The notes under the pieces were generated by a model. That model had not been told where the DNA came from and did no database searches. It saw only the letters and a list, made by a program, of their open reading frames with translations. Positions 1 through 60,519 of a stretch of 60,519 nucleotides of DNA are shown here, one piece after another (position 1 is the first letter of the stretch; each line of letters opens with the position of its first letter). The stretch lies in contig JBEGVH010000019.1 in assembly GCA_041178425.1 (NCBI GenBank), forward strand, positions 1 to 60,519, written 5' to 3'. Position numbers and translations under genes: made by a program. This DNA is from Pseudomonadota bacterium (lineage in GTDB: Bacteria > Bdellovibrionota > Bdellovibrionia > Bdellovibrionales > Bdellovibrionaceae).

Positions 1-134
1 TTCGTTTTTCCATTTGTTGCTAAGCATGGGGAGAGGGAATCAATCTAGGGGTTAGTGGGGAAAGGGATGAACGGAGATCGGATGGTTAGGAACGGAATTC
101 GGACTCCGTCCCTAGTTTTTCCAAAATCTCTCAT

Positions 135-590
135 TTAAATAAAGACTTCAGGAGAAACTTTAAACCGTTTTGCAAGAGCTTTGATTTGGCGGATATTTAA
201 ATCACGCTCACCCTTAAGGATTTTTGAAACGATTGGCTGACCACCAACTTCTTTAGCCAAATCTTTTTGTGTCAGTCCTTGTAAATCCATTAAATAAGCA
301 AGCATTTCTCGTCCAGAGACGGGATTTGATTTATAATTTTCTCGCTCATATTCTCCGACAAGTTTTACAAGTGTATTAAGGTATATTTTAATCCCCTCAT
401 CTTCAGTTCCATTATTAACAAAGGAAATTAGTCTTTCAATAACCTTAAGTGCAATGGCGTGCTGATCCTTTGTAACAATTGGTTGAAGCGGAAAGAGTGC
501 TACCAATTTATGGTAAGATTCTTCAACTTGGATTGAGGCAGATTTTACTTCTTTTTTAAGGGTTTCCATTAACTTTTTTGCAATGCTCAT
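135..590 (-). CDS. higA: HigA-family antitoxin (C-terminal XRE HTH)
   Basis: C-terminus LMDLQGLTQKDLAKEVGGQPIVSKILKGERDLNIRQIKALAKRF is a typical HigA HTH. Likely start is ATG 590 (MSIAKK), just after the higB stop. Confidence 0.85.
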   Translation of the reverse strand: MSIAKKLMETLKKEVKSASIQVEESYHKLVALFPLQPIVTKDQHAIALKVIERLISFVNNGTEDEGIKIYLNTLVKLVGEYERENYKSNPVSGREMLAYLMDLQGLTQKDLAKEVGGQPIVSKILKGERDLNIRQIKALAKRFKVSPEVFI

Positions 591-594
591 AAAA

Positions 595-798
595 CTATTC
601 CTTCCACCCATTCTTAACATATTCAGAATGAGTCAAAACATGGGTCACCAATACAACTTTAACTCCATATTCAATCTTTGTAATTGTACGAACTTTATTT
701 CCGCCAACATCAAAGACCGCTCGCTGACCCACAAAATCCACATTGACTCCAAAAAGCTGTTTAACCTCCTGCGGATTTTTAAAATCTGCAGAAGGGCT
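595..798 (-). pseudogene. higB: 5'-truncated HigB mRNA interferase toxin remnant
   Basis: Minus-strand frame reads SPSADFKNPQEVKQLFGVNVDFVGQRAVFDVGGNKVRTITKIEYGVKVVLVTHVLTHSEYVKNGWKE*, with HigB motifs VFDVGGNK and THSEY. An in-frame TAG precedes it and the N-terminus is missing. Confidence 0.8.
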
Positions 799-839
799 CT
801 ACCCGGTTAGTGGTGGAATGCTGGAATAAAAAAGGGGGG

Positions 840-857
840 AAATTGGGGTGACTGACG
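840..857. repeat. att site (distal copy of tRNA-His 3' end)
   Basis: aaattggggtgactgacg versus aaattggggtgaccgacg at 39526-39543. 17/18 identical, with a 13-bp perfect core at 840-852. Confidence 0.88.
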
Positions 858-901
858 CACAGAGGGTAAGTCACTGTTTTTATTAAAGGTCGAAGTCTGT
901 T

Positions 902-919
902 TGTTATCATCTGTCATCA
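902..919. repeat. Putative integrase arm-type sites (TGTTATCA, TGTCATCA)
   Basis: Same octamer and 2-bp spacing as the pair at 39378-39395 at the other ICE end. Confidence 0.7.
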
Positions 920-1034
920 GCCTTCGAAATATCTAGAAATCTCGTTCTGACAACCAGGGTAAATATATCTTAAGGTTCTAATTCAAAATCATCTAACGAC
1001 CACAGACTCTTGCTGGTCAACTCACCGCTTGCAA

Positions 1035-1502
1035 TCACCCATTCGAAACAAAAGAGTAGTCCAAATTTGCTTCTAAATCCAAAGCCGTTTGCTTTTTGGG
1101 AGATGTGAATTCTTTGGTTAGCGTTAAGTTTAAACCATATTGGCTTTTCTCATTCTCAAGAATTGTGTTTATTGCCAAAATTCGAAATGCCTTTTCTTGA
1201 TCAATGGTAAGTCCCGTAAAATCAGCACCCTTATTTTCCCATGATCGTAAAGTAGATGCTGGCACATGAATTTTATTTGAAACCTCATCGAATGACATTT
1301 TTAAAAATGTTCGTAAAAACTTCAACTGATAACCATTAAGTCTTTGCTTGCTGTTCAGCAGAGCTTTGGCTGTACTGAGCTTAACTTCATTCATATTAAT
1401 GTCTGGATATTCTTCCCCATGAACCGATTTAAGAACAACATTTTTAAGAAGAACATCAAATCCAAATCCCTTGAAGGTATAGGTCTCTAAAATTTTATTC
1501 AT
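1035..1502 (-). CDS. HTH antitoxin, MqsA/XRE-like
   Basis: QLKFLRTFLKMSFDEVSNKIHVPASTLRSWE is an XRE HTH. It lies directly downstream of a DUF4258-like gene. Start trimmed to ATG 1502. Confidence 0.7.
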   Translation of the reverse strand: MNKILETYTFKGFGFDVLLKNVVLKSVHGEEYPDINMNEVKLSTAKALLNSKQRLNGYQLKFLRTFLKMSFDEVSNKIHVPASTLRSWENKGADFTGLTIDQEKAFRILAINTILENEKSQYGLNLTLTKEFTSPKKQTALDLEANLDYSFVSNG

Positions 1503-1503
1503 A

Positions 1504-1818
1504 TCAGTCCTCTTTCTTATTCTTATCAATCGCCGTTACGATAATTGCGCTAGGGTCATCAAACATAATAATAATTCTCAAATCCTTATCACCCTCATTA
1601 TTTTTTCCTCGTAAAGCATACTTCCACTCTTTTTTATCATCGGTAAGAGAGTCCTTTTTCTTCTCCAGTTTTGCTCTTGAAATGGCCTCTTCGATATCAC
1701 TCATTTGAATGTCCCGTTTAGCCATTTGTTGCTGAGCGTGGGGAGAGGGAATTAACCTACCAATTAAAGTAGCCCGCCTTACTTCTTCAAGTACGTTAGG
1801 CCTCTTTTTTAACGCCAT
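1504..1818 (-). CDS. DUF4258-like putative RNase toxin (type II TA)
   Basis: SPHAQQQMAKRDI...YALRG...LRIII...IVTAID pattern, paired with an HTH antitoxin. Confidence 0.7.
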   Translation of the reverse strand: MALKKRPNVLEEVRRATLIGRLIPSPHAQQQMAKRDIQMSDIEEAISRAKLEKKKDSLTDDKKEWKYALRGKNNEGDKDLRIIIMFDDPSAIIVTAIDKNKKED

Positions 1819-1830
1819 AGCACCTCTCTT

Positions 1831-1923
1831 AGTATAGCATATTGCTCGTATTTAAGCAATGCAGGCAATATTATCATGTATTTACGATATGTTACAATGT
1901 TTATTTGCTCATTTTCAAGCATT
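1831..1923 (-). promoter_or_regulatory. Putative TA promoter with two palindromic operators
   Basis: TTGCTT-N17-TATACT on minus (1859-1831). Palindrome ATTGCT-N8-AGCAAT at 1841-1860 and a second copy TTGCT-N8-AGCAT at 1905-1922. Confidence 0.5.
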
Positions 1924-1992
1924 ACCTAAGGTTTATTTACCCTGGTCTCATCACTAGAAAACTAACTTCAAAAGCTTATGTAAGGCCGAATC

Positions 1993-3138
1993 CTATTTAC
2001 GGCCCATAAAGTTAATGGAAATTACATTGGATTGATCCATGTCCTGAGGGACCGCATAACCAAGAGCATCGGTCGCCCCCTTTATGTCAACACCTGCCAA
2101 TCTCAAATAAATATCCGTTGTTTCCATTTTCTTATGACCAACAATGGCCATAACTTTTACCAGCGGAACGCCTTGAGCGAGCATGTTTGTAATAAAGGTT
2201 GCACGAAGATCATGGAACTTAATCGATGAAATGCCAATGGCCCCACAGAACTCCCTGAGAACCTTCGCCTGATCACCGTGTGTCCACTCCATCAATCGAG
2301 GCAAAACAAACTCACCGGCATCCTTTCCATTCATCGGTAATGATGATTGAAGTGAATCGCTCGATTTATTTGCTTTGAGTTCCATCAACAAAGACTTTAG
2401 GTCTTTACTTACGGGCACAACACGCCAATCTCCAGTTTTAAGTTCATGGAATCCATCTTTATTGGTCCATTGCTTATTAACCGAAATAATTCCAGCATCT
2501 AAATCAATATCTGACCACTTAAGAGCATACATCTCACCTGACCTCATTCCAGTTTGGAGTGCAAAAGCCCAAACGTAATAAAATCGATGATGGGTGCTCT
2601 TTGCTGATCGAAGTAAAATTTCTACCTCTCTCGCAGTCAAAACCTTCTGCATGGATTGAGGTGTTTTAATGCTGACTCCTTTTGTAGGGTCTCGATTTAA
2701 CAATCCCTCATCCACCGCAGTTTGAAATATTCTTCTAAGCATCTTTAGGATGTTTTTCTGAGAAATACTCCCTAGCTTAATGCTTGATGCGCGAATCACT
2801 TCGTAAACTTCGTCAGTCGTAATCTGATCAATGCTTTTTAGATTCCAAGACTCTGGAATCCATTTCTTCAAATAGCCATCATAATTGGCAACAGTCGAAT
2901 TTTTATATGACAACCGAATTCTTCGCAAAAATTCATTATGCCACTTCTCCCATGTCCAATGAGGCTCTTGATCTGCAATGCGCCTTAAATCAGTTTTATA
3001 CTGAAACTCAATTTCCTTGGCTTCTCTCTCGCTTGTAATTCCACGTTTTCTTTTACTGATAATTTTCTTATTTCGATCCCTATCAGATACAAAAACCTCA
3101 TAAAGCTTTTTATTTTCTTTCATATACATTTTAATCAT
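1993..3138 (-). CDS. int: Tyrosine recombinase/integrase
   Basis: TGMRSGE (R), FHDLRAT (HxxR) and VGHKKMETTDIY (H, Y) catalytic motifs, plus an N-terminal arm-binding-like region. Confidence 0.95.
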   Translation of the reverse strand: MIKMYMKENKKLYEVFVSDRDRNKKIISKRKRGITSEREAKEIEFQYKTDLRRIADQEPHWTWEKWHNEFLRRIRLSYKNSTVANYDGYLKKWIPESWNLKSIDQITTDEVYEVIRASSIKLGSISQKNILKMLRRIFQTAVDEGLLNRDPTKGVSIKTPQSMQKVLTAREVEILLRSAKSTHHRFYYVWAFALQTGMRSGEMYALKWSDIDLDAGIISVNKQWTNKDGFHELKTGDWRVVPVSKDLKSLLMELKANKSSDSLQSSLPMNGKDAGEFVLPRLMEWTHGDQAKVLREFCGAIGISSIKFHDLRATFITNMLAQGVPLVKVMAIVGHKKMETTDIYLRLAGVDIKGATDALGYAVPQDMDQSNVISINFMGRK

Positions 3139-3371
3139 TTAGCTACTCCTTCTTTTAAAAAGAGTGACTTAAGATCGGTTATATGAAATCTCAATCTGCG
3201 TCCTAACTTAGAAAACTTCACTTGCCTTCGATATACCATGATTCGAAGAGCATTTTCAGAGATTCCCAAATAACACGCAGCTTGAGCAGATGATAACCAC
3301 TCACAGACTATTCGATTTTCAAAGAGCGGAGCCACCGATTTACCGGTGGCCGACAAAAACAATTTCTCCAT
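3135..3371 (-). CDS. xis: Excisionase-like HTH DNA-binding protein
   Basis: WLSSAQAACYLGISENALRIMVYRRQVKFSKLGRRLRF is HTH_17-like. It overlaps the int start by 4 bp. Confidence 0.75.
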   Translation of the reverse strand: MEKLFLSATGKSVAPLFENRIVCEWLSSAQAACYLGISENALRIMVYRRQVKFSKLGRRLRFHITDLKSLFLKEGVAK

Positions 3372-3385
3372 TTTTTCCTCTCAAA

Positions 3386-3955
3386 TCAAGGTCTTTCTTG
3401 TTCATGAAATTTTGCAAGTTCTCCGGATTTTTTGTCTGATTGGCGAATCTCTAGATCGGTCGAATTTAGCCCCTTAAAAGAATCCGGATTGGAGTTAAGT
3501 TGTTTAAGAGCAGAGCCAGTATCGGGGCCTAACTTCAGCTTTATTTTTCGTCTGGGAGCCTTTACAGGAGCTGTTTCCAAATTAATGCTTGGTGTCTGAA
3601 TTATTTTTAAAATTTCCTCAAACTCAATTTCTTTGCCGCTCTGTTTTGCCTTAATTGCCTCAGAAGTTGCACGCTTTAGGACTCTGACAATGTCAAATTT
3701 TTCAACGCGAATCAGATCAATCTCTTGTTCACTCAGGTTCTTCGATCGTTTCTGCAAAAGAAAATTCACAAGATCTTTTTGCGAAACATGAACCAAATCT
3801 CCCCAGCGTTTTTCAATTTGATTCATCATTGACTCTACAATTTTAATCGATTCAGAATCCAAAACAACTCTGTCTACTTTTTGAAATTCCATTTTCGTAT
3901 TTGGCTTATGCTCGCCATTGAAACTTGATTCATCTATTTTATTTACTGACTCCAC
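3386..3955 (-). CDS. Hypothetical ICE protein
   Basis: ORF within the transfer operon. The GTG at 3955 has an AAGGA RBS. No recognisable motif. Confidence 0.65.
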   Translation of the reverse strand: MESVNKIDESSFNGEHKPNTKMEFQKVDRVVLDSESIKIVESMMNQIEKRWGDLVHVSQKDLVNFLLQKRSKNLSEQEIDLIRVEKFDIVRVLKRATSEAIKAKQSGKEIEFEEILKIIQTPSINLETAPVKAPRRKIKLKLGPDTGSALKQLNSNPDSFKGLNSTDLEIRQSDKKSGELAKFHEQERP

Positions 3956-4176
3956 GTTGTAGTCCTTTCTAAGACCCACATCCAATGGCCTTCGATAAAT
4001 TTGTCACCTTCAATTTTTTCAGGAACCCAAACCTTGCGAACCTTCGGAGAAGTTAATGCTGGGGATTTGTTCTCGCTCATATGAGACGAGTAAGTGTCAC
4101 TTCCATTTTTCTTCTTTACTGAAGTACATGAACTCAATACAGACATGGCTAATATCGCCACAAATGCTCTTTTCAA
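3943..4176 (-). CDS. TraV/VirB7-like lipoprotein
   Basis: Lipobox VLSSC. C-terminus PKVRKVWVPEKIEGDKFIEGHWMWV...W resembles TraV. TTG start with GAGGTG RBS. Confidence 0.65.
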   Translation of the reverse strand: MKRAFVAILAMSVLSSCTSVKKKNGSDTYSSHMSENKSPALTSPKVRKVWVPEKIEGDKFIEGHWMWVLERTTTWSQ

Positions 4177-4198
4177 AATACACCTCTTAATTTCAGAC

Positions 4199-5086
4199 TT
4201 AATACTGTCTACTGAGGCCAAGATCGATTTTAGTTTTTCGATCAGGACTTATTGGAATCATTGGCTTTTTCCTGACGTCCAAGAGAACTTTTGCGGAACC
4301 TGGGTTCCGACAGAGTTCCTTCGATGTGCCGAGTAACTCATTCAAGGTTTTACCTTGATTTTTGCCAACAAGGATTTGGCTTTGCCATTGATGCTCAATG
4401 TATTGGTTGAGAGTTATGAAGCTCTGCTCAACGGCACCTGAGGATGAACCATTTCTAATGTGTCGATGGATATAGCCGATATCTCCTTCTGATCTGACTA
4501 CCCAAATAACTTGATTGATACTTATCATGTTCGAGTAGAAATCTCCAATTTCAATGTAGGCCATCGGGGTCTTTTTGGATAATTCTACTTCCAGAGCAAT
4601 CAATCCCTCGGAGTTTGGTTTCTTCACATCTATCTTCCAATAGCCATCGGGGCGATGCTGTTTGGTCTGTGGAACCCAGTCAGGGTAGTTATCCAATCCT
4701 GATCGACGTAGCTCTTGTTCAGTGAAGTTGGCACAGCTCTCTGGGTATTTTGCGAGCCATTCTCCGAGGTGAATCGCTGACACCCAAAAGTCATGGTCCT
4801 TATTTTCAGATCGAAAGCCAGCTTGTTCCTCCAAAGGCAAGTGATCCTTAATGACTGCATAACCACTCTTTCCTAGGTGCCAAACGACTGACTTGCGGTC
4901 CCACGATGCCGTGGAAACAATAAGGTCATTTTCCTCAAGCAAGAGTAAACGGCGGTAGCAACGATATGCTGACCGTTCCGGAAAAATTGCCAGATGAAGC
5001 GCGCTGGTGGTTAATAGCTTCCAACGCCATAGCAACATCAAGCATTTTTGGTCCTGGTCGGTGACGGCTATTTTAATCTTCTTCAT
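4199..5086 (-). CDS. Replication-relaxation (Replic_Relax-like) protein, candidate relaxase
   Basis: N-terminal wHTH-like segment, then DHD and a RPDG...LEVELSKK PD-(D/E)xK-type motif. It follows the FtsK gene. Confidence 0.65.
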   Translation of the reverse strand: MKKIKIAVTDQDQKCLMLLWRWKLLTTSALHLAIFPERSAYRCYRRLLLLEENDLIVSTASWDRKSVVWHLGKSGYAVIKDHLPLEEQAGFRSENKDHDFWVSAIHLGEWLAKYPESCANFTEQELRRSGLDNYPDWVPQTKQHRPDGYWKIDVKKPNSEGLIALEVELSKKTPMAYIEIGDFYSNMISINQVIWVVRSEGDIGYIHRHIRNGSSSGAVEQSFITLNQYIEHQWQSQILVGKNQGKTLNELLGTSKELCRNPGSAKVLLDVRKKPMIPISPDRKTKIDLGLSRQY

Positions 5087-6500
5087 TCGTTACTTCTCGC
5101 TGGAGGGAAACTTTATCCAACTCTGATTTGGTTTGTTCGGGACTCATAAAGGGTGTTTGGACCTCATACTGATCAAGGCCGGATTTCCAAATGGCTCGGC
5201 CTGGTATTGCCGGTAGCTCTTTGGCTCTGCCATTACCGAGAATAGAAAAGCTCGCCCCCAAAGTCGCCATCGGAAATGAAATTATCCCAGTGAGGTTTGC
5301 TTTGATTTGCGAACTGATCGCCTTTGCATCTGGTTTCTGCGTAGCAATGATTAAATGAATTCCTACCGCGCGCCCTTGAGCAGCAATGCGAATGGCCTTT
5401 CTGTTAAGCTCTTGAATTTGACTGAGGTTTGATTTTCCATTTGCCAAAAACAGTTCGGCGGCTTCGTCTATGACCAAAATATGTCTGTTGACCTTAACCT
5501 TATCTGCCACCACATTGTTTGGAAATTTCAGAGCCTCTGATGGCTTTCTTTGAAACTCCTCAATATCTTTGCATTGGTTTAACTTCAACAATTCGAATCG
5601 CTCCGATAGAAGCTCATCAAGTCGATTAAACAACCCCGATGCATCAGTGGCTTTTGAATAGACCTTAAATCTATCTCGGTTCTCAAAGAGTTGAAATTCC
5701 AGACCACCTTTCATATCAATCAGTGAGAATTGATAATCTCTGTTGTTGCAGTATAGAGTCGTAATAAGCTGTCGCAAGAAGGTTGATTTACCTCCACCTG
5801 TTTGGCCCCCAATTAAAAGGTGTGGTGTTTCAATGAGACTGCTATGGATTGGCCTGGCCCTTGTTTGCCCAACCAAGAACTGTGCCGGATCAAGTGAATT
5901 GAATCCCTTATTCTCTACCATTTTGGAAATTTCAAAATGTGAATAGAGTATATCAATCGTGCCATTGGGTTTATCCTCCGAAATTTCATCAATAAACACT
6001 TGAAGGGAGCTTTCGAGCTTATCCTTCGCCTCGTCGAATTTGCCTTTTGCCATAAAAGCATTGGTTAAACGCATACGACGAACCAATTCATCGACAGGCT
6101 TATCAAAGATAAACTTTGGTAAACGCCCCATGGGACTTTTTAAACCGCACTCCTGGAAGACATCAGTCAGCCTGGCTACCATTTTTGATTTGCGCTGGGT
6201 CTGGATCACTCCCCATAACCAGAATCCCACTAAAGCACCCGTAATATTATAGACCGCAAACAGAATGGCACTCCTGGGATAGAGCCACCCCATATTCAGC
6301 CAATGAAAGATTCTTTGATCCCATTTACTCAAGACTAGATAATTGAAAAAGATCCCCCAGGCGATCAACGGCCCAAGGGGGATGGTTTCCTTTCTGATCC
6401 CATAGACCACTTCAATCAACGGCTGGGAAATTCCAAAAACGATCTTTTGGATCAATTTACCAACATCGATGTGGGAATTCCTATTTTGAGTTTGATTCAA
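5073..6500 (-). CDS. FtsK/SpoIIIE-domain coupling ATPase (TcpA-like)
   Basis: Two N-terminal TM segments, PHLLIGGQTGGGKS, LVIDEAAEL and GRAVGIHLIIATQKP. TTG 6500 has an AAGGAG RBS; ATG 6524 is an alternative start. Confidence 0.9.
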   Translation of the reverse strand: MNQTQNRNSHIDVGKLIQKIVFGISQPLIEVVYGIRKETIPLGPLIAWGIFFNYLVLSKWDQRIFHWLNMGWLYPRSAILFAVYNITGALVGFWLWGVIQTQRKSKMVARLTDVFQECGLKSPMGRLPKFIFDKPVDELVRRMRLTNAFMAKGKFDEAKDKLESSLQVFIDEISEDKPNGTIDILYSHFEISKMVENKGFNSLDPAQFLVGQTRARPIHSSLIETPHLLIGGQTGGGKSTFLRQLITTLYCNNRDYQFSLIDMKGGLEFQLFENRDRFKVYSKATDASGLFNRLDELLSERFELLKLNQCKDIEEFQRKPSEALKFPNNVVADKVKVNRHILVIDEAAELFLANGKSNLSQIQELNRKAIRIAAQGRAVGIHLIIATQKPDAKAISSQIKANLTGIISFPMATLGASFSILGNGRAKELPAIPGRAIWKSGLDQYEVQTPFMSPEQTKSELDKVSLQREVTNEED

Positions 6501-6501
6501 T

Positions 6502-7392
6502 TTAATCTCCTTGGAAAAGGACATAGAATTCTTTGCCGCTCTCAACCTGAATGACTGACTTCTTATTTTTGACGTCATTTAGTATATGTTGTGATTGATC
6601 GAGAGCCGCTTTTGATGCTCCATTGAGTGCTGCATTTTTTAAATCATTCTTCTTAACGGCAACGCCATTTTGGACCTGGGCCTCCTGCAAACCCTCAGTA
6701 AGACCGCCCACAAAGTTGAGGCCAGCACCTGCGGCAAGCAGATAGGCATACTTGCTGATTTTCTTACCTCGAATGCCAACGGTTTGATCTTCGACATCGC
6801 ACCCCTGGGCCTCGATATTTTGGGATTTTCCATCATTGAATACTAATTTCGAAAATTGCACCGTCAGCCTATCTTCTCCAGAACTGCCACTTCCAACTAA
6901 AACTGTACCCTCTGGAACAATAGCATCGCCACTTACAACCAAAGGTTCAACTAGCGTTGCCTTCAGAGGGCCATTCGATGCTCCAGTGATAAACCGAGCT
7001 TTGACCATCGTGCCGGGCGGAATTTTGCCCAATAAGGGGCGTTGAATTACTTGCAGTCCTGTGTAAGTTCGGGCGGATGATGCTCTTTTAAATTCCGGAC
7101 TTGGCTTTCTCCATTCCGTGTCTCCGCGCGGAATTTCAATCTGTGGAGATGAATTCAATTGGCCATTAAAGCCAATGGGTTCACCTTGAATGGTTCCTGA
7201 TGATGGGTTGGAAAATTCCGATACAATCGAGTAACCAACTCCCAAGATCATCAGAGCTCCAAATATTCCAGCAGCAACTTTTCCATTTAAACTTCTTTTT
7301 GGGCCTTCTTGTCTGTACATGAGATCTGATAAACCCCATCTGTTCTTGTGGCCATTGTCTTTGGCAATAGTCACAGTCGCTTTTTCACTCAT
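6502..7392 (-). CDS. VirB10/TrbI-like T4SS core protein
   Basis: Single TM plus IPPGTMVKA...IVPEGTVLVG...RLTVQFSKL beta-barrel motifs. Confidence 0.8.
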   Translation of the reverse strand: MSEKATVTIAKDNGHKNRWGLSDLMYRQEGPKRSLNGKVAAGIFGALMILGVGYSIVSEFSNPSSGTIQGEPIGFNGQLNSSPQIEIPRGDTEWRKPSPEFKRASSARTYTGLQVIQRPLLGKIPPGTMVKARFITGASNGPLKATLVEPLVVSGDAIVPEGTVLVGSGSSGEDRLTVQFSKLVFNDGKSQNIEAQGCDVEDQTVGIRGKKISKYAYLLAAGAGLNFVGGLTEGLQEAQVQNGVAVKKNDLKNAALNGASKAALDQSQHILNDVKNKKSVIQVESGKEFYVLFQGD

Positions 7393-7784
7393 TCAAAAGG
7401 GACCTTGATTTTCGCGTCTTCAGGATCACGAACTTGCACCAAGTTATCAAATCTTGATCCTGAAGTGAGCAAGTGAAAGCCACACCGACGCCCGAGAAGA
7501 TATACAAACAAATTTGTGTTGGCCGTTGAAGATAGTGCCGTTAATGCTAAGTCATTTTTAATGTATTCGATAGCGAACTGTCTTGGTCCACCTAAGACGA
7601 CATTGTCCGGTTTCACTGGAAAGTTGATGATCGTTCCAAAATTCGGCCTAACAATTACATCAATCATTTTCGACTCATCACACTTGACGATTCTCAACGA
7701 CGATTTTGCCTGCGCATGAAAAACGAATCCGCATACCAAAAATGCTGAGGCTGAGTGAAGGAACAACACTTTTAAATATTTCAC
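7389..7784 (-). CDS. VirB9/TrbG N-terminal-like T4SS protein
   Basis: Signal peptide, GTIINFP and TNLFVY motifs, position between VirB8- and VirB10-like genes. Confidence 0.65.
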   Translation of the reverse strand: MKYLKVLFLHSASAFLVCGFVFHAQAKSSLRIVKCDESKMIDVIVRPNFGTIINFPVKPDNVVLGGPRQFAIEYIKNDLALTALSSTANTNLFVYLLGRRCGFHLLTSGSRFDNLVQVRDPEDAKIKVPFE

Positions 7785-8332
7785 TTTGCCTCCTTGGCAT
7801 TTTTTGGTTCTTCAATGTGTTTAGTCGAAGCAATCAGTAAGCCATAAGGGTTAGATAGAGATCGGGGCTTTGACTCAAGCTGCACTTCGAGCTGAAATCG
7901 AAAAGCCGAACGTAGATCATTGACGGCAATGATTCGATCTCCATCAACCATAAATGTACCATCTGCATTTTGAGTCACTGTATTAACAACCACTTTTTGC
8001 TTTATTTTGCGTGATCCGAATTCCTTATGCTCCGTCTGTCGTAGTCTCATCTCTTCAAAAGAAATCATGCCGTCAACCGGTTGGACATTAGAATCAAACC
8101 TTTGCGATAAAGCCAGGGCAAGGAAGGCTTCGATTTCAGCCTTCGAATGTCCCTCTTTGGCTGGGGTCAACAATTTAGAGAAGCATCCACGCTCAATGAT
8201 TGTGGCTTCTTTAAAAGTCAGCTTGAGAGTAGTCATCCCAAGTACCAAGGTGAGGACGCCTAAGACTGTAATTGTCAGTTTCAAGATTGAATTTTGAGAA
8301 GCAATAGAGGCCCAAGCTTCTGTATATTTCAT
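7781..8332 (-). CDS. VirB8-like T4SS protein
   Basis: Single N-terminal TM and C-terminal RSLSNPYGLLI (NPxG motif). Confidence 0.75.
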   Translation of the reverse strand: MKYTEAWASIASQNSILKLTITVLGVLTLVLGMTTLKLTFKEATIIERGCFSKLLTPAKEGHSKAEIEAFLALALSQRFDSNVQPVDGMISFEEMRLRQTEHKEFGSRKIKQKVVVNTVTQNADGTFMVDGDRIIAVNDLRSAFRFQLEVQLESKPRSLSNPYGLLIASTKHIEEPKNAKEAK

Positions 8333-8344
8333 GTTTATTTTCTC

Positions 8345-9253
8345 CTACGCTTTAAATTCTTTTTTGTACTTCGAACTGTTGGATTGGCTTTTGTTACTGA
8401 AAAATGTGCCCTTGTTTCTCATAAAATAGTGGCTGCTTTGATTAGCGGCCGGTGCTGCGACCCGCTTTACTATGTTCATTGTTCGACCTGGGGAAATGGT
8501 CATTCCACCAATGGTGAGAGCACTCAGATCTTTACCCATTTGCGCTAAACCACTCCCGGCCAGGGCATGGACCACAAAAGGAGTCAGTAACAGAGAGCCT
8601 GCCAAAATGACGTTAAAGGCAATGGCTGTTAAAAAACTCACTTGTGAACCTTGGGCATTGATCTGACTGAGAGCACTACTCCAAAGCAAGGTGGCTATAA
8701 CCGACCACACAATTTTCCACGCTGCCACTTCGATCAATGATTTGAAAAGAGCCGATGTCGCAGAAGCTGTCGCCGGAAGCACAAAAAGTGCGATCAGTAG
8801 CGGCGAAAATACATACAGCATCACCCAAACATAAATATAAAAACTGTCAGCAATGTGAATGGAAAAATATAAAATAAAAAACGTGAGGAAGCTTATTAGA
8901 AGCATCACTGTTTCTTTAAAACTCACCCATGAAAAAGACAATTCACCGAGCTTATCTCCCATTCGATCGAGGATCAGTTTAAAATTGTTTAAATCACCAA
9001 GCTGGCCAGCCACCGCATCAGTCACATCTGCAATGATATTTGTGATGTCAGGATAGGCGTGAAGCAGGATGGCTGCTATCAGTGCTCTACCAACGATGGT
9101 TCCAAAATTCGGTATCTGACCAATGGGCCACTTAAAGAACTCGATGGTCACACCAAGGAGCATTAGAACCGTCACTAAAAGGTAAAAATAACCTGTGAAA
9201 ACCTCATGGATTTTCTTGGCCTCCATGGCAAGCCAACCAATATCTGCTACCAT
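8345..9253 (-). CDS. VirB6/TrbL-like polytopic membrane protein
   Basis: Several TM helices, FSPLLIALFVLP motif, operon position. Confidence 0.7.
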   Translation of the reverse strand: MVADIGWLAMEAKKIHEVFTGYFYLLVTVLMLLGVTIEFFKWPIGQIPNFGTIVGRALIAAILLHAYPDITNIIADVTDAVAGQLGDLNNFKLILDRMGDKLGELSFSWVSFKETVMLLISFLTFFILYFSIHIADSFYIYVWVMLYVFSPLLIALFVLPATASATSALFKSLIEVAAWKIVWSVIATLLWSSALSQINAQGSQVSFLTAIAFNVILAGSLLLTPFVVHALAGSGLAQMGKDLSALTIGGMTISPGRTMNIVKRVAAPAANQSSHYFMRNKGTFFSNKSQSNSSKYKKEFKA

Positions 9254-9267
9254 ACCCAGATCTCCTC

Positions 9268-9963
9268 TTAAAACCGAGGGGCTTTAAACTGTAAGGGCTC
9301 ATTTTTCATTGCAACTCGCAGAGTGTTGGCTGTTTCCAGGTACATCTTCGTTCGGTCTTTCTCTCTTTTGTTTTCGACCGCCATGGTCTGTGCTTGAAGT
9401 TTAAGACCTGTGGCCTGAGTTCTAAGGCTCTGATTCATCAATTGCAGGAGGATTCCCATTGATTGGGCGGTTAATTTTTGAGCTCCACCCGGCGAAACCT
9501 CATGACTGTATTCTTTGATGGCCTCGCCAATTTGATCAATATCTGCTGTGTAACTGTAAATCTGGTTGTTCATCGTAACGGCCTCGGCCACTTGGTGATC
9601 AGTGTCTCGATAAACTTGGGCATCGGGTGAATTCACAACTACCCCATAAATATGCTGAAGTTTTTGAAGTGCCTGATCGACGTTTCTCCAGTCTTGGTAA
9701 ATGCCGGGGTCGATATTGGGGTATATGGTCTGCGCGAGTCTCAACGAATCATTGATCCCTTGGTTAATTTCACGAATCAATTCGAGGTTCTCGCGCCCAT
9801 TATCGACGATGTTTTTCAGTTCAACGAGTTGCTTCAGTGTATTCGTCAGAATCTGGGCGAGATAAAAAATATCTCCTCCCCAGAAATCCGCCCGGGCAGG
9901 TGTGCTGATCACAAAGACCGAAAAAACCACGATCGCTCCAATTCGTTTAAGCTTTTCAGTCAT
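9268..9963 (-). CDS. VirB5/TrbJ-like protein
   Basis: Signal peptide (PARA-D), Q/L-rich helical protein, operon position. Confidence 0.6.
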   Translation of the reverse strand: MTEKLKRIGAIVVFSVFVISTPARADFWGGDIFYLAQILTNTLKQLVELKNIVDNGRENLELIREINQGINDSLRLAQTIYPNIDPGIYQDWRNVDQALQKLQHIYGVVVNSPDAQVYRDTDHQVAEAVTMNNQIYSYTADIDQIGEAIKEYSHEVSPGGAQKLTAQSMGILLQLMNQSLRTQATGLKLQAQTMAVENKREKDRTKMYLETANTLRVAMKNEPLQFKAPRF

Positions 9964-12383
9964 CGATTCACCCCTTGGTTGGCAGCAACACCCTTCGGAA
10001 AATCCTTCGCCAGTCGCTTCAAAATCATTAGTGACGCCTCGGTGGGATAGGCCCTCTGGTATTCTTCAATTTTGCCGAGATCACGACCATCTGTTGTAGC
10101 TAACCAGTATTCAAGTGGAGTTGAATCGATCGCGACCACCACGCGAGCGTCTTCAGCCATCAAAAAGGCTTCTGAATAAATCCCTCGATCCTGGTGCAAT
10201 GAAGTAATTAACTCAACCTCGTTCGGATTGAGAGTTAAAACCTCTCTGAGTCGCTCCTTATCGGCTCCCTTTTGTTTGAGGACCCATTTGATACTACTAT
10301 TGGGTAAGATGGCGTTGGCAATTTTGCTCCGAGCGAAGTCATCAATGTTTTGGGAGATGGCAATTGCGCTGGCCATGTACTTTCGAAAAGTCCTAAAGAC
10401 TTCGGCAATAAAAAGTGACGCCGAATCGTTTTCCATCAATTTCCAACACTCATCTAATATTAGAAATTTCATTCGGGCTCGATCTGTCTGAATTTCGCGC
10501 CACACGAAATCTGTAATGATAAAGAGACAAGCCGATTGGAGGTCTGGATAAGCCTCCATTCCCTTCAAATCAAAACAGACAATCGGTCGGGTTAGCTCGA
10601 GATTGGTTTCTTGATCGACAAATTTCCCATAGGGCGAGCTTCCACACCACGAAGCCAATATCTTCCCAATTCTCTGAATGGAAGGTTCTTGATGACTTAA
10701 TAAGATTTCCCTCAAATCAGAAAGACGGGGTGCCTTCATTTTTTCATAGACTCTCTCAATTGCGGATTCAATTTCAGCCTTCTCAAGTTTACCTAACTGA
10801 ATCTGTTCATTTTCTTTGGTCATGATCTCAACCAAGCTTAAAATAAACTTAATCTTTTGACTGGATGGCTTACTTTCACCCACGCCTAAATCAAAAGGAT
10901 TTATTGAAAGATTAGACTCAACCCCAAGCGGTACATATTGGCCATCGAAATTATCGCAAATCTTTTTATAAGAACCGCCAATATCAACAATGAACACCTT
11001 GGGATTCTCCTTCAACATCTGCATCATCAAAATATTGGTCATAAATGACTTACCACTTCCAGAACCACCACTTACGATTTGGTTTGAGTTCGTCAACTCG
11101 CTGGTAAAGGGATCGAAGCTCAAAAGACTTCCCAGGCGAGTTCGCAACAATATCTTTGGATCTGAATGTCCTTGCCAAGGCCCGAAGACAGGCAGCAAGT
11201 CGCAGAGATTCGATGTCTTGACTCGTTTGATCCGTTCTTTACTTCTACTGTTGGGTAGTGCGATCTCAGAAAAGATATCGAAGGCAGCTAAGGTTTCCTC
11301 CATAGCTTCGGCACCAGCAAGTTCTCGTATCTTCGCTAAGGTCTCTGACACTTTCGCTTCAAGATCGGATTCTTCGCGAGAGCGCACCAATACTTGTAAA
11401 CTTAAATGAAAGACTTTTTCCCCCTGAGCAACCATTTCCTCAAGGAGCGTCTCGAGGTCTTTGAGTTTAGCCTCACTTTCAAGGTCAGAGACGCCGGTTC
11501 GCTTCCCCGCGACCATGGAAAACGCGATCCGACGTTGTGTCTGTAAACTCTCAAGTTCGCTTTGTTGATGGGGCACAAAGATCGAAACAAATACTCTTGT
11601 ATCAAATGGCAACTCACGGAGTTTAGTCGCCATCAATGCAAATGTTTGATCGGGCAGGATCTTTAGTGAAATAACCCTGTACTGGTATTCGCTCATTGAA
11701 AAGCCACGGTCATCGACGCCGACATCAGTAAATAGAACTGATGAGCGAAGATTATCTGGATTGACTCGCCCCAATGAAACTCTACGACTTGGGTTCCATT
11801 GTTCGTACAAAAGCTGAAGGACTTCCTCCGCAGTCAGACGCTCCGGTTTTAATCCCAGCGCTCCAAGACCCGATTCTAAATCCAACAACAAGCGCTCGGT
11901 GAGCACCAATTCACGTTTTAGATTTGACTCCGAAATGGCCTCAAAGGTTTTTGTTCGCGCAAAAGGCGACATTTTCGCCAAAAGCGGATTTTGTGGTTTT
12001 CTTCTAAAAAACATGAATAGACCATGCTTGGGGAGCAGACCTGATTTATCCAGAGATTTCAGTTTTTCAACCCTCGCTTTTGTCAGCTCCTCCACCACAC
12101 TCTCTCCGATATGCACGTCTTCATTCTGCGTTCCAGCATGCCTATCAATGAGGTCCTTATTACCGGCCTTGATATCTTGGATAAATTGAATATCAATCTC
12201 CGAGGGTAAACTGTTGAGAAATTGGGCCAACCGCTGGGAGTATTCATTGGCCTGCTCGATAGACCAACAACTTCCGTCAATAGGCGTGAGTCTAAATCCT
12301 GTTCCAAAAGAGCCATCAATAAAGATTGTTATATTTTCTTCTAGTCCCCAGACTTGAAGTGCATCAGCTAGATTACCGCTCAA
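9960..12383 (-). CDS. virB4: VirB4-family conjugative ATPase
   Basis: GGSGSGKS, IVDIGGSY, LILDECW, RTFRKY and ISQNIDDF motifs; 807 aa. Confidence 0.95.
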   Translation of the reverse strand: MSGNLADALQVWGLEENITIFIDGSFGTGFRLTPIDGSCWSIEQANEYSQRLAQFLNSLPSEIDIQFIQDIKAGNKDLIDRHAGTQNEDVHIGESVVEELTKARVEKLKSLDKSGLLPKHGLFMFFRRKPQNPLLAKMSPFARTKTFEAISESNLKRELVLTERLLLDLESGLGALGLKPERLTAEEVLQLLYEQWNPSRRVSLGRVNPDNLRSSVLFTDVGVDDRGFSMSEYQYRVISLKILPDQTFALMATKLRELPFDTRVFVSIFVPHQQSELESLQTQRRIAFSMVAGKRTGVSDLESEAKLKDLETLLEEMVAQGEKVFHLSLQVLVRSREESDLEAKVSETLAKIRELAGAEAMEETLAAFDIFSEIALPNSRSKERIKRVKTSNLCDLLPVFGPWQGHSDPKILLRTRLGSLLSFDPFTSELTNSNQIVSGGSGSGKSFMTNILMMQMLKENPKVFIVDIGGSYKKICDNFDGQYVPLGVESNLSINPFDLGVGESKPSSQKIKFILSLVEIMTKENEQIQLGKLEKAEIESAIERVYEKMKAPRLSDLREILLSHQEPSIQRIGKILASWCGSSPYGKFVDQETNLELTRPIVCFDLKGMEAYPDLQSACLFIITDFVWREIQTDRARMKFLILDECWKLMENDSASLFIAEVFRTFRKYMASAIAISQNIDDFARSKIANAILPNSSIKWVLKQKGADKERLREVLTLNPNEVELITSLHQDRGIYSEAFLMAEDARVVVAIDSTPLEYWLATTDGRDLGKIEEYQRAYPTEASLMILKRLAKDFPKGVAANQGVNR

Positions 12384-12705
12384 GCTTTTTCCTTTCTTTT
12401 AATTTGGGTGGAGTATTTGAATTGGTTGGTTCCAGAAATGCACAAAACACTCCTGGCTTAATTTGAAAACGCAACCAATGAACGAGGTAGTTTTCAGGCT
12501 TGCCTCGTTTGGCGAATCTCATAATTGCGGCGAGCAAAGCGCTTGGTAGCCACACAAGGAGCCACTTCAATGACGTTGTCCCAAACAGAAAATTCAGAAT
12601 GGACATGGTTAAAAAAATAACCAGAAGATCTGGGACCTCAAATCCCATGATCAACATTTTTTTATCAAGACACTTGCTGACTGGTGTAGCCCTTAGACCA
12701 CTCAA
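12373..12705 (-). CDS. VirB3-like membrane protein
   Basis: Two TMs, LIMGFE motif, located between the pilin and VirB4. Confidence 0.7.
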   Translation of the reverse strand: MSGLRATPVSKCLDKKMLIMGFEVPDLLVIFLTMSILNFLFGTTSLKWLLVWLPSALLAAIMRFAKRGKPENYLVHWLRFQIKPGVFCAFLEPTNSNTPPKLKERKKLER

Positions 12706-12717
12706 TAGAACCCCCTA

Positions 12718-13011
12718 TTAGTGAATTAAGGATTGAATCCAGCTGACAATACTTGGGGCGCCAAAGCCAATGGCTGCGCCGACCATGGCCAAGATCAAAT
12801 GGTTTCTTGCGTTGGGACTTCCTGCAACAAAGGATAGACCCGCAAAGACCAATCCCAAAATGGCAGCTAACGGCAAAATAGTGCCGATGAGCTTTGTTTG
12901 CACGGCAATGAGGCTGGATTCGACGCTGCATAAACCAATCGCTGGTAAAATCAGTAGAGTGATAAAATTCAGAATCTGTAAAAACTTGATCTGATTTTGT
13001 TGTTTCATCAT
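12718..13011 (-). CDS. VirB2/TrbC-family pilin
   Basis: Leader plus two hydrophobic helices ending GAAIGFGAPSIV. Confidence 0.85.
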   Translation of the reverse strand: MMKQQNQIKFLQILNFITLLILPAIGLCSVESSLIAVQTKLIGTILPLAAILGLVFAGLSFVAGSPNARNHLILAMVGAAIGFGAPSIVSWIQSLIH

Positions 13012-13022
13012 GAATGTCCTTA

Positions 13023-13367
13023 TTAGTGATTTGTTGGGTAGAGGTTCATGTAAATTTGAGCTTTGAGGAGTGGAAATTTAAGCTCCATAAAGCTGTGCAG
13101 TTTTGCATCAAGAACGCCATTGCCAATGGGATTTAAAAAACGGCTCTCTTTGCCCTCCGTTCGAAGTCGCGAATAGACCGTATATCGCTCGGCTGAGTCC
13201 CTGTTCTTCACCAGATAATAGGTTTGGCCTGGGAACATCATGAGTCTGATCTTGTAATAAGCGGTCCCTTCGTCTTTAAAGGCCGACCCAATTAGAAGTT
13301 TGGCCTCGATGGTATTTTCTTTGCGAAATCCGGTGAACAGTTCATATTTTTCATTTTGTGTTTTCAT
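13023..13367 (-). CDS. Hypothetical protein, possibly DUF736-like
   Basis: Duplicated IG(S/N)(A/G)...I/LxL beta motif. Family call tentative. Confidence 0.55.
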   Translation of the reverse strand: MKTQNEKYELFTGFRKENTIEAKLLIGSAFKDEGTAYYKIRLMMFPGQTYYLVKNRDSAERYTVYSRLRTEGKESRFLNPIGNGVLDAKLHSFMELKFPLLKAQIYMNLYPTNH

Positions 13368-13557
13368 TGCCTAAGTCCCCTTTAATTTTTAAATTCAATT
13401 GCTTTTTTAAACTTCTGATCTTTGCGTATTTTCGTTTTAGCGCTTCATTATTGCGGAGCCCTGGAGCTATTGAAGCCCAGAGTCTTTCAATAGTTTCAGC
13501 CATTTCTTGAACCTGATTGATGTTATTGACCTGAGTGTCTCTAACCGTAGAGTTCAT
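13351..13557 (-). CDS. Small hypothetical basic helical protein
   Basis: 68-aa ORF overlapping both neighbours in the operon. Confidence 0.55.
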   Translation of the reverse strand: MNSTVRDTQVNNINQVQEMAETIERLWASIAPGLRNNEALKRKYAKIRSLKKQLNLKIKGDLGNENTK

Positions 13558-13708
13558 TCGCTAAACTCCGATGTTGCTTCTCAATTTTTTCTATCTCAGA
13601 AATAAGAGGTTTATTTGTCATCAACTCTGTTAGGGGAAGAGAGCCATAAATCTCTCGAATCAATTGATGGAGTGTGATCAAGTCACTGCGAACTAAATGC
13701 CATTTCAT
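13541..13708 (-). CDS. Small hypothetical protein (55 aa, not in ORF track)
   Basis: MKWHLVRSDLITLHQLIREIYGSLPLTELMTNKPLISEIEKIEKQHRSLANELYG*. ATGA overlap with the upstream stop, and it fills the operon gap. Confidence 0.6.
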   Translation of the reverse strand: MKWHLVRSDLITLHQLIREIYGSLPLTELMTNKPLISEIEKIEKQHRSLANELYG

Positions 13709-13989
13709 ACAAGGCCCTTCAATCGAACGACTTTCTTGTCGAATTTGCGAATGATCTTATTTTTGGGATCAAACTGTTCTTTGAATGCAAGAAACCGATT
13801 ATCCATCAGTCCCTCTTGCACATACATCTCGGCGCTATTCCACTCGCAGTGACAGCAAATAGTATCAACGCCAAATTCCACTAAATCGCCTGTTCCACAA
13901 CAAGGGCAGGTTTCGAATTTCAATTGCTTGCGGGTCTCTGGTTGATCTTCGATTTTTCTAGCAAGGCTATCCATTTTAACTCCTTTCAA
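13705..13989 (-). CDS. Zn-ribbon hypothetical protein, first gene of transfer operon
   Basis: CPCCG...CCHC motifs. The real start may be MDSLA after an AAGGAG RBS. Confidence 0.65.
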   Translation of the reverse strand: MKGVKMDSLARKIEDQPETRKQLKFETCPCCGTGDLVEFGVDTICCHCEWNSAEMYVQEGLMDNRFLAFKEQFDPKNKIIRKFDKKVVRLKGLV

Positions 13990-14025
13990 CGTTCTGTCTG
14001 AAACATCCAGACAACCCTATAAAGG

Positions 14026-14041
14026 GCATGAACCGTGCCAA
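14026..14041 (-). promoter_or_regulatory. Sigma-54 (-24/-12) promoter of the transfer operon
   Basis: Minus strand reads TTGGCACGGTTCATGC, versus consensus TGGCAC-N5-TTGC, with exact GG/GC spacing. Adjacent to a bEBP gene. Confidence 0.85.
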
Positions 14042-14133
14042 TGAGCTTCTTTAACTTTAAAACCCTAGTTAACTCATTGAAGACAGAGATAAAAACCCAC
14101 TTTCAAGATCACCCTTGCTCATGAAAATATTTG

Positions 14134-14178
14134 TTCAGTATTCAGGATTCAGAATTCGGATTTTTCTGAATCCTGAAT
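14134..14178. promoter_or_regulatory. Putative upstream activating sequence (bEBP enhancer)
   Basis: Perfect 15-bp inverted repeat ATTCAGGATTCAGAA-N9-TTCTGAATCCTGAAT (14140-14178), built from 7-bp TTCAGNA units, ~100-140 bp upstream of the -24 box. Confidence 0.7.
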
Positions 14179-14293
14179 GAGTTCATTCATTTTGTATTTT
14201 CTCCCTATTGAAAACTTCCTTGATGTTGCATAAAAGGTAGGCAGATTTTTCTGGCCGATAGAGGTCAGTGAAATGACACCTAAGGGGTTGTGA

Positions 14294-15868
14294 ATGCTGC
14301 ATCCAAAGCCTAAAGAACAGATTCAAATACTCATCGTTGATGATCAGAAAGATCAAAGTTTTGTGACCAAAATCTATTGCCGCGATTTATTCACTAAGGT
14401 TGCAGTTAAAGAAAAATTGGACCTTGAGATCAGTGAATTTGAATCTCCCGATGAGGCTGTTGATTTTTGCCTCAATAGTCGGGTTCATATCATTTTGCTC
14501 GATAAAGACCTTGGTGAAAAAAACGGTCAGAAAATTACCGGGATGGATTACATTAAATCTTTTCACGAGCTTCAGCCATGGGCACAGATCATTATACTGA
14601 CCGCCGATGGCTCCTACACTGAAATTGCCAAGGCCATTCGACTTGGGGCCTCCGATTACCTCCTTAAAGGCATGGGGGGCGATTACGCCACTTATAGAGA
14701 TGCGGTATTGACCGGTGCACTTAATCGAGCCCGATTGGAACTCCTTGAATTTAACGAAAGGGCTTTAAAAACTGACATCTCGTCGGACTTCGCCTGCAAA
14801 TCTCCCGTCATGCGCTTTTTTGATCAGAAACTGAAGGCTGTGGCCGAATCATCTTGGCCAGTTCTCTTGCTTGGGGAAAGTGGTCTAGGTAAAGGCTCAG
14901 CCGCTCGGCGAATCAACGAGTACCGAAGGCAATTATTCAAAGATTCAAATCGGCCTTTTATCAACGTGAATATCGGCTCCTTGAGTGACGAACTCGCTCA
15001 GTCAGAGCTTTTTGGGCATGAACCCAATGCTTTTACGGGTGCCTCCAATAAAACAAAACCAGGTCTTCTGGATGCTGCCGCTGGAGGGGATATCTTTCTT
15101 GATGAGATCGGCGATGCCTCTTTAGAAATGCAATTAAAACTTCTGAAAGTCGTTGAAGAGAGAACCTACACCCGTGTTGGGGGCCGCAAAGAAATTCCGA
15201 CGGATGCTCGTTTCATTTTTGCCACTAATAAAAATCTCAGTGAATTGGTCGACAAGGGTTTGTTCAGAGCGGACCTTTACATGCGTATCAGCGCCTTTGA
15301 ATTACAGATTCCAAAGCTTTCCGATCGAAAAGAAGATCTTCCCGAAATTATCAGGCACATGATTAAAAAAGCTCTGAAAGATATGCCAAGCAAGATCGTT
15401 TTTTATGAGCAATTTCCTGATGACCTCATTGATTACCTCACCCGCGACCATATTAAGGGCAACATTCGTGGGATCGAGAATGATGTCATCCGACTGATTA
15501 CCTATGCTCAGCCCGACAGCACAGGGCAGCTATATCTCAAGGATTGGAAATCCATCTTGGGTGTAGAGCCAAAGATCATCCGAAAAAAGGCCCCGGTGAC
15601 AATCAATGAGCAACTGGATCTTTCGACTTTCAAGGATATTGAGACCAATTTATTGTGTGAGTCTGCGGTCGGCCTCAAAGACTTGAGAGATCTTTTTGAA
15701 AAAAAATTAGTTGAAGAGGCGATGAAGAAAAATAACCACAATCTCCGTCTAGCTGCACTCAATTTAAAAATCGCTACGTCACATCTTCACTCGAAGGTGA
15801 AGCAGTTCAAAATTCCGACAAAGAGGGAGGTAAATAATGGACAACAACGATCCAAAAATTCAATTTAG
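14294..15868 (+). CDS. NtrC-family sigma-54-dependent response regulator (REC-AAA+-HTH)
   Basis: ILIVDD...LLDKDL receiver, GESGLGK Walker A, ELFGHEPNAFTGA, FLDEIG, FRADLY and a C-terminal Fis-type HTH. Confidence 0.93.
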   Translation: MLHPKPKEQIQILIVDDQKDQSFVTKIYCRDLFTKVAVKEKLDLEISEFESPDEAVDFCLNSRVHIILLDKDLGEKNGQKITGMDYIKSFHELQPWAQIIILTADGSYTEIAKAIRLGASDYLLKGMGGDYATYRDAVLTGALNRARLELLEFNERALKTDISSDFACKSPVMRFFDQKLKAVAESSWPVLLLGESGLGKGSAARRINEYRRQLFKDSNRPFINVNIGSLSDELAQSELFGHEPNAFTGASNKTKPGLLDAAAGGDIFLDEIGDASLEMQLKLLKVVEERTYTRVGGRKEIPTDARFIFATNKNLSELVDKGLFRADLYMRISAFELQIPKLSDRKEDLPEIIRHMIKKALKDMPSKIVFYEQFPDDLIDYLTRDHIKGNIRGIENDVIRLITYAQPDSTGQLYLKDWKSILGVEPKIIRKKAPVTINEQLDLSTFKDIETNLLCESAVGLKDLRDLFEKKLVEEAMKKNNHNLRLAALNLKIATSHLHSKVKQFKIPTKREVNNGQQRSKNSI

Positions 15869-16103
15869 CAAGACTGAGATCGTCCACGACCTCAATAATC
15901 TTAATTACCTCCTGAGAACACTTGCAAAAGTCATTGACGGAATGGCTGAGCTGCCACCAGACATAAAGAGACTTTCTGCGGGAGCTGTTTCAACGACAGA
16001 TCGCCTTATTGCCAAGTTAGGTGGCGCACCAAGGTCAGCAGAGAGCTTGGTGAAAGAACCTTCGAATAACCATGGCTCTGCTGATGAGGGTCTTAATCGA
16101 TGA
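15837..16103 (+). CDS. Stand-alone HisKA/DHp-like small protein
   Basis: EIVHDLNN H-box followed by a two-helix pattern, no ATPase domain. Strong AGGGAGG RBS. Confidence 0.6.
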   Translation: MDNNDPKIQFSKTEIVHDLNNLNYLLRTLAKVIDGMAELPPDIKRLSAGAVSTTDRLIAKLGGAPRSAESLVKEPSNNHGSADEGLNR

Positions 16104-16176
16104 ATCAATACAAATTAAAGGGTTCAAATATTTCTTTCATCTTTTGGGGTTTTAAATCTAACCCCAAGGGGGCTTA

Positions 16177-16983
16177 ATGGTCGAAACAAATAAGCATTAC
16201 GATATAGACTCTGGCTTCTTTAAGGCCTTTTTAGATCCTTATATGAAGTACACCAGTGGTCTTTATACAAATAATGAATCCCTCGCACAGGGTATTCTTA
16301 ATATGCTCGATAAGCATGTGGGTTTTCTTCAACACTACAAAGCACCGCGCATTTTAGAGATTGGGCCGGGCTGGGGTTCATTTATTTATCGTCTTCAAGA
16401 AAAGGAGATTCCTTTTGAATACACAGCGATCAATCCTTCCAAGGTACAAAATGAGTTTATCAACAATCGTTTGGAAAAGCCGGTTAAAATTATTGAAAGC
16501 AGCTTTGAGGAGGCTGAGCTAAAACCAGAATCATTTGATTTGGTGTATTTTATTGGTTCGTTCTGCCACATGCAAGACAAGCTAACCCAGCTTGAAAAAC
16601 TCAATCACGTTCTTTCAAACGGTGGTCGTGTTATTATCGAAGATACCTTTTTTATCTCAGAAAAAATGTACCAAAAGCATCACGCGCGTAACGAAACAAA
16701 ATATGTTCAACAAGAGGTCTTTGGTTTTGCTGAAATCCTGTCGCTTTCAAACTTTATAGAGGTCGCGGCCAATAGAGGCTTTCAGGTGCAAACAATTTTG
16801 GAGCACTCCAGTAGTTATGCTAGGACTGTCGAGCTGTGGCTGGAAAAGCTTTATCCTATGCGAGAGAGTGGCAAATATCCCCAAGCTGACGAGTTTATTA
16901 AGTACCTAGAAATTGCGCAGCGGGGCTGGCGCTATACTATTGCCAATTACCTTATTGAAATTCAGAAAGTGAGTCGCAAATGA
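16177..16983 (+). CDS. SAM-dependent methyltransferase, cyclopropane-fatty-acid synthase/mycolic-acid MTase family
   Basis: HYDIDSGFFKAFLDPYMKYTSGLY, ILEIGPGWG and SYARTVELW. At 268 aa it lacks the N-terminal domain of E. coli-type Cfa. Confidence 0.85.
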   Translation: MVETNKHYDIDSGFFKAFLDPYMKYTSGLYTNNESLAQGILNMLDKHVGFLQHYKAPRILEIGPGWGSFIYRLQEKEIPFEYTAINPSKVQNEFINNRLEKPVKIIESSFEEAELKPESFDLVYFIGSFCHMQDKLTQLEKLNHVLSNGGRVIIEDTFFISEKMYQKHHARNETKYVQQEVFGFAEILSLSNFIEVAANRGFQVQTILEHSSSYARTVELWLEKLYPMRESGKYPQADEFIKYLEIAQRGWRYTIANYLIEIQKVSRK

Positions 16984-17552
16984 TTCAATTGATTTCCATG
17001 TTTGCAGATTTGTTTAGTTTAAAAAAGCAACCAGTGCCCATGGCTAAGGAACAATTTGATTTTAGCCATCCAATTCAGTTTCCATTTTTGAATTCGGATC
17101 TTCACAAGGGTTTCGTGAATTCCAAGTCAAATGATTGGGGTCTGCAAGCTGAATTTTTTAAAGGCAAAGAAAAGACGGCTTATTGTAAATGGGAGCGGGT
17201 GATTGATCCTTTTCAGGGGTTCTCAGGCATCATTCATGGTGGAATCCTAGTGACTTTAGCTGATGAACTAATGGCAAACTGCGTTTTGGCCCATACCGAG
17301 AAATTTTCAGTCAGCCTCAAAGCGACGGTTAAATGGCATAGCCCGGTAAAGATTGGCGATGCCGTTTTAGGTTATGCGCAGATCATTTCTGAATATAAGA
17401 ACTTTAAAAAGGTTCGGTTCATCATTCAATCCGAAGCGGGTAAGGTTGTGCTATCTGGCGAAGGACTATTTTATTTACCAACACAAAAACAATTCAATCG
17501 CATGACAGGCATCAACCTGCCACCTGAACTACAAACTTATTTGAGAGGTTAA
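16980..17552 (+). CDS. PaaI-family hot-dog thioesterase
   Basis: GIIHGGILVTLADE motif; 4-bp overlap with the methyltransferase. Confidence 0.85.
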   Translation: MIQLISMFADLFSLKKQPVPMAKEQFDFSHPIQFPFLNSDLHKGFVNSKSNDWGLQAEFFKGKEKTAYCKWERVIDPFQGFSGIIHGGILVTLADELMANCVLAHTEKFSVSLKATVKWHSPVKIGDAVLGYAQIISEYKNFKKVRFIIQSEAGKVVLSGEGLFYLPTQKQFNRMTGINLPPELQTYLRG

Positions 17553-17553
17553 A

Positions 17554-17973
17554 ATGGAATTTAAAGAAGCTGTGATCGAGCTCGATATTGAATTTGAAGA
17601 TTTAGATGCAGGGGGCGTCATTCATCATCCTAATTACATCAAAGTATGTGAGAGGGCCAGAGGGCGATGGTTGGCCAGCAATAACATCACATTCAAGAGC
17701 CTGAAAGATAAAGACGTTGCTTTGGCTGTTCGATCCATACAAGCCGACTATTTGAAGCCAATTTCTATGGAGAGGGTGAAAGTCGCATTAAAAATTCTAT
17801 CCCATTCAGAGAAATCAATCGTTATTCGCCATGAGATATCCCCAGTGGCTTCGCAGAGACCTGGTGCCTACTTCACTGCGGATATTGCATTTGTCACTGC
17901 GAACTATTCAACGGCTAAATCGTGCCCGCTACCAAACGAAATTCTGGATTTTATCAGGATTCAAGGCATTTAG
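17554..17973 (+). CDS. YbgC/4HBT-family acyl-CoA thioesterase
   Basis: DLDAGGVIHHPNYIKVCERAR motif. Confidence 0.88.
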   Translation: MEFKEAVIELDIEFEDLDAGGVIHHPNYIKVCERARGRWLASNNITFKSLKDKDVALAVRSIQADYLKPISMERVKVALKILSHSEKSIVIRHEISPVASQRPGAYFTADIAFVTANYSTAKSCPLPNEILDFIRIQGI

Positions 17974-17983
17974 AGGTCAATTT

Positions 17984-20623
17984 ATGGTTCGTTTTGCGAG
18001 TCTTTTATTTTTAGTCGGATCGCTGTTTTTGGGCCAACTTGGGCTTGCCGAGGTCTATCTTACCTCGGATCACACCAATGTTAATGCTTTGATGGCGCGG
18101 GCTCTGCTTTTCAAAGATGAGGGCAATGCTCTTTCTGTGACCGAAGGGATGAGGTTTGACGACGTAAAAATAAAATTGTCGCAGTTACAGGAGACGAATC
18201 TTAAAGGAGTCAATGGATACAAGGGCACCAAGGTCTGGTTCTACCTACCTGTGGTCAACCAGACTGCCTTCACGAATTTCATTCTTAGGTATTCCTACCC
18301 ATCGATGCAACGGATTCACTTTTATTTATTCGACGAAAGCAAATTGATTTCATCTATGGAATCAGGGAAGCTCATCCCTTTCCAGCAGAGACCGATGAAA
18401 GATACCGATTATGAATTTCCTTTCGTGCTCGATAAAGACAAAACCTACCATATCTTAATGAGCTTTGAATCCAGTGGCTCGATGCAATTACCGATCGAGA
18501 TACTTTCTACGAACCAATTGCATGAGTTGACTCAAAATAAATACCTTTTCTATGGCATCTACTACGGAATCATTCTTCTGATTTTGCTTTATAGTGCCTT
18601 TTTGTCGATAACGCTGCGGGAGGGAATCTATACCTCTTATTTAGCCTATCTTATTGCCGTTGTATTTGCGCAGATGGGATTGCATGGCATCTCTTATCGT
18701 TATTTTTGGCCCAATATGCCGGAATGGAATAAGGTCAGCACGATTTTCTTTGTTCCGTTGATGTTCAGTTTCTTATCCATTTTTGCAGTCAATTCCCTGG
18801 ACCTTAAAAAGCAAGTGCCCTTGGCCTACAAAGTTTTGATGGGCTTTGCGGCCTTTTCATTTTCGATTTCGATCTCGGCACTTTTTGCTTACGGAAGCAC
18901 TATCATTAAGATTACGGGCCTCATTACTTCGCTGCTGCCATTTATCATGATCCCTCCAGCAATTATGGCGTGGAAAAGAAAAGTGGAATTTGCACCTTAT
19001 TACCTTTCGGCTGTTTTCTTCTATATCATTGGAGCCAGTCTCTATGGGTTAAAAGACTCCGGCATTATCCCCTCAAATTTTATAACCGAGAATGGAATCT
19101 TACTGGGTTCATTGATTGAGATTTTGATTTTTTCTGTGGGTATCGCGGTCCATATTCAAAAAATTCAAAAGCAAGCGGATTCTTTGAAGCTTGATCTAGA
19201 AAAGTCAAAAGTGCTGAGTGAAGTAGCGTCCCAAATCAGCCATGATATTCGTTCGCCACTTTCGGCATTAAATATGGTCTCAGCTTCGCTATTTGAAATC
19301 CCAGAAGAAAAACGACTGCTCATCCGAAACGCTTCTCAGCGAATCAACGATATTGCTAACCAGTTGCTTACTAAATCCAAAGAGACTCAAAAGACTAATC
19401 CGGTTAAGAGCCAGACTAGCCATGTTGAATTGTTAACTGGGGTCGTCGATGTGTTAGTTTCAGAGAAGCGAACGCAATTCCGAGATAAGCTGGGCATCTC
19501 AATTGAATTAGATCTTAACCGAGGCTATGGGGTTTTTGCTGAGATTGCCCCCATTGAGCTTAAACGAGCTTTAAGTAACTTGGTCAATAACTCCGTCGAG
19601 GCCTTTGAAAATGCAAAGGGGCTTGTTACTGTAGGTGTTACCCAGGATGATTCGAGCGCTATTATTTATGTGCGTGATAATGGTAAAGGCATACCTGAAC
19701 ATGTTTTAAAAAAGCTGGGTAATGAACGGGTTTCATTTGGGAAAGAGGGTACAAATTCCGGCAGTGGCTTAGGGATCTACCATGCCCAAAAAATGGTCGA
19801 TTCAGTGGGCGGCAAATTTAGAATTGAGTCTCAACCTGGTCAGGGTACAACCATTTATCTTGAGTTGAGAAAAGCGGCTGCGCCGAAGTGGTTTGTAGGA
19901 AAATTGGAATTGAAGAATCATAGTCATGTTGTTTGCATTGATGACGATGTCTCTATCCACCAAATCTGGAAGGATCGGTTGGATTCACTTAAATCAGACG
20001 ATATCGACCTCTCGTTGATCAATCTTTCATCGGGTAGTGCCCTTGGGGATTGGATCGCGTCTAGCTGCAGCCAATTAGAGAGCTGTCTTTTCTTGGTTGA
20101 CTATGAGCTGCTCGGGCAGCCGGACACGGGCTTGGATTTGATTGAAAAATACAAGCTTCAAAAGAAGGCCATTTTGGTGACAAGTCGCTTTGAGGAATCT
20201 GAAATTCAAGATCGCTGTTCTCGCCTTGGGGTCAGGCTGATTCCTAAAGGATTGGCGGCTATTGTACCAATTGAACTAGAGATGACGAATATTAAAATTG
20301 ACGCTTGTCTTATCGATGACGATCCATTGATCAGGCTTACTTGGGATCTTGCAGCAAAAGATTCTGGATCGACAATTGTAAGCTTTGATTCATTTGAGGC
20401 GTTCAAAGCTAGTTCGGCTAAAATCGCCAAAGAGACCCCTATAAGCGTGGATGTCAACCTAGGTAATGTGACCCGAGGTACTGACGTTGCCCGTGCACTA
20501 AATAACATGGGTTACCAGCGGATTTATTTAGCAACCGGATATGCCTCTGGGAGTATTGGGGATGTTCCCCCCTTTGTGATAGCTGTGCATGGAAAAGATC
20601 CAGCTTTTGTAAGAGGTAATTAG
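17984..20623 (+). CDS. 7TM-DISM hybrid sensor histidine kinase with two C-terminal receivers
   Basis: Signal peptide, DISMED2-like ectodomain, 7 TMs, SHDIRSPL H-box, NLVNNSVEA/DNGKG/GLG boxes and two IDDD receiver motifs. ATG 17984 has a GAGGT RBS. Confidence 0.9.
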   Translation: MVRFASLLFLVGSLFLGQLGLAEVYLTSDHTNVNALMARALLFKDEGNALSVTEGMRFDDVKIKLSQLQETNLKGVNGYKGTKVWFYLPVVNQTAFTNFILRYSYPSMQRIHFYLFDESKLISSMESGKLIPFQQRPMKDTDYEFPFVLDKDKTYHILMSFESSGSMQLPIEILSTNQLHELTQNKYLFYGIYYGIILLILLYSAFLSITLREGIYTSYLAYLIAVVFAQMGLHGISYRYFWPNMPEWNKVSTIFFVPLMFSFLSIFAVNSLDLKKQVPLAYKVLMGFAAFSFSISISALFAYGSTIIKITGLITSLLPFIMIPPAIMAWKRKVEFAPYYLSAVFFYIIGASLYGLKDSGIIPSNFITENGILLGSLIEILIFSVGIAVHIQKIQKQADSLKLDLEKSKVLSEVASQISHDIRSPLSALNMVSASLFEIPEEKRLLIRNASQRINDIANQLLTKSKETQKTNPVKSQTSHVELLTGVVDVLVSEKRTQFRDKLGISIELDLNRGYGVFAEIAPIELKRALSNLVNNSVEAFENAKGLVTVGVTQDDSSAIIYVRDNGKGIPEHVLKKLGNERVSFGKEGTNSGSGLGIYHAQKMVDSVGGKFRIESQPGQGTTIYLELRKAAAPKWFVGKLELKNHSHVVCIDDDVSIHQIWKDRLDSLKSDDIDLSLINLSSGSALGDWIASSCSQLESCLFLVDYELLGQPDTGLDLIEKYKLQKKAILVTSRFEESEIQDRCSRLGVRLIPKGLAAIVPIELEMTNIKIDACLIDDDPLIRLTWDLAAKDSGSTIVSFDSFEAFKASSAKIAKETPISVDVNLGNVTRGTDVARALNNMGYQRIYLATGYASGSIGDVPPFVIAVHGKDPAFVRGN

Positions 20624-20869
20624 ATTTGAAAATGAGATAAATAAATCGAAATGGCGCTTAAATATGAGTTTTTTCAAGCGTCAGCTAATCCGATTTTATT
20701 TAGCATCGATCAAGGCTATTTATTTTAATAACCTAAATTCTGCGCATGCCGAATGTACGATTGGTTTTATCACTAATGCTGCAAATCAAAAATAACAGCT
20801 CTTTAGGCTTGTTTAGTAACCAATTGTCACCCATAATTTTCATTGTTGCTTTGATGGAGGTTAGTAGAA

Positions 20870-21085
20870 ATGGTTCAGGCCCAGATGTGGTATACTGTTG
20901 AGCAGATAGCAGCTCACCTACAGGTATCAAAAGAAACAATCTACAGATGGCTTGATAAAGGCCGCATCCCAGCTCATCGCGTTGGTAAGCAGTGGCGGTT
21001 TCTAACTACCGAAGTCGATGAGTGGGTTAAACGCGGCGATGCAATTGAGAACCCACGCGAACAATCTACTGGGGAGTTGAGATGA
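20870..21085 (+). CDS. Excisionase-family HTH DNA-binding regulator
   Basis: WYTVEQIAAHLQVSKETIYRWLDKGRIPAHRVGKQWRF; GGAGG RBS; heads the defence operon. Confidence 0.9.
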   Translation: MVQAQMWYTVEQIAAHLQVSKETIYRWLDKGRIPAHRVGKQWRFLTTEVDEWVKRGDAIENPREQSTGELR

Positions 21086-21157
21086 TTCAAAATAAGCATC
21101 CTTACAGCATTTTATCACCCAGCCAGTACACTTTAAAAAATATGAGAGAGCCTCAAC

Positions 21158-21871
21158 ATGGGTAAATTGCCTAACTCGAATAAATCTGTTTCAAATAGTT
21201 ATCTCGAAGCCTTGAAGGCAATTAATGGGTGGACCACAGTTTCGGATTGGGCTCTTAAAGTCGGAGAGATGTTTCCAGAGCTTTTAGAAAAAGCAAATAA
21301 AGAAGCCAAAAACCACAAGCGGCCCACTACTGGTATTAGAGAAATTGCTGCGCGCATTAGTTCCTGGGTTTCAACTGACGGATTCGCTGGAAAAATTGAG
21401 GTTGATGAATCCGAACGCCCTAAACGAGTTCGAATCTTATCAGAGGAGGCGGCTTCTCACTATCAAGAAATATCTCTTGAAGCAGATCTTGAGCCATTGA
21501 CACGCGCTCAACGAATTAAATCTGATGAAGAAAGCTTGGGACTAAAAGAGAAATATCGAATTGCTGAGTTTGATGCCATTATCAGACAATTAAAAGAATT
21601 CTTTAACCTTGATTTTGAATTAGAACATGCGAAAGCGATCTTAAATTCAACAGATCCAGGCAAACATCATCCTGACAACCTTCAAATCTTACTCAAATCT
21701 CACAACCGATTAAAAAGCAATAGTAACTGGGACCGATTTTCTCTCCAAGAACAAATTGAATACATAAAAGCAGTCGTTCAAGTTCAGAAGCTTGTATCGG
21801 CAAAGATGAAAGTTGACCTTCACGATGACGTTATCGGCTCAATTATCGAACGACTTAAATTGATTTATTGA
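21158..21871 (+). CDS. HNH endonuclease domain protein
   Basis: ELEHAKAI...GKHHPDNLQILLKSHNRLKSN HNH motif. Confidence 0.8.
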   Translation: MGKLPNSNKSVSNSYLEALKAINGWTTVSDWALKVGEMFPELLEKANKEAKNHKRPTTGIREIAARISSWVSTDGFAGKIEVDESERPKRVRILSEEAASHYQEISLEADLEPLTRAQRIKSDEESLGLKEKYRIAEFDAIIRQLKEFFNLDFELEHAKAILNSTDPGKHHPDNLQILLKSHNRLKSNSNWDRFSLQEQIEYIKAVVQVQKLVSAKMKVDLHDDVIGSIIERLKLIY

Positions 21872-21881
21872 GGAAGTTGGA

Positions 21882-22046
21882 ATGAAGTTACAAATATCGA
21901 AGGAGTGCAGTTTCAGTCGGCTTGCGAGCATTGGTGGGTCGGTGTCCAGAATCAGTCTACCCAGCAAGATAAATGCTTTGGGGTTCGTTAGATGGATGAT
22001 CTTTGATGGGTTTATTAATTCGTTTGCAAAGGGAACGCTACAATGA
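21882..22046 (+). CDS. Small hypothetical ORF (54 aa) coupled to drmD
   Basis: GAGGA RBS, open frame, and its TGA overlaps the drmD ATG (ATGA). Confidence 0.4.
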   Translation: MKLQISKECSFSRLASIGGSVSRISLPSKINALGFVRWMIFDGFINSFAKGTLQ

Positions 22047-25000
22047 ATACTCCTGAAATTGGCAGTGCAGTATACATAAGGCAACGGCAATATGTTATCG
22101 ATGACGTTATTTATCCGTCCTCTCCCCATTCTTGCCACGTTGTTACATTAAGTTGCATTGATGACGATGCCCAGGGGCATCAGATCAAGGTTTTATGGGA
22201 AAAGGAATTTGATAAGCTTCCCAACTATGGTGAAAATTGGGCTGATCTGTCAGATCGGGCATTTGATAATCCAAAGGTGTTTTCGGCTTTCTATCATAAT
22301 CTTAACTGGAATAGTATTACATCAACAGATCCTGAGTTATTTCAGTCGCCGTTTCGCTCAGGCATCAAGATAGAGCCTTATCAGCTTGAACCACTTTGGA
22401 AGGCTCTGAAGTTACCAAGAGTAAACTTATTTATCGCCGACGACGTTGGACTAGGAAAAACCATTGAAGCGGGTTTAATTGCACGGGAATTACTAATTAG
22501 AAAAAAAGTAAGAGACATTGTTGTTGCAGCGCCCCCTTCAATGCTCTACCAGTGGAAAGAGGAACTGGAAAATAGATTTGGTCTCATGTTTGAGATCATG
22601 GATAAAAAATATATTTCAAAAATCAGACAAGAGCGTGGTTGGGCTGTTAATCCATGGGAAACACATTCTCGCTTTCTGGTTTCGCACAAGATGCTAATTG
22701 ATGATGAATATACATCTTTACTTCGTGATTGGCTCACCGAATTCAGAGGTAGATCAATTCTAATTCTGGATGAAGCCCATCATGCTGCGCCGGCAAGCGA
22801 CGGACTTTATGCAGTTGAAAGCCAATTTACTAAAGCAGTCATGGATTTGGCACCACGATTCGAGCATCGTCTTTTTCTATCTGCAACACCGCATAATGGG
22901 CATTCAAATAGCTTTTCAACTTTACTAGAGATTCTTGATCCAAATCGTTTTTATCGTTCCGAAAAAATAAAAGACAAAAAATTAATTGATGACATTATGG
23001 TTCGCCGTCTCAAAGAAGATTTACGCGATATAGTTCCAGGCTTCCCAGTTAGAAAGGTTGAGGCTATATCAATTAAAGAGGATACGTGGCCAGAGATTAA
23101 ACTATCTAATCTTTTACAACAGTATAAGGAAATCAAAGAGCTCCGTTTAAAAAGTTTAAAAGACAAATCAAAAGTATCTGCGGGGTTAGTTTTGACTGGA
23201 TTACAGCAACGACTTCTGTCATCTCCTGAAGCCTTTTACAAGACACTAAAAACACATAAAAATTCTTTTCAAAAACAAAGCAACACCATCCCATCTAATT
23301 CGATTGAATTTAGGAAAAGTGATTATTCTTTAGTACGACAAAGTGTCGATCAAGATAGTGATTTTGCAGATCTTACTCAAGAAGAGCTCGAAAAAATCGA
23401 AACTTCAATGATTGAAGAACTAACATCACTTAGCAATGAAGATCTCGAAGCAGAGGCATTAAAAAAGGAGCAGGCTTTGCTAGAACAGATGATGGGAATT
23501 GCTGAAGGGTGTCGTTACAAAAAAGATGGAAAAGTAACTTATTTAATTAATTGGATTGTTCAAAATCAATGTCCTGATAGGAAAAATTGGAGTGATTTAC
23601 GAGTTATTATTTTTACAGAATATGAGGACACCAAAAATTATATAAAAAATCAATTAGAACAGTTTTTTGACGGCCAAGTTGATTTTCAAGACCGCATTGC
23701 AGTTTTTCATGGCCCAACTACTATGGAAAAAAGAGAAGAAATAAAAAGAGCATTTAATGAAAACCCTTCGAAAAATAAATTGAGAATTTTAATTACCACT
23801 GATGCAGCGAGAGAGGGCCTTAATCTCCAGACTCATTGCTGGAACTTATTTCATTATGATATTCCCTGGAACCCAGGTCGCCTTGAGCAAAGAAATGGAC
23901 GGATAGATCGAAAGCTTCAGCCAAACAAAGAGGTTTATTGCCGCTATTTTGAGTATGCACATCGAGCAGAAGATAAAGTCTTGGCCACCCTTATAAGAAA
24001 GACAGAAACAATACGTAATGAGCTTGGTAGTTTATCACAAGTATTAGATCCTCAGATCACAGCCCTATTCGAGTACGGAATTGATCAACGTAAAATATCA
24101 GAAATAGACAGTAAAATAACCGGAACCTCGTTAGATGATTACAAAAGAAAGATCATTGAAAGTGAATTGGACCTTGCTCGCGATAAAAGGAAGCAAGATA
24201 TTAAAGACAAAATTGAATTAATGAAAAGGCTTTTAAAAAAATCTCAAAAATGGATTTCAATGGAAGATGAGTATCTACGATCAGCTATTAATTGTTCTCT
24301 CGAATTATCAAAATTACCTGGCTTAATTCAATCTGATCTTGGATTAATGTTTCCAAATATTACCGACTCCATAAAAGATTCTACTTGGCAAGCAACCCTA
24401 GATACACTTCGACCACCTAGGAGAAGAGATCAGAAACCTGCTGAATGGCGCGCGGAAACAACTTTTCGCCCGATTGTCTTTCAAGATCAGGAGAATATCA
24501 TGGATGAAAAAGTTCATCTTCATCTTGAACATCGACTTGTTAAGCGTTTGCTAAATAAATTTTCAGCTCAAGGATTCATTCAAGATGGATTGAGTAAAAT
24601 CTGTGTAATTCCAAGTAAAGTAAAAACACCTCGAGCAGTTTTATTAACAAGATTGTTATTTTTTAGTAAAAATGGTGCTGGCAGACTCCATGAGGAGATC
24701 ATTCCTATTTCCGCGGAGTGGATTTCCCGCGATAGGAAAAAAGGCATTCGTGTCTTTAAGGAAGAGGGCGAAGAAAGCTCGCTAAAGTTTATTCAGAGCG
24801 CCCTCTTGAATGACCAATTTAAAATCGTCGACACAACACTTATTAAACAATTTATACAAGAGGACTTTGAATCTCTTGCTTTTAACATTAAGGAGAGACT
24901 TGCTAACAGATGGGTAGAAATTGAAGAGGCATTGAAAAAAAGAGCAATTAATGAGGCCAATTCGCTTCGTGAATTGTTGGCAAATCAACTAAAGAGAATT

Positions 25001-25231
25001 AACGCAAAATTAGATGATAAAGAGGCCTGGCAGCCAAACTTTTTTGATCTGCTATATCCAGAAGAAAAAAAGCAAATAGACGCTGACAAAAGAGCATTGA
25101 TTAAAAAGGCCGAGAGATTAAAAAACGAGATAACTGAAGAGCCTGAAAAGGTTAAGAAAATATATGAGTATCACACTCCAAGAGTCGAAAAATTAGGACT
25201 GGTCTATCTGTGGCCCGAGGGTGGAGAGTAA
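22043..25231 (+). CDS. drmD: DISARM SNF2-like helicase DrmD
   Basis: IADDVGLGKT, LDEAHH, LSATPHNG and QRNGRIDR motifs; class I DISARM gene order. Confidence 0.9.
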   Translation: MNTPEIGSAVYIRQRQYVIDDVIYPSSPHSCHVVTLSCIDDDAQGHQIKVLWEKEFDKLPNYGENWADLSDRAFDNPKVFSAFYHNLNWNSITSTDPELFQSPFRSGIKIEPYQLEPLWKALKLPRVNLFIADDVGLGKTIEAGLIARELLIRKKVRDIVVAAPPSMLYQWKEELENRFGLMFEIMDKKYISKIRQERGWAVNPWETHSRFLVSHKMLIDDEYTSLLRDWLTEFRGRSILILDEAHHAAPASDGLYAVESQFTKAVMDLAPRFEHRLFLSATPHNGHSNSFSTLLEILDPNRFYRSEKIKDKKLIDDIMVRRLKEDLRDIVPGFPVRKVEAISIKEDTWPEIKLSNLLQQYKEIKELRLKSLKDKSKVSAGLVLTGLQQRLLSSPEAFYKTLKTHKNSFQKQSNTIPSNSIEFRKSDYSLVRQSVDQDSDFADLTQEELEKIETSMIEELTSLSNEDLEAEALKKEQALLEQMMGIAEGCRYKKDGKVTYLINWIVQNQCPDRKNWSDLRVIIFTEYEDTKNYIKNQLEQFFDGQVDFQDRIAVFHGPTTMEKREEIKRAFNENPSKNKLRILITTDAAREGLNLQTHCWNLFHYDIPWNPGRLEQRNGRIDRKLQPNKEVYCRYFEYAHRAEDKVLATLIRKTETIRNELGSLSQVLDPQITALFEYGIDQRKISEIDSKITGTSLDDYKRKIIESELDLARDKRKQDIKDKIELMKRLLKKSQKWISMEDEYLRSAINCSLELSKLPGLIQSDLGLMFPNITDSIKDSTWQATLDTLRPPRRRDQKPAEWRAETTFRPIVFQDQENIMDEKVHLHLEHRLVKRLLNKFSAQGFIQDGLSKICVIPSKVKTPRAVLLTRLLFFSKNGAGRLHEEIIPISAEWISRDRKKGIRVFKEEGEESSLKFIQSALLNDQFKIVDTTLIKQFIQEDFESLAFNIKERLANRWVEIEEALKKRAINEANSLRELLANQLKRINAKLDDKEAWQPNFFDLLYPEEKKQIDADKRALIKKAERLKNEITEEPEKVKKIYEYHTPRVEKLGLVYLWPEGGE

Positions 25232-25232
25232 T

Positions 25233-28200
25233 ATGGCCTCAAATAAAAGTATTGAATATCACCAGCAGTGGATTGGTTACTTAAACCCAACGGGCTTAGT
25301 ATTTTCTCCGCATGCACTTGATGACGCTCAAGCCGTTATAAATGAGAGTGTCATTTCTGAGCAAAAAGAGTTTTTGAACCTTGTAACAAAAACTCTAAAT
25401 GACAGCACTGAGTTTATTGGCTTTGAGAATGTCCGTGATTTATTTTTCAAAGTTTTAAACTGGCGCGAATCTGATCTTAATCCAGACCCAACCATTATTG
25501 CCCAGTATTCGTTTTCTCATCCGCAGTTTGGCGAAGTTATTTCTCCAACCTATGTGACAAAGGTTAATGATGAGAAAATCATCTTGATTCAACAATTAGC
25601 CCAGGATGATTTTGATAAAACCGCCAACACTGAAGATGCTTGGAACTCAAGTCCTCACTTCAAGTTTGAGAGACTTCTTCGAGAAAAGCAAATTTCTACA
25701 GGATTTATTGTCTCTAAAGAAAAACTACGACTAATCTTTGCTCAACGAGGAGAGTCATCTGGCTATATAGATTTCCCATTTAAAATCATGTATCAACCTT
25801 CTGGTCGTTTAGTATTCGCGGCTTTTAGAGAACTACTGTCAGCTACAAAAGTATTTAACTCACCCAAAGGCCAGTCGCTTATTGAGATTTTAGAGTTAAG
25901 TCGTAAATATCAAGCTCAAGTCTCAATTGAACTCTCTGGCCAAGTTCTGGCAGCCCTTTACGAGCTTCTAAGGGGCTTCCAGACAGCTAACGATGATGGT
26001 AGCGGCAAACTCTTAGAAAAAACGCTAAAAGAGAATCCTCAGCTCATTTACGAAGGACTTTTGACAACTTTACTTCGCATGGTCTTTATTATGTATGCCG
26101 AAGACCGCAATCTTTTGGCTATTGATGAGGTTTATCAAAGTAGTTACTCGCTTGCTGGACTTTATGAAAGACTCAGACAAGATGAGGCTCAGAACCCAGA
26201 CACGATGGATAGTCGTTATGGAGCTTGGGCATATTTAATTTCTCTTTTCCGTCTGATCTACGATGGTGCTGAGTACGATTCAGAAAAAGGAAAAGTAGTT
26301 TTACCAGCAAGGCATGGTCATTTATTTGATCCGAACATGTATCTATTCCTCGAGGGTAGAAACTTTAGAGATCAATTATATAGCAAGGCCCCAAAAATTT
26401 CTGATGGAGTTGTATTTAGAGTCCTTAAAAATCTTATCGTATTAAATGGCGAACGAATCTCTTATCGAACTCTCGATGTTGAGCAGATTGGTTCTGTTTA
26501 CGAAACTATGATGGGATTCGAGCTAGGCCGTGCTGCGGGTGAAACTATTGCTCTAAAGCCAGCGAAGTCTCACGGTGCACCTTTACCAATTAACCTCGAT
26601 GAAATTTTGGCAGCAAAAGATAAATCTAAAAAACTTGGCGAGGTTTCTGAATTAAAATTGTCCGACAAAGTAAAAAAAGAAGTTAATGAATGTAAAACGA
26701 TAGAAGAACTTGAGAGTGTTCTTGATAAAAGAATTGATCGAAGAGCTACGCCATTTAGACTTTCTAAAGATGCAATGGTTCTTGTTCCTAGTGAGGCACG
26801 AAGGAAATCTGGTTCTCACTATACTCCACGAGAACTGACGGAACCTATTGTTCGTGTTGCACTTGAGCCAATTCTAAAAAATCTTGGTGACAAACCAACT
26901 CCAGAGCAAATTATTGATCTCAAAATTTGCGACCCGGCAATGGGATCAGGTGCATTCTTGGTTGAAGTCTGTCGCCAAATTTCAGAGAAACTTGTTGAAT
27001 CATGGGCTGCTCATAAAGTTAAGGTTATTATTAGTGCCGATGAAGATGAGTTGCTTCATGCTCGTCGTTTGATCGCACAGAAATGTCTTTATGGAGTGGA
27101 CAAAAACCACATGGCTGTAAATCTCGCTAAGCTTTCGATATGGCTTGTGACTTTAGCTAAAGATCATGCATTTACCTTTCTGGATCACAATATAAAACAT
27201 GGGGATTCACTTGTCGGTCTTAAGAATAAACAGATTGAGGCGTTCGATTATGCTGAGCGAGGAGATTTGCCATTATTCCAATATGTAAAAGACCAACTCA
27301 AAGAAGCTATCGAAGCTCGTGAAGAGATTATTCATGCAACACACGAGCAAAACTATGAGGCTCTTAAAGAAATCGAAGAAGAATATCTAGATAGATTAGC
27401 CCCACTTCGCTTAGTTGGAAATCTAGCTCTCAGATGCTTCTTTGATGGCCATAATGAAAAGGAACGTGCAAAAAAACTTGAAGAGCATCGTCTCGTGATC
27501 TCAAATTTTTTATCGGCGAATAATTACGAAAAATTAGAAAAATACTGTCGCGAAAAGCTTAGCGAGATTAATTCCCAATTTGTTCCATTTCACTGGGAGT
27601 TAGAATTTCCAGAAGTTTTCATAAGAACCAATAAAGGATTTGATTGTTTTATAGGCAACCCCCCATTTGCAGGAAAGAACTCAATCATTTCAGGAAACGC
27701 TGAGGAATATTATAATTACTTACTTACGCAATTTAATGAAAGTAGCGGTAATGCTGATCTCGTATCCTATTTTTTAAAAAGAACCTTTAGCTTCATTAAC
27801 TCAGATGGAGTGTGTGTTTTGATAACGACGAACTCTGTAGCACAAGGCGAGACCCGTGAGAGCGGACTCTCCTACATTGTGAAAACTGGAGGACATATTT
27901 TCTATGCTATTAGAAGAAAGAGATGGCCTGGTGATGCTGCGGTTGTAGTGTCTATTGTTGGAATTACCAAAAAAAGCGGAGTTCCAACGGTTCTTGACGG
28001 AGTACCAGTAACAAAAATCTCTTCGCATCTCTTGAAAAATATCGATGAGGTAATTGTACAACAATTAATTGCAAATCGAAATAAAGCATTCAAAGGTGGC
28101 GTAATAATGGGAGACGGCTTTATCTTTGATGATAATGATGAAAATTGTGCCGGTTCAACTACTTTAGCAAAATCTTTTTTAGCAAAAAACGAAAATAATT

Positions 28201-29087
28201 CTCAAGTTTTAATGCCTTTCATTGGTGGTAAAGAAATTAGCAGCTCACCGATTATTCAATTCTCTAAATACATTATTAATTTCGGCGAAATGAGCCTCGA
28301 GGAAGCGTCGAAGTATTCTGATCTTATTGAGATTGTCAGGCTGAAAGTGAAGCCCATACGAGATAAAATTTCTGGAAATAATAACGATGCAAAAAAACGC
28401 AGAGAAAATTGGTGGTTATGGGGTAGAAATACGCCAGGGATCCACAAATACTGCAAAACTTTTAGTAATATAATAGTATGTGCACACACGGGAACACATA
28501 AATCTTTTACTTTTTTTGATGCCAAATCAGCTTTTGACCAGTCATTAATTGTGTTTGCTTCTGACAATTTTTCTTTTTTTTCTGTACTTCAATCCACAGT
28601 ACATTTTATATGGATTCTTTTAAATAGCTCTTCCATGAAGGATGATTTACGTTATACACCATCCGATAGTTTTGAGACATTCCCGTTCCCTAATAAATAC
28701 GAAGAGAACTCCACTCTGTTATCCTTAGGGCAGGAATACTTCACATTTAGATCTCATCTAATGACCTCACTAAGTGAAGGACTAACAAAACTTTATAATC
28801 GCTTTCATGACCCTAATGAAACATGCAAGGACATCTTAAAGTTAAGAGAACTACACTGTAAAATTGATCGAGAAATAATTGCTTCGTATGGATGGAATGA
28901 CATTGATTTAAAATATGAGTTTATCTTAGATTTCGAAGAAGAGGATGATGAATCATTATCTAATAGAAAAAAACCATATAGATATCGTTTTAATGAAGAA
29001 GTTCACTTTGAGATCCTTAGCAGGCTCATTAAACTAAACAATGAGCGATATACATCAGAAGTCCGTCTTGGGCTTCATAAGAGGTAA
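25233..29087 (+). CDS. drmMI: DISARM N6-adenine DNA methyltransferase DrmMI
   Basis: DPAMGSGAF (motif I), GNPPF (motif IV) and a C-terminal MmeI-like target recognition region (RYTPSDSFETFPFP). ATG 25233 has an RBS; GTG 25221 is an alternative. Confidence 0.88.
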   Translation: MASNKSIEYHQQWIGYLNPTGLVFSPHALDDAQAVINESVISEQKEFLNLVTKTLNDSTEFIGFENVRDLFFKVLNWRESDLNPDPTIIAQYSFSHPQFGEVISPTYVTKVNDEKIILIQQLAQDDFDKTANTEDAWNSSPHFKFERLLREKQISTGFIVSKEKLRLIFAQRGESSGYIDFPFKIMYQPSGRLVFAAFRELLSATKVFNSPKGQSLIEILELSRKYQAQVSIELSGQVLAALYELLRGFQTANDDGSGKLLEKTLKENPQLIYEGLLTTLLRMVFIMYAEDRNLLAIDEVYQSSYSLAGLYERLRQDEAQNPDTMDSRYGAWAYLISLFRLIYDGAEYDSEKGKVVLPARHGHLFDPNMYLFLEGRNFRDQLYSKAPKISDGVVFRVLKNLIVLNGERISYRTLDVEQIGSVYETMMGFELGRAAGETIALKPAKSHGAPLPINLDEILAAKDKSKKLGEVSELKLSDKVKKEVNECKTIEELESVLDKRIDRRATPFRLSKDAMVLVPSEARRKSGSHYTPRELTEPIVRVALEPILKNLGDKPTPEQIIDLKICDPAMGSGAFLVEVCRQISEKLVESWAAHKVKVIISADEDELLHARRLIAQKCLYGVDKNHMAVNLAKLSIWLVTLAKDHAFTFLDHNIKHGDSLVGLKNKQIEAFDYAERGDLPLFQYVKDQLKEAIEAREEIIHATHEQNYEALKEIEEEYLDRLAPLRLVGNLALRCFFDGHNEKERAKKLEEHRLVISNFLSANNYEKLEKYCREKLSEINSQFVPFHWELEFPEVFIRTNKGFDCFIGNPPFAGKNSIISGNAEEYYNYLLTQFNESSGNADLVSYFLKRTFSFINSDGVCVLITTNSVAQGETRESGLSYIVKTGGHIFYAIRRKRWPGDAAVVVSIVGITKKSGVPTVLDGVPVTKISSHLLKNIDEVIVQQLIANRNKAFKGGVIMGDGFIFDDNDENCAGSTTLAKSFLAKNENNSQVLMPFIGGKEISSSPIIQFSKYIINFGEMSLEEASKYSDLIEIVRLKVKPIRDKISGNNNDAKKRRENWWLWGRNTPGIHKYCKTFSNIIVCAHTGTHKSFTFFDAKSAFDQSLIVFASDNFSFFSVLQSTVHFIWILLNSSSMKDDLRYTPSDSFETFPFPNKYEENSTLLSLGQEYFTFRSHLMTSLSEGLTKLYNRFHDPNETCKDILKLRELHCKIDREIIASYGWNDIDLKYEFILDFEEEDDESLSNRKKPYRYRFNEEVHFEILSRLIKLNNERYTSEVRLGLHKR

Positions 29088-29090
29088 TTA

Positions 29091-32000
29091 ATGTTATCCA
29101 CTGAAATAAGAGAAAATGTTTTAAATGCAATGAAACTTGACCTAATTGGGCCAAGTTATAATTCTGAACAAAAATACCTTCAAGAGGTTTTAGGCGTTCA
29201 GCCGTCAGCATATTACCTTACAGGTTTTCTTGTTCCTCACGGTTCTAAAATTCAAGTTGATGTCGAAGAGGATGAAGCTAATGTCAGTCCTGATGATACA
29301 GATGACAACGCCGAATCTGCCGGAGATGAAGCAAATTCATTTATTAAAAGATTTCCTTCTTCTATAGGTTTGAGCGTCCTTCTTAAAAAAGATACCAGAG
29401 AATTAAAAGTTATTTGTCGTTGGGGTGAATATAAGCCCCAGCAAGAAGACGACAAAACTCTTTGGTCGAGAGCCAATGTCGAAAAACTCGCTAAGGTAAT
29501 TCTGTCAAATGATGTTAATCAAAAATTTGCAATTACTGATGACGTTGAATTGATCATTAATCAGAAAATCTTGAATCTCGCTAGTGATTCCTATAATCTA
29601 CTTGAGAATGGAACAAAGTCACTTTCAGTATTTTTAGTAAATAGAAAATCTATCAAGAACGCTGACCGCCCAGATGATTCTTTTATGTTTCAGGCTGAAA
29701 TGGAAATTCATGTGGCCAATGGATTTTGTCCTCGTCCAAACCTCCGAGCCTTAGAATCTACTGATCCAGATGATAGTATTGCTGATCTTCAATTTGCTAA
29801 CATCCATGAATATGCCACTGGACACGGCGTCGCTGCTCTTTTTGAAACTCAAGATGGGTCTTGTAAAAAGATAACAACCTCATGGATGCCTTCATATGAA
29901 GTTGAGGGAGTACAATCACACGATACCGAAGGCCTAGAACTTCGCATGGAAGAACTTTCGAAACTCGATGGCTTTGAATCAGCCAAGGCGAAACTTTCAC
30001 CTCTTCTGGAAGATTATAGACAATGGATAAAAAAACAATCAGAACTGATCCCGAAGGGCATTAAAAAAAGAGAAGACACTGGAAACTATCTAATCGGAAA
30101 ATATGATTTTGCTCTTAAAAGAATTGAAGATGGTATCAATCTTTTGCAAGATAAGAAAGTTCTTGAATCTTTCAAAGTGGCAAATATTGTAATGGCTGAA
30201 GCTGCAAAGAAAAGAAGGTCAGACAATCCTAAATGGAGAACTTTCCAACTTGCATTTGTTTTGATGAATCTTAAAGGGATTATCAATCCTGCTGATTCTG
30301 AACGCGACACTGTTGATTTATTATATTTTCCTACAGGTGGCGGTAAAACGGAAGCTTACCTCGGTGTAGTAGCTTTTACTCTTGTCTATAGACGATTAGT
30401 TGATCCAACGATCACCTCTGCTGGCGTAAGTATCTTGATGAGATACACACTCAGACTTTTAACGCTCGATCAGCTTGAGCGAGCAACAACTCTAATCTGT
30501 GCGCTTGAGAAAGTTCGCCGCGAACAAAAAGCAATATGGAACTTAGGCGAATGGCCTTATGAAATTGGGCTTTGGGTAGGCCAAGCTGCGACTCCCAATA
30601 GGCTTGGAGCAAAAGGCGATAATAACCAATGGTCAGCGCGAACAATGCTTAGGGCTTTTCAAAATGATCGTGGTAAATCTCCAGTACCACTTGAAAAATG
30701 CCCTTGGTGTGGAACTGCTTTACATCCAAAGAATAGTTTAAAATTAGAAACATCAGCCGATCATCCAACTGACCTGAATGTTATTTGCGACAATCGTGAT
30801 TGCGATTTTACGGCAAGTAAATTTGGGAAACTTCCTTTGGTGGTTGTCGATGAAGTAATATACCGAAAACTACCATGTTTTATTATTTCAACAGTAGATA
30901 AATTAGCATCAATGCCGTGGGAAGAGAAAATCGGAAAACTCTTTGGACGCGTTGATAAATTTCATAAAGACTTAGGTTTTTTCTCTTCGACAGAAAATCA
31001 GGCTGGTGCCCAGAGATTACCTGGTGAATTAAGACCGTTAGATCTTATCATTCAAGATGAGCTTCACCTAATTTCAGGTCCCCTTGGTACAATGGTAGGT
31101 CTTTATGAAACTGCCGTTGATGAACTTTCATCAAGAACGGTTGGCGGCAAGAAGATTAGAGCCAAGATCATTGCTTCAACTGCAACAGTAAGACACGCGC
31201 AGAAACAAGTTAAGGCCCTTTACGGAAGAAGCGCCGTTGATATTTTCCCAGTTCCGGGTGTTACTTCTAAAGATTCATTCTTTGCAAAGACAGTTCCTGT
31301 AACTCAAAACTCTGGACGCTTGTATGTGGGAATTGCAGCTCAGGGCCGCTCAACCAAAAACTTATTATCAAAGTCATATCTTTCCAGCATGAGTGCTGCT
31401 CAAAAACAGCTCGACCTCTCCGGAAACACCAATATCTGTGATCCTTTTATGACAGCTCTTGGATACTTCAACTCTCTTCGTGAGCTTGGTGGGGCAAGGA
31501 GGATTATTGAAGATGAAGTTAATTCCAAACTCAGAAATTACTCTTCGTTTAGAAAAAGAGCTAACGAACAAGCCTCTGGCATTCTTGCTGATCGGGCTAT
31601 CAAGTTTGAAGTTCTTGAACTTACTTCCCGTGAAGATACAGCACGAGTTGCATTGGCCAAACATAGACTTTCAAAACCTCATGGGAATGATGAGTTTGTA
31701 AACGTAGCAATCGCAACCAATATGATTTCTGTGGGTCTTGATATTACAAGACTTGGGCTTATGCTAGTTTTTGGTCAGCCAAAAACTACTTCCGAGTATA
31801 TTCAAGCATCAAGCCGTGTTGGTCGCGGATCAACGCCAGGCCTTGTAATCACTCTTTATAACATTCATAGACATCGTGACAGATCACTATATGAGAGATT
31901 TGTCCCTTATCATAAAAGTTACTATCGTGACGTTGAAACGACGAGTGTAACCCCATTCTCAACGAAAGCTTTAGATAAGGGCCTCGCTGGAACTTATCTC

Positions 32001-32396
32001 TCAATCGTGCGCCACTTAATTGATGGTATGAGGCAAGAAGCAGATGCAGGGAAGATCGTTGCGAAAAAGAATGAACTAAATTCTATTGTTTCTAATCTTA
32101 TTTTACAAAGGTTGGTAGCTTCGGGTTCTTCTCAATCTACAGCAGCAAGTCTTCAAGAGAGATTGAGTTCACTTTTGGATGACTGGGAAAAAATACTAAA
32201 TTTTTCTAATGAGCAAAATGAACCATTGAATTATACTGACGGAGATAATTCACTTATTCATCAATATCTTGATCCGAAACTTTCAGAACTACCAGACTAT
32301 TTTTTAAAGTTCAGGGCAAATCGCTCCATGCGAGAGGTGGAACCTACTGTGAATATTTGGGTTAAAGGTATGAACGACCAGGATTTGGAGGAGTAA
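29091..32396 (+). CDS. drmA: DISARM helicase DrmA
   Basis: YFPTGGGKTEAY, CPWCG, QDELHL, ATNMISVGLD and QASSRVGR motifs. Confidence 0.92.
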   Translation: MLSTEIRENVLNAMKLDLIGPSYNSEQKYLQEVLGVQPSAYYLTGFLVPHGSKIQVDVEEDEANVSPDDTDDNAESAGDEANSFIKRFPSSIGLSVLLKKDTRELKVICRWGEYKPQQEDDKTLWSRANVEKLAKVILSNDVNQKFAITDDVELIINQKILNLASDSYNLLENGTKSLSVFLVNRKSIKNADRPDDSFMFQAEMEIHVANGFCPRPNLRALESTDPDDSIADLQFANIHEYATGHGVAALFETQDGSCKKITTSWMPSYEVEGVQSHDTEGLELRMEELSKLDGFESAKAKLSPLLEDYRQWIKKQSELIPKGIKKREDTGNYLIGKYDFALKRIEDGINLLQDKKVLESFKVANIVMAEAAKKRRSDNPKWRTFQLAFVLMNLKGIINPADSERDTVDLLYFPTGGGKTEAYLGVVAFTLVYRRLVDPTITSAGVSILMRYTLRLLTLDQLERATTLICALEKVRREQKAIWNLGEWPYEIGLWVGQAATPNRLGAKGDNNQWSARTMLRAFQNDRGKSPVPLEKCPWCGTALHPKNSLKLETSADHPTDLNVICDNRDCDFTASKFGKLPLVVVDEVIYRKLPCFIISTVDKLASMPWEEKIGKLFGRVDKFHKDLGFFSSTENQAGAQRLPGELRPLDLIIQDELHLISGPLGTMVGLYETAVDELSSRTVGGKKIRAKIIASTATVRHAQKQVKALYGRSAVDIFPVPGVTSKDSFFAKTVPVTQNSGRLYVGIAAQGRSTKNLLSKSYLSSMSAAQKQLDLSGNTNICDPFMTALGYFNSLRELGGARRIIEDEVNSKLRNYSSFRKRANEQASGILADRAIKFEVLELTSREDTARVALAKHRLSKPHGNDEFVNVAIATNMISVGLDITRLGLMLVFGQPKTTSEYIQASSRVGRGSTPGLVITLYNIHRHRDRSLYERFVPYHKSYYRDVETTSVTPFSTKALDKGLAGTYLSIVRHLIDGMRQEADAGKIVAKKNELNSIVSNLILQRLVASGSSQSTAASLQERLSSLLDDWEKILNFSNEQNEPLNYTDGDNSLIHQYLDPKLSELPDYFLKFRANRSMREVEPTVNIWVKGMNDQDLEE

Positions 32397-32397
32397 A

Positions 32398-34200
32398 ATG
32401 GCAAAAGCACACGGAGAAGTTCGCCAAAGTCAAATTATTACAACTTTTGGACCTGGATCATTACTTGATTTACCGAAATACTCAGTCATCGTAGCAGGAC
32501 TTGATAACATTCAAGCCGACGTGGAAATACAAGAGCCACGCCTGCTTGAGAAAGTTAGGCGGATTCCAGGCCTTCAACATGTTTCTGCACTGAAAAACCC
32601 GCCTCGACAGGTTGAAACTTACGGAACAGATTCTTCCGGGATGAGAGCCCATCGGTTTCCTGACTGGTTTATCACAACTCAGATTCCTAATAGTCGAGAT
32701 AGATTTCTAATTCCAAAAGGAAAAGTGGTTAAACAAAGATATGAAGATGAAGATGGAAATAAGTATTCTGTTGTACCTGTTCGATTTTTGAGAGCTTGTC
32801 GCAGAGGTCATATTGATGACATTGACTGGAAGGGTTTTATTCATTTCGGACAACGGGAATGTAATGTCCCTATTTACAGATTTACTGAAATTGGAAATTC
32901 TGGTGACGCCTCTGATATCGTGGTAACTTGCTCATGTGGAGCAAGTAGACACCTTGAAGAAGCAAAAGAACCCGGTCAAGACACTTTAGGATGGTGTCGA
33001 GGCAAAAGACCCTGGCTTGGATTTGTTGCTGAAGAGGATTGCAATGAACTTTCACGCTTGGTAATTAGAAACGCATCAAACATTTACTTTCCTCAGGTTT
33101 TGAGTGTTATTTCAATTCCACCAAAGCAAAATATTACTCTTGGCGACATTATTCTTAAACATTTGAATATCATTGGCAATTTAACAGATGTTGTTCAAAT
33201 CGATGCGTTTAGAACCATTCCTTTGTTAAAAGAAGATTTTAAGGATTTTTCAAATCAAGAAATCTGGGACTGCCTCCAAACGATTAAACAGACTGGTCAA
33301 AATCCTGAAAGAGTGTCCTTAAAAGATGCTGAATTTGAAACACTCTTCTCGTCAGAAGATGAAATTGGCAAGGACTGGCCTGCTGGTACTTTCTATTCAA
33401 AAGCAATTAAGAAAGAAAATTGGGGGACGGCCCCCTTCATGGATAAATTCTCACGCTTAGTCCTAGTGCATAGATTAAGGGAGGTTAGATCATTAGTTGG
33501 GTTCACTCGATTAGACAAATTGAGTTTGGGAATCGATGGAGAACTTGAAGAGAATGAGACTGTTCATCGCGCAGCACTCTCTTTAGGTAATGTACCTTGG
33601 ATACCAACAGTAGAGAATCGCGGTGAAGGTATCTTTATTGGATTCGACAAAGAGAAGGTTAAAGAGTGGGCCAATCAACCTAAAGTAATAGAGCGAAATC
33701 AGCATCTTATTGATGGCATGAGACGCCTTTTTGCGGAGAAAGACCGTGACTTCGATGAAACCGATTTTCCTGGAATTGCGTATTATATGCTTCACTCCTT
33801 TTCCCATATGTTAATCACTGCCGTTTCTTTAGAGTGTGGTTATCCTGCAAGTTCAATAAAGGAAAGAATCTACTGTTCGAAACAAGGATATGGCGTGCTT
33901 CTTTATACTGGATCACCAGATGCCGAAGGGACTCTGGGGGGGCTCATTGAAGCTGGAAGAGAAATTCATAAATACATCAAGATTGCTCTTGAGATGGGAG
34001 AGCTTTGCTCAAACGATCCAATTTGCTCTCAACACCGTCCAGATCACAACTTAGATGATAAATTTCTTTTGGGTGCCGCATGTCACGGTTGCCTTCTAAT
34101 TGCGGAGACATCCTGTGAAATGAGTAACAACCACCTAGATAGATCGCTTGTAGTCCCTACGTTGGAGCATCTGGGTTGCGAATTTTTTAGCGTGGTTTAA
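32398..34200 (+). CDS. drmB: DISARM DUF1998 protein DrmB
   Basis: VRQSQIITTFGPG N-terminus and CSNDPIC...ACHGC...ETSCE cysteine cluster. Confidence 0.92.
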   Translation: MAKAHGEVRQSQIITTFGPGSLLDLPKYSVIVAGLDNIQADVEIQEPRLLEKVRRIPGLQHVSALKNPPRQVETYGTDSSGMRAHRFPDWFITTQIPNSRDRFLIPKGKVVKQRYEDEDGNKYSVVPVRFLRACRRGHIDDIDWKGFIHFGQRECNVPIYRFTEIGNSGDASDIVVTCSCGASRHLEEAKEPGQDTLGWCRGKRPWLGFVAEEDCNELSRLVIRNASNIYFPQVLSVISIPPKQNITLGDIILKHLNIIGNLTDVVQIDAFRTIPLLKEDFKDFSNQEIWDCLQTIKQTGQNPERVSLKDAEFETLFSSEDEIGKDWPAGTFYSKAIKKENWGTAPFMDKFSRLVLVHRLREVRSLVGFTRLDKLSLGIDGELEENETVHRAALSLGNVPWIPTVENRGEGIFIGFDKEKVKEWANQPKVIERNQHLIDGMRRLFAEKDRDFDETDFPGIAYYMLHSFSHMLITAVSLECGYPASSIKERIYCSKQGYGVLLYTGSPDAEGTLGGLIEAGREIHKYIKIALEMGELCSNDPICSQHRPDHNLDDKFLLGAACHGCLLIAETSCEMSNNHLDRSLVVPTLEHLGCEFFSVV

Positions 34201-34201
34201 A

Positions 34202-34969
34202 ATGAAAATTGAAGAATTAAAGCTTATTATTGCCAATTTAAAAAGTGAACGATGGACTCTCCCGTTGAGTCCTTTCCTTTTAAAAGAGGTTTTTAATTCT
34301 GAGCGAGCGACTTATTGGGAAGAGCTTTTTAAAGGTTTTCAAGAAAATCAGTTCAATCATAAGCAAATTATCTTTGCACTAAACCAAATTGAAAATCAGC
34401 TATTGGCCGATAATACAAAAAAGGCAGCCACTTTTGAGTTGGTTTGGACAGGTCCTGAAGCCCAAAACTCAACTCTCAGAGATACCGCCATTGTCGCTCA
34501 GGATCTATTTAGACAGGCAAAGAATGAAGTTGTTATTGCTGGCTTTGCTTTCTACCAAGGGAAAGAACTTTTCAAAGTATTAGGCCATAAAATGGATACT
34601 GATCCTAATTTCAAAGTCGCATTTTTTGTAGATGTTCGGAGAGATGGTAACACATCTGTGGAAGAGGCAGTTTTGTTAAAATTCAAAATAGATTTTAAAA
34701 AGAAACAATGGCCCGCAAATAGACTTCCGGAAATTTATTACGATCCCCGAACACTGGTTCTTGACGGCGAAGTGAAGTCATCTATGCATGCAAAATGTAT
34801 CATTGTTGACTCCGAACAAACGTTGATTACATCGGCAAATTTCACACAAGCAGCTCACCACCGAAACATTGAGGCTGGTGTTGTTATTCAGTCAAAAGAA
34901 TATGCGATAAGCTTAAAGTCTCAATTTTTCAATGTCGTAGAAGCTGGGTTATTGAAGAGGATTATATGA
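34202..34969 (+). CDS. drmC: DISARM phospholipase D-family nuclease DrmC
   Basis: LVWTGP, HAKCIIVD (HKD) and TSANFT...NIEAG motifs. Confidence 0.92.
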   Translation: MKIEELKLIIANLKSERWTLPLSPFLLKEVFNSERATYWEELFKGFQENQFNHKQIIFALNQIENQLLADNTKKAATFELVWTGPEAQNSTLRDTAIVAQDLFRQAKNEVVIAGFAFYQGKELFKVLGHKMDTDPNFKVAFFVDVRRDGNTSVEEAVLLKFKIDFKKKQWPANRLPEIYYDPRTLVLDGEVKSSMHAKCIIVDSEQTLITSANFTQAAHHRNIEAGVVIQSKEYAISLKSQFFNVVEAGLLKRII

Positions 34970-36018
34970 TTTTGTATAAGCCTAAAGAGTTGCCGATTCC
35001 AGAAGAAATCAGGGTTGCTGCTAAAATGGGGCGCCTTACTTTTTTTATTGGAGCCGGAGTTTCTCGCCTGTATGGACTTCCATCTTGGGAAGAACTAGCA
35101 AATAAGATGCTTTTACGCCTTGCCGAATGTGGGAAATTAAATCATAGTTTAGTTGATCTGCTTACTAAATATCCTACAAAAGTTAAAATATCGATCGCAG
35201 ACCATTATTTTACAGAAAATAGAAAAGAAGAAAGTCATAGTCAACATCCAAGATTGACATACAATTCTGTTTTAATGGATGGAATAAGCAACAAGGATAT
35301 TCATAAACAAATACCTGTCTATACGTCCATTGCAAAATGTAATGTAAAACTACTCACAACCAACTATGATAGCTTGCTGTCTGATGTCCTTAGTTCAGTG
35401 GCCATCACTGACTCATTTTTAGCAGAAGCACAAATTGAATCCGACCTACCAATTGAGTCTCCAGCTAGGAGCAAAATTTTCGATTACAAAATATTTAGAT
35501 GCCTAGCGGAACTAGAGGAATCGTCACTAACGCAAAATAACATTCTAGTGCATTTACATGGTTCTCTTAATAATGAAGAAGCGCTGATCGCATCCACTCG
35601 AAGTTATCTTAATTTTTATGGGGATAAGGCAAATCAACAACGGTTGACTCTTTTATTCCAAAAGCAAACGGTTGTATTTTTTGGATATGGACTTGAGGAA
35701 TTAGAAATGTTAGATCTTCTATTGAAATCCTCAACCTCAGAAAATGTCTCACCAGAAAGCCCACGTTTCTTTTTAGTTCTTTCGCTTCTTTCCCATGAAT
35801 TGGAAATTCTAAAGCACCTTCAAATTTACTATGACCAACTTGGAGTAAGGCTTTTAGCTTTCTGTCGAGACACTAAAGGATATCTCGCATTGGCAGATGT
35901 TCTTGATGAATGGACTAAAACTCTAATCCCACTTGTGGAACACCCATCACAGGTTGACCACTCATTAGTAATGGATCAGTTACGAAGACAATTTAATGAG
36001 ATTCTTAATGACGAGTAG
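34966..36018 (+). CDS. SIR2-domain (SIR2_2) putative NADase
   Basis: FIGAGVS, TTNYD, HLHGS and VFFGYGL motifs; ATGA overlap with drmC. Confidence 0.88.
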   Translation: MILYKPKELPIPEEIRVAAKMGRLTFFIGAGVSRLYGLPSWEELANKMLLRLAECGKLNHSLVDLLTKYPTKVKISIADHYFTENRKEESHSQHPRLTYNSVLMDGISNKDIHKQIPVYTSIAKCNVKLLTTNYDSLLSDVLSSVAITDSFLAEAQIESDLPIESPARSKIFDYKIFRCLAELEESSLTQNNILVHLHGSLNNEEALIASTRSYLNFYGDKANQQRLTLLFQKQTVVFFGYGLEELEMLDLLLKSSTSENVSPESPRFFLVLSLLSHELEILKHLQIYYDQLGVRLLAFCRDTKGYLALADVLDEWTKTLIPLVEHPSQVDHSLVMDQLRRQFNEILNDE

Positions 36019-38836
36019 AAAAGATCATATAGTTAGTGAAATGGCTAAACTAATTAAAAGTAACCCTAGAGATGAAGCCTTATTCTTTGAAGAAGAAAAA
36101 AATCATCATTGGCTTAAAGCGTTGATTCCATATGATTTTTTCAAACCAACTACAATAAAAGCACGAGTCATTGAGGGAGAATCCTCTCATTACCCATATT
36201 GGCCTCAAGGTATTTACATTGAGTCGATAGCGAAGCAGATCTATGAGAGAAAGATAAGCGACGAGAACTTTATAGAGATTTACATTGGAGTTTTGCGAGA
36301 ACTATTTGTCGCGAAAGATAATTTATGGGCTGTGCGAGCTATTTTTAGATCTGTTTTCTTGATTCCTGCCAAACACTTGAGTGTGGATGACGTGGTCAAA
36401 ACCTTTAAGATGATCGAGGATTTAGCTAATAGCAATCGTTTTATTGAATTTGATGTTCATGAAAGTTATTTTCATATTATAACGAACTACGAAGACAACG
36501 ACCACGATCGCACAATTCTAAGAGAGTTCATTAAACACTTACTATGTTCCAAATTCGAAGATCGTTTTGACATAAGGGAAAGGAAGTTAATTTTTTTCAA
36601 AGATCATGGATTTCAGCATTTTTCAGAAAAATTTTTCAAAGAAACTAAGAATAAAAAAGAAAGCTTATTTGTCGATATCATTACTGTAGTTACAGAACTT
36701 TTATCAGAGGATTTAATGAACGACGACATAGATAGATCTACTACTCTTTGGCGGCCGGCCGTAGAGTCAAATTATCAAAATCAGTTTAGAGATTCTGCAC
36801 CTTCAATTTTTATAGCTATTCTTTATGAGGTATCGAAAATATTGCTCGATAAAGGTATCGTTCCGAGCGAACTTCAAAATTGGAAAACTTCAGATAAAAA
36901 TACATTTGTGCGAATTTATATTGCACTTGTTACTGATTACCCTGAAATCTTGGATCGAAATGAATGTGCCAACAAGATTCATTCATTTGGCCTTCGAAGC
37001 CAACTTAGACATGAAGCATATCACTTTTTGAATAGAAATTTTGATTTATTAAGCACATCTAATCAGGCGAGCCTCTTGGAGGCAGTTAGGAATCTTCCGT
37101 CAACGGCAAATGATGAGAACGACCCTAGAAATCCACTTATTAGTGCATGGGAGAAAATGAAATGGCTTCAAGCCATTAAACATTCAAAGATTCAAGATGC
37201 TAAACAACTATTCGAAGAAACTTTTAAAGTAACTAATTTTGAATTAGATCACCCTGATTTTGATAGCTACATGTCATCTGTAAAATGGGGCTTTGATTCT
37301 CCGCTTTCACTAGAAGATTTTGACCAATTTAATCCCAGCGAGATCATCCAAAAAATAAGTGAGTTTAAGGATAGTAAAGACAAATTTGGAGTACCTTTAG
37401 CGGAGGGGCTTTATCGAACCTTTGAAAATTTTGTAGTTAAGGAACCTGTTAAGTGTTCGTTACTTATTCAAGAAATTCTTACATTGCCAGCAACCTATGT
37501 ATCATCCCTCTTTGATGGATATACTAAATGTTGGATAGAAAAGAGATTTGTCCCAGTCGATGATCTGATTGATCTTGCAATAACTGCTTTTAATAATGAA
37601 TCCTTCCTTAAACAGTTAGTAGATAAAAACTCAAAAGCTCGTTGGGCTGCAAATTCAATTTTTCGCTTTATCTCTGCTGGTGTTAGAGATGATGAAAAGG
37701 CATTTGATCCGAAGTTAAATGCAAAATGTTATGAAGTGTTAAGATTAGCGGTTGAGCATGTGAAACCAGACGAAGACTATATAGGTTCATCGGATGCGTT
37801 AACAAGAGCAATCAACGAGCCAAGAGGTGTTTTGTTTGAATCAGCAGTCTTATTGGCCTTAAGGCAAGCTAGACTCTCCTATGATAAAAAAAATAACACT
37901 ATTGTAAATGAACAAGAATTTGGAAATGCTTGGTCCAACCTTTTTGACATAATTAAAGGCCCTCTTGAATCACAAGATGAACAGGAAGTTTCATTGCATG
38001 CACATTTAGGTGCTTTTTATCGGCAGCTTATGTTTCTTAACAAAGATTGGTTGTATAAACATTTTGATCTCGTTTGTCCTTCTGATTCTCAAAAACCAGA
38101 AATATGGTCTTCATTTATTCAGGGATTTTGTTACGTCACCGTCTATATGAAGGAGATGTATTGTCTTCTTAACAGCAATGGTTATTTACTAAAATTTCTT
38201 CAGCTTAAAATTGACGGACAATCTGGAACACGAATTAGCAATCTTCAAGAAAATATTATTAATCTAGCGATTATTGCCTTCCTACTTAACGATGAATCTT
38301 TGGAAGAAGGTCTTTTAAAGCGAATACTTGAATTAAATGATGAGGACCAATTGAATAAAGTTATTAGGTCGCTCCCGCGTCTTGTAGAAAAAAACGAGAA
38401 CCATGAAATTCTATTGCAAGCCAGAAAGCTTGTGACCTATTTATTAGATAAATTTGATTTGGTCCAAGAGAAGGATAAACATAAAAAATCATTTGAAGGT
38501 ATCGGATGGCTACTTTCAATTTTTTCTGATCCAAGTGACGCACTTGTCGCAAAAATTATTAAGGGTGGAGCTTTATACAGCAATCCTCATCTGGGTAATT
38601 ATGAGGTGGTAGAGTATCTTGAACCGTTTAAGGAAAGTCATACTGAATTAATTGGAACGTTATTTCTTGAGTTATTGAAGAACAGCAGGGAATATCCAAC
38701 CTATCCAGAGGAGAAAATAATTGGGATATGCGATGCCTTAAAGGCTAAAGGGAAAAAAGAATTATTGGCAACTATCTGCCGCTTTTATTCAGATATGTTG
38801 CCAAGAAGTAACATAACGAAAGCAATTTGTGATTAG
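36008..38836 (+). CDS. Large alpha-helical protein, putative sensor partner of the SIR2 protein
   Basis: ~940-aa helical-repeat-like ORF overlapping the SIR2 stop. No NTPase motif seen. Start uncertain (35996, 36008 or 36041). Confidence 0.75.
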   Translation: MTSRKDHIVSEMAKLIKSNPRDEALFFEEEKNHHWLKALIPYDFFKPTTIKARVIEGESSHYPYWPQGIYIESIAKQIYERKISDENFIEIYIGVLRELFVAKDNLWAVRAIFRSVFLIPAKHLSVDDVVKTFKMIEDLANSNRFIEFDVHESYFHIITNYEDNDHDRTILREFIKHLLCSKFEDRFDIRERKLIFFKDHGFQHFSEKFFKETKNKKESLFVDIITVVTELLSEDLMNDDIDRSTTLWRPAVESNYQNQFRDSAPSIFIAILYEVSKILLDKGIVPSELQNWKTSDKNTFVRIYIALVTDYPEILDRNECANKIHSFGLRSQLRHEAYHFLNRNFDLLSTSNQASLLEAVRNLPSTANDENDPRNPLISAWEKMKWLQAIKHSKIQDAKQLFEETFKVTNFELDHPDFDSYMSSVKWGFDSPLSLEDFDQFNPSEIIQKISEFKDSKDKFGVPLAEGLYRTFENFVVKEPVKCSLLIQEILTLPATYVSSLFDGYTKCWIEKRFVPVDDLIDLAITAFNNESFLKQLVDKNSKARWAANSIFRFISAGVRDDEKAFDPKLNAKCYEVLRLAVEHVKPDEDYIGSSDALTRAINEPRGVLFESAVLLALRQARLSYDKKNNTIVNEQEFGNAWSNLFDIIKGPLESQDEQEVSLHAHLGAFYRQLMFLNKDWLYKHFDLVCPSDSQKPEIWSSFIQGFCYVTVYMKEMYCLLNSNGYLLKFLQLKIDGQSGTRISNLQENIINLAIIAFLLNDESLEEGLLKRILELNDEDQLNKVIRSLPRLVEKNENHEILLQARKLVTYLLDKFDLVQEKDKHKKSFEGIGWLLSIFSDPSDALVAKIIKGGALYSNPHLGNYEVVEYLEPFKESHTELIGTLFLELLKNSREYPTYPEEKIIGICDALKAKGKKELLATICRFYSDMLPRSNITKAICD

Positions 38837-38860
38837 AACCCTGCCTCGGATAAGAGAGAC

Positions 38861-39049
38861 CTAATTCTTTTCGACATCGAGCTGCCTATTCAACCACCGA
38901 AAACTCACACCACCGTGCTGATGTGCCAATACAGCCTCACGGCCGACACAACCAGTAGCCTCCACCAAAGTACCAACCGCACCCAACAATAATGCCAATA
39001 CCAAAATGCTTCGTATAAACTGCATCACACCCGACATAAAAACCTCCAA
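38861..39049 (-). CDS. Small membrane/secreted hypothetical protein
   Basis: Hydrophobic N-terminus; GGAGG RBS before the internal ATG (MSGVMQ). Confidence 0.5.
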   Translation of the reverse strand: MEVFMSGVMQFIRSILVLALLLGAVGTLVEATGCVGREAVLAHQHGGVSFRWLNRQLDVEKN

Positions 39050-39287
39050 AGTTTAAAAATCTATACCCTACACCCACATACCAATCATGTAAGCGTGGCA
39101 GCCAAAAGCGAATGACCCCAAGCCATCGCTCATCACCCTTGAAGGAATCGAATATCTATGAGTGGATTATCTGAATCAGTCATTGGACCTAGGGGGCCGC
39201 CCCATTGGCATCAGTAAACTCAACCAACGCCACCAGGATCGATCGAAACCCCAAATAAAGGGTTCACACCCCTTCTTCCAACCAACC

Positions 39288-39395
39288 TGTCATCACAACC
39301 AGAAAACAGCCTTTGCCAACACGCCGAAATGACCTGATTTTAGCGATAAAATCTGTCATCAAACGTGTCATCAAACGTGTCATCATCTGTCATCA
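39288..39395. repeat. Five direct TGTCATCA repeats (putative integrase arm-type sites)
   Basis: Copies start at 39288, 39354, 39366, 39378 and 39388. An IHF-like TTTCAACTACTTA lies at 39460-39472, between them and the att core. Confidence 0.75.
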
Positions 39396-39525
39396 AGCTG
39401 AGAAATCTGCTGAAATTTCATGAAATAAAGATCTGCTATCGCTCTTTCGATTTACGTGTTTTCAACTACTTAGGATTATTTGTTTTTAGACTTCAACCGG
39501 CTTTAAACCAATTTCCCGCGGGAAA

Positions 39526-39543
39526 AAATTGGGGTGACCGACG
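39526..39543. repeat. att site overlapping tRNA-His 3' end
   Basis: Direct repeat of 840-857. Confidence 0.88.
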
Positions 39544-39606
39544 GGGCTTGAACCCGCGACACTCGGAATCACAATCCGATGCTCTACCAACTGAGCTACG
39601 GCCACC
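39530..39606 (-). tRNA. tRNA-His (GUG)
   Basis: GGTGGCCGTAGCTCAGTTGGTAGAGCATCGGATTGTGATTCCGAGTGTCGCGGGTTCAAGCCCCGTCGGTCACCCCA folds as a cloverleaf with GTG anticodon, G-1/C73 and encoded CCA. Confidence 0.97.
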
Positions 39607-39695
39607 ACTGGACAAGACTATCCACAGATAGAATCTGCGAAAGACCCTCTTTATAGGGGGTCTTTCTAAAAAAGGCAACCCAGATTCTGCTAAAC

Positions 39696-40172
39696 CTAGG
39701 ATTTTTTGTTGGTTTTTGCCTCTTTTGAGTGCTTCGAAGTGATCACGGTATGGATATTACCGCGCACATTGAAGTCTCCGACCACTTCGATTTCCCAAGG
39801 ATCGAGTAAATCAACGAGGTCTTCGAGGATATTGTTCGTCACGTCTTCGTGAAAGATCTTATCGTTTCTGAACTTGTTAATATAAAGCTTCAACGACTTA
39901 AGCTCTACACACCATTGATCGGGCACGTAACGAATATAGATGGTGGCAAAGTCAGGAAAGCCGCTGCGTGGGCACAAGCACGTAAACTCAGGGCAAGTAA
40001 ACTCAATCTCATAACGACGAACGAGTGTGCGATTTTGAAAACGCTCCAGTTGAGCCTCTTCAACTGCTTCTTGGCCATAAAGTTTTTTCGATGGATCAAC
40101 ATACGCTGTTGGCACAAGCGTTTTTGCTGCCTTTGTTTTTTTTGTCGCTGCAGGAGCTGTTTTCTTAGCCAT
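39696..40172 (-). CDS. queF: NADPH-dependent preQ0 reductase
   Basis: [25 protein letters not shown] and FHE motifs. Confidence 0.95.
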
Positions 40173-40231
40173 AAATTACCTCTCTTTGATTTTTCTATTC
40201 TAAACTTTGTTTATTTAATATCAACGATCGA

Positions 40232-40936
40232 TTAACGAGAATTCGTTAAATTCGCTCTCAATACTTGTGGCGCCGAATCGAGTGTTTTAAGTGCAAAGTG
40301 AGCCTTGAGAATTTCGATTTGCTCTTCGGTCACCGTCGCTACACTCCCCTTTTTTGCCTTGATCGCTTGCGAGATGTGATACAAGCTCACCGCACCCGCC
40401 ACCGAAATATTCAGGCTCTGAACAAAACCCACCATCGGAATAATAATGCGCTCATCGGCCATCTTCAGAATCTCTTCAGAAACACCCTCTTTTTCGTTGC
40501 CAAGCACGAGCGCACTCGGTCGCGTCCAGTCCACTTGGTCGATGGGCTTTGAGGCTTCGAGAGAGGTCACCACAATTTGAACGCCCTCTTCTTTGAGTTG
40601 GCGGCAACAATCGGCGGTATTGCTCCACTTACGCGTGCGCAACCACTTCTCGGCCCCCGAACTCACACGATTGGCGTTTTTAAAACGCTCACCGCCCTCA
40701 ATCACTTCAACACAACCAAAACCAAAGGCCTCTTGCGAACGCATCACGGCCGAGGCATTACCACGGTCGTAAATATTTTCGAGAACAACAGAAACATTGT
40801 AATTGCGTTCGGCGGCCACTTTAGAAATTTTTGAGCGGCGCTCTTCGGTGAGAAGCGGCCATACGTGTTTGAGAACATCCTGGTAAGAAACCTTTAAGTT
40901 TTTTTCAATCTCAATTTCGGTTTCATACGGAAACAT
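40232..40936 (-). CDS. trmH: TrmH/SpoU tRNA (Gm18) methyltransferase
   Basis: NASAVMRS, LGNEKEG and IPMVGFVQSLNISVA motifs. Confidence 0.85.
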   Translation of the reverse strand: MFPYETEIEIEKNLKVSYQDVLKHVWPLLTEERRSKISKVAAERNYNVSVVLENIYDRGNASAVMRSQEAFGFGCVEVIEGGERFKNANRVSSGAEKWLRTRKWSNTADCCRQLKEEGVQIVVTSLEASKPIDQVDWTRPSALVLGNEKEGVSEEILKMADERIIIPMVGFVQSLNISVAGAVSLYHISQAIKAKKGSVATVTEEQIEILKAHFALKTLDSAPQVLRANLTNSR

Positions 40937-41151
40937 ACAACCTCTACCAGAGCATTAAAACCAGCGCTCAGCACCGGTTCGTTTTATTAGTTTTAAGAGA
41001 GTGAGGACGTACCCCAAAAGCCATGAGGTTTCAATGGGCTAACCCCAAAAAGGGGAAGAAATTCATGCTGCCCCCAATACGCGGGGCCGTTAATCGGCGA
41101 ACGACACCCCTCTCCAGAGCGAAGAGGGGCATAAAATCAATCCTATTCGAT

Positions 41152-42357
41152 TTAAGCAAAAATCGGGGTAGAGTCTTTAGCTAGATCGCGAGTGATATTT
41201 TTTTGGTGAGCCTCGAGAGTACCACCACCAATTTCGAGAAGCTTCGCATCTCTCCAAAGGCGCTCAACCACGTATTCGCCCACATAACCGTAACCACCCA
41301 AAACCTGCATCGCACGATCGGCCACATTCTTAGCCATGGTGGTGGCCACGAGTTTAGCGCCGTCAGAATCAATACGCCCACCTTCGTGATGCAGTTCCAT
41401 TCGGCGAGCCACATCGTAAACATAGCACTTCGCCGCTTTGTACTCAGCGTAGCTGGTAGCGATGTAATTTTGAATTTGTCCAAAATGATTGAGCGATTTA
41501 CCAAATGCCTCACGCTCACGAGCATAACGACTCATGATCTCGATGGAGCGACGGGCAATACCGATGCTCATCGCGGCCAAAGTGAGACGCTCGATTTCGA
41601 GGTTTCGCATCATGTGCAACATGCTTTCACCCTCATTACCAACAAGGTTTTCCACAGGCACCATACAGTTTTCAAACACAAGTTCAGCGGTGTTCGAAGC
41701 GCGCATTCCGCACTTGTCGCGAATTTTTTGCCCCACAGAGTAACCAGCCATGCCTTTTTCAACAATAAAAGTAGAAATCAATGGGCGACCGTTCTTCTCA
41801 CCCGTGCGAGCGTAAACCCAAACAAAATCAGCTGGCGTGCCAGCTTCGTCGATCGTTCCATTGGTGATCCACATTTTGCGCCCGTTGATTTTATAGACGT
41901 TACCTTCTTTAACCGCGGTAGACGCCATTCCCAAAACGTCGGTACCCACCGCAGGCTCCGACATCGCCATCGCGCCAACGAGTTCTCCTGAGCACAAACC
42001 AGGAAGGTATTTTTGTTTTTGCGCTTCAGAACCGTTAACCGCCAAATTGTTCACACTCAGCATCGAGTGCGCGAGATAAGCCAAGCAAAAGCCCGGATCA
42101 GAGGCCGAGAGTTCTTCGTGCGTGATAATGGTTGCCATCGCATCCATCCCCGATCCACCGTAAGCCTCTGGAACCGTAATACCCAGCAAGCCCAACTCAC
42201 CCAACTTGCGAAACAGTGGCAGATTGAAAAGCTCTTTGCGGTCGTACTCGTGAGCTTGAGGCTCGACTTCGTCTTTAACGAACTGGCGAAGCGTCTCACG
42301 AAGCATTTGGTGTTCTTCGGTTGGTTGAAATAAATCCCATTCTTTGTAGGTCGTCAT
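41152..42357 (-). CDS. Acyl-CoA dehydrogenase (isovaleryl-CoA dehydrogenase-like)
   Basis: AMSEPAVGTD, KMWITNG and RDAKLLEIGGGT motifs. Confidence 0.9.
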   Translation of the reverse strand: MTTYKEWDLFQPTEEHQMLRETLRQFVKDEVEPQAHEYDRKELFNLPLFRKLGELGLLGITVPEAYGGSGMDAMATIITHEELSASDPGFCLAYLAHSMLSVNNLAVNGSEAQKQKYLPGLCSGELVGAMAMSEPAVGTDVLGMASTAVKEGNVYKINGRKMWITNGTIDEAGTPADFVWVYARTGEKNGRPLISTFIVEKGMAGYSVGQKIRDKCGMRASNTAELVFENCMVPVENLVGNEGESMLHMMRNLEIERLTLAAMSIGIARRSIEIMSRYAREREAFGKSLNHFGQIQNYIATSYAEYKAAKCYVYDVARRMELHHEGGRIDSDGAKLVATTMAKNVADRAMQVLGGYGYVGEYVVERLWRDAKLLEIGGGTLEAHQKNITRDLAKDSTPIFA

Positions 42358-42502
42358 TGTGAGCTCCTCGTTCGTTGGGCTGACTTAATTTTTAGGTTCA
42401 AAGCGAGACCTTCATTCGAGGCAGGCACACAGTCAAAGAATGAACGATCGCGTTAAAGGAAATCAGACTGGCCACCTCGGTAAATCTGTTTAGAATTAAA
42501 CT

Positions 42503-43252
42503 ATGATTGCTATTTTATCGATCGGAACAGAGCTCACAACCGGACAAATTCTTAATAAAAATGCCCAATGGCTATCCATTGAGCTCATGAAGCTCGGACT
42601 TTCCGTAAGCTATCAAATCACCGTTCCCGACGATGTTCAGATTATTCGGGATTCTCTCGATTTTCTCGATCCACGAGTGTCACTGGTATTGGTGACCGGA
42701 GGTTTAGGGCCCACCGCCGACGATTTTACTCGCAAAGTATTGGCCGATCATTACTCCTGCCCCCTCCAGTGGCACGAAGAAAACTGGCAAAAAGTGCAAA
42801 CTAAACTTCAGGGCCGAGGGGTGCAAATCCGCCCCCTTCATCGTCAGCAATGCGAATACCCCAGTGGGGCCGAAGTTCTTGCCAATTCGGTGGGGATTGC
42901 CGATGGCTTTTTGATGAAAACTCCAAGAGTTGAAATTTACGCCCTGCCCGGCCCTCCCAAAGAGCTCGCCGACCTTTGGGAAAACCATCTGCGCCCCCGC
43001 CTCGAACAACGAGTGCCAGAATCTCTTCGCTGGACCCAAGCCATATGGACCACCACCGGAGTTCCCGAGAGCGAAGTGGCCGCTCGGGTCAACGAAGCCG
43101 TTGGTGAGGCTGCAAACATTGTGGCTTATCGAGTTCACTCCCCGTGCGTAGATGTTAAATTGCTTTATCAAAAGAAAGATTCCGATTATTATGAAAAGCT
43201 CGGGCAGCTGATTGAAGCGGCCTTAAAACCCTGGCTCATAGAGAAAATTTAG
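42503..43252 (+). CDS. CinA-like molybdopterin-binding-domain protein (no PncC domain)
   Basis: IGTELTTGQILNKN, TGGLGPTADD and LPGPPKE motifs. Confidence 0.85.
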   Translation: MIAILSIGTELTTGQILNKNAQWLSIELMKLGLSVSYQITVPDDVQIIRDSLDFLDPRVSLVLVTGGLGPTADDFTRKVLADHYSCPLQWHEENWQKVQTKLQGRGVQIRPLHRQQCEYPSGAEVLANSVGIADGFLMKTPRVEIYALPGPPKELADLWENHLRPRLEQRVPESLRWTQAIWTTTGVPESEVAARVNEAVGEAANIVAYRVHSPCVDVKLLYQKKDSDYYEKLGQLIEAALKPWLIEKI

Positions 43253-43257
43253 GATTC

Positions 43258-44103
43258 ATGGTAGATCGACAAGTTCTAAAAAATAAAATTCGCGAAAAAA
43301 TCCGTCAGCATTATTGGCTAAATTTGATCTATAGCGCCCTCAAGCACGTGCGCGATCGCGATGTATTGTTGATCGTTTATGGGCTTTCTTTTGTGACTTT
43401 ACTTTCGTTTGTGCCTTTTTTAATTATCATTCTAGGATTCTTTAAAACATCGGGTTTTTTGGCGTTTCTTTACCCAAAAGTAGAAGCCCTCGTGGTTAAA
43501 AAGTTTTCAGGCGTGGCCAGCGTCGAAATCAGTCGCCAACTGCACTCCTTATTGAAACGCTCTTATTCTGGATCGTGGGGATTTTTTAACATCACGTTTT
43601 TGCTTTTTACGACCACCCGCCTGGCAGCCTTTCTCGAAAAAGCCCTTAACCGAATTTGGAATGTTAAAAATCCCAAAAACTTTTTTCGTCGCTTCTTATC
43701 GCATTGGGCAGTGATTACGATGATTCCGCTCGCGCTGGCCATTAATGTGCTCACGCGCAGTTTTATTTGGAACTTTGTGAAGAGCCCCCTTCTTTTGCTA
43801 ACCATGTCGTTTATTTTTCTCGCGGCCACCCTCTTTGCCCTCTACAAATGGCTTCCCAATCACTCGGTACGAACAGAGCTCGCTGCTTTTTGTGGCACCC
43901 TAGCGGCCGTTTCTCTCATTGGCGTGCAGAACTTTTTCGACTTCGCCAGTGCAAAGATGTTCCAATATTCTAAGTTCTACGGAAGTTTGTCGGCCCTACC
44001 CCTTTTTATGATCTGGATTTCGACGATTTGGATGGTGATTTTACTGGGCGCTTCTATCTGTGCGGGCCTACAAAAAGCTCTTGAACAGATTGAGGACAAC
44101 TGA
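43258..44103 (+). CDS. YihY/BrkB family membrane protein
   Basis: LLSFVP, ALNRIW and YGSLSALPLFMIWI motifs. Confidence 0.88.
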   Translation: MVDRQVLKNKIREKIRQHYWLNLIYSALKHVRDRDVLLIVYGLSFVTLLSFVPFLIIILGFFKTSGFLAFLYPKVEALVVKKFSGVASVEISRQLHSLLKRSYSGSWGFFNITFLLFTTTRLAAFLEKALNRIWNVKNPKNFFRRFLSHWAVITMIPLALAINVLTRSFIWNFVKSPLLLLTMSFIFLAATLFALYKWLPNHSVRTELAAFCGTLAAVSLIGVQNFFDFASAKMFQYSKFYGSLSALPLFMIWISTIWMVILLGASICAGLQKALEQIEDN

Positions 44104-44143
44104 TTTACTCCGACCATTCGTTCACCCTAAGGAGACTCTCCCA

Positions 44144-45589
44144 ATGAAAAAAAATAAAGACCTTTTCGGCGATGACAATAGCCAATCTTCTCAAGATGAA
44201 TTTGCCGCCCTTCTTGCTGCCTCTGAGCAAACGACTTCTAAAAAATTAAAAGCGGGCGACAAAATCACCGGCGAAATTCTCAGTATCGGTAAAGAAGAGT
44301 CCTTTGTTGCCACTGGCACTACCATTGATGGCCTCGTTCTCACATCAGAGCTCAAAGACGCCGACGGCACAATGAAGTACAAAGTGGGCGATAAAATTGA
44401 CCTCTTTGTCACTCAAATAAAAGGTGGAGAAATTCGCCTTTCGAAAAAAGCCTCTGGTGGCGATGCCGACAGCCTCGAAGACGCTTTCGATTGCATGATT
44501 CCAGTCGAAGGCCGCATCACCGAAGTTTGCAATGGCGGTGTTCGTGTGAACATCATGGGAAAAACGGCTTTTTGCCCAATCAGCCAAATCGATTCTAAGC
44601 ATGTCACCAATGCTGCTGACTATGTTGATAAGAAATTTGAATTCTTGATCACTCAATTCGAAAACCGCGGACGCAATATCGTTGTTTCTCGCCGTAAAGT
44701 TCTTGATCAACAAAAGGGTGAATCTGCAGCGGCTTTTGCTGAAGACCACAAAGTGGGCGACATCGTAAAGGGTCTCGTCACTCGCATTGAAAAGTTTGGC
44801 GCCTTTGTTGAAGTGGCTCCAGGCCTCGAAGGCCTAGTGCATATTTCTGAGCTTGCGTGGTCTCGTATTTCGGATCCAAACGAAGTGATTAAACTGGGCG
44901 ACTCTCTCGAAGTTAAAATTCTCAAAATTGAAGACCTCGATGGGCAACTCAAAATTTCGCTGTCTTACAAACAGGCTTCTGAAGGCCCTTGGACCGGCGG
45001 TATGAAAGACATCAAAGTCGGTGACGTCGTGACTGGCCGAGTGACTCAATGCTTGAAGTTTGGTGCTTTTGTTCAAGTTTTGCCAGGCATTGAAGGTCTC
45101 GTTCCGTTGAGCGAGATGAGTTACACAAAACGCGTGATGCGATCTGATGAACTCTTTAAACAGGGCGATCAAATTCGCGTGATGATTAAAGACATCAACC
45201 TCGATGATCGCAAAATTCTTTTGAGTGTTCGCGATGCCGATGGCGACCCATGGGCCTTGATCCAGCAAAAATACCCAGTGGGTAAAGTCGTTACAGGCAC
45301 AGTGGATCGCAAAGAAACCTTTGGTTTATTGATTACACTCGAGCCAGGGGTTACAGCGCTTCTGCCAAAGGGCTCGTATCGCGATCTCACTGAAAACCCG
45401 TTTGAGCACGCTAAGGTGGGCGATACCGTCACCATTCAAGTGGCTGAAATTAACTTTGATGAACGCAAAATGCGTTTGCAACCGCCTAAAGATGGCGACG
45501 ATGGCACTTGGCAAGAATTCTCGGGCCAGAGCAAATCTTTCGGCAATTCGTTTGCTGATCAGTTAAAAGGGTTCAACGTTAAAAAGTAG
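44144..45589 (+). CDS. Multi-S1-domain ribosomal protein S1-like protein
   Basis: Tandem S1 repeats (FGAFVEVAPGLEGLVHISEL). ATG 44144 has an AAGGAG RBS. Confidence 0.88.
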   Translation: MKKNKDLFGDDNSQSSQDEFAALLAASEQTTSKKLKAGDKITGEILSIGKEESFVATGTTIDGLVLTSELKDADGTMKYKVGDKIDLFVTQIKGGEIRLSKKASGGDADSLEDAFDCMIPVEGRITEVCNGGVRVNIMGKTAFCPISQIDSKHVTNAADYVDKKFEFLITQFENRGRNIVVSRRKVLDQQKGESAAAFAEDHKVGDIVKGLVTRIEKFGAFVEVAPGLEGLVHISELAWSRISDPNEVIKLGDSLEVKILKIEDLDGQLKISLSYKQASEGPWTGGMKDIKVGDVVTGRVTQCLKFGAFVQVLPGIEGLVPLSEMSYTKRVMRSDELFKQGDQIRVMIKDINLDDRKILLSVRDADGDPWALIQQKYPVGKVVTGTVDRKETFGLLITLEPGVTALLPKGSYRDLTENPFEHAKVGDTVTIQVAEINFDERKMRLQPPKDGDDGTWQEFSGQSKSFGNSFADQLKGFNVKK

Positions 45590-45590
45590 T

Positions 45591-46757
45591 ATGTCAGTAA
45601 AAAACATCTACTTGGATTATAGTGCCAGCACCCCGGTCGACTCTCGAGTGGTCGAAAAAATGCTTCCGTACTTTACCGAGCATTTTGCAAACCCCTCGAG
45701 TCAACACCGGGCCGGTTGGCAGGCCCAACGAGCCATCGATCAAGCTCGCTCACAAGTTGCCAAATTGCTTAATGCTCGCCTAACTAAAGAAATTATATTT
45801 ACCAGTGGCGCAAGCGAGGCCAATACTTTAGCCATTGTTGGCTTTATTCAAAACCTGCGCAAACAAGATCCTCAGCGTAAACTCCATGCCATCACCTCAA
45901 AGGTAGAGCACAAATCAGTTCTTGAGACGTTTGCGCAAATTGCCGAATTTCCAAATGTTGAAATCGAAGTGCTCCCACCGAACCGCTACGGCCAGGTGGA
46001 CATTGAAGCCCTTAAAAAAGCTCTTCGCCCCGAAACCGTGCTGATGAGTTTTATGTGGGCCAACAACGAAGTCGGAAGCGTTAACCCTATTAAAGAGATT
46101 ACCGATATCGCCAAGGCAAACAATATTTGTTTTCACAGCGATGCCACCCAGGTTTGCGGAAAAATGCCCATCAATCTTCAAGACGACGGCGTCGATTTGC
46201 TTTCTCTCTCGGGCCATAAAATGTATGGCCCCAAAGGCGTTGGTGCACTTTATGTTCGGCACGAGGGGCATCATCCCGCGGTAAATCTTTGGCCGATCGT
46301 TCGTGGGGGGAGCCAAGAATATCAACTGCGAGCAGGAACCTTGAACGTGCCAGGCATCGTGGGACTTGGTGAAGCGGCGGTGATCGCTCTTGAAAATCTC
46401 ACCAACGACGAATATCAACTGCAAAAAATGGCCGAAGCCTTCAAGAACAACCTCCTAAAGCTTTGCCCCTCGATGACCCTCAATGGCCACCCTGAGCAAA
46501 GAATCCCAGGCCATCTTCATTTAAGTTTTCCAGAAATTCGCTGGGATCTGTGGTTGCCTCGCTTGAGTCAACTCTGCGTAAGCACCACCAGCGCCTGCAC
46601 CTCTGAGAGCAGCCAAGGCAGCCATGTGCTCGAAGCCATGGGTTTTGACCTTGCGCAAATGCACTCTAGCTTGCGGATTTCATTAGGGAAACTCACCACA
46701 GAGGCGGAACTTTCTGAGGCCCTAACTCTTTTTCAACGAGTTTTCAATGAGCGCTAA
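45591..46757 (+). CDS. iscS: Cysteine desulfurase
   Basis: YLDYSAST, SGHKMYGPKG and SAC catalytic loop. Confidence 0.9.
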   Translation: MSVKNIYLDYSASTPVDSRVVEKMLPYFTEHFANPSSQHRAGWQAQRAIDQARSQVAKLLNARLTKEIIFTSGASEANTLAIVGFIQNLRKQDPQRKLHAITSKVEHKSVLETFAQIAEFPNVEIEVLPPNRYGQVDIEALKKALRPETVLMSFMWANNEVGSVNPIKEITDIAKANNICFHSDATQVCGKMPINLQDDGVDLLSLSGHKMYGPKGVGALYVRHEGHHPAVNLWPIVRGGSQEYQLRAGTLNVPGIVGLGEAAVIALENLTNDEYQLQKMAEAFKNNLLKLCPSMTLNGHPEQRIPGHLHLSFPEIRWDLWLPRLSQLCVSTTSACTSESSQGSHVLEAMGFDLAQMHSSLRISLGKLTTEAELSEALTLFQRVFNER

Positions 46758-46836
46758 ACTATTGATTCTGATGCTCAATCTGTTATCAATGGGCTTGAGT
46801 CATGTAAGTACTTAACTAATCAATAGAGGATTCTTT

Positions 46837-47202
46837 ATGATTAATGTTACTGAAAAAGCCGCGAAGCGAATTCAAAGCCTAAAAATAGAAGAAGACAAAG
46901 CTGCCGATGCGATTTTGCGTGTCGAAGTAAGAAAGGGCGGTTGCTCTGGTCTTTCTTATAAAATGAACTTTGATTCCGATATATTGGCCACTGATCAGGT
47001 TTTTGAGCATTTTGGGCAAAAGATCGCCGTTGATACTAATTCCTTTTTATTTATAGCAGGAATGACTCTTGATTATTCCGGTGGATTGAATGGTAAAGGG
47101 TTTACTTTTACCAACCCTAACGCCACCAAAACATGTGGTTGCGGAACCTCCTTTAATGTTAAAGCCAACCCAGTTCCTGCCTCTGGAGATTGCGAATCTT
47201 AA
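46837..47202 (+). CDS. iscA: A-type Fe-S carrier (HesB/IscA)
   Basis: GGCSG and CGCGTSF motifs. Confidence 0.92.
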   Translation: MINVTEKAAKRIQSLKIEEDKAADAILRVEVRKGGCSGLSYKMNFDSDILATDQVFEHFGQKIAVDTNSFLFIAGMTLDYSGGLNGKGFTFTNPNATKTCGCGTSFNVKANPVPASGDCES

Positions 47203-47276
47203 AAATTTGATTGATCGATACCCACCCCTCTGCCAACTTAAAGGTGTGTCTTTAAGTTGGGCTTGAGGGGGTTACG

Positions 47277-47843
47277 ATGAAAATATCTTTTATTTACCTT
47301 TTTTTATTTCTACTGATCGCCGAAACGGCTCTTGCCACTAGCTTTTTAAAAAATGATTACGTAAATGTTCGCCAAGAGGGCAAGGTTCAAGTCACTTGTC
47401 GCGATGGCATTATTGACGAATACGCTTCGTTTTGGTGCGAAGGCTCCTACCTTGAGCCAGAAAACTCTGCTGAGTTTAGAACCGCCAAACGAAACGGTCT
47501 ACACCATGTTCGCCTCGTGGTAGAAAACGAGGCCGGACGCACCACAGACACTTGGAAGCTCAACTCCCTCACGGGGGCAACATGGTTTAACATAAATCTT
47601 TGGGGCCAAAATGGAATTTTAGCCTTTGGAGAAAATAAAATTCATTATTCGATTGAAACCTCACACGACGAAGTGCTCGAGGCTGGTGAATTCACCACAG
47701 CGGTAACAACATCTCCAGTAAGACATTGCCGCCCCATCTGGGTAGACTCTTCAAGCAGCCTTGATTGCCAAGTACCAAAGTTTGCGTGCAGCCACCTCAA
47801 TGGCCCTCGCTCTGAATGCAATCATCATTCAGCTACAAACTAA
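47277..47843 (+). CDS. Secreted Cys-containing hypothetical protein
   Basis: Signal peptide (ALA-T) and six Cys residues. Confidence 0.7.
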   Translation: MKISFIYLFLFLLIAETALATSFLKNDYVNVRQEGKVQVTCRDGIIDEYASFWCEGSYLEPENSAEFRTAKRNGLHHVRLVVENEAGRTTDTWKLNSLTGATWFNINLWGQNGILAFGENKIHYSIETSHDEVLEAGEFTTAVTTSPVRHCRPIWVDSSSSLDCQVPKFACSHLNGPRSECNHHSATN

Positions 47844-48286
47844 TTTTGTTTTTCGTCGGTAGACACTTCAGAATCATTGGTACTATCGATCGTCGGCTTT
47901 TCTTTTAGTAGGTAATTGTCTTGAATGGCACGACTCTCTGTAATTGTGCCTTTCTTGCCGCCCCCACGCATTTTACGCAAGGATGTCTCCGACGCCTTCG
48001 CGAGTTGTTCACTCACATCAATGGTGACGTTTCCATAGCAGTGAAGCTGACAAGACAATCGTCGATGATCAACAAAATACCCTGTACCAATCAAGTTGAG
48101 TTCGGCTTTATTCGGAGGAAGAACAGCATTCTCCCCCTCCACAATTCGCACACGACATTCCGCACACGATGGAACCCCTTTGCAAACACTCCGTATCGGC
48201 ACTTGATTGGCAAGCGCTACTTCAAGCACCGTTTGCTCCGGCTTGATTTCTACTTCTTTATTGATAGGTAGAAACTTAACCTTCAT
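47840..48286 (-). CDS. 2Fe-2S ferredoxin-domain protein
   Basis: CKGVPSCAEC...RLSCQ motif. Confidence 0.88.
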   Translation of the reverse strand: MKVKFLPINKEVEIKPEQTVLEVALANQVPIRSVCKGVPSCAECRVRIVEGENAVLPPNKAELNLIGTGYFVDHRRLSCQLHCYGNVTIDVSEQLAKASETSLRKMRGGGKKGTITESRAIQDNYLLKEKPTIDSTNDSEVSTDEKQN

Positions 48287-48298
48287 AAAGACTCCTTA

Positions 48299-49867
48299 CT
48301 ATCGTGCGTATTCGACCGCTCGAGTTTCTCGAATCACGGTGACGCGCACAGCGCCTGTGTACGGCATTTCTCTTTCAATCTTCCGAGTGATATCTCTGCT
48401 TAACATGATCGCCTGTTCATCAGTAACCTTGGCAGCCTCAACCATCACGCGCACTTCACGCCCAGCTTGCACCGCAAAAGTTCGTACCACACCTTCGAAC
48501 CCATTTCCGATTGATTCAAGGTCTTCGAGACGCTGAATAAAGTTATCCATATTCGGACGACGAGCCCCTGAACGAAGAGTCGAAAGCGCGTAAGCTGTTT
48601 GTACAATACCAACAATCAGACCGATATTTTTATCGTCAGTTTGAGTGCCACGAATCGCCTGCACAACAACTTCTGGTTCGTTGTGTTTTTTTGCAAAATC
48701 AGCTCCGACTTGAGAGACGTGGCCTTCGGCATGATGATCAACACCTAATCCGATATTATGGAGAAGACCCGCCCTGCGGGCCATCTTAACGTTGGCTCCA
48801 AACTCAGCCGCGATTAATCCAGCAATATAACCCACCTCAAGCGCCTGCTGATAAGCATTTTGCAAATGAACTGAACGGTACTTGAGAGAGCCCAAAGCTT
48901 TTAAGATTTCGGGGTGAAGATTAGCAATACCCAACTCTAGGCAGGCTTTTTCACCATCTTCGCGAATGATCTTGTTCATCTCTCCACGAACCTTATCTGC
49001 CATTTCTTCGATTCGTGCCGGATGCACTCGTCCATCTTCAATCAATTTTTCGAGTGTGCGACGAGCCACTTCGCGACGAAGAGGATCAAAGCAGGAGATC
49101 ACAACAGATTCTGGCGTATCGTCGATAATAAGATCAACGCCACAAACCGACTCGATGGTTCTAATGTTTCGTCCTTCACGACCAATGATCTTACCTTTCA
49201 TTTCGTCGTTAGGTAGAGCCACCACACTCACTGTTCTCTCAGAGGTGTATTCGCCAGCATAGCGAGCCATTGCTTGGGCGATGAGTCTCTTGGCACGGCG
49301 ATCGGCTTCTTCGCGTGCCTCATCTTCGATTTTAGCCAATATTTTGGCAGCGTCTTGTTTGGCTTGATCTTCGAGAGCTAACATCAACTCTCGCTTTGCT
49401 TCTTGGTCGGTCATTGAAGCTACCGACTGAAGTTTTTGCTTTAAATCGTCAATATGAGTTTGAACTTTCTTTTCCATTTCGCGAAGTCGAGCATCAGCGA
49501 CGTTGAGCTTGTCTTCTTTTTCTTTAAGAACGCCCATGGTTTTTTCGTGATCATCAACCTGCTTCTTTTTTTGATCGTCCATGTCTTTGAGCTTACGCTC
49601 TAACTGGCTCTCTTGGTTCTTAATCTTAAGCTTTTGCTTTTGAATCTCACTCTCAACGCTCTTACGAGCGCGCGTTTCAAAATCCTTTGCTTTATTTTTA
49701 GAATCCTTATCGATCTTGGCTGCTTCGGATTTAGCTTTATTGATAATTCGCTCCGCTTCAATACGAGCTGAGCGTTTTTTGGTCTCGTCTTGATAACGCT
49801 TGACCAAAAATACAACTAAACCTCCAAAGGCCAGACCGCAAACTGCTGCAATTATTACTTCAATCAT
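48299..49867 (-). CDS. rny: RNase Y homolog (degenerate HD domain)
   Basis: N-terminal TM, coiled coil, KH domain KGKIIGREGRNIR and C-terminal AVQAGREVRV. ATG at 49867. Confidence 0.9.
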   Translation of the reverse strand: MIEVIIAAVCGLAFGGLVVFLVKRYQDETKKRSARIEAERIINKAKSEAAKIDKDSKNKAKDFETRARKSVESEIQKQKLKIKNQESQLERKLKDMDDQKKKQVDDHEKTMGVLKEKEDKLNVADARLREMEKKVQTHIDDLKQKLQSVASMTDQEAKRELMLALEDQAKQDAAKILAKIEDEAREEADRRAKRLIAQAMARYAGEYTSERTVSVVALPNDEMKGKIIGREGRNIRTIESVCGVDLIIDDTPESVVISCFDPLRREVARRTLEKLIEDGRVHPARIEEMADKVRGEMNKIIREDGEKACLELGIANLHPEILKALGSLKYRSVHLQNAYQQALEVGYIAGLIAAEFGANVKMARRAGLLHNIGLGVDHHAEGHVSQVGADFAKKHNEPEVVVQAIRGTQTDDKNIGLIVGIVQTAYALSTLRSGARRPNMDNFIQRLEDLESIGNGFEGVVRTFAVQAGREVRVMVEAAKVTDEQAIMLSRDITRKIEREMPYTGAVRVTVIRETRAVEYAR

Positions 49868-50450
49868 TCCTGCGATCTCCTTTTGAGTTAATGAACAAAA
49901 CACCTTGTTCCGTGATGAGCACATCGACCGGAACATCAAAGCTCTCCCGGGGCAAAGCTTCGGCAAACACAAGGGCTTCAAAAGACACTCCCACTCGAAG
50001 TCCTGTAAAAGACTCAAGGGCTCGATCAAAGTATCCCCAACCTCGCCCGAGGCGAGTGCCCCAGCGGTCAAAAGCAAGCCCCGGAATAAGATAGCCATTC
50101 AGGGTGTGTACACTCACTTGTTCACTCTGGGAGGGATTGGGTTCTTCAATGCCAAACTTACCTTTTTGCCATGAACCAGGGTTCACAAAAAAATCTAAGT
50201 TTTCGCCATTGATTTTGGGATAAGCCCATTCGAGATGTTGATTCTCTTGAATAGCCAAACGTGGAGAGGCCTCACCAACCATTGGTGAAAAACAACCCCA
50301 TCGACCTGTGTATGTTTTTAAAAATGAACTGAGGTGAAAATCGAGGCCGCGCTGAGCGTCCTCAACGGATGAATCTAGAATTTTTTTAAGACGAATCAAA
50401 GCCTCGGCTCGGGCTTCAATTTTATTATTCTTCTTGAGTTCGTCTGCCAT
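49860..50450 (-). CDS. ygfA: 5-formyltetrahydrofolate cyclo-ligase
   Basis: IPGLAFDRWGTRLGRGWGYFDR motif; usual position upstream of rny. Confidence 0.92.
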   Translation of the reverse strand: MADELKKNNKIEARAEALIRLKKILDSSVEDAQRGLDFHLSSFLKTYTGRWGCFSPMVGEASPRLAIQENQHLEWAYPKINGENLDFFVNPGSWQKGKFGIEEPNPSQSEQVSVHTLNGYLIPGLAFDRWGTRLGRGWGYFDRALESFTGLRVGVSFEALVFAEALPRESFDVPVDVLITEQGVLFINSKGDRRND

Positions 50451-50842
50451 TCCTCATCCTCACTGGTAGTCGAGAAATGGCTCCATCAATCAGAACGGAT
50501 TGTAGGATAAAACTATCAATTAATGTCTTACAAATCCTCATTGAGTTTATGAAACCCCAAGAAACTTTTGGCCACAGAGGCAACGAAACCTTGGGCAGGG
50601 ATAACACTGCTTTTTCTTTTTTTAAAAAGCAGCCGAGGATTTGTCTTGCGATAACGAGACAAGGCATTAAGAAAGGGGCTAATGCTGCGAGATTAGTGAT
50701 TTTGAAGATCAGAAAACTAATTCTCACCAAACCCCCTTTATTGATTGAAAGAACCATTTACGACAATACTTTTAACAGCTTACAAGGGGGGGAGCCTTGG
50801 GGGCAAGTTACATTGCATGGCAGCTTCTATGTTGGTGGCTAC

Positions 50843-51478
50843 TTACCTTATGCAAAGACAAAAGGGCTGAATACCCGTGAGATTGCAGCTCAATGTTGAT
50901 TTCTTGGGCACACTAATAGGTGGATTGATCTCTAGATTGAGCTCGAAGACCTTAAAATTTTTAGATTTGAACTTAAAATAGGGATTACCAGGAATGACAA
51001 AGCGCTCCCAACGTTCATCCGAAGCAATAGTCTGATCTTGTGCGTACTTCAGCAGAGCATCTTTATTGATGTGATCTTCTTTTATGAGGGGCGCTTGCTC
51101 CACCCATGCTCCAGCCTCTGTCGCCTTAAAGAACTTAAATTTGTACTTCTCCTTACCCCAAACTGAACCTGGGAGTAGCACAAACTGAACTTTCCACTCT
51201 TCAGCGCTGTGACTCTTGTAAACCAACTCGCGGTAATCAATGACAGGACGCTGATACCCATAAACTCGCTCAATCTTATTCTTCAGCAGGTCCAGACTGG
51301 ATGTGTCATCGGCCGTGATCATTCCCTTTACTTTAGTCAGGCATGAGACCAAAGAATTTTCGTTATGGCGGTGTGAGATATTATTTGAACTCGCCGGTCC
51401 ACGAGAGGCACCCCACTGCGCAAAACCTATCGAATGTGAAAATAGGACGCAGAGGCACCCAACAAAAGTCATTCTCAT
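50843..51478 (-). CDS. Secreted hypothetical protein
   Basis: Signal peptide, RGPAS motif and C-terminal Cys cluster. Confidence 0.7.
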   Translation of the reverse strand: MRMTFVGCLCVLFSHSIGFAQWGASRGPASSNNISHRHNENSLVSCLTKVKGMITADDTSSLDLLKNKIERVYGYQRPVIDYRELVYKSHSAEEWKVQFVLLPGSVWGKEKYKFKFFKATEAGAWVEQAPLIKEDHINKDALLKYAQDQTIASDERWERFVIPGNPYFKFKSKNFKVFELNLEINPPISVPKKSTLSCNLTGIQPFCLCIR

Positions 51479-51493
51479 GATCGTAAACTAACA

Positions 51494-51973
51494 TTATTTA
51501 TATTCTATTTGAACAATGCAGAGAGTTTCTGGACCTTTGGGCTTATGAACCACAACGTCATCTCCCTCTTTTTTACCGAGGAGCGATTTTGCTATGGGAG
51601 ATCTCCAAGAAATACGCCCTGATCCAATATCAATCTCATCTTCACCCACAATTTGATAGATGGCTTCAGCGCCCTCTTCATCTTCAACGGTGATTGTGGC
51701 TCCAAAGAGAACTTTATCAGACTGGATAATTTTAGGATCAACGACTTCCGCTTTTTCCATTCGCCCCGATAAAAACCGGAGGCGACTGTCTATCTCACGT
51801 AGGCGCCTTTTACCGTAAATATAGTCGGCATTCTCTGAACGATCGCCATTGCTGGCGGCCCAGGCCACCGTTTCTACGATTTTAGGACGCTCTTCGTGCA
51901 AAAGCTTCTGATACTCCCCTCGAAGTTTTTCTAAACCTTGAGGGGTAATATAGTTTTTATTTTCCGTTGCCAT
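51494..51973 (-). CDS. greB: Transcription elongation factor GreB
   Basis: WAASNGDRSENADYIYGKRRLREIDSR motif. Confidence 0.95.
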   Translation of the reverse strand: MATENKNYITPQGLEKLRGEYQKLLHEERPKIVETVAWAASNGDRSENADYIYGKRRLREIDSRLRFLSGRMEKAEVVDPKIIQSDKVLFGATITVEDEEGAEAIYQIVGEDEIDIGSGRISWRSPIAKSLLGKKEGDDVVVHKPKGPETLCIVQIEYK

Positions 51974-51985
51974 TACAGATACTTA

Positions 51986-53104
51986 CTAGATAGATGCATT
52001 GAGATCACGAACAGCATCAACCCCGGCCAATTCGGCCATGAGCTCTTTCACACTGATCATTTCTTTGATTCGGTAGGCATTTTGGCCAACCGTGTAGAGG
52101 TCTTTCTCGTTCTTGTTGCTATTCGCTGCAGCCAATAAACCGTTACAAATACAAAATGTTTTTTCATTATCTGTTTTGGAAGGGCAATTGCCTTTATTTA
52201 ATAGGTAGCCTTTATCGCACTTTGGAGCGCGAGTTCTTGCTAGTGCTTCTTGATAAAACGGTGATTTTTTTAGAACTCTAAAGAGCATTCCACAAGGCGA
52301 TCCCGGGCGATCCGCCAACTCGATATCGTCTTCTGTGGCCTCGATAATCATTTTGCGATACTCGTCGTTCGCGCCACTCTCGTGAGTTGCAAGGAAGCGA
52401 GTTCCCATTTGAACTCCAGCGCATCCCATCGCAAGATATTTTTTGATGTCAGCGTGATCATAAACTCCACCAGCTGCAAAAACCGGAATATCTAATTTCC
52501 ATTTGGCTAAAGTTTCTAAAACTTCTCCAATAAGAACATCGAGATTATATTTGGGATCAACGGCATCTTCTCGAGTGCGCCATGCAATATGACCACCGGC
52601 CAAAGGCCCCTCAACAACGATTCCATCGGGCATACGATTAGAACGAGACCAACGTTTTAAAACCACATCAACCGCTCGACCTGACGATAGAATTGGTACT
52701 AACGCAACTTCGTCGCATCGAGGGTGAGCTTTAACCATTTCAGGAAGTGCCATTGGCAAACCAGCACCGCTGATAATGACATCGACGCCACCATCCATAG
52801 AACCCAAAACTGAATCTTCGTATTGGTTCATAACGGCAACCATGCAGTTCATTCCGATAGGTCCGCCCTGTGCAATAGCCTTTGCATCGATAACATCTTG
52901 AGCGGCTGCCTCGCGAGCTTTGAATTTGCGGCCATGGCGAGCGCCGACAATTCTGTCGAGACCTGCACTAGATAAAACTCCCAAACCACCTTCTTTGGCC
53001 ACGGTACCTGCCAGACGATAGTTTGAAAGACCAATACCCATTCCCCCTTGGATAATTGGAAGCCTCATAACAGTCTTTCTGATCTTCGCTTGTGGTAACA
53101 TCAA
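51986..53104 (-). CDS. Nitronate monooxygenase/FabK-like flavin oxidoreductase
   Basis: PIIQGGMG, VEGPLAGGH and QMGTRF motifs plus a C-terminal Cys cluster. Confidence 0.88.
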   Translation of the reverse strand: MMLPQAKIRKTVMRLPIIQGGMGIGLSNYRLAGTVAKEGGLGVLSSAGLDRIVGARHGRKFKAREAAAQDVIDAKAIAQGGPIGMNCMVAVMNQYEDSVLGSMDGGVDVIISGAGLPMALPEMVKAHPRCDEVALVPILSSGRAVDVVLKRWSRSNRMPDGIVVEGPLAGGHIAWRTREDAVDPKYNLDVLIGEVLETLAKWKLDIPVFAAGGVYDHADIKKYLAMGCAGVQMGTRFLATHESGANDEYRKMIIEATEDDIELADRPGSPCGMLFRVLKKSPFYQEALARTRAPKCDKGYLLNKGNCPSKTDNEKTFCICNGLLAAANSNKNEKDLYTVGQNAYRIKEMISVKELMAELAGVDAVRDLNASI

Positions 53105-53228
53105 ACCTCCCTCACTTATGGTTTGTTAATGCAAAAGCCAGTCCTTTTGGCTTAGTCCGTTTTTCCTCAAAAGGGAATTCTTTTCGCGTTAAACCCTTAT
53201 CTTTTCTTGAGGTTACACCGATAAACCT

Positions 53229-55064
53229 TTGGGGGTTTATTTGGTCTCTACGTGGAGAAGAATCGCTATTGCTGCCTTTGTGTCACTCATTGGGTGCATG
53301 GCGACCTATTTTTGGCACCTTAAGACGGAGCCTAAAAATATCGGAACCTCAGATGCCGACGTTATTGCTTATATTTCCAAAACTAAATTGGAAATTCAAC
53401 GAAAAGGGGCCAATAACACGCTCTGGGAGCCCGCAGAAAATTTAGATCGGCTACGCGCAGGAGACTCCGTAAGAACTTCGAGCCAATCAGAGGCTAGAAT
53501 TCAATTCTATCAATCAAATCGGTATATTGACCTCGAACCCGAATCCATGATTGTGATTCAAAAATCAAAAACCGAAATCAGCCTCGAACTCCTAGAGGGA
53601 TCACTCTTTGTTAACGGGGTCGACAAAAACGCTAGCAACGCTCTCACCATGAAATCACAGAGCGGCAAAGTGGATCTCTCCAAGTCGGCAGCCCAACTGT
53701 CAGGTTCTTCAAATTCTAAAATGGAGTTGAAGGTCCTTAAAGGCTCAGCTCAGGTTGTTAAAAAGGGTGGCAAGGTTGTTGCGATTGAAGAGGGCAAGGG
53801 AAGCGGCCTCGAAGCCGCTGGCCTTAAAGTCGATGCCGAACCTATCAAAATTCTTTCTCCCGACACCGCTAAATCTCTTTTTGTTAATGCTATCAACCCC
53901 GAACCCATTCTCATTCAGTGGTCTGGCTTTGCCCCCAATGCAAAAGTAAATTTATTTAGCGGCTCTTCTCGAAAAAATCTCAAGCCCATCAACACCGAAC
54001 TCATCTCCCCTACTCAACTTCAAGTTCCCTGGAAAACAGGCACCTACTACTGGCAGTTAAGAGGAAGCGATCCTCAAAATCCTCGAAACTCCCAACAAAG
54101 CTCTATTTATAAAACCGAAGTCATCGGGCGATTTCCACCCACCCCGATTTCTCCAGAGGCTAACTTTGTATTACAAACACGCCGAGCTCTTGAATCTGTC
54201 ACGCTTCGCTGGAATGCCGGTGCCGAGTTTAAAGACGTATTTCTTGAATTAAAAAACAATTCAACCAATCAAATGATCGTAAGAGAGCGCTTCTCAAACA
54301 TGCAAGACTCTCTCGATGTTCCTAATCTTCCTTTGGCGAATTACTCTTGGAGACTGACCGGTTATCCTGTCGATGGAAGTAAACCTATCACCGGACCTTT
54401 TATTCCTTTTAGCATCGATAAAAAACGAATCATTAAATTACCAATGGTTTGGAATACCAATTTAAAACCCCTGCAATTTTATGTAAATTCTGATCCTAAA
54501 CTCACTCTCATGTGGGACCCAGGTGAAGCAGACCGGGTAAAAAAATACACCGTACACATTGCTCCTGAAGGAACCGATATTTCAAAGGGTGAGATCACCG
54601 AGGCTAAACAAATAAAGTTTGAAAAAGCGGTGCCAAAAGATGGTCGCTATCTAGCCTATGTTGAAGCTTTTGATGAAGAAGGAGATCGTATTGGGGCCAC
54701 CGAGGTTCGAACCTTCGGCGTTGAGCTCTTACCGCTCCTTCCTCCACCGACTCTTCTACCCGCTAATCAAAAAGACTTTATGGCTCAACCCGATGGAACT
54801 CTCGCAATTCAGTGGAACAACATTGAAGGCGCCAAAGAATATCAAATCCTTCTAGAAGACAGTGAGGGCAAGCCAGCGGGAGAATTCACGAGTATCGAGA
54901 AAGCCTTCAATCTTAGTAATTTAATGCCCGGAAGCTATAGTATGCAAATCGCCACCGTTGACCCCCATGGGCGAAGGGGACCACTTGCCGCCAAACGCTT
55001 CTTAGTGGTGCCGGACAAGAGCGCAGTCCAGGCACCGAAGCTCCGGAAGATAAGGGTGAATTAG
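53229..55064 (+). CDS. FecR-domain protein with FN3/Ig-like repeats
   Basis: TM, then LRAGDSVRTSSQSEARIQF...LLEGSL FecR pattern and repeated W...Y.W beta-sandwich motifs. Confidence 0.8.
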   Translation: MGVYLVSTWRRIAIAAFVSLIGCMATYFWHLKTEPKNIGTSDADVIAYISKTKLEIQRKGANNTLWEPAENLDRLRAGDSVRTSSQSEARIQFYQSNRYIDLEPESMIVIQKSKTEISLELLEGSLFVNGVDKNASNALTMKSQSGKVDLSKSAAQLSGSSNSKMELKVLKGSAQVVKKGGKVVAIEEGKGSGLEAAGLKVDAEPIKILSPDTAKSLFVNAINPEPILIQWSGFAPNAKVNLFSGSSRKNLKPINTELISPTQLQVPWKTGTYYWQLRGSDPQNPRNSQQSSIYKTEVIGRFPPTPISPEANFVLQTRRALESVTLRWNAGAEFKDVFLELKNNSTNQMIVRERFSNMQDSLDVPNLPLANYSWRLTGYPVDGSKPITGPFIPFSIDKKRIIKLPMVWNTNLKPLQFYVNSDPKLTLMWDPGEADRVKKYTVHIAPEGTDISKGEITEAKQIKFEKAVPKDGRYLAYVEAFDEEGDRIGATEVRTFGVELLPLLPPPTLLPANQKDFMAQPDGTLAIQWNNIEGAKEYQILLEDSEGKPAGEFTSIEKAFNLSNLMPGSYSMQIATVDPHGRRGPLAAKRFLVVPDKSAVQAPKLRKIRVN

Positions 55065-55067
55065 CGG

Positions 55068-56756
55068 ATGCAAAACAAAAATTCACACCAAAATAAAACA
55101 CGATTGAGAGGGGTATGGAAGTACACCCTCTCTTTGTGCTTTCTTGGGTTTAGTATTTTTGCATTTTCTGCCGAACCAAGCTCGTCGAACAGCCAGAGTA
55201 AAACCAAATCAGAAACCTCTCGAAGACTTACCGAGTTCGAATGGGATCCAATTCCCAAAGCAAAATCTTATGAAATTGAACTTCGTCCTATGACAAAGTC
55301 GGGAGAAAAAAAGGATCCATTTCGTTTCAAGGTGCAAGAAACGCGCTGGAAAGGCGAGTTAAAACCCGGTGAATACAAAATGCGACTCCGCTCCCTCGAC
55401 CGTCGAGGAGTTCCAGGAGAGTGGAGCGCTGCTGAAAATTTTTATGTGAAACTTTATGCTCCTCAAGTAGTAAGCCCCTCCTCGAACGAAATCATTACGA
55501 CCGACGAAAATGAAACCTTCGATCTTCCTCTAGAGTGGTTGCCGCAATCAGAGGCTTCTATTTTTAAAGTTCATATTGAGGACGAAGGAAAAACTTTTAC
55601 TAAAGATTTTGATGTTCAAGAAAATAAAAGTAAAGTACCCGTTCCCGTGGCTCGAAGATTTAAATGGTCGATCATCGGTTTCGATAAACTCGGCAAAGAG
55701 GGTGAACTTTTTGGTGAACCAATTTTATTTACTGTTCTTGGTAAACAACTGGATACGCCCACAATTACTAAACCTAAAAATGCTTTTGTCAGACAACTCG
55801 AATGGGGCCCCGTGAATTATGCCGAAAATTATTCCTACGAGCTCTACTCGCGAGGGCCTGGCCGAAAATGGCAAAGTGTTATAAAAGAAGACAACGTTAG
55901 TAAAACCCAAATACCTTTTCCACAAGAATGGAAAGGCGGAGAGTACAAACTGTCTGTGAGCGCCCATGGCAAACTAAGAACATCTTCAAAAACGAAATCC
56001 CTTATTTTTAAAGTTTTTGCTGGGGATCGATCCCGAGAGTCAGAAGTACGCAATGGCCTCCGAGCCTCCATCGAAAGAACCAACGAGTGGTACGGCATTG
56101 CCAGTTACCTAATTACCCAAATTCAGTACTCCGCCATCAACTACGATAAAGGCTCTACGCCCAGCTTTCTTGCCATCGGCGGAACGGGCCGGCTCGGAGC
56201 AGGATACCTTGAACGCGAAAGGCCGTGGGGGTTTCTTGGCATTCTAGATCTGAGCGGCTTTACCATCGGTGAGAAAAACTACACCTACCCCAGCCTCGAA
56301 TTGCATGGCATTTTTAGAAAAGCCTCGAACGAGCTGGGTGAACTCAGGGTCTCCTCTGGAATTTACTACAAGGAACTTCCGGAAATTCTGGGATATGCCG
56401 ATACAGGAATTTTTAGCTTAAGCCAACTCTCGGCGCTTGGTGCCCATGCTGGCGGCGAGTACTGGTACTCATTGAGTGAGAAGCTCGGCGTCCAATTCAA
56501 CGCACGCGTTTACTTTCCAATCACAGGAAAAACGCCGACCGGAGCTAAGCTCCTTCCCTCACAGAGTTTGCAGGTAGGTTTTTTAGGAAGCCTCCGATTA
56601 AACAAACGGGCCACCGGACTGATGGGCTACGCCTATCGCGATGACAAAATAGAATACAAAGTGACTAACGATAGAGCCTTAAATGCCGGCTACACCGTGA
56701 ATCACAGCTCAGTGGTGGGGCACTATTTAAATTTTTTATTAGAATGGGATTTTTAG
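55068..56756 (+). CDS. Outer-membrane protein: FN3-like repeats plus C-terminal beta-barrel
   Basis: Signal peptide, FN3-like motifs, alternating beta strands and terminal LEWDF. Confidence 0.72.
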   Translation: MQNKNSHQNKTRLRGVWKYTLSLCFLGFSIFAFSAEPSSSNSQSKTKSETSRRLTEFEWDPIPKAKSYEIELRPMTKSGEKKDPFRFKVQETRWKGELKPGEYKMRLRSLDRRGVPGEWSAAENFYVKLYAPQVVSPSSNEIITTDENETFDLPLEWLPQSEASIFKVHIEDEGKTFTKDFDVQENKSKVPVPVARRFKWSIIGFDKLGKEGELFGEPILFTVLGKQLDTPTITKPKNAFVRQLEWGPVNYAENYSYELYSRGPGRKWQSVIKEDNVSKTQIPFPQEWKGGEYKLSVSAHGKLRTSSKTKSLIFKVFAGDRSRESEVRNGLRASIERTNEWYGIASYLITQIQYSAINYDKGSTPSFLAIGGTGRLGAGYLERERPWGFLGILDLSGFTIGEKNYTYPSLELHGIFRKASNELGELRVSSGIYYKELPEILGYADTGIFSLSQLSALGAHAGGEYWYSLSEKLGVQFNARVYFPITGKTPTGAKLLPSQSLQVGFLGSLRLNKRATGLMGYAYRDDKIEYKVTNDRALNAGYTVNHSSVVGHYLNFLLEWDF

Positions 56757-56765
56757 GGAGACACT

Positions 56766-58592
56766 ATGAGATTACCCATATTTGTAAAAACAAATGTAAT
56801 AACAATTCTTTTGTTGATCATCGCGGCGGTGCCAATCACCATTTGGTCTACCAACGAATTTGAAAAGACCTCTCGTTATCAAGAAGAAGATATCAATCTT
56901 CAACTCGCTTTTTCAAAAGCCAATGAGCTCAATTATATTCTCGAAAACTCCACCGAAAAGGCTCGAAATATAGGAACTCTGGTGCTCAATGCAATGGGCG
57001 AAACCTCCCCCGAATCAGAAGAAAAACTAATCGATGCCTTTAAACAGAACAAAGACATCTTCGCCCTCGATGTTTATGCCGTAGAATCCCAAAACAAGAT
57101 AAAACTCTTAAAGAGACTCACTGACGAAGATAAATTCGTCGCTTATAAATTCGATTCTTCCTACATTTCTCAATTGCGAAAGACGCAGAGCTTTCCTATT
57201 CAGGGCGTCACGCAAAATAAAGCGATCATCCAAAATTCAAGTGTTGCCAAAGGAATTCCTCTATTTACGGTCGGAGTGCCCTTGGCAAAAGACGAATCAG
57301 GAAAGGTCTCGCACATTGTAATCGCAGACTACAGTTTGGCACGCCTTCAAAAGTCGTTCGCAGCCAATGGGTATCGCACCTTTTTTCTGATCGATGAAAA
57401 AGGCACAGCCCTCGCCCACCAAACTGATAACCTCGCTGTGAATCGACGCAATTTAAAAACCCATCCGGTTGTTACCATGGCTCTTGCGAGCAAAGAACCC
57501 AACGGTCAAACTCGCTACTACGATTCTTCTCATAAAACTCATTTTTATGGAACTTTTGTGAGAGCCACTATGGATACAATCATCGTTAGCTCAGTTTCAG
57601 AAGATGTCATTCTTCTACCAGCAAGAAAAGTCCGCCATGCCGCCTTTTTATTCTTAGGATTTCTGATCTCCTTCTCATTTTTGGGAGTTTTTATCTTTAC
57701 AATGACAATCACCAATCCAATTGAAAAACTCGCAAGCCTCATTAAAGTGGTGGCCAAGGGAAATTTTGGAGTTTCAGCAAAGCGGGTCATCACCTCCCAA
57801 GATGAAGTGGGCGATTTAGCCAAAGCCTTCGATAAAATGACGGAAGGCCTTAAGGAGCGAGACAAAGTAAAAACTCTGTTTTCTAAATTCCATGGCTCTT
57901 CAATCGCTGAAGATCTAATGAATAAAAAAGTTGGCGTGGGCGGTTCCAACAAAGAAGTGACGGTCTTTTTTAGTGATATTAGGGGCTTCACCTCTTTCTC
58001 TGAAAATCGTTCCCCCGAAGAAGTGGTAAGTATGCTGAACGAATATTTTGCGATCATGGTTCGGATCATTCAGCAACATCATGGCATTGTGGATAAATTT
58101 ATCGGAGATGCTATTATGGCCGTTTGGGGTGCTCCGAAGGGCTCGAATCGTGACGCTCAGAACGCCGTTCGCGCTTGTTTAGAAATGCGCAAGGCCCTCA
58201 ATGAACTCAATCAAAAACGAATACGGAGAGATCAGCCCCCGATTCTTATCGGCATGGGTTTACATACCGGCCAAGCAATTTCTGGAACAATTGGCTCTGA
58301 TGAACGGATGGAGTACACGGTCATTGGGGATACAGTGAATCTAACGTCTCGAATCGAGAGTTCAACGAAATCTTTTGGTACGGATCTTCTGATCAGTGAA
58401 GAAACAGCCCGGTTGGTAGATCAGGAGTTTGCACTCGTGCATGCAGGTTCAGTCGAAGTAAAAGGCAAAGCTGAACCGATTGAGCTCTATCACGTCATCG
58501 GCCTAAAATCGGCAGACGGAGAAGTGACTGAAATTCAAACTCCCTACTCAAATTATGAAGCCGAATCCTCCGAAAAAGTGAGGGTCGCATAG
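56766..58592 (+). CDS. Class III adenylate cyclase with Cache-like and HAMP domains
   Basis: Two TMs, DEVGDLAKAF HAMP, FSDIRGFT, DKFIGDA and YTVIGDTVNLTSR motifs. Confidence 0.93.
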   Translation: MRLPIFVKTNVITILLLIIAAVPITIWSTNEFEKTSRYQEEDINLQLAFSKANELNYILENSTEKARNIGTLVLNAMGETSPESEEKLIDAFKQNKDIFALDVYAVESQNKIKLLKRLTDEDKFVAYKFDSSYISQLRKTQSFPIQGVTQNKAIIQNSSVAKGIPLFTVGVPLAKDESGKVSHIVIADYSLARLQKSFAANGYRTFFLIDEKGTALAHQTDNLAVNRRNLKTHPVVTMALASKEPNGQTRYYDSSHKTHFYGTFVRATMDTIIVSSVSEDVILLPARKVRHAAFLFLGFLISFSFLGVFIFTMTITNPIEKLASLIKVVAKGNFGVSAKRVITSQDEVGDLAKAFDKMTEGLKERDKVKTLFSKFHGSSIAEDLMNKKVGVGGSNKEVTVFFSDIRGFTSFSENRSPEEVVSMLNEYFAIMVRIIQQHHGIVDKFIGDAIMAVWGAPKGSNRDAQNAVRACLEMRKALNELNQKRIRRDQPPILIGMGLHTGQAISGTIGSDERMEYTVIGDTVNLTSRIESSTKSFGTDLLISEETARLVDQEFALVHAGSVEVKGKAEPIELYHVIGLKSADGEVTEIQTPYSNYEAESSEKVRVA

Positions 58593-58593
58593 A

Positions 58594-59067
58594 CTACTGA
58601 TAGGGCTCGATATAGACGGCCTCAAAAGAATAAGAGACATCGCCGTACATGGTTCGCTGAGTTTTAATCTTCAAAGTACCATGAATCCATATGGGACCGT
58701 AGGCAACATCGGTTCCCTCTTTTACATCAACCAGGAGCATTTGATTTGGCGGAGGTGGGGGTACGTGAATACAAGCCTGCGGTGTTGGCACGAGCAAAAA
58801 TTGGGTTACTTTTTTCTGATTATCCTCAAGCGGAACCATAAACCCCGGCACCTTCACTGTTTGACCGTCGTATTTTTTAAGTTTTTCGGGAATCACGCCA
58901 GTCACGTAATCCATTTCACCGAGCAAGTTCCAATCGAGCTCTACCTTAGCTGTTGTTTTTCCACCCGAAATTATTTTTGGCACCAAGTACCCCAATACCA
59001 AAAAACCAACGACAAGGCCGAGAAACAGAAATCCCCATTTTGCTTTATTTGATTGAGCTATGCTCAC
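58594..59067 (-). CDS. DUF3299-like protein
   Basis: PGFMVPL...FLLVP...CIHVPPPPPNQ motif. Confidence 0.85.
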   Translation of the reverse strand: MSIAQSNKAKWGFLFLGLVVGFLVLGYLVPKIISGGKTTAKVELDWNLLGEMDYVTGVIPEKLKKYDGQTVKVPGFMVPLEDNQKKVTQFLLVPTPQACIHVPPPPPNQMLLVDVKEGTDVAYGPIWIHGTLKIKTQRTMYGDVSYSFEAVYIEPYQ

Positions 59068-59149
59068 TGTCTCGCCCCCTAATATTTATGCATGAAGTCT
59101 GGACAACTCTATTGTTGAACTCCTCATTCAATAAATCTAGATTGAATGC

Positions 59150-60409
59150 ATGACAACAAATCTTCAAGCGGTGCGCGGCACCCGAGACATACTACCCGAT
59201 GATTGTGACCGATTTCGCTATATAAACTCTGTGGCTTATGAACAAGCTAAGCGTTATGGCTTTGGCGAAATCATGACTCCTATGTTCGAATTTACCGATG
59301 TTTTTCAGAGAACCCTCGGCGACACCTCTGACATTGTGAACAAAGAAATGTACACTTTCACCGATCGTGGTGGTGACTCACTGACCCTGAGACCCGAGGG
59401 AACTGCCGGAATCGCAAGAAGTTTTATCTCTGAAGGAATGGCTCAGAGCATACCGGTTCGTCTTTATTACTGTGGCCCCATGTTTAGATATGAGCGCCCC
59501 CAAAAAGGCCGCTACCGCCAATTTCATCAAATTGGAGTTGAGTGCCTTGGCATCAACTCTCCGATTGCCGACATTGAGTGTCTGGCTCTGAGTCGCGATA
59601 TACTCTTTGCGCTCAATCTGGGTGAAAAAGTTCAACTCGAATTAAATACTTTGGGAGATCTGGCCTCTCGCCAAATCTACCGCGAGAAATTAGTCGATTA
59701 TTTTTCGAAGTTTAAGAATGACCTTTCTAAAGATTCTCAAGAGCGCTTAGAAAAAAATCCTTTAAGAATTCTCGATTCTAAAGATGAAAAAGACCAAAAG
59801 CTGTTCTCAGACGCCCCTGCTCTTGCTGATTGCCTCACAGATGAAGCCCGACAATTTTTTGATCGAGTCGAGTTGGGACTTCAGCAATTAGGCATCACTT
59901 ACATCAAAAATCCACGTCTGGTTAGAGGACTTGATTACTATTGCCACACCGTCTTCGAATGGACAACGAACCTTCTCGGCGCTCAAAGTGCCGTATTAGC
60001 GGGTGGTCGTTACGACGGACTTATACAATCTATGGGTGGACCGATCACTCCAGGGGTTGGCTGGGCCTCCGGCCTAGAAAGACTCTCGCTTTTGCTCGAT
60101 GAAAATGCGATTAAATCCGCCAATGCCTCTAAGGTGGCGGTTATCGTAGCCGAAGATGTCGCAGAACCAAAGGCCCTTCAGTTAAGCCATCAGTTGCGCC
60201 AAAATGGTTACCAAGTTGAAATGCCAATTTCTGGCAATATGGGAAAAAAGTTCAAGCGCGCCGACAAGCTCAACTGTAAGTGGGCTATCATCTTGGGTTC
60301 CAATGAAATAAATCAAAAATGTTTAACAATTAAAAACCTTTCAGAGGGAACTCAGGACACAATTCCTGAAGATCAGCTCTGGCAGCGGTTTCCGGTTAAA
60401 ATAACTTAA
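59150..60409 (+). CDS. hisS: Histidine--tRNA ligase
   Basis: LRPEGTA, FRYERPQKGRYRQF, RGLDYY and GGRYDGL motifs. Confidence 0.97.
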   Translation: MTTNLQAVRGTRDILPDDCDRFRYINSVAYEQAKRYGFGEIMTPMFEFTDVFQRTLGDTSDIVNKEMYTFTDRGGDSLTLRPEGTAGIARSFISEGMAQSIPVRLYYCGPMFRYERPQKGRYRQFHQIGVECLGINSPIADIECLALSRDILFALNLGEKVQLELNTLGDLASRQIYREKLVDYFSKFKNDLSKDSQERLEKNPLRILDSKDEKDQKLFSDAPALADCLTDEARQFFDRVELGLQQLGITYIKNPRLVRGLDYYCHTVFEWTTNLLGAQSAVLAGGRYDGLIQSMGGPITPGVGWASGLERLSLLLDENAIKSANASKVAVIVAEDVAEPKALQLSHQLRQNGYQVEMPISGNMGKKFKRADKLNCKWAIILGSNEINQKCLTIKNLSEGTQDTIPEDQLWQRFPVKIT

Positions 60410-60519
60410 CAAAATTTAAATAGCCAAAATCCCTTCAGGCCGTTAGCTTCCGAATCCGATTAATAGACAATAAATTCTATTGAGCGGTAAAGAACTAGGT
60501 CTGAGAGGGATTTAGAAGT

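Follow-up and report, generated by a model that had tools for sequence, protein, structure and literature searches.

The locus analyzed here is best explained as the switch controlling transfer of a Bdellovibrio-type ICE, one in which a fixed output would be governed by a plug-in input. Within the window (the whole 60,519-nt stretch of DNA that was analyzed), an intact-looking 38.7-kb ICE at tRNA-His houses a six-gene block encoding a sigma-54 activator, a His-box mini-protein, a SAM methyltransferase, two hot-dog thioesterases, and a hybrid kinase. As the earlier sequence-only reading had claimed, all six genes are present, co-directional, and divergent from the tra run. They are tightly packed (intergenic gaps, in order, of −32, 73, −4, 1, and 10 nt). 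Whether an acyl-derived signal is read by the kinase, the mini-protein, and the activator in the manner proposed below is, in our estimate from gene content, an even chance.

The element and its probable sigma-54 output

The left att site (840-857, no strand assigned) is identical at 17/18 nt to the 3′ end of tRNA-His, and the right att site lies with the tRNA-His gene (39530-39605) at 39526-39605 on the minus strand; the flanking direct repeats at the integration site thus accompany an integrase and an excisionase. The transfer run reads on the minus strand from 13989 to 1993 as 18 ORFs, none separated by a gap of more than 14 nt. It begins with four small leader genes (13023-13989), one of which carries two CxxC motifs (13705-13989) and another of which has a homologue in 50/60 related upstream regions (13023-13367). 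The type IV secretion genes follow (6502-13011), encoding a pilin (12718-13011), VirB4/TraC (9960-12383), a VirB3-like protein, and TrbI/VirB10 (6502-7392), besides four ORFs without a family match. The conjugative complement is completed, by gene content, by an FtsK/SpoIIIE ATPase that is the probable coupling protein (5073-6578) and a putative Replic_Relax relaxase (4199-5086), whose match is weak (E 1.5e-05, barely above the curated cut-off). An excisionase-like (xis) HTH_17 protein (3135-3371) and a tyrosine integrase (1993-3138; Pfam Phage_integrase, E 3.6e-25) close the run.

The REC-AAA+ activator (14294-15868, plus strand) retains the features of an NtrC-type protein, namely the receiver aspartate (Asp70), Walker A/B, a GAFTGA-type loop, the arginine finger, and sensor II. 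The loop sequence is NAFTGA; Phe or Tyr is found in 44/45 aligned relatives and Thr in 44/45. For the C-terminal Fis-type HTH, HTH_8 gave no match in the window activator; relatives, P0094 and P0101 among them, have a recorded PF02954 domain. Against the NCBIfam LuxO model the activator gave E 1.2e-56, far below that model's cut-off. The host genome contains rpoN, and no relative of the activator N-terminus was found on the viral contigs searched.

A candidate −24/−12 promoter facing the transfer run (14025-14040, minus strand, starting at 14040) agrees with 10/12 consensus positions, the consensus being taken from general knowledge; such a motif arose in 2.7% of shuffles of its 520-nt region. 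Located 100 nt upstream of the −24 element is a perfect 15-bp inverted repeat (14140-14178, no strand assigned), a candidate enhancer. Repeats of this kind are uncommon but not unique: 848 kb of this genome contain 35 seeds. No IHF consensus was found between promoter and repeat. Comparison backs the earlier proposal of sigma-54 control over the transfer operon: in the activator's clade, a tra-facing −24/−12 site is present at 13/16 loci versus 1/16 on the opposite strand (0.41 expected), in a count that leaves aside L272 and L273, which have no upstream DNA, and that used patterns relaxed after the sites had been inspected; a second test with patterns relaxed in this way had no control. Ten of the 16 loci carry the site when strict GC is required. 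The whole-family scan over 2.35 kb gave a weak signal (18/59 versus 12 on the opposite strand; 5.5 expected), and in a sigma-70/terminator scan promoters were no commoner than chance (25 vs 33). We propose that the phosphorylated activator would bind the inverted repeat and open the promoter at 14040, driving the whole run of leader genes, T4SS, relaxase, xis, and int. Judged from gene content, this output step is very probable.

The kinase and the His-box mini-protein

The hybrid kinase (17984-20623, plus strand) has a 7TMR-DISMED2/7TM-HisKA-HATPase architecture with two C-terminal receivers, and carries His420, intact N/G boxes, Asp706 in receiver 1, and Asp823 in receiver 2. Its start is most likely 17984 (879 aa) and not 17831, given an RBS-like sequence, a position 10 nt past the TE2 stop, and a hydrophobic N-terminus. 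The element holds no other kinase, and the relay residues of kinase and activator are all intact.

HPt proteins are four-helix bundles with an active His. The 88-aa mini-protein (15837-16103, plus strand; His17) has no Pfam family, and its model contains two helices, 12-34 and 41-60, in place of a LuxU-type bundle. Its predicted helical hairpin and invariant His are DHp-type features, making it a candidate stand-alone DHp-type phosphotransferase. Fold searches returned generic helical hairpins only, and the nearest named Atlas cluster, in which 18% of members carry HisKA, is a lead only. Because tblastn with the single mini-protein against the fetched loci recovered only the self-match, relatives had to be sought by position and profile. 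These are 12-18% identical, with only the His and an Asp invariant, and the His is kept in 46/46 small profile matches. The mini-gene occurs at 11/15 evaluable loci of the activator's clade, establishing it as a real, conserved gene, as first supposed.

Receiver 2 is linked with the mini-gene: its type is found at 7/7 mini-gene loci with a kinase versus 0/41 other element kinases, and in the host genome (G000) in the window kinase alone. At locus L268, the mini-protein is fused to a receiver homologous to receiver 2 of the window kinase (E 3e-9), and the L268 kinase has no receiver. An absolute rule confining receiver 2 to loci with the mini-gene was refuted by six further two-receiver kinases in G434 and G104, on contigs without the mini-gene; in G104 (93% complete) no mini-gene was found at all. 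The relay would run from kinase His420 to a receiver Asp, then to His17 of the mini-protein and Asp70 of the activator, with the mini-protein allowing unrelated hybrid kinases to feed the same activator. We consider this route probable.

A variable cassette between activator and kinase

We surveyed the slot in the 36 related elements whose assembly extends 10 kb or more upstream of virB4. A sigma-54 activator is encoded there in 34/36 and an activator together with a kinase in 33/36, mostly with peptide-type enzymes between them, which backs the suggested role of the slot as a signal cassette. The usual filling is a precursor-like ORF, SBP_bac_5, and a YcaO-like, radical SAM, or DUF4135 (LanM-like) enzyme. 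Behind the same activator and mini-gene, a fatty-acid desaturase is encoded at locus L264, and an O-methyltransferase, an aromatic amino-acid hydroxylase, LysE, and a kinase are encoded at L268. As read from these loci, the enzyme cassette is the variable part and the activator/kinase slot is recurrent. In a broader reading, which we hold tentatively and with the balance somewhat against it, a His hairpin adaptor would link unrelated cassettes (peptide, fatty-acid, aromatic, acyl) to one sigma-54 switch; the signals so produced would range from modified peptides through a desaturated fatty acid and a methylated derivative of an aromatic amino acid to, at this locus, a methylated acyl compound made by a new CMAS subfamily.

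Neither the methyltransferase nor the thioesterases occur in any of the 60 related upstream regions. The five-gene synteny with virB4/int that the sequence-only reading led one to expect elsewhere is accordingly absent from these (0/60), and also from 12 further activator loci. The linkage of enzymes and kinase fared better, as methyltransferase, both thioesterases, and kinase form a unit in identical order in G244, L011, and L091. This distribution raises the possibility that an independent mobile four-gene unit displaced a peptide cassette and signals elsewhere or nowhere, leaving the activator orphaned or driven by the host through cross-talk. The G244 unit is chromosomal and adjoins a LysR gene, its kinase lacks a receiver, and the ~25 kb on either side contain neither activator nor tra gene; the L011 unit follows a resolvase, again without activator or tra genes. 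In a kinase-core tree of 57 rows (three omitted for short cores), the window kinase groups with its own host's chromosomal paralogue and not with peptide-cassette kinases. Close activators also seem to precede other cassettes; seven activators (67-89% identity, contigs >20 kb) have no size-matched methyltransferase contig. Set against this, the unit occupies the customary slot and ends with the kinase, and that kinase is the sole one of the element and the sole receiver-2 protein of the genome, with every relay residue intact. Contig sizes bear on the same point: 6/9 close sensor homologues lie on a contig equal in size to that of a methyltransferase homologue, a size of 19,413 nt is common to activator P0193, methyltransferase P0204, and kinase P0073, and 9,873 nt is common to P0196 and P0203. 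Equated by size only, these contigs suggest two more elements with activator and methyltransferase together (77-88% identity). A mere passenger is thus unlikely, although it is the most serious of the alternatives to a plug-in transfer switch.

The enzymes, the proposed signal, and known systems

The CMAS-like methyltransferase (16177-16983, plus strand; CMAS family, E 1.8e-24) has 268 aa and aligns from residue 4-6 over the catalytic domain only. The lipid-binding domain at the N-terminus of CFA synthase, tied to membrane substrates in excerpts of PMC11387697, is absent. Cyclopropane synthases bind bicarbonate through Glu140/His167/Tyr232, according to a portion of PMC9821293. An HMMER alignment places Cys130/Glu155/Tyr214 at these positions, so that Glu140 and His167 of CmaA1 correspond to Cys130 and Glu155, both invariant in 45 sequences, and one of the three ligands, the Tyr, is kept. 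The best fold matches are UmaA and PcaA; the mycolic-acid methyltransferases PcaA/CmaA1/UmaA and CFA synthase have in common with the window enzyme a single-domain CMAS fold (TM 0.82-0.85), the SAM-binding motif, and the Tyr, but identity is ~20% and two ligand positions are changed. Plant N-methyltransferases score just below these enzymes, so the fold does not settle the chemistry. Because the lipid-binding domain is missing and two of three ligands are replaced, membrane remodeling and classical cyclopropanation are both unlikely. The "cyclopropanated" product first envisaged thus loses ground, and the alternative that the enzymes only remodel membrane lipids is weakened but still standing. 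The methyltransferase family is rare, occurring in 3/390 genomes of the class and, in the class of G104, in G104 alone (1/38), at a contig end; no relative was found on the viral contigs searched, and a plasmid search gave no match at 1e-30. At 10/12 other loci of the family there is no adjoining thioesterase pair or kinase.

Both thioesterases are 4HBT hot-dog proteins on the plus strand: TE1 is PaaI-type (16980-17552), has HGG and Asp-Glu conserved, and is extended at its N-terminus by a hydrophobic stretch, and TE2 is YbgC-type (17554-17973). We propose that the methyltransferase would modify a soluble acyl-ACP or acyl-CoA, probably with a methyl branch or related group and not a bicarbonate-dependent cyclopropane, that the thioesterases would release the acid, and that the 7TM-DISM kinase would sense it. 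Such a signal would report the number of neighbors carrying the same element. That the input is a self-made signal is moderately favored by the gene content, and if it is, an acyl-derived one is likely.

The kinase might instead control transfer in response to an outside or envelope cue (an ion, glycan, prey contact, or membrane state), with the enzymes modifying the cell's lipids, which we regard as rather improbable. Calcium and mucin glycans, rather than fatty acids, are the ligands reported for 7TMR-DISMED2 sensors, and membrane fluidity may be a cue for RetS (PMC7695008). Five distant methyltransferase loci lack a kinase and carry a gene upstream, and the three such genes scanned encode alpha/beta hydrolases. 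Against a lipid role stand the features of the methyltransferase given above; moreover, thioesterases release acids and do not build phospholipid, and the slot elsewhere is occupied by enzyme-plus-receptor sets. It is very unlikely that the kinase senses an acyl signal of prey or neighbors that the enzymes inactivate or convert, for although methylation and thioester hydrolysis would suit turnover just as well, and acyl-CoA steps belong to DSF turnover (PMC13465397), the cassette has no acyl-CoA ligase or uptake gene, and the secreted precursor-like proteins that sister cassettes themselves encode suggest that the signals are self-made.

Several known systems resemble parts of the proposed switch. 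In the TraI/TraR system of Ti plasmids and rhizobial ICEs, an element-encoded diffusible AHL controls transfer in a Gram-negative bacterium, but through a one-component LuxR receptor with positive feedback and no phosphorelay. RpfF, of the Xanthomonas DSF system, has a crotonase fold. As in our proposal, a fatty-acid signal is freed there by thioester hydrolysis and read by a hybrid kinase, RpfC; RpfF is a dehydratase/thioesterase and the output is c-di-GMP via RpfG (sections of PMC13465397 and PMC13220807), whereas no RpfF-type domain was matched here, where hot-dog domains and a sigma-54 activator are found instead. Ralstonia PhcB/PhcS (3-OH PAME/MAME) likewise sets a SAM methyltransferase in an operon with a sensor kinase and uses a fatty-acid-derived signal, but its product is a methyl ester (PMC13220807, in part; PhcB compared by description), in contrast to the CMAS-like enzyme, two hot-dog thioesterases, 7TM-DISM sensor, and sigma-54 output of this locus. 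Conjugation of pLS20 and ICEBs1 is gated through Rap-Phr by a signal that the element itself encodes, which lets transfer proceed when recipients surround donors; this works by peptide import and anti-repression, with no kinase or sigma-54 (excerpts of PMC3814332).

Closest in architecture is the Vibrio relay from LuxN/LuxPQ/CqsS through LuxU to LuxO, with hybrid sensor kinases, a small His phosphotransfer protein, and an activator from the same family; the one relay can take input from several unrelated sensors, and the signal turns the kinase off (passages of PMC13220807). The locus differs in its predicted two-helix hairpin in place of an HPt bundle, in an output that is a transfer operon and not Qrr RNAs, and in being ICE-borne, with a single input for each element. 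That the signal switches transfer on had been an assumption; in Vibrio, the signal shuts off a circuit of this architecture. By analogy with LuxU-LuxO and Bacillus Rap-Phr, shut-off is slightly favored, because the cassette strand has no sigma-54 motif that would give positive feedback.

A full-text literature search, which left aside most subscription papers, found no paper describing sigma-54 or signal control of Bdellovibrio ICEs. If the proposal is true, a Vibrio-like phosphorelay ending in sigma-54 would be a further design of signal-controlled conjugation beside AHL/LuxR and imported peptides, and the locus would offer a new fatty-acid signal class, a new synthase type, and the first lipid ligand for a 7TM-DISM sensor. 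With three small enzymes and a defined promoter, the key claims are testable in E. coli without culturing the predator; in the native cassette, a 73-nt leader (16104-16176, plus strand) has a predicted hairpin whose 3′ arm overlaps the RBS region of the methyltransferase in part. A place between activator and kinase would mark unannotated enzymes as signal makers, allowing new signal chemistry to be mined by position. These elements are common in the class, with VirB4 relatives in 146/390 genomes, and the slot would, on the same reading, be a mineable source of new signal molecules.

Probable sigma-54 control of the transfer genes

The 38.7-kb ICE is bounded by a 17-of-18-nt repeat, with one copy at 840 and the other at the 3′ end of tRNA-His. 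Judging by the organisms named for close homologues, the host probably belongs to Bdellovibrionota. Family scans confirmed the six genes that the sequence-only reading had reported at 13990–20623: a sigma-54 activator, a His-box mini-gene, a methyltransferase, two thioesterases (TE1 and TE2), and a 7TM-DISM hybrid kinase that probably starts at 17984, with intergenic gaps of −32 to 73 nt. The divergent run comprises 18 ORFs with gaps of at most 14 nt and ends in the relaxase, xis, and integrase genes. A close, fragmented copy of the element is present in a run from another study, where one contig spans 2121–13991 with 277 differences and overlapping contigs span 14186–17328.

A −24/−12 site starts at 14040 on the minus strand, 51 nt ahead of the first ORF of the transfer run, with a perfect inverted repeat of 15 bp located 100 nt upstream of the site. 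The activator retains every catalytic motif, and the host carries rpoN. Relatives of VirB4 occur in 146 of the 390 genomes of the host's class. We retrieved 60 upstream regions from the best-scoring of 223 VirB4 matches, hence not a random sample, and 41 of them encode a sigma-54 activator. Where these best-scoring matches came with at least 10 kb of upstream DNA, 34 of 36 regions contained the activator and 33 both activator and kinase. Seventeen loci besides the window carry close relatives of its activator, and 16 loci of this clade, window included, could be assessed for the promoter. Thirteen have a −24/−12 motif facing the transfer run, 226–311 nt from the receiver start (10 under a strict GC requirement), versus 0.41 expected and one on the opposite strand, although related elements are not independent samples. 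An anchored scan run without a control placed a looser motif 85–154 nt upstream of a CxxC leader gene at 16 of 19 loci. Scanned without an anchor, the whole family gave a weak signal (18 of 59 transfer-facing versus 12 opposite, 5.5 expected). Comparison of related elements supports the earlier proposal of sigma-54 control. Separately, a second GG-N10-GC motif lies at 13687–13702 (minus strand), where the second leader gene begins.

The His mini-protein and a candidate relay

At 10 clade loci, an ORF of 71–87 aa overlaps the end of the activator gene and encodes His-Asp near its start; locus L268, where the mini-protein is fused to a receiver, is the eleventh. Two other clade loci end within the activator and four lack the mini-gene. 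The homologues share merely 12–18% identity with the window's protein, yet His17 and Asp18 are invariant. In a search of 72 loci with 4,105 small ORFs, a profile matched these 11, including the L268 fusion (E 4.5e-6), which was outside the training set. Against 1.84 billion proteins, it returned 48 matches, 46 of them small, with the His kept in all 46, as the profile favours. The structure model is a two-helix hairpin, and fold searches with it were uninformative.

The receiver fused in L268 is homologous to receiver 2, the second C-terminal receiver of the window's kinase, and the L268 kinase has no receiver, the pattern expected of a relay. A receiver of this type occurs in all seven mini-gene loci with a kinase versus none of 41 other element kinases; on the kinase tree this distribution requires four changes, at least two of them forced by strong branches. 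We rejected strict exclusivity to mini-gene loci, as genomes G434 and G104 encode six more such kinases on contigs without the mini-gene, mostly adjoining binding-protein or RiPP-type genes. The mini-gene was not detected in G104.

A proposed acyl signal and its variable input genes

Gene context and conserved residues suggest every functional step of the following circuit. The cassette enzymes would make and release an acyl-derived molecule, the kinase would read it, the signal would pass through His17 to the activator, and the activator would open the transfer promoter. We give the chain from synthesis to activator an even chance.

In relatives, the slot between activator and kinase mostly holds an enzyme gene together with an SBP_bac_5 gene and a small ORF whose product looks secreted. 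Across the same 60 best-scoring regions, the enzyme is YcaO-like in 30 (by weak Pfam matches), DUF4135/LanM-like in four, and radical SAM in three, and a lipocalin-like gene occurs in three. The window's own enzymes are in none of the 60, contrary to the expectation that they would stay syntenic with kinase, activator, and virB4/int in other ICEs. The interpretation as fatty-acid control of transfer through sigma-54 is supported in part. Locus L264 (4019–4769), a candidate second fatty-acid cassette, encodes a fatty-acid desaturase immediately after the activator and mini-gene and is cut off there by the contig end. L268 (4287–11881) encodes the activator, the His-hairpin–receiver fusion, an O-methyltransferase, an aromatic amino-acid hydroxylase, a LysE exporter, a secreted protein, and the kinase, a candidate methoxy-aromatic signal cassette adjoining a different transfer system (TraU/coupling-protein region). 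At L274 (7230–11611) and L275 (7228–14244), where the mini-gene is missing, a related activator is followed by genes for an ankyrin protein of ~1,000 aa and for a kinase; a region encoding a coupling protein and a T2SSE ATPase diverges from them. L293 (424–8362) encodes a kinase whose extended N-terminal membrane region looks MFS-like by eye, and carries a reverse-transcriptase-like insertion within the tra leader region.

Together with its relatives, the methyltransferase forms a distinct family (69 clusters), found in 3 of the 390 class genomes. The order methyltransferase–TE1–TE2–kinase is kept in genome G244 and in L011 and L091, which are near copies. In these, the four-gene unit lacks the activator and tra genes, lying on the chromosome next to LysR (G244) or behind a resolvase (L011). 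It could be a passenger unrelated to transfer control, which we consider unlikely. Six of nine close sensor homologues lie on contigs equal in size to one bearing a family methyltransferase; such matches, drawn from the longest contig per protein and not from read DNA, suggest that activator, methyltransferase, and kinase occur together once more, and activator and methyltransferase on another contig. For seven close activators, all on long contigs, no methyltransferase contig is of equal size; they probably precede other cassettes. Thioesterases and kinase are absent from 10 of 12 methyltransferase-family loci from collection scans; in five of these 10 another gene precedes the methyltransferase, and the three of those genes that were scanned encode alpha/beta hydrolases. 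Distant methyltransferase homologues (L012, L013, L014, L016, L094) are paired with a preceding alpha/beta hydrolase in a fixed chromosomal arrangement, mostly close to exbD and uvrA, with no kinase.

Returning to the acyl-signal circuit, the methyltransferase model (pLDDT 95) is nearest UmaA and PcaA, with plant N-methyltransferases close behind. The sequence-only reading had allowed a cyclopropanated product. The accessible parts of PMC9821293 describe bicarbonate ligands as essential to cyclopropanation (see also PMC10491745, in part); the window's enzyme keeps the Tyr alone, with Glu and His replaced by Cys130 and Glu155, which disfavors such a product. We infer that Glu155 may be the base and the product methyl-branched. 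The DISMED2 sensor ligands named in the available portion of PMC7695008 are calcium and glycans, with no fatty acid among them. That the kinase senses the environment while the enzymes act on lipids is slightly less likely than a passenger cassette; the methyltransferase lacks the N-terminal domain, which in CFA-type enzymes is linked to membrane lipids (PMC11387697, in part). TE1 and TE2 keep their motifs across homologues. Eavesdropping by the kinase on others' acyl signal is quite improbable.

For the proposed circuit, the sign of the signal is nearly balanced. In Vibrio, the same layout keeps the kinase on without signal and off with it (available part of PMC13220807), and pLS20 and ICEBs1 each encode a signal that suppresses donor-to-donor mating (PMC3814332 and PMC6334282, in part). 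No sigma-54 motif was found on the element's plus strand, hence no sign of autoinduction. Together, these points tilt us slightly toward a signal that would inhibit transfer rather than activate it.

Known systems and element cargo

The proposed wiring resembles LuxU–LuxO, the chemistry Phc or Rpf (PhcB by description, not by sequence), and the purpose Rap–Phr. Tested membership features of HPt, Rpf, and CFA synthase were absent from the window's proteins. A literature search covering few subscription journals, and main texts without supplements, found no account of such a system. Within that literature, the locus would be a variant of signal-controlled conjugation not described before, and new signal chemistry is a realistic prospect.

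As cargo, the element carries a complete DISARM class I set (DrmD, DrmMI, DrmA, DrmB, DrmC; 22043–34969) and a two-part Dsr1-like sirtuin defence gene (34966–38836), whose overlapping ORFs (a 350-aa SIR2 part and the 946-aa rest) align to profile positions 10–282 and 306–1210. A second excisionase-like HTH_17 gene lies within 20870–21871, together with a 237-aa ORF without a family match that resembles an HNH nuclease by eye; such an HTH_17 gene also comes 3′ of the cassette in L202, L204, L205, and L268. Short TGTCATCA repeats at 900–920 and 39352–39396, just inward of both att sites, resemble integrase arm-type sites. Two loci within 135–1818 are toxin–antitoxin-like: an HTH_3 antitoxin-like gene beyond the left att site and, inside that site, a DUF4258 gene paired with an HTH gene. 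Joins in lower-depth contigs of run X2 skip 14274–16100 (almost exactly activator and mini-gene) and 16166–16978 (methyltransferase) at a likeness of 80, and may come from a different organism or from a reduced variant of the element.
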